Shown here one piece after another: positions 1 to 59,520 of a DNA stretch of 59,520 nucleotides. A program made the position numbers and the translations under genes. The DNA comes from Octopus bimaculoides (lineage: Eukaryota): NCBI RefSeq assembly GCF_001194135.2, contig NC_068985.1, forward strand, positions 34,364,733-34,424,252. Direction: 5' to 3'. The stretch's first letter is position 1; each line of letters starts with the position of its first letter. The notes under the pieces were generated by a model that was given only the letters and a program-made list of their open reading frames with translations, did not search any database and was not told the origin of the DNA.

Positions 1-823
1 GCATGGAAAGCGGACGTTAAACGATGATGATGATGATGATGATGATTGAAAATGTATTTTCTTTTTAAAAGCAAAAATAATTTTATATATTTTGTTATAT
101 TCTATTAAACATAGTTCAATATTAAATTTTACTCTAATTAAATTAAGTATATAAGACCAATTATTGAATTATTAAATTGATTAATAATTTAATAGTTATA
201 TAAAAGTGCATATAAGACTGATTTTATCTAGTTTTCTAATGAATTGTTTGTTTGTTTTCGGGGTAGCCTCAGCCTCTCACCTCCCTTTTGATTCCCCATT
301 TTAGTTTGAATATACTTCTTGAGGTCCTTTTAATTATAGGTTTTTTGAAAATAAATCCTATACTCATATGTGAAGAAAAAGTTTTCCTGATGGCTTGGGT
401 TCAGTTTGAATGATTGATCAATGATTTAACTTGGTGGATCGACCTTTCCACCCTCGCCTCTGATGCTTTGGATCTAGATAGAATATTTATGATAATTAAA
501 GTAACTTATAAAAACTTAGGTAAAATGAAGTAAAAAGAAGTAGATACTTGCACACTAACGATGCAGAAAAATATAATTAAACATGAAAGTACGGAATCAA
601 GAGCAGAAGTAGGATGAGATAAGAAGAGAGAAAGAAAGAAGTGGTATAATTTGACAAAACAAAAAAGAAAAATGAATCTTAAAGAGACTTGTACAGATGT
701 TAACCAGTTAGCATGGACGTTGTTGATTTTGACATTTGCTTTATGACTTACAGTGCAGCAACAAAATATTTAAATATCCTTTCCAAACAATAAATAACCC
801 ATTTTTAATCTAATTTCATGAAG

Positions 824-883
824 GTGTGGAGCATCATTATTTTGAAGTTTGTGAGCACCAAAATATATGCCCAAAACTGCCTG
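824..883 (+). CDS. Coding exon (type A, 60 nt, phase 1-1) of an unnamed Tyr-motif tail gene; xVEHHYFEVCEHQNICPKLP
   Basis: Acceptor atttcatgaag|, donor |gtaaat, length divisible by 3, open frame. Codon-aligned with exon type B (EHQNIC vs EPKYVC). Near-identical copy at 2787-2846. Confidence 0.7.
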
Positions 884-1060
884 GTAAATATAACAGACAT
901 TGATAGCACACAACATGACTTTAGAATAGTCTAAAACATGAATAGAAAGCTAACAACCATATTTTGAATTAGCTCTCTTTTTACTTTTGTTCATATGTGA
1001 GTGTTTGTATCTTGGTATTCATTGTAGTAGTGTCTGCTCATTACTAGCATATTTTAGATG

Positions 1061-1852
1061 TCAGGAATTCCAACCACATTTTGTGGTTCACCACCTCAAC
1101 AGCCCCTTTGTAGGATCCAGTGGCTAAAGACATCATCAGGAGAAACCACGTCCAGTTTCAGCCCCTACTTGTCAACCGTTTTTGATGTGGTGGTCCCCTC
1201 ACCTTTCGGAGGTGTCTTCAGCTCTGGTGTTGAATGCGTTTCTTCTTTCTCCTTTTTTCTTTTGTTCTTTGGTTTCTTCAATGCAGTGTCAACGAATGTC
1301 AGCAGGCAACTGACCATCCTGCCAAAATTCCCTTCAAATACTTGCCAGTAGGCTCCAGCAGTCAACACCAGCTAACTGTCACTTGACACTGTCTAAGCTT
1401 CATCTGACCAATGGAGTTTTAGCATATGCCCTCTTTAAATCTGCCTTCCAACAGTGTCGTGTTAGTTTCATTTCTAGCAGCCAGATCTGACCAGCTGTTT
1501 AGTGGTACAAGTCTTCAAACCAGAGGGAGGGCATGCAAAGAACAAGATCGTTACCTTGGCCCAAATGTCAATCAGTGATGCTGCTTAAGTGTCAGCCAGA
1601 CTCACCTAGCAATGCTATTTCCCACTCAGCATGTTATAGCTTTCAAGCCATTTTGGATCTTCTCACTTCAGCCATATATAGAAGCTGGCTTTTTCGACTG
1701 CCTCTTGTATCCTCCTTATTACTTTTCTCAGCTCTGAGCTCGAAAATGCAAACCTTCTTTTAAATAATGTCGTCATTTTCCTTTCAATGAAGCCCCTAGC
1801 CTCCATTGCCAGGTGGTAATACTCGACAGTCCATCCCTGTTCTCTGCACTCT
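1061..1852 (-). mobile_element. 3' fragment of a HERO/R2-superfamily (RLE) non-LTR retrotransposon inserted in an intron
   Basis: ECREQGWTVEYYHLAMEARGF...IRRIQEAVEKASFYIWLK resembles the RLE C-terminus of HERO-type elements. The segment is absent from the paralogous intron at 3030-3040. Confidence 0.65.
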
Positions 1853-2302
1853 TGTTTTGTGTTCACTTTTTAATCCCTTGAAGATCTCAATATGCATTTC
1901 TTTTATGTAATTTCTATAAAAAAAAAAAATTAGCATTTTGTGGATAGAAAAGAATTTTGAGTATTTTACTTTATGGAGGAACCTTCTCTCCAAACACTAA
2001 ATTTGATATGCCATATCTATCAAAACTGATCTTTCTGTTTTTTCATAAGAAATGAATTTATGAGGCAATATTTTTCTGTTTTTCAATACATCTATGAGAA
2101 GATGAAGAGCTTATACTTTACATTCAGTTTGACTGTATTTCAAATATATTTTCTTTCTCAATACATGTTTATATAGAGATGCTTATATACAAAATATACA
2201 TTATAAGATATCTTTACTACTTTCCGTGCAATATTGAAACACTTAAAATATCCTAACAATAAATACACCCATTTTATATTAAATTTCTTTTAGTTTTTGA
2301 AG

Positions 2303-2353
2303 ACGAAGATGTTGGAGATAGTGAGCCCAAATATGTATGCATGAAACAACCCA
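2303..2353 (+). CDS. Coding exon (type B, 51 nt, phase 1-1); DEDVGDSEPKYVCMKQP (YxxM motif)
   Basis: tttcttttagtttttgaag| acceptor, |gtaagt donor, open frame continuous with flanking exons. Confidence 0.8.
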
Positions 2354-2786
2354 GTAAGTATGAATCAATATTGGAAGTACACAGCACGCCTTCAGAATAG
2401 TGCAAAACCTGAAAAGAATGCCAACACTAACGTTTTTCTATTGATGTGTGTATGTGAGAAGCCTTCTCTCCAAGCACTAACTTTGAAATGCCATATTAAG
2501 TAAAATTAGACGTTCTTTGTCCTTATTTGTTCATAGTAAATGAATTTATTAGACATTATTTTCCTTTTCTGAATACATCAATGAGAGGAGGAGATGAAGA
2601 ACTCATACTGTACTCTAAGTTTGACAGGATTTCAAATAATTTTTTTTACCTAATACACGTTTATATATAAAATAAGTGTTGCAATATATTTTGTCATTTG
2701 CTTTATGACTTGCAGTACAGCAACAAAATATTTAAAACACTTTTTCCAAACAATAAACAACCCATTTTTAATCTAATTTCATGAAG

Positions 2787-2846
2787 GTGTGGAGCATCAT
2801 TATTTTGAAGTTTGTGAGCACCAAAATATATGCCCAGAACCTCCTG
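2787..2846 (+). CDS. Coding exon (type A', 60 nt, phase 1-1); SVEHHYFEVCEHQNICPEPP
   Basis: Same splice sites as 824-883, open frame. Confidence 0.7.
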
Positions 2847-3486
2847 GTAAATATAACAGACATTGATAGTGTACAGCATGACTTTAGAATAGTCTAAATC
2901 ATGATTAGAAAGCTAACAACTATAATTTGAATTAACTCTCCTTTTACTTTTGTGCGTATGTAAGTGTTTGAGTGTATCTCAGTGGTATTCATTGTAGTAG
3001 TATCTGCTCACCACTAGCATATTTTAGATGTTATAATAATGTTTTGTGTTCATTTTTCAATCTCTTAATGATCTCAATATGCACTTCTTTTATGTAATTT
3101 CTATAACAAAATGCTAATTTTGTGGATGGAAAAAAATTATGAGTGTCATACTTTATGGAGAAACCTTCTCTCCAAACACTAAATTTGATATGCCATATCT
3201 ATCAAAACTGATCTTTCTGTTTTTTTTCATAAGAAATGAATTTATGAGGCAATATTTTTCTGTTTTTCAATACATCTATGAGAAGATGAAGAGCTTATAC
3301 TTTATATTCAGTTTGGCTGTATTTCAAATATATTTTCTGTCTCAATACATGTTTATATAGAGATGTTTATATACAAAATATACATTATAACATATTTTTA
3401 CTACTTTCTGTGCAATATTGAAACACTTAAAATATCCTAACAATAAATACACCCATTTTATATTAAATTTCTTTTAGTTTTTGAAG

Positions 3487-3537
3487 ATGAACATGCTGAA
3501 GATAGCGAGCCCAAATATGTATGCATGAAACAACCCA
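3487..3537 (+). CDS. Coding exon (type B', 51 nt, phase 1-1); DEHAEDSEPKYVCMKQP
   Basis: ttttagtttttgaag| ... |gtaagt; paralog of 2303-2353, frame preserved. Confidence 0.8.
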
Positions 3538-3768
3538 GTAAGTATGAATTAATATTGGAAGTACACAGCATGCCTTCAGAATAGTGCAAAACTTAAATAG
3601 AATGCTAACACTGACTTTTTTCTGTTGATGTGTGTATGTGTGTGTGCACATGTATGCGATTATTTCAGTGTGTCTTTAATATTTATTCTGGTAGTATTAG
3701 CACACTTCTAACATATCTTAAATATTATTTACAGCTATGTTATTTATTTTCCTTTATATTTCTTAAAG

Positions 3769-3810
3769 ACTTGGATGCTGTTTATGTTAACATTCCAAAG
3801 AAACCTGATG
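3769..3810 (+). CDS. Coding exon (type C, 42 nt, phase 1-1); NLDAVYVNIPKKPD (YVN motif)
   Basis: Polypyrimidine tract plus ttaaag|, |gtaagt donor; paralog at 8563-8604. Confidence 0.8.
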
Positions 3811-4334
3811 GTAAGTATTTAAATGTATTGCAGGACAAGTTAGTAACAATTTTGGCTCATTCTTTCTTTGAATAGAACATACAGCTTAATATGTTGGTAG
3901 GATTGCAATTTAAACTTTAAAAATGATGGAAATCCATTGAATATATGATAAACATCTTGTAGGCATTCATTTGTACCTCCAATATTTTACCATTTTATTA
4001 ATCCAGTTTGTAAAACAATTTTCTGTAAGTTTCAGTTGTACAGCAAATAAACCAAATAATGATATAAGTAGTATTGCATTCACTAAATATTTGCATTGAA
4101 ATTAGACAAAATAGTTTGGGAGAGATTTGCAACTGGGAGAGTTCTACACCTTTATCATTTATTTTTGATGAGTAGCCACATTCACTCCTGCTTATGGACA
4201 CTTCTGACATGAAATTAATATTGGAAAGTGTCTTATTTCTGTAGACATATTTGTGAGCAATTTCTCTTAATGGTAACTTTTAAATATCAGTAAAATATTT
4301 GATGACTGATATAGTAGAATGCTGTCAAATCCCT

Positions 4335-4760
4335 TTAACCCTTAAATGGTGTGGACATCACCAATTGATATTTCATTAGAGAACAGCAAACGTCATCAAC
4401 TGATGTTTTATTAGAGAACAGGGGGCATCATCAATTGAGTTTAAAAAAATTTTGCATGAATACAGCCATCTTCAAGTAACACCTGAGCATCTACTTCATC
4501 AAATGCATCTAAGTGTAAGTGGCCCTTACTGATGAGAGAAATCAAGTCATAACTGGAATATCTATACAATGATGAAGAAGATTTTTCTGGGTTGTTTTCA
4601 TCATCAGATGAGTTAGATTATGATGATGATGATGATGATGATGATGATACTCTAGGAATCACAGAAGAAAGTGATGCTTCAACTAGCTCTGGATGTGAAA
4701 AATACACTGATTTTCCCCATGTGTACAACAATGTAGAACAACAATGCTGAAATCTCAAAT
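4335..4760 (+). mobile_element. Possible piggyBac 5' fragment
   Basis: TTAA|CCCTT start exactly where homology to the paralogous intron (about 9125) stops. Degenerate acidic N-terminus (LYNDEEDFSGLFSSSDELDYDDDD). No right TIR found. Confidence 0.4.
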
Positions 4761-6122
4761 GATTTTGGCTAAAATGATTTTATTACCTTTTAGTCTTTAT
4801 TTTAATAATCTAAGAGAAGTAAAATATTGTTTCCTTAGTTTTTGTAGTAACTTAAAGTGAAAATAAGTATAAAAATTATCCTTAAGAAAAAATGTTTTTG
4901 TTTTTGCCTTGTTGACACATGTATTCAAACAACCTTTTCCTAGCCACTGTTTAAAACTTAAAGTAAATTTTGTTCTGTGAGCAATTCTCCCACACATAAA
5001 TACTACTTTTATATAATATCTCTACTAAAATTAGCATTTTTTGCTTCTATAATAATAAAAGCAAAATTCTGTCTCTCTCTCTGGGATCCCTGTATCTCAG
5101 TCTGAATTTGCTCCACATAGACATAATATACCTTTTTGGAGTCAGTATGATCACAGGATTGAAAATCTGCCCTTCATTTGGCTCTTGAACATACATTATT
5201 AGGATCTGATTTAAAAGCATTTGGGTTGCCATTTCTAGCAGTTAAAGTTTAGCTGATTCATGCCATCTTGGTTGGCATTTGTCAGATGACATCAGAGGAG
5301 AAGATAAATGACATTTGCTTCATTAATTTTACATTGAGATGAAAAATCTGGGACAAATTGGTTAACAGTTGGAATTCAACTTGGGACTGACACAATAGAA
5401 TGATCGCATTACAGAATTAATTCTCATCTGTCTTTAACCTCTGATCAAACACTACTGAGACATATAGTCATTATAGTATGATAATCATGCTACTTAGCTC
5501 TGTTTAGTTTTGAGCCACAGGCCCAATTAGCCCTCCACAGGAGCTAGCTTAAAAGTCTGCACAGAGTGCTGCCTTTATACTAGTATGGAATATAATTTAA
5601 GAACCACTTTACTGAAGAACTTTCTTTCCAAGCACTAACTCTGAAATGCTATATTTACCAAAATTAGGCTTTCTTTCCTCTTTACTTTTTCATAGCAAAT
5701 GAATTTATTAGGTATTAGTACACTCTTTTAAAATACATCAAAGCAAGGATGAAAAACCTATACTTTACACTCAGTTTGGCTGTATTTCAAATATTTTTTG
5801 TTTCCAAGTACATGTTTATCTATATGATATAATATACATTACAATATATTTTATTATTATGACTTTTGCTATTTCTGTGCAACATCAAAATAATTAAAGC
5901 TTCTTCTACAAACAATAAATATCCCATTATTTACATTTGACAGATATTTGTCCTCATCTTGTTTCCTCCTCCTCCTCCTNNNNNNNNNNNNNNNNNNNNN
6001 NNNNNNNNNNNNNNNNNNNNNNNNNNNNNNNNNNNNNNNNNNNNNNNNNNNNNNNNNNNNNNNNNNNNNNNNNNNNNNNNNNNNNNNNNNNNNNNNNNNN
6101 NNNNNNNNNNNNNNNNNNNNNN

Positions 6123-8395
6123 ACTCAACAACAACAACAACATTTAGCACCTGCTTACCATGCTGGCATGGATTAGGTGGTGCCACAGGAAGTGGCAAGT
6201 CAGAAGTAGCACCAATTCCTGCTGTCTGCTTTAGCATGGTTTCTATGGCTGGATGCCCTTCCTAACACCAATCATTTTACAAAGTGTACTGGTTGCTTTT
6301 ACATGGCACCAGCAGCAGTGAGGTCACCAGGTAACTAGCAAGACAAGACCCCTCACCTGAAGGTGGGAGAAATATTGAGGGACAGAAAAATGAGTCATGC
6401 ATTAGAGAAGAAATGTGACTGCCTCAGGTGGAGTGTGAGTGGAGAGAGAAAGGAGAGAGAGAGAAGATGAAGGTGTGAGGGTGAGTGGATTGGAGGTGAG
6501 TGTGAGTGAGTTCACAAGATTGTGAAAGGAGAGTGGTGGATGGAGAGGGGATGTAATGAGTGGGAACAGTTAGAGGGAGGGGGTATGACAGGGTATGTTG
6601 TGGGAAAGAAATTCAATGGAGACATATTGCATGCAGGTAGGTATGTGAGGGAGGAGTGGGAGGGAATGCAATGGGTGGGGTGAGTGGTGGATGATGGGTT
6701 AATGAGAAATGTTGGATGATGGTTTGTGTGCATGAGGTGGGGCAGAGACATAAAAGACATGACTTTAGGACCTCAATTTTACTTAGCTGGCTAGGTTTTC
6801 TCGAGCACAGCAAATCACCAATGGTCTCAGTACTTTATGATCTCCTCTGTCATTCCTGGTGAAGATTATTTCTCACTATTTTGTCTCATGTCTTCCTGGG
6901 TCTACTCCTTCTACAAGTTCCCTCCACATTTAGAGATCAGCCCTTCTTTATGCAGCTGTCCTCATCCATATGCATCACATGACCATAGCAGCACAATCTT
7001 CTCTCTTCACTACATCTGATGTCACTTGTACCCAATTTTTCTCTTAAAAGATTTACACTTTGTCGAACCTCACACTGACATTGCACATCTAGCAGAGTTT
7101 GCCTGCTTCATTTCTTACAAGCCTTCACATGTCCTTTTCAGTCACAACCCATGTTTCACTGCCATATAGCACAGTTGTCCATACACATGCTTTATATAAT
7201 CTGCCTTTCACTCACAGAGAAAGACCCTTTGTTACCAACAACAGTAATAACTCTGAACTTTATCCAGCTGGTTCTTATTCTAGTAACTACACTTTCAGAG
7301 TATTTTTGTTTCCTGCTAATTTGGTCTCTAAGGATCTCTCTGGGCATTTGAGGAAGTCTATTTCCTGTGTATTCTTAGTGTTTATTGTACCTGCACATCT
7401 GTCACACACACAGACTACTTTCTCTGTTAATTTACCTCTGATTCCACTGTACTTCTAACTTGCAGTAGATACATTATAGGAAAATTCTACTTACACCTTT
7501 TATCCAGTATGACCATTTTCCTGAAGATATTAGTAATTTATTTGCACTCCTGCTTACTAGTACTTTAGTCTTTGCTAAGTTAACTCTAAGGCCATTTTTC
7601 ACTAAATGCTTCTCCTGCAGTTGCCTTATTAAGAAGATAGCATTTGTATCTCATCTATGTTAACTATTTTCCTAATTAGTTGAGCTATGACTTTCTCAGT
7701 AACTTTCATTTCCTGGTCCAGTAATTTGATACCTCTGTAATTACTTCTCTCTAAGGCATCACCTTTACCTTTGTAATAGTTGATTGTAACACTGCTGCAT
7801 CAGTTATTGGGTATGACCTCTTTCTGGACAACCTGATGGACTAAACTGGTGACTAGGCCATATCACACACTACCAGATACCTTAAGCATCTTGGTGATAA
7901 TTCTTGATAGACCAAGGGTTTTCCCCATCTTTATATCCTTAATTGCTTCACCTATCATGCTGCTTTCAACTCAGATAGCTAGTCCCTCTGTTGGACTCAG
8001 TTTAGGAAGATTCTCCTTCTCCCAGGCATTCTCCACATTTAGAGACACTACATTTTCTTTGAAGATTCTCTAAGTGCAAGTGTACCATCATCCATGCAGA
8101 CACATTTCTCTCCTACAACATCATTATTTTCTCTGACACTGTCTACAAATCCAAAACACCACACACCGCTTGACCTCACAGTGCAGAACACTGGCAAACG
8201 TCTTCCTTTCTACTTTTCCCCAAGCTAAATATACTCATCACTTAGCTTCCCTTCTAGCTACCTGGCATACTTATCTGCTATTCCCACTCGTTCACTCCTT
8301 TCAGGCCTATTTCTTTATGCTTATGGTTCTATTTCATTGTTCCACCACCATGTAACCCTAGGTCTGGTTGTAACTTTGCACCAGCTACAAATGGT
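6123..8395 (-). mobile_element. RTE-clade LINE (octopus-type family), degenerate and internally deleted, with CT-rich 3' UTR and simple-repeat tail
   Basis: Minus-strand remnants DVVGEKCVCMDDG and KGRLYKACVWTTVLYGSETW match the better-preserved copies at 56317-56870 and 58818-59520. Confidence 0.8.
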
Positions 8396-8562
8396 CCTCA
8401 ATAAGTTGTCCCATAGGAACATGTGCATATGTGAGTGTATGTGTGAGTGTGTGCATTTGAGCCCATTTTATTAGCATTTATTATTAGTGTCAACACACTA
8501 CTAACATATTTTAAATGTTATTTACGGCCATTGTTATTTATAATTTTTTACTTTTTTTAAAG

Positions 8563-8604
8563 TCATGGATGTTGCTTATGTTAATCTTTCAAGGAGACCT
8601 AATG
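8563..8604 (+). CDS. Coding exon (type C', 42 nt, phase 1-1); VMDVAYVNLSRRPN (VAYVNL fits ITIM consensus)
   Basis: actttttttaaag| ... |gtaact. Same length and frame as 3769-3810, with YVN retained despite divergence (TAT GTT AAC vs TAT GTT AAT). Confidence 0.75.
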
Positions 8605-9390
8605 GTAACTATATAAGCAATCTTTTATTAAAATTACTTTCATTAAAGCAAGAGTTAGAAAACATTTTGGCTCATTATTTGTTTGAATAGAATATACAGC
8701 TTAATAATATATGTGTGCATGTATTTAAAGAAGTCCCTTAAAATATTAAAATTTCATTGCTTGTATAAGCTACTTCTTGTAAACATTCATATATAACCAC
8801 GCTTTTGCACTTTTATTAATCCTTACTAACAGTCTAGTTCATTAATGTATTTTTTGTAACTTTTATTTATACAAAGAAACAAAAAAAGGATAACATTAGC
8901 CCTGAGTTATTAGACATGAGACACAAAGTATAAAGTAGGTTTGCAATGGTGAATATTTCGCACCTTGATCAGCTATTGTTGTTGAATACCCACAATCAGT
9001 CTTGCTTATAGATACCTTTGGCATGAAAATAATATTGGAAAATAGTGAATGGTTTCTCTTAATCTAATGTTACTATCTTTAAATATCAATAAAATATTTG
9101 AATAACAGAAATAGTAGAATGCCAAATTAAATACTTAGCATTATTTAATTTAGTCCCACTGCTTTCTGAGCTCAAATCCCATTGATGTCAATTTTGTCTT
9201 TCATTTTTCTATGATCAACATAATAAATATCAAAGGTCTACTAAGTTGTCTAATTTGTATTCACTGTGAAAAAAATCACTATTTTTAATGCTGTTTATGT
9301 AATTGCTTTTCTTTTTGTTAAGCTTTGTATTAACGTATATATTATATATATTCTATATTTATACTCAACTGTTATACTTGATATGTCTAG

Positions 9391-9446
9391 ACACTGTAAA
9401 TGATAGCCTGAATGACATTTATGAGAACAATAATCAAAGGAATGAG
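9391..9446 (+). CDS. Coding exon (56 nt, phase 1-0); DTVNDSLNDIYENNNQRNE (YEN motif)
   Basis: atgtctag| ... GAG|gtaaat; phase matches upstream (1) and downstream (0) exons. Confidence 0.75.
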
Positions 9447-10217
9447 GTAAATACATGTGTTTTTTATTGCCTTTTTATGTTTTGCTTTCTTGAAAGTAGA
9501 TAGTGTCAGAATAGTTGGGATATGATTAAGTTGTTTCTTCATATTGTAATTATTGTTACTCATGCTTTTATCCCTTTGACATTTAGATTAGTTTCTTAAA
9601 TGTAATATTTATTTATTAACATTGTTTTGAAATAATCATACATTATCTTGTAGTTTTGAGATTTTGGTGATGTGATTGTATATTTTTAGAATGACATTAT
9701 TGGGTAGGTATGAGAGACTGGAGCTGATCATTTTGAGTATAAAATGTAATATGGTTGGTTTGATTTACTGTATCTGAAATCAAACTGTTTTATTGATTTT
9801 TCTTCTTCCATGAAATTTTTTTGATGATGATGTCATGTATTGAAAAAACATGTTTCTAATATGTTTTAAAAGTAGAACTGTGCATTCAAAAAAATATACT
9901 AAACTATAGACATATATTAACATTTTCTTACTTTCTTTTTAATGTATTCTAAACTGACTATATCCATATGCAGAACAACTGTTTATAAAACTAGGCAAAC
10001 TAAAAGTAATAGCAAACTAAAACTTAAGCCTATGGAAAAAGAAATTGTTTATAATTATTATTGATGCTACATACTTAATGTATGCGCTTTGTTTAAAGAC
10101 TTTTAGGCTGTGATATTCTGTCAAGGGAAATTTCCTTTAAGACATAGTGTTAAGAAACATTATATCAAAATCAGGTGAAAGGAATCCGCACCATAGTTGA
10201 ATGAAAATGACAGATAT

Positions 10218-10487
10218 TGATATTTCACTGTTATTTCAGCTCATTGGTGTCATATATTTGAGTCACCCTCAAAATAAATTCAAATCACTGGTCTGATATA
10301 TATGCAAATAGTGCGAAATCTAAGTAAAACAAAATTTTTGAGTTAGATGTAGCACTGTGTGGCACTGTTGCACATCAGCTGATAGATTTTATGCCATTTG
10401 CATATGCATCAGACCAGCGATTTCAATTCATTTTGAGGGTGATTCAAATATATGGTATAGATAAGCCAAAATAACAACAAAATATCA
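10218..10487. repeat. Foldback/MITE-like element with about 105-bp imperfect inverted arms
   Basis: tatttgagtcaccctcaaaat..aaatcactggtctga vs tcagaccagcgatttc..attttgagggtgattcaaata. Confidence 0.75.
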
Positions 10488-10668
10488 CTATCTGTTGTTC
10501 CCATTTACCTATGGGGCAATTCATTTTGCCTGGTTTTGAGGTATACAGTGTATTTTAACATGTTACATCTTAAAGGGACTTTTCTTAGATGAAATACCAC
10601 AGCCTAAAAGCATTTAAACAAAATGCATACATTAAGTATTCTCAAAATTTAATTTATATGATTTCATA

Positions 10669-10931
10669 CCTATGGCACGTAAAAAGGACCGTTCAAGCAT
10701 GGTCGATGTCAGTGCCGCCTGACTGGCTCCCATGCTGGTGGAATCTAAAATGTGCCCTCTACACTCTCGGAGTGGTTGGTGTTAAGAAAGGCATCCAGCT
10801 ATAGAAACCTTGTCAGATCAGATTGGAGCCTGGTGCAACCTCCTGGCTTATCAGTCCTTAGTCAAACTGTTCAACCCATACTAGCATGGAAAGTGACATT
10901 AAACAATGATGATGATGATGATGATGATGAT
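10669..10931 (+). mobile_element. Short interspersed repeat ending gcatggaaa..ttaaac(gat)n, probably a 5'-truncated RTE 3' UTR. Other copies: 1-45, 18436-18693, 27584-27818, 41175-41367, 43860-44108, 48680-49227, 57985-58226
   Basis: Many diverged copies in the window with a (GAT)n tail; contiguous with the RTE ORF end at 55780-56870. Confidence 0.85.
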
Positions 10932-11007
10932 AATTTCATTGAACTGTGTATAATAAATAAATTATTTAGTTTCTTTTTACCTTTTCTTAGTTATGGTGAT
11001 ATATATA

Positions 11008-11736
11008 CGAGGTGGTATCAAAAAGTTCCTGGACTATTACTGTAGCCTTGCCAACAGATGGCAGCACACGGTTGCATGTGCAGTGGGAGCTAGCAGTGAC
11101 TTTCATGAGGCAGTGTGCCAAGTGACATCACTGTGTTTACTTTGCAAATTGTGAAATTTGTTTTTTTTTGTGATCATGTGTATGCTGTAGTCTGTGATTT
11201 TGTCATGGACATAAACAAAGAGCCAATATGAAATTTTGCATTAAACTTGGGAAGTCTGCTACAGAGACATTGAGCGTGCTTTGGTAAGCTTATGGTAAGA
11301 CAATGGGTCGTACACAATGTTTTGAGTGGTACAGGCCCTTCAAAAACAGGAATGTTCCTAGAAGATGATGAGTGATCTGGAAGACTTGCCATGAGCATCA
11401 CCCCTGTAAATGTGACATTGTGCATTGAGAATTTGTCCCCTAGGGCCAGACCATCAATAGAGAGTTCTAGTGTGGCATTTTAGCACCTGCAGACTTCCAT
11501 CTCTTCCCTGAGATGAAAATGCAGCTCAAAGGTCACTGTTAAGATCTAGAGTGAATTGCAGAAGGTCTTCGACTCACAGTAAATGACTTCTAGGCTAGAT
11601 TCCAAGAATAGCAAGAATGCTGGGACTGATATATTGTTGCACAAGGTGACTATTTCAAGGGAGATAATGTTAAAACTTAGGTAAATAAGTTATTTTTTTT
11701 ATTAAACTTGTCTGGGAACCTTCTGAATCCACCTAA
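11008..11736 (+). mobile_element. Mariner-family internally deleted element
   Basis: TA + TIR cgaggtggtatcaaaaagttcctggact, with a degenerate inverted copy at 11709-11734. Retains the HTH region and the APADFHLFP remnant. Confidence 0.85.
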
Positions 11737-12308
11737 TTTATGTACTAACATTTCATTGATATTCAGAGATAAAACTTGGATTTTTGATAGACTTCTAAAA
11801 ATACTGATGGAATTAGAGGAATTAAGTTTATTTTATTATTATTTTTATGTAACAAAATCTATCTTTAAAAATGGAGCAGTTTTCCTTCAATATACATTTC
11901 TGACATTTTTCTCACTTCAAAATAGTTTTCAACTGAATTGCATTTAGTCATTTCAATTCTTAAACACTTAGTTGTTAAATAAGGTGACAAAAAGACAAGA
12001 ACTTTTAGTTTATTTTATTTCCTGTCTTCATTAAATGCTACAAATTACTTCTTAGTTTCTGAGCTCACTCAGAAAATGGAAACATTTAACTGTATCATGA
12101 TGAATTCACATGCATTTTAAACTTTTACACAAGAATTGAATGTTCTTCAGGAATGGAAATCTCCAGAACATCTCACAATTAGAACCAATAACTTAATCTT
12201 GTTAAAGGTCATCTAAACACAATACTGCATATCTCGAGACAAAAGTCTATTACACCTTTTTCCTCATGAATATTTAAACTCATTGTAAATTCTAATGCTC
12301 TTCAGATA

Positions 12309-13017
12309 TAAGGTGGTATCAAAAAGTTCCCTGACTAATTCTGCAACAGGTAGCAGCACATGATTGCATGTACAGCAAGAGTGACCTTCACAAAGCAGCG
12401 TGCTGAGTGACACCCCTGTGCTTACTTGGCAAGTTGTGAAATTTGTGTTTTACAGATCACGTGTATGCTGTAGTCTGCAATTTTATCATGGACAGGAACA
12501 AAGAGCCAACGTGAAATTTTGCATTAAACTTGGGAAGTCTGCCACAGACACATTGAGCATGCTTTGGCAATCTTATGGTGAAGAGGCAATGGGTTGTATG
12601 CAATGTATCATATGGCACGGGTGCTTCAAAAATGGAAGAACGTCCTTGAAAGGCAATGAATGATCTGGAAGACTTGTCATGAGTGTCACCTCTGGAAATG
12701 TGGAGAAAATTCATCAGCTTGTGCATGAGAATTGTCAGAGGACAATCAACGACATTGCCAATGTTGTTGGTCTGTTGTATGGGCCCAGCAACAATTGGAT
12801 TCTTCACAACAACAATGGACCCTTTCACTGAGCTCTCCTCACTCAGTTTCTCACCATAAACAACATGGTGTTACTTCCACACAAACCCTATGTGCCAGAT
12901 ATAGCACCTGCAAACTTCCATCTCTTCTTGGAGATAAAAATGTGGCTCAGAGGTTGCTGTTTTAACACTGTTGTCGAGATCCAGAGTGAATTGCAGAAGG
13001 TCCTTGACCCACTTAAG
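12309..13017 (+). mobile_element. Second mariner element of the same family, right end cut by an RTE insertion
   Basis: Same TIR; EQRANVKFCIKLGKSATDTLSMLWQSYGEEAM is the mariner N-terminal HTH. Confidence 0.85.
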
Positions 13018-13960
13018 GTCCTAATCATCTTTGTTCATAACTAGTTTCTTCAGGTTTTCCCTCACACAGTCTTTATACCTTTTTCTCGGTTTATGTTGTG
13101 GTTGCTTACCAGAATTGACCTCACCATAAAAAAGACGCTTTGGCAATTTCTCATCTTTCGTTTTAATATGTCCAGCCCATCTCATTTGCACTAAGATGAT
13201 ATGTTGTTCAATTGAGCTACAACGTGCCAAGCAGCAAAACTTCTGTATCTGGTATAAAACATTTCCACTTGACTCCCAAGGTATGCCTGAGGCACTTTTG
13301 ATGAAATCTCTCCAGCATTTTCATATGATGACTGTAAGTGGTCCATGTCTCACTCAGATAAGAAGTGCAGTTAATACACATGCTTTTTGTCTGCAAGGAA
13401 ACACCTCTATCTGTCCATACTCACTTTTTGAGCTTTCCAAACACAACACTTCCCTTCTTTATTCGATAGTATATCTCTGCATCAAGACCACTATCTCTTG
13501 CCAGTGTGCTTCCAAGGTAAGCATAAATGTCAATGACTTATAACATTGTCCCATCTACAAAAATGTTTGGTTCAGGATACGGTTGCCCAGCACAGGAGTA
13601 AACATTACTTTGGTTTTCTCAAGACTAATTGTGAATCTGAAATGTACACATGCTGTGGAAAATCTGTTCATTATTTGTTGCATGTTCTCCTCTGAGTGTA
13701 TCAACAAATCAGCATCATCAGCATAAAGTTATTCTCTGACAAGTGTTTTGAAAGTCTTTGGCTTGTATGTAAACCGGGTAAGATTAGAAATGTGACCAGA
13801 TATCCGATATCTGATTCTGATCGCCCTGTTGCAATCCTTGAAAGCATACCAAAGCAATGAGAAAACTAAATAAAGAAAAGTGTAGGGGCAGAAATATCTC
13901 CCTGTTTGACACTGTTGTTCACTGAAAAGTCATGAGACAGCTCACCATTAAGAACTACCT
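13018..13960 (-). mobile_element. RTE/BovB-like LINE fragment (RT to C-terminus)
   Basis: YADDA motif, VKQGDISAPTLF, QMRWAGH..KLPKRLFYGEVNSGKQPQHKPRKRYKDCV. Confidence 0.85.
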
Positions 13961-13989
13961 GAGGATGGATGAAAATCTCTTATGCTGAA

Positions 13990-15440
13990 ATCTGTAACAA
14001 TGAATATGTAACCAGAAAATGTTACACCAGAATAAAGAAAGTATGCTTCTCAGAACTTTTAGAATATAATAAATTGTGCAACAGTACTCATATCAATAGC
14101 TTAGCTATTTGATGGACACTAGATGAAATCTGGGTTATTCAGATTAAAACCTGATAATTGTTAACCTATACCAGGAAGTCCTACATCAATAATGCTGTAG
14201 AATGAAGATAAACTTGCTGAGGCTAAACATCATGACCTTGAATGTCATGTCAAGTCTGCTTATGTGATGCCAATGACATCATGAGAGTTGGAAAGGAGCT
14301 TCTCAGATATATTCCCTGACTGATGATTGGAGATATGCAATTGGAAAAGTTTCACAATCCTACTGCAATAAATCGTCAGAAGTGACACTCATTACATATT
14401 GAAAAAGTTTATGTATGGCTATATTTCCAAAGAAAAAGCAACATTTTTAACCAGAGACAGGTAGACAGGTATTGCAAGTCACAAAACTATCAAGAGGAAT
14501 TTCAGTGGACCTTTGAATTAAACCAAGATCTCTAGCAATTCTATGAAAAGGCTAGAGAAGATCCCTTGACTGGTTATATGAAAGAGATGCAGGATGACTG
14601 GGATCTAAAATACCCCAACTATTCAAACTTCAGTGCCAAACAACTATGATAATAAACACACAGGAGTGGCTGTGTGGTAAGTAGCTTGCTTACCAACCAC
14701 ATGGTTTCGGGTTCAGTCACACTGAGTGGCACCTTGGGCAATTGTCTTCTACTATAGCCTCGGGCCAACCAAAGCCTTGTGAGTGGATTTAGTAGACGGA
14801 AACTGAAAGAAGCCTGTCATATATATATCTATGTGTGTGTGTTTGTGTGTCTGTGTTTGTCCCCCCAACATCGCTTGACAACCGATGCTGCTGTGTTTAC
14901 GTCCCCGTAACTTAGCGGTTCGGCAAAAATAGACTGATAGGATAAGTACTAGGCTTACAAAGAATAAGTCCTGGGGTCCATTTGCTCGACTAAAGGCGGT
15001 GCTCCAGCATGGCCGCAGTCAAATGACTGAAACAAGTGAAAGAGTAAGAGAGTAACCTCCAGCAAGAAAAATTTTCTGCCCATCCCCATTTCAGAATCAC
15101 ACACTAAACTCTTCTGAGAGTTGCTACAAAACTACCAAACAAAAAAATTCACCTGGATGGAAAATGAGAGTTATTGGTACAGAAAGCACATGTTCTACAG
15201 GGTAGCCCTTTATAAACTGCTCAAAAGAGCAATGAACACTGAAATTGATGTGCCAGATTGGCAGACAGTAGCACATACAATACTAGTGGCTAAAAATGAG
15301 AAGCATACGGCCCAAAACTACAGGTCCATAGCATACTTAAATGTTAAGTATAAATTATATACAATTTTCTTGAATGCATTTCTTCAGGATCACTGTGAAA
15401 CAATGTGATGACTGAAGAGCAGGCAACAGGAAAGAAAGGA
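13990..15440 (+). mobile_element. Degenerate, rearranged R4/Dong-like LINE fragments interrupted by a SINE
   Basis: NDIMRVGKELL, YEKAREDPLTGYMKEMQDDWDLKYP, and PDWQTVAHTILVAKNEKHTAQNYRSIAYLNVKYKLYT (RT domain 1-2 like). Confidence 0.65.
14662..15050 (+). mobile_element. tRNA-derived SINE, full length. Other copies: 33795-33990, 34050-34260(-), 41672-41990(-), 43017-43320
   Basis: A-box-like tggctgtgtggt and B-box-like gggttcagtc, central (TG/TA)n, conserved 3' body cccgtaacttagcggttcggcaaa. Confidence 0.85.
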
Positions 15441-16116
15441 GTATTTTTTGATGAGGATCTTACTACTACTTGTACCACCACCACTACCACCTGTACCACC
15501 ACCACTACCACTTGTACCACCACCACTACCACTACTATGATCTCATAGTTTTTATTTTCCATATTCTCTTGTTCATCCTCATATATCAGCTTCTGCTTTC
15601 CAATTTTTTTTTATGGACTGGGTAGCAGGCACATTATGCTGCAGTTTAATGTCACCTGGATGACATTTGGTCCATGGGTGTCTAAGCAGAGTTTACAATG
15701 CTGCAAGCATTTTGATCAGACTTTTAGCCCAGGAATTTGTGTGATCCTTTCACACTCCATCACCCTCTATCTTTCTCTCAATACCAAAAATTAGATCCAA
15801 ATCCTTTGATCAATTCTTTCTCCACTTTCCTCTCCAACCTAGATTCTACATAACACCTCTTACACACAAACCACACAACTTATTTCTCTCTATGATGCAA
15901 ATTTTTCAACACCTGTCTACAACCCATTTCCATTTTCCAGGTTACATTCTTCTCCAGTTTCACTCCACAATAAAGTAGCTGTACACACAAGATGCATTGC
16001 AGAAAGTTTGATACTTTTCTAAGCAGAGAGAGTTATAACTATCCATGATTATTGTAAATTTAGTATATTCTTACTGTATATTTATTAAACTGACCACTCA
16101 ACTTTTGTTATTCCAG

Positions 16117-16161
16117 ATTGAAGGAGATGGCTATTACAGCACTTTGAACACACCCGACTAA
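16117..16161 (+). CDS. Terminal coding exon; IEGDGYYSTLNTPD-stop
   Basis: acttttgttattccag| acceptor, phase 0, TAA at 16159-16161, followed by about 1.4 kb of nearly TE-free sequence. Confidence 0.7.
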   Translation: MEGDGYYSTLNTPD

Positions 16162-17490
16162 ACGCTGCTTGTCACAGCTTCCCACAAAATACATCTCTTC
16201 CTTCTATCACTCTCTGGACTTTAGATTACCAGTGAAGGGGTCTATGTTCTTCAGATGAACAAAAAGAACCTAAAACCTTGTAATATAGTATATAACACCT
16301 AGAACTGAATGAAATCTTGCGAGCAACCTAAGTCAGTCTCATTGTCATCATTTCATGGAACACTTTTTACAAGCACTACAGATTTGAACTAAATATCTGA
16401 TACCACCATAACATTATTGATCTCTGTTATATGCTGAATTGCATCATTGTTTTTTGTATTCACTGCATTGACAAATTTTTGGTTGATTTTTAATTGTTAT
16501 AAATGTCTATCTATAACTAAACATTTGCATAAATGAAGTAAACCAGTTAAATTTTGGTATTTCTTTCCTCCTATATGAGTCATCATCAGGTAAAATCACT
16601 ATGGATAATTAGCAACATGGCTGTGACTGCATGATCAAAATTCGTGATGTTTGTCTTACAAAAGTTCTGTATATACTTTCTGTTATTTTACTTCACTGTG
16701 ATCTTTGTATTTTGATTTCCTTCTATCACATTTAAATATACATAAATTCAGAATTATAGTCCATGGCATTATTAAATTCAAATTTGATTTTTCTAGCCCT
16801 TTTGAATCTAGGGTCAGCTTTCTTTTAAATACTCAAATTATATATACCAGAATTAATTTTTTTCTCTTGGTGATTGTGAGGCTATATTTTTTGATATCCA
16901 CATGTAACCATTCTTTCAATACATGGAATTCTCTCAGCAACAATGCATGTTGGAAGTTTTCCAACTATGCTTACATACAGAAAGCATAAAATTAAAGATC
17001 TTATTTCATTCCTTCTTTTGGAAGTATTGAATACGCGATACCTAGTTTATTACTTTTGTTATTTTATCTCTTCTCTCTATACATTTTAAATTCTATTCTG
17101 ATCTTTAGATATGAGCTTTGCAACTATGTTATTAGCTGTAGGTCAGGCCTGATTGAGCTGACCTATGATTGGTGTTCAGTCATGATCATCCCGTTTTTTT
17201 AGAATTATGTCAAGGTGTATATTATCATTCCTTGTGAACAGTTATCACATAATTCCCATAAAAGATTATTCTAATCTTAAATAATTCCCTGAAATATTTA
17301 ATTTGTTACCAAGTCATCATTGTCATCACTGTCATTTAACATCTGCCTTTATGCTGGCATGGGTTGAACAGTTCTGTTTAACAATTTAAAAAATGTGCTA
17401 TCTTGTGCATTTTAGATAGTAATCATTTCTTCACTATTTCAGCAAGTACTGTCAAGGCTAGGCTTTGCTGATAAGGTCAGAATAAAACTA
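16162..17490 (+). other. Probable 3' UTR of the Tyr-motif gene; candidate AATAAA at 17481-17486
   Basis: Follows the stop codon, AT-rich and almost repeat-free. The poly(A) site is a guess. Confidence 0.35.
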
Positions 17491-17634
17491 AAACCTGTTC
17501 AGAGTTGATGAAAACATCAAAATATTAATCAGTGATTAATATCATGATGTTTTTCTAGTTGCTTATTTATTTCTAGTTTATTTTTAAATTATTTATGTAT
17601 TAAATATGTTGCTAATAGCTTCTTTTTGTTTAGG

Positions 17635-18693
17635 GAGACAGATCAGTCAAAATTCCCTTCTATATGTAGAAAAGTGTTGGGCGAAACTTCATATGGTGTA
17701 CCTAGTGCAAGCTTTGGATACATAAGAGGTGGATTGGTATCACAGGAAGATATAGAGAGAAAGTAGTTTTTACATGTGGAAGATGTGTAGGTACAGTAAA
17801 TACCAAAAATGTACAAAAAATAGACTCCCTCAAATGTCTGGCAGGGATCCTTAGAAGTAATAGATAATCTCTGTTACTTAGGTGACCAAGTTAGCAGTGG
17901 TGGAGGTTGTTCTGAAAGCATAACTGCTAGAATAAGAATAGGCTGGGAAAAGTTCAGAGAGTTACTACTTGTATTAGCAATGAAGGTCCTCTTACTCAGA
18001 GTTAAAGGCAGATTTTATTATGCCTGTGTATGAACAGCTATGCTGCATGGCAGTGAAACATGGGCTGTAACTGCTGAGGACATGCAAAGGCTTGAAAGAA
18101 TTGATGAATGGATAATGTCAGTGTCCATTTATGATAGAGTGTAAGTGGTTTGAGAGAAAAACAGGATATGCAGGACATCAAATGTGGTGTGTAAGACTGT
18201 GCTGGTGCAGTCTTGTAATGTATATAAGTGAGGACAATTGCATCGAAAGGTACTGTTTCCTAATTGTAGAGGGAAAATGTGGAAGTGATGAAAAAGGATC
18301 TTCAGATGTTGGGCCTTACAGAGAGTATGATAGGGGACCAAGACTTCTGGTGGTTTGCTGTGCTTGAGAAGACAAATCAAGTTATGTAAAACCACGGTTG
18401 TTCTTGCATATAGGCATGTCCCCAACATCCCTCTTCAGCTGAATATTCCTAATCTTGCAGGCTTGTGGGTGCTAGTACCACATAAAAAGTACCCGTGCCA
18501 TTTCCATGTTAAAGCACATGTGCTGGTGCCGCATAAAAGCATCCACTAGACTCTTTAAAGTAGTTGGCATTATGAAGGGCATCCAGTCGTAGAAACCATA
18601 CCAAAAAAGACATGGTGCCTGGGCAGCTGTCCAGCTCCTGGCAAACCATCCAATCCATGCTAGCGTGGAAAACAGACTTTAAATGATGATGAA
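17635..18693 (+). mobile_element. RTE LINE 3' portion (degenerate) with 3' UTR
   Basis: KGRFYYACV*TAMLHGSETWAVTAEDMQRLER.., same family as 56317-56870. Confidence 0.8.
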
Positions 18694-19117
18694 ACTATCT
18701 AACAGAATTTGCTTTGAATTAGCTTCATATCCCAGACAGAAATTTGTTTCTTTTCTTTTTTAATATTACATAAGAATGTAAATACTGACTTTTCAAGAAG
18801 GGTTGTTAATCTCTTTTCATCTTAATTTGATCAATTCCTCTTCTGTTTGTATTTTGTGTGATTGCATGTGCATGTGTGTAAAACAGGTTTAAAATAGGAT
18901 ATAAATTGAAAATTCTAAATGTGTTTTTTTCATAGGATATATAACTTTTCTGTATGAGTTTTCTGTTCACATTATATTTTACATTGTATTGTTTTCTTTT
19001 CTAGAAAATAAGTTTTTTCTTCATTTTCACATCCATTTTTTTCATACAGAGTTATGGGCCTTACTTGTGGATGTGGGAAAGGAATGAGGTGGGAGGAAAT
19101 AACTGGATGATTATATT

Positions 19118-19372
19118 TACATTATTTACATTTGACGGATAATTATCCTCATCTTGTTTGTTGTTAACACAACATTTCAGCTGATATACCCTCCAGCCTT
19201 CATCAGGTATCTTGGGGAAATTTCAAACCTGGATTCTCATTCCCCAAGACACCTGATGAAGGCTGGAGGCTATATCAGCTGAAACATTGTGTTAACAACA
19301 AACAAGATGAGGATAATTATCTGTCAAATGTAAATAATGTACATAATTCCTCATCTCTTAAATATAGAACTG
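19118..19372. mobile_element. Palindromic Penelope-like pLTR-type element; 101-bp inverted arms each with a hammerhead core
   Basis: Arms 19118-19218 and 19241-19341 are reverse complements; CTGATGA..GAAA is present in both orientations. Confidence 0.75.
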
Positions 19373-20039
19373 ATTATATTTAGTTGAAGGATTTCCCTCT
19401 TCATAGGCACCACTCCCCTTGCTCCTCTGATTCAGTTATAAAAGCACACATTTTTCATACCAACATATTCCATTGTGTTGACATTGTAATCGATCTGATA
19501 CTATTATTGTTATTGACAGCGAGATGCAAAGCTGGCAGAAATTTTAGCATGCCAGACATAATAGTTAGCAGGATTTCTTCTAGTTTCATGTCCTGAGTTC
19601 AAGTTCTGCTGAGATTGGATTTGTCTTCCATCCATTTGAGATTGATAAAATAAATACTAGTTGAGCATTGGGGTTGATGTAATTGGCAAGCTCCCTCCCA
19701 TCAAAATTATTGGCCTTGTGCCAAAATTAGAAAGAATTATAGTTAAATATCACATACTTACAAACACCAAGAATTGTCTTAATTCAAAAAGTCATGTCAC
19801 TTTGTTAACGACCAGTTTGAACTTTTGTGAAGAAGAATGTAAATAAATCTTAAAGAAAACACAAACAATATTTTTAGCTGGAAGCAAATTATCCAAAATT
19901 GCTAGTTATATGCAAAAGGTAACTGTATCTTCAGTCAACCTTAAAAATTCCTACCAATAAAAACGGTTGACAGAATATGGTCACTCATTTGGTTCACAGG
20001 AATCTTACATTTGTATAATGTCTATATAGATCGTAGCAA

Positions 20040-20410
20040 GGGTGGCAAGCTGCCAGAATCACTAGCACGTTGGACAATATACTTAGCGGTTTTTATAACA
20101 ACTTTAAGCCTTGAATTAAAATGCCACTAAGGCCATCCATTCTTTTAGAATCATGTCTAAGAATATATTATCCATTATTAAGGTTGTCATTGTTTGCGAA
20201 TAGTCATCATATTGTTCCTGCAAAAGTACTTGAATGTTCTTATTTTAAATAATTCCCTTACTATTCATCTATTCGGGGGTCGACAAAATAAAATATCAGT
20301 CAAATATTGAGCTCGATGTAATCAATTAGCTTACTACCCTAAAAATTACCGGCTGAGTTCAGATTGGGAATCAATATAGCCCAAGGGCGATCACTCCAGC
20401 AAATTGAAAA
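20040..20410 (+). mobile_element. Third SINE-like family (degenerate copies at 19545-19742 and 9140-9270)
   Basis: ggcaagctgccagaatcactagcacg..cttagcgg head and ttcggggtcgacaaaataa body recur. Confidence 0.6.
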
Positions 20411-22129
20411 TTTAAACAGATAAAAATAACTATCCAAGGGAGGTAATTCGAGGAAATTGCATTCCAATATTTATACTTGTGTGAACGTGCCGCGCTCGCG
20501 CACACACATTTCAATTACAATAATAGAGGATAAAACTTAAAAAAAAAATTTAATCAGTGGCTAGCATATAAAATGAGCATGCTAATAGAAATAAATGAAA
20601 TATCTCTATATATATATACTCACAGGAGTGTTTGTGACTTCTTTGAGTAGTGAAACGATTTAGCAGCTATTTCGCAGCATGAAAAAAAAAGCATCAACCA
20701 TGAAAAAAAGAATTCATGAGGTATGCTGTTATAACACTAGAATGAATAAAAAACTATATATATATATATAGTGGATTTTCATCGATGAGTTCTTGAAACT
20801 TGGTTATTTTTCCTAAAACTATATATTTTATATATACATATATATATATTACTAAAAGTTAGGGTTGAAAATCGATTTTTACAGCTATACGCGGGTCCCT
20901 TTGAGAGAAACAGTTGACAAAAATGCAGATAGGGTCACGACGAATGTCCTCCTAAAATTGGAGCGACATGCATGCTAATTTGTGGACGTGCATAAATTAC
21001 ATTCACGTACACACACACGCACGATCCTGTCTTTTATATATACAGATATGTATGTTCCCAATTTATATTGCNNNNNNNNNNNNNNNNNNNNNNNNNNNNN
21101 NNNNNNNNNNNNNNNNNNNNNNNNNNNNNNNNNNNNNNNNNNNNNNNNNNNNNNNNNNNNNNNNNNNNNNNNNNNNNNNNNNNNNNNNNNNNNNNNNNNN
21201 NNNNNNNNNNNNNNNNNNNNNNNNNNNNNNNNNNNNNNNNNNNNNNNNNNNNNNNNNNNNNNNNNNNNNNNNNNNNNNNNNNNNNNNNNNNNNNNNNNNN
21301 NNNNNNNNNNNNNNNNNNNNNNNNNNNNNNNNNNNNNNNNNNNNNNNNNNNNNNNNNNNNNNNNNNNNNNNNNNNNNNNNNNNNNNNNNNNNNNNNNNNN
21401 NNNNNNNNNNNNNNNNNNNNNNNNNNNNNNNNNNNNNNNNNNNNNNNNNNNNNNNNNNNNNNNNNNNNNNNNNNNNNNNNNNNNNNNNNNNNNNNNNNNN
21501 NNNNNNNNNNNNNNNNNNNNNNNNNNNNNNNNNNNNNNNNNNNNNNNNNNNNNNNNNNNNNNNNNNNNNNNNNNNNNNNNNNNNNNNNNNNNNNNNNNNN
21601 NNNNNNNNNNNNNNNNNNNNNNNNNNNNNNNNNNNNNNNNNNNNNNNNNNNNNNNNNNNNNNNNNNNNNNNNNNNNNNNNNNNNNNNNNNNNNNNNNNNN
21701 NNNNNNNNNNNNNNNNNNNNNNNNNNNNNNNNNNNNNNNNNNNNNNNNNNNNNNNNNNNNNNNNNNNNNNNNNNNNNNNNNNNNNNNNNNNNNNNNNNNN
21801 NNNNNNNNNNNNNNNNNNNNNNNNNNNNNNNNNNNNNNNNNNNNNNNNNNNNNNNNNNNNNNNNNNNNNNNNNNNNNNNNNNNNNNNNNNNNNNNNNNNN
21901 NNNNNNNNNNNNNNNNNNNNNNNNNNNNNNNNNNNNNNNNNNNNNNNNNNNNNNNNNNNNNNNNNNNNNNNNNNNNNNNNNNNNNNNNNNNNNNNNNNNN
22001 NNNNNNNNTATATATATTAATAATAATAAAGGAGTTACAACGCAAAAACGTATAAATTCAAAAGAACATATTTATCTTCTTCAATATATATTTCAGTATA
22101 AAGAATTCATTAAGATGCTTAAATCAAAA

Positions 22130-22830
22130 TTGTGCGTATGTATGTGTACGTATGTGTGTGTATGCGTGTGTATGTGCGTCTGTATGTAGGGTTGTGTCTG
22201 GAGTTTATGCGCGTTTTCTGTGTGTGCGTACGCGTGCCTTCATGCGTGTGTGTACATACCCATGTGTGTAATTGTGTGCGTGTCTGTATGAGTGTGTGTT
22301 GTGTGTGGGAGGTATGTGTGCGTACATGTGCGCGTGTGTGTATGTGCGTATGTGTGTGCATGTATGTGTATGTGTGTGCGTGTGTGTGTATATAGGTATG
22401 TGTGTCTGTGTGTTCGTGGGGTTGTGTGGGTTAGGTATGTGTGCGTTCCTGTGCGTGTGTATGTGTGCACATGCGCGCGCGTGTATGTGTGTGTGGTGTG
22501 TGGGATGTATATATGCATTGATGTGTGTGAGCGTGCATGTATGTGGGCGTGTGTGTGTATGTATGTGTGTGTATGAGCGTGTGCATTGAGTGTTAGTATG
22601 GGGTTGTGTTATGTGGAGGTATATGTGCGTTACTGTGTGTATGCGCGAGTGTGCGCGTGTATGTACCTGTGTGTATGTGTGTGTATGTATGTGTGTGGTG
22701 TGTGTGTGTTGTCTGTATGTGTGTGGGAGGTACATGTGCGTTCATGGTGTGTGCGCGGGTGCGTGTATTTTTCGTGTGTGTGTATATGTACATGTGTGTG
22801 TATATATGTGCGTGTATATAGTATTGTGTG
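22130..22830. repeat. Degenerate (TG/TATG/CG) microsatellite tract
   Basis: Low-complexity dinucleotide sequence; source of many spurious C/V or H/T ORFs. Confidence 0.95.
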
Positions 22831-23542
22831 ATGGAGGAAAAAGACAAGAAGCAAAACGACAGAATGAAACGTTGGACCTTACCTTGTCGACCGNNNNNNN
22901 NNNNNNNNNNNNNNNNNNNNNNNNNNNNNNNNNNNNNNNNNNNNNNNNNNNNNNNNNNNNNNNNNNNNNNNNNNNNNNNNNNNNNNNNNNNNNNNNNNNN
23001 NNNNNNNNNNNNNNNNNNNNNNNNNNNNNNNNNNNNNNNNNNNNNNNNNNNNNNNNNNNNNNNNNNNNNNNNNNNNNNNNNNNNNNNNNNNNNNNNNNNN
23101 NNNNNNNNNNNNNNNNNNNNNNNNNNNNNNNNNNNNNNNNNNNNNNNNNNNNNNNNNNNNNNNNNNNNNNNNNNNNNNNNNNNNNNNNNNNNNNNNNNNN
23201 NNNNNNNNNNNNNNNNNNNNNNNNNNNNNNNNNNNNNNNNNNNNNNNNNNNNNNNNNNNNNNNNNNNNNNNNNNNNNNNNNNNNNNNNNNNNNNNNNNNN
23301 NNNNNNNNNNNNNNNNNNNNNNNNNNNNNNNNNNNNNNNNNNNNNNNNNNNNNNNNNNNNNNNNNNNNNNNNNNNNNNNNNNNNNNNNNNNNNNNNNNNN
23401 NNNNNNNNNNNNNNNNNNNNNNNNNNNNNNNNNNNNNNNNNNNNNNNNNNNNNNNNNNNNNNNNNNNNNNNNNNNNNNNNNNNNNNNNNNNNNNNNNNNN
23501 NNNNNNNNNNNNNNNNNNNNNNNNNNNNNNNNNNNNNNNNNN

Positions 23543-24064
23543 TACCTTAATTGGTTTCATAATCAGCCAACCAGGGAGGAGGGTGCCGCTCCCTCTGTGG
23601 TCGCTGTGCGACCCCGGGACTGGCCTGAGATCCTGGCGCGCTGCCTTCATCATCTTGCCTACTGCTGGTGTCTTCATCATCTTGCCCACTTCTGCTGGTT
23701 CCATCCTCTGAAGCACTGACAATCTTCCGCACATCCAAAACGTGGCGTGGCATACCATCGACCGAGACGTTGTTCTTTGAATTGATGGAGTTTATAGTTC
23801 CTTTCCCCCATTGTGATGTGCACCGTGCATTTGGGGGTTTTACCCAAACTTCTTCCCCGATCTGCACGAAGGTGTGCTCTTCTTTTTCCCCGAGTCGCAT
23901 TGATGCAATACACGGATGCCTCCACTCGTACCTGAATATTGCCCTGTGTGGCACCGACTCCTCAGCCTGTCCTGACCTGGGCGACATATTGTACCAAAAA
24001 ACGGCCTCGATTGACGAAATGTGGCCCCTCTCTGCCATGGTCTTGATGGTACAATGATGCCTTT
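23543..24064 (-). mobile_element. Gypsy LTR retrotransposon, integrase C-terminal fragment between two gaps
   Basis: Open frame ..SVPHRAIFRYEWRHP..QIGEEVWVKPPNARCTSQWGKGTINSINSKNNVSVDGMPRHVLDVRK..RERHPPPWLADYETN-stop; GC-rich, looks young. Confidence 0.8.
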
Positions 24065-24164
24065 NNNNNNNNNNNNNNNNNNNNNNNNNNNNNNNNNNNN
24101 NNNNNNNNNNNNNNNNNNNNNNNNNNNNNNNNNNNNNNNNNNNNNNNNNNNNNNNNNNNNNNNN

Positions 24165-25240
24165 ATCTCTCTCCACCAACAACACACAGCTCATCACAGC
24201 CCATAACACCACATATAGGATTGGTTCTTATTTTTGCGCGGCAATTGTGCCCATATTCTGCTTGATAAGGGGGCATTACATCCAATCGTGGCTTTGGGAT
24301 AAAGTCACGTGAGAAGGAGTTTTACTGGGTTTCCGGTGAGCCCTTTTTCACCTATAAATAAGCCCGATCCAACGACGGCAATTGTCTTTGATTCTAGATC
24401 TCTCACAGGTCTGGTCGTTGACCACACACATGTCTTCGATTTCATATCTCTCACAGGTCTGGTCGTTGACCACACACATACAGAACACAGCTACAGCCAG
24501 TTCCAGCGCCGACGTCTACACCACCAATGCACTATCTACCATTGTCATCGCTAGTAACAGCAACATCAACAAGCGCGGTTTTATCTCGACCCTGTTAGAG
24601 TGGATGTTTCCACTCACGATCAACAGACCAGAACTAACCAGCGAGAATATACTATACCAGGTAACACAGGTCGCAGCATTCGACGCTCAACACACATAGT
24701 GTGATACTACAGCTCTGCTACTTGGCCACAACGTCCTGCGTATGAACATTCTAAATCTTGTGTAACTCTTATACGAACTGGTTTTCTCTATTTGAGACTT
24801 TTTACTGTCTATGTTACAGGCACTCTTTATATGTTCTGTGTTCCTCTCACACACACACTTGTACACACACATATTGTACACACACTATTGTTTATATGAC
24901 TGTCCGTCACTTCACATTGTTGAATACATTCTCTCTCACACAAAGGCCTGATTTATCTACTGTGTTAAATTTATATGTCGCACGCACGCACACACAGACA
25001 AACAGTTTCACTTTGTTAAATAAATTTATTCTCATTATATATCTAACGGTTGAGGTTGTCCTAAGTTCTTTTACTGGCACAATGGCTCGTATCTCTCTTA
25101 CGACGAGCCTTCTATTATATATATCTTTATTTTGTGTTCGACCGTGCGACGTGGTAAAAAGGAGCCTTTACCGTCTACGTCGCCATCTCCTTTGGTTCGC
25201 ACGGTCGAAGTATTACAAATACATTTATAAAAAATAGCGC
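24165..25240. repeat. CpG-rich unclassified repeat with TATAAA (24352), a 32-bp direct duplication (24399 and 24447) and two GC-rich hairpins
   Basis: tctctcacaggtctggtcgttgaccacacaca occurs twice; CpG retention suggests a young TE terminus. Confidence 0.4.
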
Positions 25241-25571
25241 AATTGAAAAGTTAAACAATACGACAGGAAAAAAAATGATAAAAAAAGGATGATAGAAAAT
25301 CGAGAAGGGGTAACAGTGTAAAAAAGTAAGTGGGTATAAGGGAGGATAAAGTAGGATGAACTAAAATAAAATAAAATAAATAAATAAAAAAGTTGCTTAT
25401 TTTAAGGAGGTTGTAGAGACACTCATTAGGAGGAGGGGGTTGTATTGAGTCTGAAAGGGATTTCTGTTCGTAGATTAAAAATGTAATGCTGTTCCAGGTG
25501 AAGTCGCGAGTGTGTGGATCCGTGGGGTAGGGCGAGGCCAAAGACGGAGATATTAGAGGGGGAGTGGTTGG

Positions 25572-26278
25572 CCACCTAGTGGTCTCCTTTATATATACAT
25601 ATACAGTAATCCTTTGAGATCTCAGATATTTTTTGTGAATCTCCTTGATTCTTTCAATGTGCTTGTTCCCTGGTATTAAATTGATATTAATTAATATCCA
25701 ATTTTGTACCCTACTGTTTAATTTAATTAACCATAACCACGTTCTCAAAGTTGGTAAATTCGATGCGGAAACTATTTTCTGCAGAGATATTTCCGGATTT
25801 AGCGCGCCAAAACGAAAACTTTTGAATCTTACCATAAATATAATTAACAGAACCATGTGCACGTTCTTCATTCGTGGGGAACAACTAGTATATGATTCTG
25901 GGAATTATATTTTTTGGCGGTCCGTACTGATGAGAAACAGATATTTTCGGTAAAGAAATATTAATTTTGAAACCGGTCAACGGATAACATCATATGTATT
26001 TATATAATTTTCACTTGTCTTGCTCGTATATGTTTTGTTGCTTCGCTAAATTTTTCTTTGAGAACAATTCGGTCTTAGTAGACGCATTATATGTGATCTT
26101 CTTCTAACACATTAACAGTCCACCTAGTGGTCTCCTTTATATATACATATACAGTAATCCTTTGAGATCTCAGATATTTTTTCTGAATCTCCTTGATTCT
26201 TTCAATACACTTATTCCCTGGTATTAGATTGATATTAATTAATATCCAATTTTTTACCCTACTGTTTTAATTTAATTA
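25572..26278 (+). repeat. About 158-bp direct repeats (25572-25729, 26120-26278) flanking the hammerhead-bearing segment
   Basis: ccacctagtggtctcctttatatatacatatacagtaatcctttgagatctcag.. occurs twice, about 90% identical by eye. Confidence 0.9.
25920..25985 (+). ncRNA. Minimal type I hammerhead ribozyme (predicted)
   Basis: CUGAUGA 25927-33, stem II hairpin, GAAA 25969-72, palindromic stem III ACCGGU, GUC cleavage triplet 25976-78, stem I guccgua/aacggau. Confidence 0.7.
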
Positions 26279-26290
26279 TGCATACATATA

Positions 26291-27563
26291 TAGGAATTGA
26301 ACAAAATAATGGAAACACTTTAAAATTTCAAACAAATTAATTTTAATATGGGGTAGGACCGCCTCTGGCAGTAATTACAGCTTGAATTCTACGAGGTATG
26401 GACTTGTACAAAGTTTGAATTGTTTCCAAAGGAATTTTTGTCCATTCGTCAGCTAAAACAGTCTTTAGTTCTTGTAGCGATGATGGTGGAGGATATCGAC
26501 TTCTTACTTGTTTTTCTAAAATGCGCCATAAATGTTCAATAATATTGAGATCTGAGGACTGTGAGGCCAGATAAGATGTTCAACTTCACCAGAATGTTCC
26601 TCGTGCCATTCAGTAACAACTTTAGCTGTGTGAATTGGTGCATTATCATCCTGAAAGATTGCGTTTCCCTCCAGAAACAGTTCCGCAACCATAGGATGAA
26701 TTTGATCAGATAAAATGCTTAAATAGTCTTGACTATTAATTCTGCCATGAAGGGAAACCATTGGGTCGGCGGATTTCCAAGATATAGCCCCCCCCACCCC
26801 CAGATCATCACAGATCCTCCTTCATGTTTAACAGTTGGAAGAAAGCAGTCTGGGTTAAATGCTTTTTTTGGTTGTCTCCACACGTATATTCGGCCGGTGG
26901 TCGGAAATAAGGTAAAGGATGACTCGTCCGAGAAAATAACATTCTTCCACTGCTCTAGGGACCAATTCTGTAGGTTTTCACTCCACTCAAAACGCTTTGC
27001 AACACTTGTTTTGAAAGTAGTGGTTTTCTGATTGCAGCCTTCCCGTTAAACCCGGCTTTATGCAGCTCCCGGCGAACAGCTTTTGTGGAAACTGGGTTCT
27101 TGAGGTGATCATTAAGCCCTGCTGTAATTTTGGGAGCTGTACTTTTGTGATCTTTTCTAATAATTCGCGTAAGAGTCCGACGGTCCTATCTGAAAGTTTT
27201 AGTTTTCTTCCGCAGTTTTTTTTGGACGAGGAGGGTTTTTCCTTCTTTCTTAAAGGCTGTCATTACTTTCATAACAGTTCTTCTTGATACACCAAACATT
27301 TCAGCTGTTTACGTTGCGCTAGCGCCTGCCATACGAGCACCAACAATTTGACTTCTTTGAAAGTCTGATAGATCTGTCATTTTAATGAATTTTAATTACC
27401 TTTTTCTGATGATATCTGAAAACAAACAGCAATTTTAGCAAAACATATTAGGCAACACTAATAATAAATTTAAAAAAACATAAAAATAAACAAATTTTTG
27501 ACGGTTTTATAGATATTTCAAAATTATGATGCTAGGTGTTTCCATTATTTTGTCAAACCCGTC
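26291..27563 (-). mobile_element. Tc1 transposon, near full length, transposase pseudogenised (about 27380 to 26345)
   Basis: TIRs ..acaaaataatggaaacac at both ends with TA flanks. MTDLSDFQRSQIVGARMAGAS*, SDESSF, FQDDNAPIH and frameshifted WP..SPDLNIIEHLW (DD34E). Confidence 0.93.
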
Positions 27564-28409
27564 TATATATGTATGTATGTGTCTGGCCGTTGCCAGTACC
27601 GCCTGACTGGCCTTCGTGCGGGTGGCACGTAAAAGCACCCACTACACTCTCTGAGTGGTTGGCGTTAGGAAGGGCATCCAGCTGTAGAAACTCTGCCAAA
27701 TCAGATTGGAGCCTGGTGTAGCCATCCGGTTTCACCAGTCCTCAGTCAAATCGTCCAACCCTTGCTAGCATGGAAAGCGGACGTTAAACGATGATGATGA
27801 TGATGATGATGATGATGATATATATACATATACATATATATATGGTAACACCCTTAGGTTGTACTTATTAACTGGCCAACCAACTCACTTTAAAACACAA
27901 TGCCCAGTACATCCTTCTCTTGTTCTAACGTGAATCCTCCCATCCGCTCCCCCCTCATACACTACAAGACCAATCATCAAACATCTGGCCAATCCTCCCT
28001 AGGCTTGACACTCTTCCCAATACATAGTTGAACATCAGTAGCAGTTTAGCTAACATCTGTTCCTCTATGAGCAACGTCCCATTGTGACTACAGAAGGAAT
28101 TTTCAAGAGGAATAAGGCAGCAACAGGGACAACTATAGAAAGAACAACAGCTGCAGTGATGACAGCAACAACACTCTGTCCAGGATACTGGAAGATAGCC
28201 TGAACAAAGAAAATGGTAACAACTAAGACAATAACAACACAGATCACAAGTAAGCTATCACTGCCACAGGCAACAATATCCACAAATAGTAATTATGATA
28301 ATAGTACTAGCAATAGTACTGATGAGAATAATAGATAAAAGTGCTAGTAGTGAAATAATGATAATAAAAAAAAAATAACATGTGGCACAATAATTAACTA
28401 GTAACTGTC

Positions 28410-28800
28410 ATATGCTCAGGCCAACAGCAATTAAACTGGCAACCAAACCAAGTTTGTTTGGTGAGGAGGGTGAAATATTGATTTTGGACACCTTGTGGAA
28501 TGACAACAAAACCCTGCAAAGAGCAGAGGACTCAGAAGTGTCAGTGGCCATCCAGAAATGGGAAAACGGGTAGACAAAACTCGTTAGTTTTGGTCAGTTG
28601 TCTATCTCGGAGAAGGAACACTGATTTAAAAACTGGGGTAGATATGACTTCTTAGTTACCTTGATGAGAACTTGTCTGTGGCCAGTGGCTTCCTTGGGAT
28701 AAAGGCAGATAAACTACAAATCAGGACCTAGCTCCCAAGAAATGGTTGGATGAGGATACAGGGCCAACCAACATCATCTGTTTTCCTGTGAGAATCATGG
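28410..28800 (+). mobile_element. RTE-type LINE 5' leader fragment
   Basis: ggagaaggaacactgattt and gggccaaccaacatcatctg motifs resemble RTE 5' regions; recalled similarity only. Confidence 0.4.
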
Positions 28801-28849
28801 ACATCGTATGGATAACAATGACAATATATGTCGTTGTTGTTACTATTAT

Positions 28850-30225
28850 TATTCCTATACACACAACAGGTTAGACTGTTGGAAAAGAAAAATTCCTAAT
28901 ATGGGCTACAACAAGTAACCTTAGGTGCCAAGAACCCGCCTACGTATCCTAGCTGTCTCTAATAACATTGTTTTCTGGAGCTGTATTAAACTGGGTTGTA
29001 TGCCTATTTCCACGATCCATCTGTTCAAACCTTTAAGGATAGTTCCTAATGCAACTATAACTACTGGGATACATTTTACTCACACTCCATAGTCTCTGTA
29101 ATTCAATGGCTAGGTCCTGGTACTTTGCTATATTTTCTATACCTCTCATATTGATATTTTTCATCATTTGGCAGATAAACTACAAACTACTTAGCTCCTG
29201 AGAAATGGTTGGATGAGGATACAGGGCCAACCAACATCATCTGACAATTATCTAGCACTTTCTGTTTTATTTATCTACTACTCCTACTAAATCAGGCCAA
29301 TTTCTCTTCCTCTGTCAGTCTGAATGTTAAAGTCCTATAGGATCTTATATTTCTTACTTTCTAGTACTTTACTAGCTTCACATTTATACCATTTTTCAGT
29401 ATGGTCAAATCCTAGTTTTCTACATAACTCCTGATGGATTACTCTCCATAGGTTGTCATGTCTTTTCTTGTATTCTATCTGTGCCAGCATGCTACATTCA
29501 CTTACTATATGAGTAACACTTTCCTCTTTTGATTTGCATAATCTACATTGGGAATCTACTTGTTTTTTGTCTATCTTGGCTTTTATCCAATCAATCCTTA
29601 ATGCTTGATCTTGTGCAGCATCTAACAAGCTTTCTGTCTCTCTTTTCAGCTTTCCTTCCTGTCTCACTACTATTGTTTGCTGCAACTATCTTTTGGAATC
29701 TACCATGCAAAGCCTTCTGCCAGTGTTCTTTTTTCTGGTTTTTAAATTTGGCTTTTTGGTTTCCCTATATCTTGCTGTGACTCTCGCAGCTCTTCGTAAA
29801 CTTTTTTCCCTATTACCTACATAGGAGTCTATAACTACTCCAGCTAATGCCATGCAGTCTTACACTGATATTAACCATCTTTCATCTTCCTTTTTGTCCA
29901 ATCTACAAAAGCTGCTGAGTATCTTAGTAATAATACTGCCCAAGTATTTACAGCTTTCACTAGATTCGGACCATTTAGCTTTGACTTCATTAGCTTCCCC
30001 ACCCTTCTGATGTACTCTTCAATTTTCGTTTTCATTTCTATAGTTAGTACTCTGTCAGATTCTAATTCTCCTAAATACTTATAACTCTCTCCTTCTTTTA
30101 ATGATTTTAATGTCTGGCCATCTGGTAATTGGATGCCTTCTCTGCTGACTACCTGTCCCCTTATTATGTCTAATATTGCACACTTATCTATGCCAAATTC
30201 CATGCCTATATCTTTGCTGAGTCTT
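28850..30225 (-). mobile_element. R4/Dong-like RLE LINE, 3' 1.4 kb, degenerate
   Basis: MEFGIDKCA, YKYLG, LNGPNLVKAVNTWAV, CRLCKSKEESVTHIVSECSMLAQIEYKKRHD (CCHC plus RHD), IPVVIVALGTIPK. Confidence 0.9.
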
Positions 30226-30236
30226 ACTGTCTATAG

Positions 30237-30420
30237 CAGAGGTTCTCAAACTTTTTTAGCAACCCCGCCCCCACTCATGGCCACATAGTACCCTCAGTAC
30301 CCCACCCCTATTTTTATGTATATTATGAATCATATAATATTTAATATACTATTATATAATTTGTATACAATACTATAATAATATTATGATAAATTCATAG
30401 CATCCCCCAATTCACTGCCA
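30237..30420. mobile_element. hAT (Charlie-type) terminus, possibly one end of the element at 32109-33770
   Basis: CAGAGGTTCTCAAACTT matches a Charlie-type TIR; partner TIR not found. Confidence 0.5.
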
Positions 30421-30560
30421 TAATAAAGTGTCTTTGTTAGGCATGGAATTAAATCATCAAGTCGCATGAACAACCAAATAATAATTGGAAGTGTAGCAGA
30501 TATGGCTAAGTGTGTCAAAGAAAGGCATTTTGGTGTAAGCAGAGAACATATGGTGACCTT

Positions 30561-30792
30561 TATTTACATTAGACGGATATTTGTCCCCATCTTGTTTGTT
30601 GTTAACACGTTTCGGTTGATATACCCTCCAGACTTCATCAGGTGTTTTGGGGAAATTTCGAACCTGGGTTCTCATACCTAAGGTATTTTTCGATGTTGTT
30701 GTTGTTGCTGTTGTTGTCCAGGTCACTACCTGGAATCGAACTCGGAATCTTGGGGTTAGTAGCCCGCTCTCTAAACCACTACGCCATATGTC
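30561..30792 (-). mobile_element. SINE-like element: tRNA-Arg-like head (30721-30792) + (CAA)n + hammerhead-bearing Penelope-like tail
   Basis: A box TGGCGTAGTGG, B box GAGTTCGATTCC, AAGATTCC as in tRNA-Arg(ACG); tail is the same as the 19.1-kb element. Confidence 0.75.
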
Positions 30793-30820
30793 CATGGGCA
30801 ATTATTAGGGCTTATAAATC

Positions 30821-30932
<112 letters not shown>

Positions 30933-30933
30933 C

Positions 30934-31100
30934 ACATCGAAAAATACTTTAGGAATGAGAACCCAGGTTCGAAATTTCTCCAAAACACCTGATGAAAGCT
31001 GGAGGGCATATTAGTCGAAACAACGTTGTGTTAGCAACAAACAAGATGACAAATATCCGTCAAATGTAAATAATTCCTCATCTCTCAAATATAGAACTGT
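30934..31100 (+). mobile_element. Headless inverted copy of the same hammerhead-bearing tail
   Basis: Reverse complement of 30561-30695; CTGATGA 30989-95, GAAAC 31017-21, GTT 31025-27, stem I aacac/gtgtt. Confidence 0.8.
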
Positions 31101-32108
31101 ATATGGTGATCTGTGTTGAAATATCAAAATACAAAACTTACGGTGAATTAATTGAATTTTCACTGAGAAGAAATGATCTTTTCTTCATGAATGTGAGAGA
31201 GATATATATATCTAACGTGAATCCCTCCCATCCGCTCCCCCGTCATACACTACAAGACCAATCATCAAACATCTGGCCAATCCTCCCTAGGCTTGACACT
31301 CTTCCCAATACATAGTTGAACATCAGTAGCAGTTTAGCTAACAGTATTCAAAAGCATTTGGCTGTTGGACAAAGGTTTCCGAGATCTTCTGATCGTTCAA
31401 CATTATTCACACTTCAGTCACAGTACTTCTGTCTTCGAGGTACAGCAGAAACAGATCTTGTCGTCTATGTTTCGCAAAAGAACCTTTGGCGGCAACGTTC
31501 AGCAAAGTGCTGCACACATAAACGCAAACAATATGTGAAGAAAGGTAGTTAACTCGCTTTGATACATCACCATATTATTCCATGGTAAGCCAATAAGGCG
31601 TTAGGAAAAAAGGGAAGAAACATTGTAATACAAAACTTGAAAAATAAGGAACAAAATATGCAAACATGCTGAGAGAAAGTGTCAGTAGTATGCTGCCCGG
31701 AAAGTAATAGTATGCTGCCTGGAAATTTCCGTATGTAATTTATGACCTCTCAAAAACTATGCCCAACTTTACATGAAATAGAAATCACAAAATACAGTGG
31801 TCAATAAGTGGTTGCAAGTGCAGGTCTTGATTACTAGTAGTGCAGCAGTGTTTATGGTACAAAAGTCTCCCACTAAAGAAAAGAAATGCATGTAACAAAG
31901 GAATGTATAAAAAAGGCAATTTTATAAGTCCTGTATAAAAGGAATTTCGCACCAATAACAGGAGTTTGTTCGTATAAATGTCATAAAGTTCGTGCATTAA
32001 AGAAGTATATGTTGCTACGGTGTTCATAGCAAAAGAAGAGATCAAAGACTAAAGCCGTAATAGTATACCACTAAAACAGCCCATACAAGTAGGCTTTTAG
32101 GGAGGGGT

Positions 32109-33770
32109 TCAATGAGAAAGATGAGCTTGGGGAAGTAAAAGTAGCTTCCCAACCTCAGGCTGAATCGTGCTAAGAATAAGCTTGAGATCACCATGCTCCG
32201 TAATTCAAAGCTTGCACCACTAATTCGTAAGAAGGTGAGTGATCGCACTGAATCCTCTCTCAACCAAACAAGATGTTGGAAAGGCAATGAAAAACAATCT
32301 GACTTTCTTCCAAAGCTCCGGATAACGGTCACGGATAGCCTTTTGAAGCCAAAATTCTTGATAGCTCTTGCAGAATTTACGCTTCAATTCAGTATCATTT
32401 TGAAAAGTTATCAGCTACTCTTCTAAATCTCTACTCTCTTCTTCACTAAAGTCAATGAAGGGGTTGACAATCCAGTCAGAAACTCGAAGAGCAAACGGAT
32501 TATGAAATCAACGCTCCATATCTTCGCGCAGTTCAGTGAGCAAAAGACAAGCAGATCCTTGTCCGCAAGTTTTCCGTCTTTTTCAAAACCAGATAAGCAA
32601 GGAAACTGGAAAAAAACTTCCTGCGTCCAATATTGCGCTTATACATAACAAGTTTCGTTTGAAATGTTGAGATGGTTGACTCAGCTTGGTTGAGATGAAC
32701 ACCATCTCCTTGCAGCTGTTTATTCATTTCGCTGAATTTAGTGAATAAGTCAAACAAGTATGCTGTACCTTTCTTTATACTTTTAAGCCTCACACTAACT
32801 TCTGGGACCGCGGTTTCAAAGAACTCCGTTACTGAATCAAACAAAGCATAAAAGCGATTCAGATAATTTTTCCATGATGACCACCTCACCTCTGTGTGGA
32901 GCAGTAAGCTTTGGAAGTCTTCGTCATTTTTAAAGCAGAGCTGTTGAAACAGGTGAAAATTCAGAACATGAGATTTGATTTTATTCACGGCAGTGACGAC
33001 CGTGTTTAGGGAATCGTGAAGATGACCTCTGAGGTTTCGTGCAACAAATGTTGTCGATGAATCACACAGTGCATCGTGAAGACATCAGGTAAACTGACTT
33101 TGAGATAACTGATGAAGCCGCGATGACAGCCAATCATCGATGGTGCACCATCAGTTGCACAGGCTACAATATTATTCAGTGGGATGTCTTTTTTGTCAAT
33201 AAAGCTCTTGACCACATTGAAAATGAATTCGCCCTTGCTACTAGTTTCCAACCGTCTAGCAAAGAGCAGTTCTTGGCACAAACTTTCCTCTTTCACAAAA
33301 CGAACATATACGAGGAGGAGGGAATCATTACCTGGCAAAGTAGACTCGTCCAAGTGAATTCTGTTTTCTTCAGAATTGTGCAGAGTTGGTCTTCGACGTC
33401 TTCTGCCATTTCATCAACCCTCCTCTGGACAGAGCTATTACTCAGAGGAATATCTTTGATAATTGGCTCTGGTACCTTGCGTAGCACCATCTTCAGGACT
33501 TCTTTTACAGCTGGCAAGATTAGCTGTTCCCCTATTGTGTGAGGTTTGCTGGACATCGCAATGAGAAGTGATATGTTAAAAGAAGTGCGCAAACCATCAC
33601 TAGACTGACTGGATGAACTGGGGAAAACACTTCCTATTGTTATTCTCATATGAAAATTATTTTTAAGGGATTGAAAATAATTCAAATGTTTTTTCTGCTC
33701 TATCAGGATGAATTTTATTCAAGTGTTCTTGAAGCCTTGACGGTTTCATTGCTTCATTTGTAAAAATCTT
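32109..33770 (-). pseudogene. hAT Charlie/Buster-type transposase (SCAND3/ZBED8-like), frameshifted, TE-derived
   Basis: KPHTIGEQLILPA, DESTL..LLVYVRF, CATDGAPSMIG, MHCVIHRQHL, LLLHTEVRW, FPTSCLVERGFS, QAHLSH-stop. Confidence 0.92.
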
Positions 33771-34230
33771 TTCGTAGAGTAGACAGAGTGGTTGTTGGTG
33801 GTTGTGCGGAGCTGCAATAAACCCATACTACCCCAACACCGCTTGACAACCAGTGTTGATTTGTATACGTACCCATCATCCAGCGGTTCGGCAAAAGATA
33901 GTGATAGAATTAGTCCCGGGATTGATTTGTTCGACTAAAGATCTAGCATGGCCGCAGTCTGATAACTGAAACAAGTTAAAAGATAAAAGATGTATATATT
34001 ATATACCAGCTAAGATACCCGGCCTTGCTCGGGATTAAAATGGCATAGTTTTTTTTTATTGTTTTAGTCATGTGACTGCGGCCATGCTGGAGCACCACCT
34101 CTGGTCGAACAAATCGACCACAGGATTTATTTTTTGTAAGTCTAGTAGTTATTCTATCAGTGTCCTTTGCCGAACCGCTAAGTTATGGCAACGTAAACAC
34201 AGAAACATTGGTTGTCAAGCAATGGTGGAG

Positions 34231-34265
<35 letters not shown>

Positions 34266-34282
34266 TATACACATATATACGA

Positions 34283-36797
34283 CAGTCTTCTTTGACAATA
34301 CCGCCTTGCAAGGGATCCTCGGTCCTCACGGCACAGGGAAAAATGAACGCTAATGGACAGAGACTGCTCACCTTCAGCTCCGAGTATGACCTGTGCACCA
34401 CTAACACCCTCTTTCAACAGCGGGACATTTACAAGGCGTCATGGATGCACTCGCGTTCCAAAAAGTGGCATCTCCTAGACTACATCATTGTCCGTCACCA
34501 AGGCATGGGCGATGTCCTCCATACTCGCGCAATGCGTGGAGCAGATTTCTGGACGGACCACAACCTTATCCGCTCCAAGCTTAGAATCAACATTCGACCC
34601 CCTAACCGAAAGTCTACAGCATCAAAACGACTGAACACCACGAAACTGTATGATCTTGAGAATCGTGGCCTCTTTCAAGATCAGCTTGCCATCAAATTGG
34701 ATACTCTCCCACTCCCCGATGCTACTTCGGTAAACCAAGAGGAGCTAGATGATATATGGGACAAATATATCTCCCTGATCTCCTCGGTCGCAACCGAACA
34801 ACTAAGACACACTAGACGTCGCAATCCTGACTGGTTTGATGAATCTGCTGATGAGATCCTCCCTCTTCTCAGAAGTAAAAACCGGGCTCATTATGCTTAC
34901 CCCTCGAGCAGGTCCAACGCACGCCTCCAGAATTGGAAAGATCTTCGCTCGGAATGCCAGAGCAGACTTAGGCAGATTCAGAACACTTGGTGGAAGAACA
35001 AAGCTGCAGAAATTCAACGTTTTGCGGAAGAAAATAAGATCCACGAGTTCTACACTGCAACCAAATCCATGTACGGTCCGTCCTCCAATCATATCAATCC
35101 GATACGATCTTCAGACAGTAACACTCTCTACAAGGAAAAGATCCAGATCCGTGACAGATGGGCAGAACACTTCAACTCCTTGTTGAACAAGATAAATCCT
35201 ACAGACACCACATTGATTGATGAGCTCCCTCATCTCCCTCCTCTCCCTGAGCTGGATAAGGAACTCTCCCTCATGGAAATCCGTACAGCTCTCTCCTACT
35301 TAAAAAACAGGAAATTACCTGGATCAGATGGTGTGTCGAGGGAGATCTATAAATATGCTGGTCCTGCTCTTGTCCAGCGTCTTCATCAGATTATCCTCCG
35401 TGATGCCTCGTTTGCCTTTATTGACCTAAGTAAGGCTTTTGATACTATTAGCCGTCCACTACAATGGAATGCCCTGCAGAAGTATGGATGCCCTTCTAAG
35501 CTTCTTACTATGCTACGCCAGTTCCATGACGGCATGTAAGCACGTGCGACATTGGGTGGTGATCAGTCTGACTACTTCAACGTTCAAATCGGTGTTAAAC
35601 AAGGCTGTGTCCTGACCCCTGTCCTCTTCAATGTGTTCTTTGTAGCTGTGACCTTACTATTTCGCTACGACCTCAACCCCGAAGATGGCATCCCAATTCG
35701 ATATCACCATGATGGCAGTCTCTTCAACTTGAGGAGACTAAAATCACTAACAAAGACTTAGTCCACGATTCTCTTCGAATTACAGTATGCCGATGACAGC
35801 GAAGCTCTCGCCCACGAACCAGCCAGCCTTCAGCAGAACCTGGACGTTGTGTGCAACGCCTATCGTCGGGCTGGACTCCAGGTCAACACCAGGAAAACAG
35901 AGATCCTTCAACGCTCCAAAAGTAGTTCACCCCTTGTGACTCTTTCGATCCAAGATAACCAGCTAAAGAACACCGAGAAGTTCACCTATTTGGGTAGCGT
36001 CATCTCAAGCAATGGGGGTCATTGACCACGAAATTCAGAAACGCATCCACCTTGCCTCCTCTGCTTTTGGACGTCTCAAGGATAGGGTCTTCCTTAATCG
36101 TGATCTGAATCTCTCCACGAAAATTGAGGTTTACCGTGCTGTTGTAGTTTCCACGCTTTTGTATGCCTCAGAAACCTGGACACTTTATCGTCGTCATGTC
36201 AAACTCCTCGAATCCTTCCATATCCGCTGTCTCCAGCGCATTCTTCATCTGACCTGGAAGGATAAAATCCCACATACGGAGGTCCTGAGACGAGCGAAAT
36301 TGACCAGCATCGAATGCACGATCCTCGAACGTCAACTGCGCTGGGTGGGGTATTTCATTAAGATGCTGGAAAATTGTATAACCAAGATCGACTTTTTGGG
36401 GAGTTACCAAAGGGTAACTGACCGCACATAGGTCCAAAGAAGCGATATAAAGATCATCTCAAGAAATCCCTGAAGCTCTGCAACATCCCCCCTGGTGAAC
36501 TTGAAACACTGGTCACAAACCGTACTACCTAGTGGGGAATGGTCAAAACTAGTACGCAACATTTTGAGGATGAGCGGACTAGACTTCGCGAAGAAAAGCG
36601 GAGACAGCTCAAGGAAAGTCAGCAAAATCCTAGACGAGCTCATCTTCGTCGGAGCCCTCTTTGCTGCTCTCAGTTTAATCGGACATGTGCCTCCAGAATA
36701 GGCCTTTTCAGCCACAAGAGGGCCTGCCAACGCCATCAAGGCAACCCCTAAGGATGGATCAAAGACGATGTCGTCATATGTCAAGATGGACTGCCTT
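34283..36797 (+). mobile_element. RTE/BovB-like LINE, 5'-truncated in the APE domain, internal deletion near 35400, several stops and frameshifts
   Basis: WMHSRSKKWHLLDYII, TDHNLIRSKL, FIDLSKAFD, GVKQGCVLTP, LQYADD, LLYASETW, LRWVG; C-terminal zinc-finger-like CSQFNRTCASRIGLFSHKRAC. Confidence 0.95.
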
Positions 36798-36829
36798 AAG
36801 CAAGTAAACAACTTATTAAGTCTTTGGTT

Positions 36830-37075
36830 TTTGCTAGATTGACTCTAAGACCCTTCGATTATAAACCTTGCTTCCACACCTGAAACTTCTCCTTTAGTTC
36901 TGATAGTGACTCAGCTATTAGAGCAAGGTCATCAGCATAGAGGAGCTCCCAGGGGTATCCTGTCTTGAATTCCTTTGTTATTACCTTGAGGACTCTGAAG
37001 AGTAAGAGGAGCTGAGGACTGATCCTTGGTGGATCCCTACCCCTACCCCATCTAAACTTTCTAAACAATCTCCTA
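36830..37075 (-). mobile_element. RTE (octopus-type) RT fragment
   Basis: TGYPWELLYADDLALIAES. Confidence 0.85.
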
Positions 37076-37084
37076 TCTAAACTT

Positions 37085-40000
37085 TAATTTCAAATATACC
37101 CTCTTCAGCCAAGGAATCCCTAGCTCACCCTTTAGCGGTTTTTGGCAGCAGACAGAGCGCTTCAAAAGTGGCTTTCCTCTCTTCCACAAAAAGCAGAAAA
37201 GGATTGTCTCCAACTTGTTCGTCCACAAATGGTTAAGTCACAATGGTCAAGCGGTAGGTGATGACATGCTATGAACATCTGCGCCACCTCCGCCCTCCCT
37301 ATCAAAGATAACGCTCGCCCAGACCAAGTCTTGGTTAGGACAGTCACCTTGCTCGTGACCTCGCTCCAATTCTTCTCTATCTGGAAGTCTGGGCCGAACC
37401 AGATCCCTAGCAACTTAACCGGACTTTCCGTCCAACACCTCATGACGTTACTGGACGACATCGACTTGCCCCTCCAGGTGCTGAGTTGCAAGCTAACCGA
37501 CTTGTCCTGGTTAACTTTTGCTCCTTCCACCGCCTCATATCCTTTGATGGCGTTTTCCACACAAGCTGCCCTTCATCGGACACGATGATGGAGATGTCAT
37601 CCGCATACACAGTAGCTTCTCTTCCACACCACAGATCATGCAGCATGCTACCTAACGCCTCTAACTTCCGCAGCAATGGCTCAAGAGCCAAAACATACAA
37701 AAGTGGTGTCAGGGGACATCCCTGACGAACTGAACGCTCAATTTTGAACGGCTTTCAAAAAAAAAAAAAAACTCTTCACTCGGACGATAGACTCGATGTC
37801 ACTGTACAAAGCAGCAATCCAACCGCGGAAAGTCAGACCCAACCCGGTCTCCCTGAGGACCGCCGCCAGGTACCGATGGTCGACGCTATCAAATGCTTTA
37901 GACTGGTCTAAATGTACCAGCGCCATACCCCTGCCAGAAATTTTCCCAACCCTCTCTAAGGAGTAGCGTGTAAGGTGGAGATTGTCGGGAATTGACCTGC
38001 CCAGAATAGCGCAAGTTTGCGCCTCCCTGACAAGCCTCTCCATGATATGCGCCAACCTTTTTGCCAACACCTTGGCCAAAATCTTTAACTCTGTGTTTAA
38101 CAGAGTTATGAGCCGAAAATTACTTATAATATCCTCCTTGCTCGGGTCCTTTCTGATCAACGTCCCTACTCCCAGCTCGCAGATCTGGAAACTCTCCCAT
38201 TCTGCTGCCAGTTGGCGTAGACGTCGGCCAGTAGGTGCCCAAACAAGCCTAGTATACTTTTGTAAAACTCATAGGGTAGACCACCAAGTCCCGGTGACCT
38301 GTCCCCAGGGCACTCGGATAGTTCCTCAACCACCTCCGCAGCTGTGATTAGCCCCTCACAGCACTCAGCCTCTTGTGCCAAGAGACACGGGCCACCACCC
38401 AGGAAGTCCTGTAAGGCCTCACCATGGTCTAGCGCCCCGCTCCTCCTGAACAACTTGGCGAAGCGCTTGTAGAGTGCCTCACACATCTCATCCTGTCCTT
38501 TGACCAAACGTCCATTTTCGTCAATCAGAGACCTAATTGTGGTATCGTTGCCACGCATATCTACCATATGGACCCACTTGGCAACATTAATTCCCTCGCG
38601 GCCTAATGCATGTACTTTAGCCCGAACTCTGCATCCCACATGTTTGGCTTTGAGGTGACATTCCAAGGCCGTTCTCGCAGCCAAAATTTGGGATGCAGAG
38701 TCCAATCTCAACGCCTCTTCTAAAGCCTTAAATAAGTTCCCTTATCTAGTCTTATTCTAGTCTTATCTAAACTTAACTGACGGCTAAATCTAATAGACTC
38801 AAAACGTATGGTCTTTTGAGGGCAAACCACTACCGGTTATTCACCATGGTGCCGGTTAATACCCTTTTTACTAACTCCTTAATCCGGTCGCAGTATACCT
38901 CACAAGCCAAAATAGACTTGTTCAGCTTCCAGTAGCCGAATCCCTGTCTATAAGCACTATTTATGTTCAGCCTACACTTGACCGATTTATGGTCAGTGTA
39001 TGTAACTTGAACAAACTGTGGACAGCTAAAGCTAGACTTATCTCTACTCCTAATAACTATCTAAAGTAAGACTTGAACGACACCTATCGCCATTAATTCA
39101 GGTCCAGACTGGGATGCTTTGGCGTTCAAGTCTATAGTAATCTGCAAGCTGAAAACGCTTAAGCGGATCGATGAGGTGTGAGTTAACACTCCTACCAGTC
39201 AAGCCACAGCTATCCAGGTGTGCATCCAGGATAGCATTGTAGTCTCTTAACACAACTAATGTCTTGGACGTCACGAGAAAGTTCCCTAGGCGCCGAGAAA
39301 AATCAGTTTGCTCCCTTCTTGCACAAGGGGCATACGTTCCAATCAACCTGAAGGCCTTACTGCTGTATGTCACGTCAAGGACGACTAGCCCACCTTCAGA
39401 GTCCACAAAGACTACTTGTCTGCAGAGCCAAGCCTTTTCGGAGCAGAACTACTACACCCACTCGACCGCCAGTCTGGACCGAAGACATGATTTTCTCATA
39501 GCCATTCAGGAGTGCCAAGAAAGTCTGTAGCCTATCCAGCTTGGTCTCTGTAGCAACCATCACATGTATATCATGTGATCTGATGTCATCGAAGAAACAT
39601 GCTTGCTTCCACTTCGAGCTCAAACCACGCACATATAAACAACCAAGGTTAAGTGTTGACAGTTTAAGAAAAAGTAAAGGTTCTACTTATTTTTTCGTTG
39701 GCGATGTAGGGCCAGATCTCACGTCTTGTGAGGGTGTCCCTCTTTTTTCCTCTTTCCTTAGGTGTTTCGGAAGGTCTTTTAATCTTGAAATGGCTTTTGG
39801 ATGCCTCTCCTTCAGTTGTTTGAATAACGTTCTCCAATCCAGGCACATTGTCTTAGACAGTCCTTGTGCTCTGGGTATATCACAGTGGTGTGGTGCGGCA
39901 GTATTATTTCGCTGGTGTACTAGGTCGAACTCGACTAAAATCCTTCTTTCCCCTGGTTTTTCTGGGACAGTTGGGCGGGTTTTTATTTTTAATGTCTGTG

Positions 40001-40660
40001 TGGCTAGGTTTTCTGATTTTGTGGGGGATGTGGATGAGGAGTTGCTGTTTAAGGGAGTTGCACTTTAGCTATTAAGTGCCATAGACATTGAAGGGGTGGG
40101 TATCTTTGTTGTTGTCGGGACTGGTGCATGCATGGGTTGGGGCTTTTGGAGCACTTGTTTGGGGACTTGTGTGGGCACCGCAATTGGGGGAGTGGGTATC
40201 TTTGTTAGTGTAGGGGCTGGTGCGTGTGGGTTTGGGGGCAGTTTTTGGGGGTTTGTGAGGGGCCGGGTGCAGGTGTAATCACAGATGTTTGGGCCTTTGA
40301 ATATCCTTTCTCTTGTATCGTAGATTGTCCTTCCTTTATTGCAGAGTCACATTCTGCCCCTATGTGCCCATTTCGGCCACATTTGAAGCCCCCAGGTTTT
40401 CCCCTTCAGCCTGTAGTTTTAGAATCACGTCCTCACCCACGAGCACTCTATCGGGAATTCCTTCTAAAACTTCATGTGCTGCTTGGATGATAGCCGCGAT
40501 GCTCTGCCCAAGCCAGTGTTGGTGGGAGGAAGAGTGTGTCACTTGTAAGATGTATGTTTTGTCCTCTCTGTTGAATAACAGTGTGGCCATCACCAATACG
40601 GCATCAATTTCCGGTGGTACTTCTGCCACCTTAACACGGGATGTGCGCCGCCCTCTGCTG
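37085..40660 (-). mobile_element. Tx1/L1-clade LINE: ORF1 with zinc knuckle, then APE and RT; truncated at both ends, frameshifted
   Basis: FKCGRNGHIGAEC, NVRGL..ATETKL, FRLIGTYAP, NFRLITLLNTELKILAKVLAKRL, DQSKAFDSVDH, LYVLALEPLL, YADD. Confidence 0.92.
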
Positions 40661-41597
40661 TCCTAAACCTGGCTTCTACAGTGCCAATTTTTCCCCTCTT
40701 GTGACATATATGATATCGTTCCAAATTGGAGCAAGACATTTGTCTATTTTGTCCTGCTCCATGTGTATTATTTTATTCTCCTTTAACAATAATTCACGAA
40801 AATCAACAGAATTTCAACAAGAAAAAAATGATAACTTACGGTGCCCCTTGTTCTCGTCCTTAGATATACAAAGATTTGATAAAACTAGTCTATAAATTAA
40901 AACTGACCCCATAAAAGTGACAAGCACAATCTGTAACAAATCTTTCTTCCTGATACCTTAGTAGCTTCTAAGCTGAAGTGAAGGCAGCATATTCTTTGTC
41001 TATTTCCCTACCTTCTTGGAGATTTTAGGTAACTTTAGGCCTCACCGAGGCAATGACTAGTGACCGGGACCTTTGGAAATATGCAGTACGTGAGAAGACC
41101 CAGCAAGCCAAGTGAGAGCATAATCTGTGACCTCTGCCAGAAGTGTAGCCAGCTCACTTATTCGTGTCTTTACTTCGTGTGACTGGCCCTCATGCCGGTG
41201 GCACGTAAAAGCACCCACTACACTCTTGGAGTGGTTGGCATTAGGAAGGACATCCAGCTGTAGAAACTCTGCCAGATCAGATTGGAGCCTGGCTTGCCAG
41301 TCCTCAGTCAAATCGTCCAACCCATGCCAGCATGGAAAGCGGACGTTAAACAATGATGATGATGATAATATACTAATGTGTTCATCTGTTTTAATTTAAT
41401 TAAATTCTACGTCTTTATGCAACTGAGGATTGCTCTGCATTTAAATTGATGTAATGGTTGCATTGTTCAATTAAATGAAGTTACGTGAAACGATCGTACT
41501 GCATTACCTCTGGATATCCTTGTTGCTTATTTTGAAATTGTATGGATAATACCGTACTAAATTCTGGTGCCTCAACTTAAGTACCATATTCATCTGA

Positions 41598-41635
<38 letters not shown>

Positions 41636-41993
41636 ATATATTTATTTATTTATTTATTTATTTATTTATATGTTTCAGCCAAGTGGCTGCGGTCATGCTG
41701 GTGCACCACCTTTAGTCGAGCAAATCGACCCCAGGACTTATTCTTTAGAAGCCTAGTACTTATTCTATCGGTCTCTTTCGCCGAACCGCTAAGTTACGGG
41801 GACATNNNNNNNNNNNNNNNNNNNNNNNNNNNNNNNNNNNNNNNNNNNNNNNNNNNNNNNNNNNNNCTCACAAGGCTTCGGTCGGCCCGAGGCTATAGTA
41901 GAAGACACTTGCCCAAGATGCCACGCAGTGGGACTGAACCCGGGACCATGTGGTTGGTAAGCAAGCTACTTACCACACAGCCACTCCTACGCC

Positions 41994-42027
<34 letters not shown>

Positions 42028-44269
42028 TATATATACATACATACATATATATGCTCCCTGACCTCATGGCTCCTCAAATGGTTACCCTCACTGATTTTTT
42101 TTCTGTGTACTTGTTGAAAACTACGATGAGAGAAGTTTGTTTTGATTTCATTTTTCACATCATTTAATTCATCTTACTATTTTGTGTACTTCTATACTTA
42201 ACACTTACACTTTCAAATCTTAAATTTAATGTAATTCACAGTCTCTATTTACATTTTTTCTTCCTTGATTTTGCTGTTCTCTCTTCATTTCTGTCCTGAT
42301 CTGGAAAGGAGCATTCTTTCTGTCCTTCCTTATTCGTGATGAGACTCCCACCTCCCCATGTATTGGTTTATTTAGGGTACAAATTAATTTACTTTCTCAG
42401 TTACTAATAATTTTATGTTGGAGTAATTGCTATATATGTTTGTTATCTTGGTTTGGTAACCCTATTAACTCCTAACCACTCAGCTACTACACTCTTACAA
42501 AACATTAGCAATAGGAAGAATATCAAACTTTGAAAATGGTTGCTCCAATAATTCTTCCAAATTGGCTCCTCTAAAAACAAGTAAACTTGAAGGAACATTA
42601 GAAAGAAAATTTAAAGAAAAACATACACACACACACACAAAAAAAACAACAAATTTTTACATGATAAATCTCCATTAATTTTTAAGCTTTATTTATAATA
42701 TAAACAGTCAAGTACATTTGGATCTAAATGTGTCTAATGCCTTGTAATAACAGGATGAAGTAGGATAGGCAAACTGAGTGATAATCTCTCATTGCCAGCT
42801 GCTTTCCAAAGCACAAAACCCAGGATACAGATCCTGAAGTAAAGCATCATTTTACAAATGAGAGAAGCTTTTACATTTAAATGGAAAGAAGTATTCAAAC
42901 AAAACCATTATTTAACACTCATATATATACACTGTTTAAAATTTTGTACTTATTTTTTAAATAAGCACAGATGTTCAAAAAGAAAAATGTTTCAAAAATA
43001 AGAATGGTATGTAAGGTGCAGGCATGGCTGTGTGGTGAGAAGCTTACTTCTCAACCACATGGTTCAGTCCCACTGCATGGCATGTTGAGCAAGTGTCTTC
43101 TACTATGGCCCCAGGCAAAGCCTTCTGAGTGGATTTGGTTGATGGAAACTGAAAGAAGCCCATTGTACATATATGTATATACCTATGCATATGTATCTTT
43201 GTGTTGGTGTGTCTGTCCCTACCACCACTTGACAGCCAATGTTGGTTTGTTTATGTCTCCTTAACTTAGTGGTTCAGCAAAAGAGACTGATAGAATAAGT
43301 ACCAGGCTTTAAAAAATATAAACACAAAGACAGAAATAATAACATTTACAAAGAATAGATAAGAATATAAGGTGCTCAACCAGAAAATAGTCTGCCTTCT
43401 GGTTATAGTGTGACATACATAGGTTTTAAGCAATGTATTAGGTATTGCATTCATGTATGTATGCATGTGTGCATGCATATAGATGGATGGATGAATGCAT
43501 GTATTTATGCATGCACCTGTTCACAAGTGTACGTATAAGCATGTACATATATGTAAATGCATTCATTACCTGCTAAAAGATTTGAATGGTTTACATATTT
43601 TGATAGTGTCTTTGATGACTTGTAGTTGTAATCTCTTGATGATTTTGTGAAACTCAGTCCTTTAAGATTAGTGCAAGGGAATTGCTATGAAGGAAATTGT
43701 ATGTAGAAATATAAAACCATAATCTAGATGGACAAACTGGAGATTTCTCAACATAGACATGTTCTTTTTCACACTTTTAATATGAATGTTAACAACTTCT
43801 GTGTAACTGATTTCAACGAACTGTGCCAAATTTCTTTTCTTGATCTCCCCTGTACCAACACCTTATAAAAAGCACTCATGCCAACACCATGTAAAATGCA
43901 CCTCTGGCCCAGTCATGTAAAAGCACCCATGTCAGTACCTTATGAAAATCACCAAGTACATGTGGTTGGCATTAGGAAGGACATCCAGCTATAGAAATCT
44001 TGCCAAAACAGACAGCTGGTCCCTGGTGTAGCCTTTTGGCTTGCCAGCTCTTGTCAAACTATCCAACTCATGCTAGCACGGAGAATGGAAGTTAAATAAT
44101 AATGATGTTTCAGATCATTACGTCTGTTAGGCCCACATTTTGTTAGTCTCTATAACAACATTCATTCATAGTATGTTTAAGCTATGTATGTAGGTATTGT
44201 ATGCATGTTTCCCTCATCTCAGTAGCTTCTTATATTTGTATCCTTTCTCTGGATATGTTTTAATTTTGT

Positions 44270-47200
44270 ACAATAATAATAATATTACATTTCCTAGAGA
44301 GGTAATATCTTCATTACATTTCTCAGACAATTAATTACGATGTGAATGATATCCTCTGTTAATTCCAGAGAGTCTGCATCACTTGCTGTATCTGGTTGGT
44401 TTACTTGTATCTATATCCCTTTTGTGCATCAGATAGTTGTTATTTCTTGTTCTAGTATTGCAAAAACATATCCTTTAAAGTAAGGGTTAATATCTTGTTG
44501 TTAGTCTAGCATAGACTACCCTAGATGTCAGTGTCGCTGTCACTTGGAAAATTTCTTGACATATAGCCATGTATGGCCTTTTGTGATATGTATACAACTT
44601 CTCTTCTGATGTTGAAGCAGAGTTGTGCAACTTCTCTGGTTGTATATCCTTGATCATAAGTCAGGAAATGATTTCTGAAGAGCTACTTTTAAACCCTTAT
44701 GATTGTTACAAAGTGTTTATATCCTCATCGCCATTGTTACAGTGTGTTTATTATGCATAATATCCTCTGTCTACTTTGTTATGTTGTTATAGGTGCCATT
44801 ATGTTCTTATTACCACTATTATGTTGTGACAGTTTCTACATCTATCTTTGACTCATCTATCATGCTCTAGCTGATAGCTCCACAAAACAATGATTTGCAA
44901 CTTCTACCTTGACAGTGACTTGAACTCGTATATATCATGTAACTGACACTGGCTCCAACTGAGAACTTGTACAACGACTCTGCTACTACTGACCTCCTAC
45001 AAAGGCTGATGCCTGACTTTATAGTGGCTCATTCATACCACTTGTCATGTGGGAAGTGGTGTACCATTTTCACTACATCTCCCCTTTTAGTTTATTTTTT
45101 TGGGGAAAACAAGTAATTTTATTTCACTTTATTCACCCCTCCCCCTTTTTAGTGTTTTTTTTCAACTTAATATTTTTTCTTTTCCTTGTTTATTTGCAGG
45201 AACTCTCTGTTTTTAACTTTTCTTCCACTGTTTTATTAATGAACTTACCTTTTGACGTGTGTTGCTTTATCTCCTCCAGAGTTATTGGTAACTCTCGTAC
45301 AATGTTCCACATTTTGTGTTTGATTTCCCCTTCAGCTCTTAGGGCCGCTATTACTGTGTCCTCAAATGGTTCGCCATTTCTGAGTATTAACCTAGACAGG
45401 TTGTCAGCATGTCCTAACTTTTTGAAAGGTAAACATTCCATTGCATAGTTGTAGCTTGGTAATATGGTACGCCATTACAGCAACCTGTTTGCTGTATATA
45501 CTGGCATTCCTTTCTTGGATCCATAAATTGTTAGCAACGGGCGATGGTCTGTTTGTAGTCTAAACTGTCTACCATGTATAAACCTGTAGAACTTTTTTTT
45601 GCTAGTTATAATCGCCAATGCCTCTTTTCAATTTGGTTATAATTTTTTCCACTGGCAATAGTGTCCTTGACACATGAGCTATGGCCTTTTGGCTGCCATC
45701 TTCACATTTGTGTAGGAGTATGGCACCTACCACATACTTACTAGCATCTGTTGCCAGTATCGTTTCCAACTCTGGATCAAAGTGTGTAAGTGACAAATCT
45801 GAAGTTAAAATGCATTTAACTCCTCAAATGCCTTCTGGCATTTTTCTAACCAAAACCATTTGGCCTCACACACTCTTAGTGTATTATTTTTTTCTTTACA
45901 TAAACCATTGGAGCTGCCCAGTTTGAATGGTCAACTTTTTCAATTATATCCAGACTTTCTAGTCTTTCCAGCTTTTATGTATGTGGTCTAAAACTGCAAA
46001 TTGCACATTCTGTTTGGGCCTAAAAATGGGTGCTGCCTTTTCTTTTACTGCAACTCTCACTTTTGTTTTAGTGCAACAACCTAATCTTTCCCAAAAACAT
46101 TTGGAAAAAATTAAAAAAATTTTTGTCTCAGTTGTTCAACTTCATGCGAATTTTTGACTGTGCCAAATACTTTTCACAGAGCCCACTAATGGGGGTAGCC
46201 CACATTTTTAATAACTCCATACATTCTGTACCAATAGGTTTAGTGTTTTTTTTCAACACATGACTGATAGTCCTTTTCATTTCACCTTGAAAAATTACAT
46301 TGCAAATACATTCACCCATGAAATATAATTTCTTTCCAGTTACACCATATGCTACTTTATTTGATTTAAGTAATTTCAGCTCACCAATTTGCCTCCATAT
46401 TTCTTCATTTATGATAATGATGTCACTCCCCGTGCCTAATTGCAGTTTGACAATTCTCACTTTGATGAATTTTCTGTTTGTTGTAAGGACTTTTTTCTCT
46501 GATGACAAACTATTTATCTTTTCTCGTTTTTCCCAATTTTGTGTCATCTTTGTTCTGCAATACAATTTAATGCATCCTGTATTCCTGCAATGAAAATACT
46601 TCGCATTTTTGAATGAGCACTCTTTTCTCAGGTGCCTACCACCATATGCCATACATGGATTTATCTTTTGATATATATTGTGTTTTTTGTGAAACACTTG
46701 ATCCGTCTTCCAACTCTTTTGTACTGGTTTTATCTGTAAACATTCTTTGTGCTGGATTTCTTCTGTGTTGTGTCTTACTTTTAATAACATATTGCAATCT
46801 TCTGAGAGTTTCTGGAGAGTTATATCCAGGTTCATTACCAGCTTTGAAAGGATTTTCATCTGACTTCTGCATCGTTTTTGGCAGAAAGTCCTTGAACAAA
46901 AATCAGGTACGTGAATGAATCTGGAGTTAGCTTATCCAGTTTAAGTCTCTCACACTTTCAGTTCACTCTACCTGCATATGTGGTAAATCTTTGTCATCGC
47001 TTTTCTCAGTGTGTTGAACAATGATGATTTTTTCACTAAACATCCTACATAAAAGGTTAATTGTGTCCATGAAATTTATGTCAGAAACTTTTTTAGGCAA
47101 TATAAAGTTACAGTATTTTTCATGCTCTGTAGTCAGCAGTTTTCTTAGAATTAGATGCGGTTTCATTTCATCAATCTAATCCTGGCATTCTTTTTTGGAA

Positions 47201-50200
47201 ATTTGTTCAAATCTTTGGTAATATGCCTTGAAGGTGACCTCTTCTTCTGGGTCATATTTAAATTCATTTACTGAATTTGCCACATGGTCTGGTGAAAACG
47301 TATTTTCAGGTTTTCTTAACAGCTTCTTTAGTTGTAGCATTTGTAGTTGTTCTTTGAGTTGTTGCTATTTTTGCAACTCAACTAAACCCACTAATGAGTT
47401 TTTCATGGTTTTATGGATTTTTCGTAAAATGTGTACAACAAAACATTTGTTACTCTTCTGTTGAGTTGTTAATTTCTTCACATGTATTTTTTAAAAAAAT
47501 TCCTCTGCATGAAAAATTTTTTTCAACATTGTCCACATGAACTGTTACAAAGTGTTTATATTCTCATCGCCACTGTTACAAAGTGCTTATAATGTCTGGT
47601 ATCCTCTATCTACTTTGTTATATAGTCAGGTATCAGCCTTTGTAGGATGTCAGTAGTAGTAGTAGAGTCATTGTATGAGTTTGCAGTTGGAGTCAGTGTC
47701 AGTTAGGTGATAATATATGAGTTCAAGTCACCATCAAGGTAGACATTGGAAGTCATTGTAGAGCTATCAGCTATAGCACGATAGACAAGTCAAAAATAGA
47801 TGATGTGGAACCTGTCACAACATGGTAGTGGTGATAAGAACATAATAGTGCCTATAACAAAGTAGATAGAGGAAATCAGACATGTGGGAAGGGGGTACCA
47901 TTTTCACTACAACAATGTTATCTGCCTCATATATGCAGCCATGACCCATAGCTAAATTTCAACATTTGGTGGTCAGTAGAAGCTGATGAAGGAGTATGGT
48001 GTGAAATTCAAAGGTCATTTAAACTGATGCTAAGCCTCTGCTGCCTTGTTTTTATTGTAAGTAAATGCAATCTACATTAGTTTTTATATAGATTAGCAAT
48101 TCTTGTACAAATGATTTTTTGGTTTTAACGCCAATAATCCAGATCTTATTTAAGTAATTCAAATGTTGGTATGAGTATTGGTACAGTTAACATATTTTGA
48201 GTGATGATTTATTGTACAAATAAAATGCTGAGGATAATATTTTCTTTACACTGGATTAATATTTCCAGATTACACATTTCTTGTTAGAAGGTCTATCACA
48301 GAGAATATTTTCATCCATCCTTAAGTGCCTGTAACATTCTTCATCTGACACAAGTAAAATAGACAGGTCATTGGTAGAAATGTTGCTAGATGAGCTTCTA
48401 TTGCAATCATGTAAAAACATTTATCCTTGCCAAACTCTACCGCCATATCTTTTGCAAGAATGTCATAACCAGACTCAGGCATTTCTTCATACCATTAATA
48501 TTCTTGGCATATTCTATCAGATCATACAAAAAAAAAAAAGCAAATTATGAGATTGGTGTTTCTATTTTCCTGTGAGCCAATTGCATAACCATCAAATTTC
48601 CTTAAGAAAAATGACAAGTTGATTATTGACAACATAAACAATATCATAGATAGACTGTAATCTTGAAATATACAAAATCAAAATCGCTGACACAGCTGAT
48701 GACAGTACCGCCTGATTGGCACTCATGCCAGTGGAACATTAAAAGCATATCTGAGCATGGGGTGTAGCCAGCCCACTTATGAGTACCGCTCATTCATTGG
48801 ACAATAAGCTTTGCTTGCGAAGACCTATTGAAGCAAGTGAAATCAAAATCAAAATCACTGACATGGCCGATGACAGTACTGCCTGATTGGCACTTGTGCC
48901 AGTGGAATGTTAAAAGCATATCCAAACATTGCCAGTGCTGCCAGACTGGCTCCCATGCAGGTAGCACATAAAAAACATCTTTTGAGCGTGGTCGTTGCCA
49001 GAACTGCCTGATTGGCCCTCGTGCCGGTGGCACATAAAAGCCTCCACTACACTCTCGGAGTGGTTGGCATTAGGAAGGGTATCCAGCTATAGAAACTTTG
49101 CCAGATCAGATTGATCCTGGTGCAGCCTTCTGGCTCACCAGTCCTGAGTCAAACCGTCCAACCCATGCCAGCATGGAAAGTGGACGTTAGATGACGACGA
49201 CGATGATGATGATGATGATGATGATGATATCTCAGTGACAAGAAGGCTACTTCTTGTATTTAACTTCAGAATTTTGATCCAGAACAAAGTTAGATTCTTT
49301 ATAGCCTTCTGAATGTATCTGGAATATTAGCAAGTTGAAGAGATTCTAGCATCCATGAGTGGAGAACAGAACTGAATGCTTCCGGTAATCTAGCCAGACT
49401 ATAACAAGGTTCCTCCAATGCTATCATGCATTTGACATCATGATTTTGTTAACCAAAAGCTGTTCAATACACCCTGAAATTCATTTCTTCTCAGCTGCTG
49501 GTTCAGCTGTGATGATATTATAACTAACAGAATGTCTTGGAAGAATAAGTTCAAACTGGCTATAAAGATTTTATACACAGAATTCTAGTATGTAATTAGC
49601 TAGTAGTTTTTATCATGTGCATAATATTGTTTTGGAATACCAGTTTTGTTTCTGCCAGTACCAACCAGGTTGGTTTGTTTATATCTCCACTGAGAGCTTA
49701 CAAGTAAATGTCAATAAAATTCTGATAAAAGTTCAGTTTTTTTGTATCAGTCTCTGGTAATCAGGTCTTTTCCTGATAATTTCCTATCCTGAAGTTTTGG
49801 AATAACATCATCAAAAGTTTTATTTTTGATGCTGTATGCCTTAGGAACAATATTTGCCTCACTTTACACTCTGATTAAGCTCCTTTACCTGACACCAGGT
49901 TTTTTCCAGAATGACTCATTTTCACAAGAAAGTAGCTCTGTGGCATTCGTTGTCCTCTCAAACTGCTAACTGGTTTCAATCAAATTTCTCATTAGTTATT
50001 TTTTTTCAACTGCTTTTTACTAATGCCAGAATTTTTCACTGATAGTTCTTAACTCCTGTTTGAGAGTGATTAATTTGTATACAAATGTTCTCTCTTTTTA
50101 TTATCTCCAAGCATTGCTTCTATTTTATTTTTCATTCTTTGCGCAATGTAAGTGTGGTTATTTGATTGCCTGTGATACACAATGCTCTGTAACTGATAGT

Positions 50201-50350
50201 TCTCTGTAAATCAACCACCCTTTTTCAGTCTTCCTAAATGCGCAATGGTGTTTTTTCACTTGTTTTGCCTTTCTTTAACTTTTTAGTATATAAAAGGTGC
50301 TGTATTACAGTTGTTGAGAAGGCATATAAACAAATAATAATTTTCCAAAA
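44270..50350 (-). mobile_element. Old R4/Dong-like LINE (44270-44703 and 47912-50350) split by a Gypsy insertion and by repeats at 48680-49230
   Basis: ISGCIEQLLVNK..RNLVIVWLDYRK, KDMAVEFGKDKC, EADNI|IRV across the Gypsy junction, FKGYVFAILEQEIT. Confidence 0.75.
44704..47911 (-). mobile_element. Degenerate Gypsy (Mag-like) LTR retrotransposon; LTRs 44704-45077 and 47543-47911; RT and integrase mostly deleted
   Basis: TG..CA LTR ends, PPT aaaaggggaga at 45078-88, gag LRKLLTTEHEKYCNFILPK, protease LGTGSDI, RNase H LATDASKY..TDHRPLL..HADNLSRL; flanks atgat/acaat. Confidence 0.9.
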
Positions 50351-50412
50351 TAAGAGATCTTTACACCTTATGGATATTCTCCCCAAATTTCTTTAAGCAC
50401 TATTAGAATTAA

Positions 50413-50691
50413 AGTAAAGATTATTTACTAACATAATATGGCATCCTGGTTTAGGATGAATGTTACTGTAATTTAGCCCTAGGAGACATTGTCTCCAGCT
50501 GGCTATATGATATGATCTGTGTCCTTATATTTTCAAACTAGAGCATTTAGTACCCCCACTCAGTTCAAAACAATATAAGGACACAGATCATGTTGAATAG
50601 CCAGCTGGAGACAATGTCTCCTGGGGCTAAATTACAGCAACATTTGTCCTAAACCAGGACTGCCATATTATGTTGGCAAATAATCTTTACT
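50413..50691. repeat. Long hairpin (arms 50413-50531 and 50572-50691) of a pLTR/foldback family
   Basis: ggagacattgtctccagctggctat vs atagccagctggagacaatgtctcc, among other matches. Confidence 0.9.
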
Positions 50692-50833
50692 CTAGAGTAC
50701 TGTTGCAGAATATCTCTTGTTGAGAGATTTAAATAGTAATTTTCTATTTTATAGATCAATGATTAGTTGTCACTTTGGAAACTATATATTTCAAACAGGA
50801 ATTTGGCAATGCTACCTCTAGCCAAACAATTAT

Positions 50834-50878
50834 TCTGTGCTGATGAAGGGAAATGACTCAGAAATCATGATACACAGA
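50834..50878 (+). ncRNA. Minimal type I hammerhead ribozyme (predicted)
   Basis: Stem I UCUGUG/CACAGA, CUGAUGA 50840-46, short stem II, GAAA 50861-64, palindromic stem III AUCAUGAU, triplet AUA 50870-72. Confidence 0.7.
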
Positions 50879-50961
50879 TATTGTTTTAAGCTGAGTTGGG
50901 GTGCTAAATGTCCTTGTCCGAAAATATAAGGACACAATTTGTGTCATATAGCCAGCTGGAG

Positions 50962-51120
50962 ATGTATGTATGTATGTATGTATGTATGTATGTATGTATG
51001 TATGTATGTATGTGTGTGTGTATGTGTGTATATATGTATGTATGTATGTATGCATGCATGTATGTATGTGTGTGTGTGTCTGTGTGTATGTATGTATGTA
51101 TATATGCATGCATACATACA
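50962..51120. repeat. (TATG)n/(TG)n microsatellite
   Basis: Direct inspection. Confidence 0.95.
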
Positions 51121-51229
51121 TGTCTGTCTGTCCTGTTTTTAAATTCTTCCTCTGAAAAAGGAGCTGGTTTCTAACAAATATACAAAGCTCCATCTTTGGA
51201 ATGTAGATAATGAAAACAATGTCACATTT

Positions 51230-51540
51230 TAAACCTGAGAAAAAATTGCATAGTTTAACAGATTGTTTTTGAAATGTGTAAATCAGTCGGTTCATTTCTT
51301 TTTCTGAAAATCCATGCTTATCTAGACTGAGAGTTAGGCATTTACTTACAAAACCAAGTGCTCCAATTATTATTGGTACAAATGTAAATTCGTAATCTGG
51401 ATATAGAAGCTGTAAGTTTTGAAGCAGTTTTCATACTTATCTTCTTTCACTTTCATTTTCAAAGAGATATTCACATCAGCAGAACAGCTGATTTCTATGA
51501 TGGTACACACTTTTCCTTTCCCAGACTGAAATTCACCATT
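51230..51540 (-). mobile_element. R4/Dong-like RLE C-terminal fragment
   Basis: CTIIEISCSADVNISLKMKVKEDKY.. and VPIIIGALGFVSKCL. Confidence 0.75.
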
Positions 51541-51859
51541 GATTGCTTTCATCCATGTTCACCATCCACTACATTCACCTTTCTCCCCATTTCCAACCAT
51601 CTGTCCTTCTCTTTCATGCTCTTGTGAACTTACCCATCCACCCTTCCTGCTCCCTTGTTCCTAGTCTCTCTTTGATTCACTTCCTTGTGCCTTGAAGGTA
51701 TGCCCTGACATCTTATCACTGCCATCTTCACTCTCTTTCCAGTTGGGGTAGTCATGTATCTCCTTTGCAGCAAACTGAAAAAATGGAAAAGAGTAAGAAA
51801 GAACAAAAAACGAAATTAGAGAGCCAAAAATAAAGACAGAAAAAAGAGAGACAGAGAAA

Positions 51860-51910
<51 letters not shown>

Positions 51911-53423
51911 CCTTCCTACAATAAATTCTTTCATTCACAATTCTTTCATTCTTTATACTATAGAATGGAAGTGAAAACAGTGTGAGAAAGATAGGAGAAT
52001 AAATTACAAGAAAGAAATGAAAGAAGTGAAAGTAGAAGAGTCTAAATGGACATTCAAATTTGAATTGCTTGCAGCTTAATTATCTGCATAATTTAATTGG
52101 TTAGACAGTTGTAGAACAGTGAACATTTTTGAGTGAGGCAAGAGGGAGAAGTAGATAATACATGTAAAACAATTAGTTGTCCTAAAAGTAAGCAAAGAAA
52201 CACATTCTGATATCCTGAACAGGCTTGGTTTAGTTTTAGATCCGTTTTACATCTGCTTTTACACCATATGATGTAAATGTAAGACTTGCTGTTGGTAAGT
52301 AAATATTGTTTACTATTCATGTGAAGCTTAAATCCAACAAAGTATAACTTTGTAATTTCTACTATCCAACTACGAAAGTTTAAATTTGTATTCTATTTAA
52401 AGTTGGAAGTTTTCGGTCTATTTAACCACCTCACAAAAATGCACACATTACACATGTAAGTATTTATATATATACACATACATATAGACATGCATACATA
52501 CATACATACACACACACATATATATATATACATACTGAGGGTGATAAATTGAATATTAATTTCAATTTAAAACCAGTGGTCTAACATATAAAAATCTGAT
52601 ACTTCAGAAAAATTGTATTACATGCGTATAAGAAGGGATGACCACTAGGTGGACTCCCAATATGCTAGAAAGAGGTTATCAACGACCCAACCACAAAGAA
52701 AAATAATGTTCTCCAGAAAAAAATTCAGTAAACACCAGAGCATAGGCGGGCAGGACATATATATATACACTATAATGGAGAAAGCTGCTTATTAATTAGG
52801 TATGTAACAATTACTAAAAGTACTAAAAGAAAGCAATTATTAAAAAGTTGACCATCTGGAAATATTTTCATAAATTTATGTTCCAAGAAATTTCCAATAA
52901 TTTCAATTTCTCAAGTTTCTTGAATTTTTATAATTCCAATTTCTTGCAAACTTAAATATTCATTGCATTCACTGCATCCAGTTCACAAATTTAAATATTC
53001 GTTGCATTCATTGCGCAGTGTTCCATTCTCATTTGCAAAGTCTCTCACTTTCTCTTTTAAGTTTTCATTTACTATTTGGAAAACTGACAGTTTGTTCTAT
53101 TAATGTATATGTAATTTATTATTTATTATTCTATTAATGTTAACCTAATTTATTATTTATTGAATGAAAATTTAAAAAATACCCGTATAATTTTTGAATG
53201 TGAGACAGATGTGAGAAGAGCCTAAAAAGTTGGGTAATAACTATTAGAAGATGAAGAGAAAAAAGTTACCGACAGGTACTTGAAACTTGCACCTTATTCA
53301 CAGTTTCCAAATACTCTGTACCACTAAGCCAATGTATACACAAGCAAGCTGCACGAGCAACTTCAACAGTGACACGCTCACATACATACATAGATACACA
53401 TACACACAAATGAAAGGCTATGA

Positions 53424-53457
<34 letters not shown>

Positions 53458-53612
53458 TTGCTGTTCACTGACAAAATTTCGTGCTGCATTGCTTTTGCGA
53501 AGTTTTGCCATTGAACAAGTCGTGGTTTCAAAGCGAAGAAAATATTTTGACACAAATGAAATTTTAATGTTGAAGTGAAACTAGTAATACTTAAATACAG
53601 AGGTCCCTTAAT

Positions 53613-53799
53613 GGTACTACTTAAATACAGGTGTTATGCACAAAACATTTTAAATGTACGCTTTGTGGATGTGTAATGACACCCTAACCCTAACCCTAAA
53701 ACTAGCCCTAACCTTAACCCTAAAAACTAATTCTAAAACTAACCCTCCCCTTCATATCGTTACGTAGATGCATCGGGATATCTGTATTTAAGCAGTGCT
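53613..53799. mobile_element. MITE with about 18-bp TIRs and internal (CCCTAA)-like repeats
   Basis: ggtactacttaaatacag ... ctgtatttaagcagtgc; accctaaccctaaccctaa inside. Confidence 0.6.
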
Positions 53800-54249
53800 G
53801 TGAAACTAACGGCTTCTGTGTGTTCTTAAATGGCTTACAGACATGTACGCTGCAATTGTTTTTGTTTCAGCACACGTTCTCAGATCAAATCACTTACTAT
53901 GCAAGTACATCTCCGTAATTTTTAAAAATCTCTGTGGATAAATGCCAGCAATGACCTTTTCAGGCTCTCCAATATTTTAATTTCTAAACAAAACCAACTG
54001 AGAGCAGGGAGTTGGGCTGCGAAAAATTCATAATTCCTCAAATTTTCTTTTTTATAGCATATAGATGTATTTATGGGGGAAAATACTGAAAGACATCAAT
54101 ACATGCAAGAGAGATAAAGAAACGAAGAGGGTTGTCTTTGGATATGCTAGAAGCAACAGCCAAATCGCCCTTAAATCACTCACTTTTCTCTCTGAAAATA
54201 TTAACAATTTTTACCAAAAATGCTCTTCCATGGTCTTGCGGGATGATGA

Positions 54250-54640
54250 AGGACAGGGTGTAAAAAAATAAAAAGAACTTACAAAACTTTTTTCATACAA
54301 AGATGCCCCACCCATCATTTTGAAGGTTGTAGTTTTAAAAAAAGATGAGGAAAATCCCTTAAAAAATTTTCCCCACAAATTTCTTTATAATCGTAATCTA
54401 TGCTACTTGAAAGGTATTTGTATAAATTTTCATTAAAAAATACCCATCTTCCTGAAAGTTATGATGGAAAAAAGTCAGATTATGTGAATTTTCCAAAACT
54501 CCTCTATCCACGCCCTCGTAAAAATTCTTTCTCATAAATCCCTATATACTCAATGCCATAATATCTAAGCGGTATGTGTAGAAAATTTTGTAAAAAAGTA
54601 TCCATTTACTGGCTGTCGTGAGGCGACAAAGTCGGGGGCA
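54250..54640 (+). mobile_element. Possible Helentron/DINE-like non-autonomous element
   Basis: Terminal GC hairpin tgtcg-tgagg-cgaca at 54614-54628; classification is tentative. Confidence 0.3.
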
Positions 54641-55519
54641 TATACATCTGTAGTAATGCCCTTTTATTTATACGATATTTTCATTTCATGTTTATTTCAT
54701 TCATTGTTTACAATGTTCTCTCTCACCACTTCTGCTAGTATATATCCGTGTTCAGATTGTCCTTGCACAGGGGCCATCTAGACTCCCATTTGCGCCGTGA
54801 ACAGGGATTAATCTTCTCTCTTTGCTCCTTTGCATCACATGGCCTCTATCGCCCTCCCACCCACCTCTCCTCTCTTGCTCCGACTCCTACCTCTCTTCAC
54901 TCCTACTCTCCTCTCTTCTCTTCGCTCCTACCAACCTTCTCCTTCCCCCTTCATCATCNNNNNNNNNNNNNNNNNNNNNNNNNNNNNNNNNNNNNNNNNN
55001 NNNNNNNNNNNNNNNNNNNNNNNNNNNNNNNNNNNNNNNNNNNNNNNNNNNNNNNNNNNNNNNNNNNNNNNNNNNNNNNNNNNNNNNNNNNNNNNNNNNN
55101 NNNNNNNNNNNNNNNNNNNNNNNNNNNNNNNNNNNNNNNNNNNNNNNNNNNNNNNNNNNNNNNNNNNNNNNNNNNNNNNNNNNNNNNNNNNNCAGCCTAA
55201 CCCACACCCCACCCTTGCTTTCCCCACTCTTACCTCCCCCACCTCCCAACACCATCACACCACACCACACCACACCACACCACTACACCATACACCACCA
55301 TACCACACAACACATCACACCATCATGCACACACCAGCACTGACCACTTCCCAGCCCCACATTTTCACACCTACACATTCACACATGCATACGTCAAGAT
55401 CACCAGCCCTCTTCCACACGCACATACAAACTCTCTTATACACATGCACGCTCACCTTCATTTTGGGATCACCACTACTTTATTATCTCCCCCTTCTCCC
55501 TAGCTCTCTTGTGTGACGC

Positions 55520-55725
55520 TTCTGTCCGGCATTGGGCATGATAGATTGCTAGCCACTACACATTCTTTATTTTCTCTCCTTGTTTCTTTTTGTGTTCCTT
55601 TCTGTGGAAGAGCGCAGGCTTGAAACGTTAAAGACTTTTTCACTTACCGAGTGTTATACTAATACATCTGTTTGTTGTCTACACCACCTGTCTTCGTCTT
55701 ATGTTTTTTTGTGAATTCTCCCTAT
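55520..55725 (+). mobile_element. Penelope-like pLTR-type repeat with a variant hammerhead-like fold (55598-55633)
   Basis: cttt CTGTGGA a gagc gcag gctt GAAAC GTT aaag. Confidence 0.5.
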
Positions 55726-55779
55726 ATATATATATATATATATATATATGCATATTTGTTTATATGTGTGTATATATAT

Positions 55780-56870
55780 ATTTCATCATCATCGTCATCA
55801 TCGTTTAGTGTCTGCTTTCCATACTGGCATGGGTTGGGTGGTTTGACTGAGAGCTGACAAGCTAGAAGGCTGTACCAGGCTCCAATCCAATCTGGCAAAG
55901 TTTCTACAATTGGATGCCCTTCTTAACGTCAGCCGCTCCGAGAGTGTAGTGGGTGCTTTTTACATGCCACCGGCACGAGAGCCAGTCAGGTGGTACTGGC
56001 ATGACCACGCTTGAATGGTGCTTTTTACATGCCACCAGCATGGGAGCCAGTCAGGTGGAAATGGCAACGACCACAATCGAATGGTGCTTTTTACGTGCCA
56101 CCAGCACAGGACCAGTCAGGCACCACTGGCATTGACCATACATGAATGGTGCCTTTTATATGCCACTGGCACAGGTGCCAATCAGGCAGTACTGTCATCG
56201 GCTATGACAACAACTTCACTTGCCTCAACAGGTCTTCGCAAGCACAGTTTATTGCTCAATGATTGAAGAGTACTCTTCAATGGACTGGTTACGCTGCACT
56301 GGCATAGGTAACGGTCTCACTTTGCTTGCCGAGTCTTCTCAAATACAACATATCTCCAAAGGTCTCGGTCACTTGTCATTGCCTCGGTGATGTCCAATGT
56401 TCGGAGGTCATGCTTCACCACCTCATCCCAGGTCTTCCTGGGTCTACCTCTTCCACAGGTTCCCTCTACTGCTAGGGTGTGACACTTTTTCACACAGCTG
56501 TCCTCCTTCATATGCAACACATGACCATACTAGCACAGATGTCTCTCTTGCACACCACATCTGATGCTTCTTATGTCCAATTTTTCTCTCAGGGCGCTTA
56601 CACTCTGTCATGCATGCGCACTGACATTACACATTGAGCAGAGCATACTAGCTTCATTCCTTGCAAGCTTACACATGTCATCAGTAGTCACAGCCCATGT
56701 TTCACTGCCATGTCGCATGGCTGCTTGCACACATGCATCATGCAGTCTACTTTTTACTCTGAGCGAGAGGCCCTTTGTTACCAGCAGATGTAGGAGCTCT
56801 CTGAACTTTGCCCAGGCTATTCTTTTTCTAGCAGCTACACGCTCAGAGCATCCAACCCCGCTACTGACTT
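55780..56870 (-). mobile_element. RTE LINE 3' end: ORF C-terminus (stop at 56317), 3' UTR with about 55-bp internal tandem units, (GAT)n tail
   Basis: LHGSETWAVT, VEGTCGRGRPRKTWDEVVKHDL..VFEKTRQAK-stop. Confidence 0.9.
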
Positions 56871-58296
56871 AAGCTATCAACTACTTGTAGTTTTTCCCCC
56901 TGGAATGTGACGGAAGCTATTTTCTGCACATTTTTGGTGTTAATTGCCCCTGCGCATTTACTGATATTCATATGTTTATATATACTGGATGCAGCTCTGC
57001 ATCATTAACCAGATTGAGGGTTAAAAAATCACAGTAGAGTTCATTCAAATGGACAGCCATGTTGAAGTGGCTACGAATATCATATATATACATGTATGTA
57101 TGTATATAAAAAAAATATATATATACACACACACATATATAAAATATATACATAGACACACAGAACACTATATATATTGTGTATATATATATATATATAT
57201 ATATATAAATTTGTTTTCACAATGTATATTTAAATATATATATATATATCTCCTTTCCCAAACTTCACTTATTCCCTTCCTCACATTTCCTCTTCATCCA
57301 CTATGATTTCCCACTCCCCAATCCTGTCCTCACTACACTGTTCACTGTTTGCTGGTTTCCCCAACCCCTCTATATATGTAGGTTCTCACCAGTCACAGTA
57401 TTCCCTACCCCCACTCCCTATTTGTGCTTTCTTGGCAATTTCCTGTCACATATATTATGACCTCCATACCTTTGGAGTATGCCCTGACACGTGTCACCAT
57501 TTATCTTTCTCTTCCATACTCTATCATCGCATCTATGCTCTGATCCCTGTTCCTTATGAGTATACCCTGGCAATTTGCCACCATCCCTCTTTGCTCTCTC
57601 TTGTACTCTTGCTGTCTCCCACTCTCTCTCTCTCTCTTTCCCTTACTCTTCCCTCTGGCTGGGTAGCCATGAATCTCCTCTACAGCAGCACACCTGTTTC
57701 AGTCCTCGTTCTTGATCACTTTCTCTCCCTCCTTCTCTTGCTCTTACCTCTGACTAGGTAACCATGTACCTCCTTTACAGCAGCACATGTTTCTGTCCTC
57801 ATTCTGATAACCCTCTCTCTCTCTCTCTTCCTTTCTGGCTGGGTAACCATGTACCTCCTCTGCAGCAAGACATCTGTTTCTGTCCCTGTCTTTTTGTCAT
57901 ACTCTAACCTTTCATCACCTGACAAAAGATCACCTGCTCCAATGCCCCACCCCCACAACCACTTTCAAAGATTCTTTGTCTTGCAAAATACTTGGTGATC
58001 CTGTCAGTGCTTGTGCCACTTAAGAAGCATCCAGTCCACACTGTACTGGTGCCATGTAAAATGCACTCTGCAGGGTGGTTGGAGTTAGGAAGGATATCCA
58101 GCCATAAAACCCTACCAAAACAGACAGAAGTCTGATGTAATCTTCTACCTGGCCAGCTCTTGTCAAGCCATCCAACCCATGCTAGCATGGAAGGAGAACG
58201 TCAAACAATGATAATGATGATGATGATATATATTATGTGTGTATAATATTTATCTATATCTATATGGAAACACATTTATATACATACACACACACA

Positions 58297-58380
<84 letters not shown>

Positions 58381-58817
58381 GAGACCACTAAAGTGGACTG
58401 TTAATGTGCTAGAAGAAGATCACTTAAAAATTTCTCAAAGAAAAATTCAGCTGAGCAAAAACAGGCGGGCGAGACTGGTGAAAATTATAAATACCTCGGT
58501 TATCTGTAGACCATGGTTTCAAAATCAACACTTTCTTATATATANNNNNNNNNNNNNNNNNNNNNNNNNNNNNNNNNNNNNNNNNNNNNNNNNNNNNNNN
58601 NNNNNNNNNNNNNNNNNNNNNNNNNNNNNNNNNNNNNNNNNNNNNNNNNNNNNNNNNNNNNNNNNNNNNNNNNNNNNNNNNNNNNNNNNNNNNNNNNNNN
58701 NNNNNNNNNNNNNNNNNNNNNNNNNNNNNNNNNNNNNNNNNNNNNNNNNNNNNNNNNNNNNNNNNNNNNNNNNNNNNNNNNNNNNNNNNNNNNNNNNNNN
58801 NNNNNNNNNNNNNNNNA

Positions 58818-59520
58818 CGATGTAGAAGACAACTGGAGGTTTCTACGGGACAACCTGCCGAGGGCCACTGACCAGATCTGTGGATGGTGCAAAGTCCCCT
58901 CTCGAACCAGAGTAACGTGGTGGTGGAACAATGTTGTTGACAGGGCTATTAGACAAAAGAAACAGGCTTGGAAAGACTGGAAGAACGGTGGTAGCAGGGA
59001 ATTGTATCAGACTGTCAGAAGGGAAGCTAGGCGACAGGTTTATTTAGCCAGAGGGGAAGCAGATGAGAAAAAATTTGCCAATGTTATGCGCCGTGAGGAA
59101 AAAAGACTAGAGGTATTTCGTGTTGCAAGACAGTGTGTGAAAGCGAATCGTGATGTCGTGGGAGAGAAATGTGTTCGCATGGATGATGGTACATTTGCAC
59201 TAAACGAGGCTGCAAAGAAAGAGGTTTGGAGACGCCACTACGAAAGATTGCTCAATAAAGAGAATGAATGAGAGAAAGAGAGTCTGCCGAATGTCGGCCC
59301 AACAGAGGAACCAGCTATCCGAGTTGACAGTACCATGGTAGATAAAGCAATCAAGAGTATGAAGACAGGGAAAGCCCCTGGCCCATCAGGAATCACTGCA
59401 GAGATGCTCAAAATATCTGGCAGTGTCGGCTATAGCCTAGTCACCCGTATCGTTAACCAGGTGATACATGAAGGAGTCATACCCAATGACTGGTGTAGCA
59501 GCACCATAGTCAACTGCTAC
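58818..59520 (+). mobile_element. RTE LINE (linker to RT N-terminus), runs off the window; one TGG-to-TGA stop
   Basis: VTWWWNNVV, DVVGEKCVRMDDG, MKTGKAPGPSGITAEMLK, IPNDWCSSTIV. Confidence 0.92.

Follow-up and report, generated by a model that had tools for sequence, protein, structure and literature searches.

Near the start of a 59,520-nt stretch of the Octopus bimaculoides genome (hereafter the window), eight mini-exons had been predicted to splice into one open frame with a series of tyrosine motifs, which raises the question of whether they belong to a gene and what its product might do. All eight peptides were located on the forward strand at the claimed places with AG and GT borders, and the exons splice into exactly the claimed peptide. 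BLASTP aligns this peptide with the cytoplasmic tail of XP_036359229.1 from Octopus sinensis (gene LOC115212119) at 160 bits, 60% identity, and an E-value of 1e-52 (5e-42 in the database search); the peptide also matches the tail of the 887-aa Octopus vulgaris protein CAI9722591.1, which shares the 90% cluster of XP_036359229.1 together with O. sinensis isoform X2. By its sequence, the stretch at 824-16302 (forward strand) represents the 3′ portion of the LOC115212119 orthologue, and collinear blocks from window position 45 to beyond 19 kb are 87-91% identical at the nucleotide level to the loci of O. sinensis (L002) and O. vulgaris (L003). The gene is not a hidden one, as had been supposed: RefSeq already predicts it in the sister species under the label “uncharacterized protein”. 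Overall, the original observation is partly confirmed and its interpretation partly supported.

The orthologous proteins XP_036359229.1 and CAI9722591.1, which are computational RefSeq and ENA predictions, show Ig domains (Pfam Ig_3, I-set, Ig_2, and C2-set_2) followed by a single transmembrane (TM) stretch VFLGTIIGCTVGSVLLLITLGLVAY, the residues KFHKIR, and the cassette tail. The gene very probably encodes an Ig-superfamily type I membrane protein with several extracellular Ig-like domains, one TM helix, and a long cytoplasmic tail that is probably disordered. This architecture agrees with the proposed cytoplasmic tail of a cephalopod receptor, and the ectodomain and TM exons had rightly been expected upstream of the window: in O. 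sinensis, about 24 kb separate the TM exon from the downstream position that corresponds to the window start. The tail consists of short tyrosine-bearing cassettes, each with its own phase-1 mini-exon: every cassette of XP_036359229.1 is a separate exon with AG and GT borders, and the paralogue CAI9722594.1 (locus L005) likewise has one such exon per cassette. Exhaustive HMMER searches retrieved paralogues in O. sinensis, O. vulgaris, and O. bimaculoides as well as a relative in Argonauta hians; one paralogue has about 20 or more cassettes. These genes form an octopod family, so far uncharacterised, in which cassettes are gained and lost via exon duplication and splice-site decay. An immune role of the receptor would be a guess.

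Table 1. Coordinates and properties of features in the window.
Feature	Position	Strand	Description
Tandem duplication	726-3640	+	726-1061 vs 2688-3031, 90%; 1853-2456 vs 3040-3640, 92%
e1	824-883	+	60 nt, plausible 20-residue type A cassette (G)VEHHYFEVCEHQNICPKLP, phase 1-1; acceptor catgaAG, donor G|GTAAAT
e2	2294-2353	+	20-residue type B cassette VFEDEDVGDSEPKYVCMKQP, YVCM = YxxM; boundary taken from orthologue
e3	2787-2846	+	60 nt, type A cassette (S)VEHHYFEVCEHQNICPEPP; orthologue annotated as exon (L002 38173-38232)
e4	3478-3537	+	type B cassette VFEDEHAEDSEPKYVCMKQP; start first predicted at 3487 (51 nt)
e5	3769-3810	+	42 nt, 14-residue type C cassette (N)LDAVYVNIPKKPD, YxN
Remnant of further repeat unit (intron part)	5606-5964	+	followed by transposon end, then gap
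Assembly gap	5980-6122		in e5-e6 intron, between (CCT)n run and (CAA)n tail of minus-strand SINE
e6 (doubtful)	8563-8604	+	42 nt, type C cassette (V)MDVAYVNLSRRPN; weak donor GTAACT; VAYVNL
e7	9391-9446	+	56 nt, (D)TVNDSLNDIYENNNQRNE, YEN = YxN; phase 1 to phase 0
e8 (doubtful)	16117-16161	+	candidate proximal terminal exon IEGDGYYSTLNTPD and TAA stop; CTGAC branch-point-like site, pyrimidine tract, CAG acceptor
Orthologue of distal terminal coding exon	16225-16302	+	annotated in O. sinensis and O. vulgaris; window reads ITSEGVYVLQMNKKNLKPCNIVYNT and stop
Conserved downstream stretch, probably 3′ UTR	16303-19075	+	window 16220-19075 91% identical to L002 66616-69462

Annotated orthologues support e3, e5, and e7 as predicted and point to acceptors 9 nt further upstream for e2 and e4 (Table 1). 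The e2 first proposed (2303-2353, 51 nt) starts at an AG that lies in frame 9 nt downstream of 2294, and the upstream alternatives of e2 and e4 are both in frame as well. Since the type B exons of O. sinensis (VVEDEHAEDSEPKYVCMKQP, annotated three times in XP_036359229.1) are 60 nt long with an AG 9 nt upstream, the longer forms are likelier and would add the residues V-F-E; the 29-nt B core GAGCCCAAATATGTATGCATGAAACAACC is invariant in 8/8 B copies across three species. Exon e3 is 98.3% identical to its orthologue, compared with 90.8% in the flanks, and its splice sites are preserved. The orthologue of e5 is the annotated exon DLDAIYANIPKKPD (L002 47341-47382) with identical splice sites, and that of e7 is annotated at L002 62364-62419 (92.9% exon identity vs 84.5% in the flanks). 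As for e1, it is 98% identical to L002 45585-45644, where GA replaces the GT donor as it does in a copy at 40540, and both are skipped in the RefSeq model; we infer that e1 is used in O. bimaculoides because its own GT donor is intact. Backing by annotated orthologues thus extends to e2-e5 and e7 of the predicted set, while e6 and e8 are absent from the orthologue models. We consider e6 doubtful because the donor of its orthologues (L002 61538-61579 and L003 about 96107-96148) is mutated to TTAACT; they are not part of the annotated proteins.

The predicted direct joining of e5 to e6 is uncertain, as relatives carry two annotated cassettes where the window has an assembly gap. The flanks of this gap are collinear with both relatives, with order and strand conserved, and match L002 50865 and 59088 and L003 87228 and 93654, and the 8.2 kb (O. 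sinensis) or 6.4 kb (O. vulgaris) between these points have no counterpart in the window. In the relatives, this stretch contains the two annotated cassettes DMDNAYVNVSKKLN and AVEDYYVEVSELKY(V/A)CMKHP along with a decayed one, and the e5-e6 junction is therefore unsafe. The gap may hide two cassettes, and since a cassette hidden there would have phase 1-1, the reading frame would be preserved either way. The repeat-unit remnant upstream of the gap is 72-73% identical to stretches upstream of e2, e3, and e4; in O. sinensis, it is followed by a frame-shifted pseudo-cassette without a donor (L002 51176-51235).

In line with the proposed expansion of docking sites by exon duplication, the cassettes multiplied through tandem duplication of 0.5-2 kb units. 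The older A and B units are 69% alike, and cassette number and order vary between species and paralogues. Exons e1-e6 are indeed symmetric, with phase 1-1 and lengths that are multiples of 3, so that any subset could be skipped without frameshift; the tail exons of the O. sinensis orthologue up to e7 share these properties. The cassettes skipped by the O. sinensis model are those with mutated donors. The visible differences in cassette use track dead donors and hence represent evolutionary switching, not regulated skipping.

The family consensus of the 20-residue cassette is V-V-E-E-Q-Y-A-E-V-S-E-P-K-Y-L-E/C-M-K-Q-P, and in the window gene this cassette is split into an A form that carries the first tyrosine only (YFEV) and a B form that carries the second only (YVCM). 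The 14-residue C cassette follows D-M-D-G-x-Y-V-N-V-S-K-K-P-x, and the third tail element is a single exon with DIYENN, a motif that e7 shares with the Argonauta hians relative P0027. Tyrosine conservation, proposed as a check on the prediction, is evident in 22/24 distinct C cassettes (with Asn at +2 in 21/24) and at Tyr14 in 16/21 distinct 20-residue cassettes (with Met or Leu at +3 in 18/21). The predicted YxN and YxxM motifs are retained in the paralogues, while the predicted ITIM match, VAYVNL, occurs only in e6, which has the weakest support of all the exons. The cassette tyrosines are compatible with the YxxPhi endocytosis signal as well.

We propose that ligand binding or clustering would lead Src-type kinases to phosphorylate the cassette tyrosines and thereby turn the tail into a multivalent platform on which SH2 proteins dock. 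Grb2/Drk would be a fitting partner for the YxN sites (in C cassettes as well as e7), the p85 subunit of PI3-kinase for the YxxM sites of the B cassettes, and another SH2 protein for the Y(F/A/I)EV sites, and the existing cassettes with live splice sites would determine the number and mix of docking sites. These partner assignments are inferred from motifs of 3-4 residues that are often found by chance. As a whole, the tail reads as docking or activating and not as ITIM-type inhibitory.

A PECAM-1-like design, in which regulated alternative splicing of the symmetric cassettes would bring together activating and inhibitory (ITIM) sites in varying sets, seems unlikely. Exon symmetry, the mostly weak AAG-type cassette acceptors, VAYVNL in e6, and an ITSM-like TIYADI in the Argonauta relative are consistent with such a design. 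It also has a precedent in PECAM-1, where loss of one tail exon by skipping can abolish SHP-2 binding (PMC5664058). Against it, the two O. sinensis isoforms retrieved in the cluster differ in nothing but their N-terminus. Moreover, the e6 donor is dead in both relatives, and no constraint was seen on e6 and e8 between the window and O. sinensis (pN/pS 1.4 from 6 differences, with 0 synonymous and 2 non-synonymous in e6 and 1 and 3 in e8). The annotated orthologous C cassettes read AIYANI, NAYVNV, and GAYDNL, none of which is an ITIM, and position -2 is occupied mainly by G or D in the 24 family members.

Tyrosine-based sorting signals have the form Y-x-x-(L/I/M/F/V). This form is matched by YFEV, YVCM, YVNI, and YVNL as well as by the consensus motifs YVNV, YLEM, and YAEV, so that the tyrosines could mainly be YxxPhi signals that are read unphosphorylated by AP-2 mu2 in an endocytic or phagocytic uptake receptor. 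Repeated cassettes would then increase avidity for the clathrin machinery and not dock SH2 proteins, and we hold both parts of this reading to be quite unlikely. The Asn at +2 of most C cassettes is unneeded for YxxPhi but defines Grb2-type SH2 binding, YENN of e7 lacks a hydrophobic residue at +3, and the 20-residue cassette favors Met at this position; sorting and SH2 docking are also not mutually exclusive.

The sequence orthologous to e8 (L002 64697-64741) retains acceptor, frame, and stop (IEGDGYNSTLNTSY and stop) and is left out of the RefSeq model; e8 is doubtful as terminal exon because annotated orthologues end in a distal one that is frame-shifted in the window. Three indels shift its frame relative to the ITSEGPCSSDEQKEPRTCNIITPSRTE and stop of O. 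sinensis and O. vulgaris, and the ending of paralogue P0058, NEGLCSTDEQKEPRSFQN, marks the O. sinensis reading as the conserved one. The first ~150 nt past the stop are 97% identical to O. sinensis. These indels, the two annotated cassettes without a counterpart in the window outside the gap, the weak e6 donor, and the fact that we found no O. bimaculoides protein with this tail in a database that does contain proteins of the species might indicate a decaying copy, either a pseudogene or one with a truncated or changed tail and several proposed exons out of use. We regard this as very unlikely. The cassettes used by the orthologue are under purifying selection: between the window and O. sinensis, e3, e4, e5, and e7 together have a pS of 0.151 and a pN of 0.038 (ratio 0.25; Fisher p 0.009 to 0.04, varying with the rounding of fractional counts). 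These four exons have retained all of their splice sites. Over 278 exon bases, 15 differences were counted, compared with a rate of about 10% in introns (p = 0.004). Furthermore, e1 has kept a donor that O. sinensis lost, the missing cassettes may sit inside the gap, and the distal frame shift would be harmless 3′ UTR if e8 is the terminal exon.

A chain of GT-AG mini-exons with open frames and compatible phases is, taken alone, within the reach of chance. At thresholds matching the weakest splice sites of the original prediction, each full 16-kb bin of the forward strand contains 12-15 candidate mini-exons, the rest of this strand likewise yields a chain of 8, and 300 Markov-3 simulations of 16.2 kb gave a median chain of 5, with ~10% reaching at least 8. 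AT-rich DNA often gives Tyr and Asn codons, and paralogous copies in the window show no excess of exon conservation over the flanks (e2 vs e3, 58% vs 72-77%; e5 vs e6, 76% vs about 80%). Homology to relatives, unlike the chain alone, is beyond chance. When the complete window was translated in six frames and scanned with cassette HMMs, only e1-e6 were matched, with E-values from 4e-13 (e1) to 4e-7 and a next best of 0.56 for the 20-residue HMM, whose seed was restricted to cassettes from O. sinensis and O. vulgaris, and of about 1e-7 for the 14-residue HMM, whose seed contained e5 and e6 themselves. For e6 and e8 individually, the chance of being mere open frames seems roughly even. That all the mini-exons are chance open frames in a tandemly repeated non-coding segment is exceedingly improbable and was rejected for e2-e5 and e7, given the match to an annotated Ig-TM-tail protein, conserved splice sites, purifying selection between species, and cassettes kept in Argonauta and in paralogues at ≤50% identity.

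All eight peptides of the original prediction are indeed encoded at their places on the forward strand (window 824-16161). With the predicted borders, AG precedes each segment and GTAA(G/A/C)T follows all but the last, yielding mini-exons of 60, 51, 60, 51, 42, 42, 56 and 45 nt (e1 to e8) that when joined translate to exactly the single-frame peptide that had been proposed, up to a TAA stop at 16159-16161. The exons e1 to e6 begin and end in phase 1, i.e., they are symmetric as claimed. Below, A (e1 and e3) and B (e2 and e4) denote forms of a 20-residue cassette and C (e5 and e6) a cassette of 14 residues.

Splice-site and phase statistics do not set this chain of mini-exons apart from chance. 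A scan using the weakest predicted donor and acceptor as thresholds found 12-15 candidate mini-exons per full 16-kb bin on the forward strand, and elsewhere on this strand eight candidates likewise chain in compatible phase within 16 kb. Third-order Markov simulations (n = 300, 16.2 kb) produced a median longest chain of 5, and around 10% of them reached at least 8; besides, tyrosine and asparagine codons are common at the base composition of the window. The repeat units in the window are real tandem duplications, with 90% identity between 726-1061 and 2688-3031 and 92% between 1853-2456 and 3040-3640, while likeness is 69% between A and B units and 66% between the units of e5 and e6. Tandem Repeats Finder detected no repeat unit in the window because their period is too long. 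Exons in these duplicates are no better conserved than the flanking introns and give no sign of constraint, and the codon-position pattern in the alignment of duplicated units, counted by eye, is flat. We rejected this exon-versus-intron comparison of paralogous units as a coding test since the duplicates are too young or functionally diverged; the comparison with orthologues is the valid one.

Searching a word-indexed protein database with the 134-residue spliced tail alone gave no match, a false negative caused by the word prefilter, and the lack of a hit in such searches with a short, repetitive query is unreliable. A query combining the tail with the read-through frames of each exon retrieved XP_036359229.1 of O. 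sinensis (E 5e-42; "uncharacterized protein LOC115212119 isoform X1"), to which the tail alone aligns in BLASTP with 160 bits and 60% identity (E 1e-52). The 90% cluster of this protein includes isoform X2 (XP_036359230.1) and O. vulgaris CAI9722591.1 (887 aa). Its members share a signal-like N-terminus, Ig domains (Pfam Ig_3, I-set, Ig_2, and C2-set_2 on the orthologue), a single hydrophobic helix followed by KFHKIR, and a tail composed of the window's cassettes, and the predicted architecture of the orthologues is thus an Ig ectodomain, a transmembrane segment and a tail. From position 45 to past 19 kb, the window is collinear at 87-91% nucleotide identity with the O. sinensis LOC115212119 locus (L002) and the O. 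vulgaris locus of CAI9722591.1 (L003). Each cassette of XP_036359229.1 is a mini-exon of its own with AG/GT borders and phase 1 up to the e7 orthologue, and the transmembrane exon at L002 19407-19511 lies about 24 kb before the point matching window position 45, so that, going by the orthologues, the guess of ectodomain and transmembrane exons upstream of the window is probably right. Judged by tail sequence, exon layout and genomic position, the window's gene appears to belong to a group of octopod Ig-superfamily receptors with cassette tails (the LOC115212119/LOC115212116 group).

How well the individual mini-exons are supported by the orthologues is summarized in the table. Whether a cassette is included or skipped in O. 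sinensis tracks the integrity of its donor exactly, which favors the exon definitions, and cassette HMMs match e1 to e6 at E 4e-13 to 2e-7. Comparison of the window with O. sinensis points to constraint on the cassettes that the orthologues use: e3, e4, e5 and e7 together show a pS of 0.151 and a pN of 0.038 (ratio 0.25; Fisher test on the counts, p ~0.01-0.04), and their divergence of 15 differences in 278 bases is about half of the ~10% seen in introns (p = 0.004). For e6 and e8, we counted 1 synonymous and 5 non-synonymous differences (ratio 1.4).

Mini-exons and other features located in the window
Feature	Position	Strand	Location	Remarks
e3, e5, e7		+		supported as written; match annotated O. 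sinensis exons, splice sites kept
e2, e4	corrected starts 2294 (e2), 3478 (e4)	+		supported with 5' correction; orthologous exon has 60 nt with AG 9 nt upstream; V-F-E added, both AGs in frame
e1		+		plausible; 98% identical to two O. sinensis copies with donor mutated to GA that the model skips; GT donor kept in the window
e6		+		doubtful; orthologue donors TTAACT, exon skipped; weak donor GTAACT in the window
e8	stop 16159-16161	+		not supported by the orthologues
Counterpart of distal terminal exon	16225-16302	+	63 nt past the stop of e8
Assembly gap (N run)	5980-6122		e5-e6 intron
Palindrome/hairpin element	10071-10639		e7-e8 intron	570 bp, 71% identical to its own reverse complement
Lineage-specific insertion	11026-15330		e7-e8 intron	4.3 kb without counterpart in O. 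sinensis and O. vulgaris
SINE family copies	1-47, 6123-6330 (-), 10673-10934, 27584-27832, 41180-41370, 48944-49222, 55783-56034, 58036-58230
Two LINE-like elements	34160-39406	both (opposite orientation)		RVT_1 matches and a 459-aa ORF
DDE_3 transposase remnant	26516-26797	-
zf-RVT ORF	29335-29685	-

The tail is made of exon-modular cassettes that turn over by duplication of units and loss of donors. Orthologues in O. sinensis and O. vulgaris have the same cassette types in the same general order, one per phase-1 exon, but the number and exact succession vary, being A(KLP)-B-A(EPP)-B-C in the window compared to A'-A(EPP)-B-[A dead]-B-[A dead]-B-C-[pseudo]-C-AB-[C dead]-D in O. sinensis. The KLP-type A cassette and e6 have GT donors in the window, while their O. 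sinensis counterparts have lost theirs. Cassettes are switched on or off differently even between the very close O. vulgaris and O. sinensis because the A(KLP) copy of the former (L003 76896) has a GT donor (GGTAAAAA) and that of the latter (L002 40545) a dead one (GGAAAATA); despite this GT donor, the O. vulgaris model omits the cassette.

Part of the gene is probably hidden by the assembly gap, which may conceal orthologues of DMDNAYVNVSKKLN and AVEDYYVEVSELKYVCMKHP. The gap borders on a (CCT)n run on one side and, on the other, on the (CAA)n tail belonging to a SINE on the minus strand. To its left, the match extends up to L002 50865 and L003 87228; to its right, it picks up again at L002 59088 and L003 93654 with order and strand unchanged, so that both sides belong to one locus. 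The relatives have 8.2 kb (O. sinensis) and 6.4 kb (O. vulgaris) at this position, including two annotated cassettes, DMDNAYVNVSKKLN and AVEDYYVEVSELKY(V/A)CMKHP, besides a decayed one, and neither of the annotated two has a counterpart elsewhere in the window. The true size of the gap may greatly exceed its nominal 143 N, or else the window's species has suffered a deletion; the frame survives in both cases because all cassettes are phase 1-1. The proposed joining of e5 to e6 in a single frame therefore holds, but their direct adjacency may not, given that the relatives carry cassettes in between.

The 3' end of the gene can be read in several ways. The idea that e8 is the last exon agrees with the conservation of its acceptor, frame and stop in the orthologue, but annotated models instead use a distal terminal exon that encodes ITSEGPCSSDEQKEPRTCNIITPSRTE followed by a stop, an ending that is also retained in a paralogue. 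In O. sinensis, this exon is separated from the counterpart of e8 by a 1.9-kb insertion. Indels in its counterpart in the window shift the frame to ITSEGVYVLQMNKKNLKPCNIVYNT and a stop, which leaves three readings: the window's species uses e8, with the frame-shifted stretch as UTR; it has an altered C-terminus; or there is an assembly error at 16225-16302. The coding part of the distal exon is only 89% identical to O. sinensis with three indels, and the ~150 nt after its stop (window 16303-16454) are 97% identical and may represent a conserved 3' UTR element.

With the O. sinensis protein as query, exhaustive HMMER searching uncovered a family of related receptors. It includes LOC115212116 (1220 aa), LOC115212114, LOC115229375, CAI9722594.1 and other paralogues in O. 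sinensis and O. vulgaris, several of them on the same chromosome as the orthologue, with further relatives in O. bimaculoides itself (LOC106880794) and in Argonauta hians (GAB1598814.1, 906 aa). The LOC115212116 model spans the whole LOC115212119 locus (L002 1-76704) and shares about its first 320 residues with the 887-aa O. vulgaris protein and is merely similar to it from there on, so that these are either chimeric models or tandem paralogues with common 5' exons. Paralogues have an Ig ectodomain, a transmembrane helix and a tail alternating 14- and 20-residue tyrosine cassettes, of which there are ~4 to ~20 or more per protein, and most of them end in G/S/D-Y-Q. In the O. vulgaris paralogue CAI9722594.1, the cassettes likewise occupy one mini-exon each, while the locus of the O. 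bimaculoides paralogue was too gap-rich for mapping of all cassettes.

Across the predicted orthologues and paralogues, the tyrosines, the asparagine at +2, and the methionine at +3 are conserved. The 14-residue consensus is D-M-D-G-x-Y-V-N-V-S-K-K-P-x, with the tyrosine in 22 and the asparagine at +2 in 21 of 24 distinct C cassettes, and the 20-residue consensus is V-V-E-E-Q-Y-A-E-V-S-E-P-K-Y-L-E/C-M-K-Q-P, with Tyr6 in 14 and Tyr14 in 16 of 21 distinct cassettes. Position +3 of Tyr14 is methionine in 12 and leucine in 6 of these (18/21 for either), YVCM is the same in all 8 B copies of three species, and the DIYENN motif of e7 also occurs in Argonauta. The original prediction of one tyrosine motif per exon holds for the window's gene but not for the family, whose 20-residue cassette usually carries two tyrosines (EEQYAEV...KYLEM). 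Since this cassette is split in the window's gene into A, which keeps Tyr6, and B, which keeps Tyr14, one tyrosine per exon is a feature of this gene.

The conserved core Y-V-N-(V/I/L)-S of the C cassettes (e.g., window 3787-3801 and 8581-8595) includes an N-x-S sequon in the majority of the family, e5 with its NIP being one exception. Glycosylation there is unlikely because the stretch is cytoplasmic by topology. Of the 24 C cassettes in the family, 18 retain the serine at +4, which may be part of the motif or a phosphorylation site.

SH2 domains recognize pYxN in the case of Grb2 and pYxxM in the case of p85, and on the basis of these specificities the tail would act as a multivalent docking strip for phosphotyrosine-binding partners. 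Another possible reading takes the cassette tyrosines as YxxPhi endocytosis signals, which is compatible with such a docking role. As to the proposed ITIM, VAYVNL in the doubtful e6 is the only match to the consensus, and the orthologues of e6 have dead donors and are unannotated; the annotated orthologous cassettes AIYANI, NAYVNV and GAYDNL do not fit (S/I/V/L)xYxx(I/V/L). When e5 and e6 are joined, DAVYVNI-PKKPDVMDVA-YVNL with its spacing of 10 fits a relaxed ITAM pattern that was applied to oyster CgIgR (D/E-x-x-Y-x-x-L/I, 6-12 residues, Y-x-x-L/I; PMC6994640), yet this relies on the doubtful e6 and a junction that spans the gap, and the annotated O. sinensis pair, DAIYANI-x10-YVNV, has V in the second ITAM half. 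A tail of the MEGF10/Draper type, of which YVEMKSP-like motifs are presumably a feature, was rejected because the ectodomain consists of Ig rather than EGF domains. A neuropeptide precursor, prompted by the KK/RR pairs in C cassettes, was dismissed because proline follows the basic pairs, there are no glycine amidation sites, and in the orthologues the segment comes behind a transmembrane helix.

Several vertebrate receptors, including PECAM-1, CD22 and FCRL, carry tyrosine docking motifs on separate small exons and tune their signaling by exon choice. Grb2-type pYxN and p85-type pYxxM sites are combined on one disordered chain in CD28 (YMNM), CD19, and IRS/Gab proteins, which are unrelated to the octopod tail in sequence and do not have their motifs as repeated exon cassettes. 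The closest design is that of PECAM-1, in which single tyrosine motifs sit on single exons and the signaling motif is an exon module: it has six Ig domains, its tail is encoded by eight exons subject to alternative splicing, and loss of exon 14 abolishes SHP-2 binding (PMC5664058). However, PECAM-1 has two ITIMs and no repeated cassettes, whereas in the octopod tail two types of cassette recur many times, with YxN and YxxM rather than ITIMs. Pfam, PDB and HMMER searches revealed no sequence relationship to the vertebrate ITIM families (PECAM-1, Siglec/CD22, LILRB) beyond generic Ig domains: the full-length orthologue matched no chain among PDB sequences at E 1e-3, and representative HMMER matches outside of the octopod family had 23-33% identity over the Ig part only. 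Among molluscs, signaling has been shown experimentally for two Ig-superfamily membrane receptors with tyrosine-motif tails, the oyster CgIgR (five Ig domains, a transmembrane segment, and an ITAM tail signaling via Syk and ERK; PMC6994640) and an oyster NCAM1 homologue with two ITIMs (PMC11841013). Both have single motifs without cassette arrays. Literature searches for the LOC/XP identifiers and for cephalopod or octopus ITIM receptors returned nothing relevant; the genes are already known as computer predictions in RefSeq/ENA ("uncharacterized protein"), and we found no paper that mentions them by name or treats such receptors in cephalopods.

We tentatively propose, as a conjecture that we would sooner bet against than for, that octopods have lineage-specific and partly clustered Ig receptors whose output is tuned by a "cassette counter" of duplicated, donor-switched and possibly tissue-skipped cassettes. 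Phase-1 mini-exons with 1-2 docking tyrosines each would be multiplied by unequal crossing-over and then switched on or off, between species through changes at individual donor sites and between tissues possibly through regulated skipping. If true, the same ectodomain could be coupled to widely differing numbers of Grb2-type and PI3K-type sites, and these receptors would be an independently evolved invertebrate counterpart of the paired or modular immunoreceptor clusters of vertebrates. Apart from this conjecture, octopods independently show the design of putative docking motifs on separate small exons, and more extremely than vertebrates do, with two cassette types in up to ~20 or more repeats, and with copy number and splice-site state varying between close species. 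The family could serve as a natural series relating number and type of SH2 docking sites to receptor output, and it offers candidate cell-surface receptors, immune or neural, for a group of animals in which such receptors are poorly known. It is also a warning for genome annotation, as exons of 42-60 nt are readily lost in AT-rich, gap-rich assemblies.

The window itself is AT-rich animal DNA full of transposons, including a LINE reverse transcriptase, a DDE transposase remnant and many SINEs. The palindrome in the e7-e8 intron recurs at the corresponding position of O. sinensis (L002 63020-63582), and the neighboring lineage-specific insertion holds transposon pieces and internal repeats (11003-11414 and 12306-12702, 78%). 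The SINE copies are of one family and end in trinucleotide repeats (GAT/GTT), and it is in such a tail that the assembly gap lies. Identity of SINE copies is up to 98% to an O. bimaculoides locus and at most 91% to an O. vulgaris locus, which suggests O. bimaculoides or a close relative as the probable source of the window. The 459-aa LINE ORF shares 80% identity with a MetaClust protein and 43% with a reverse transcriptase from O. vulgaris.
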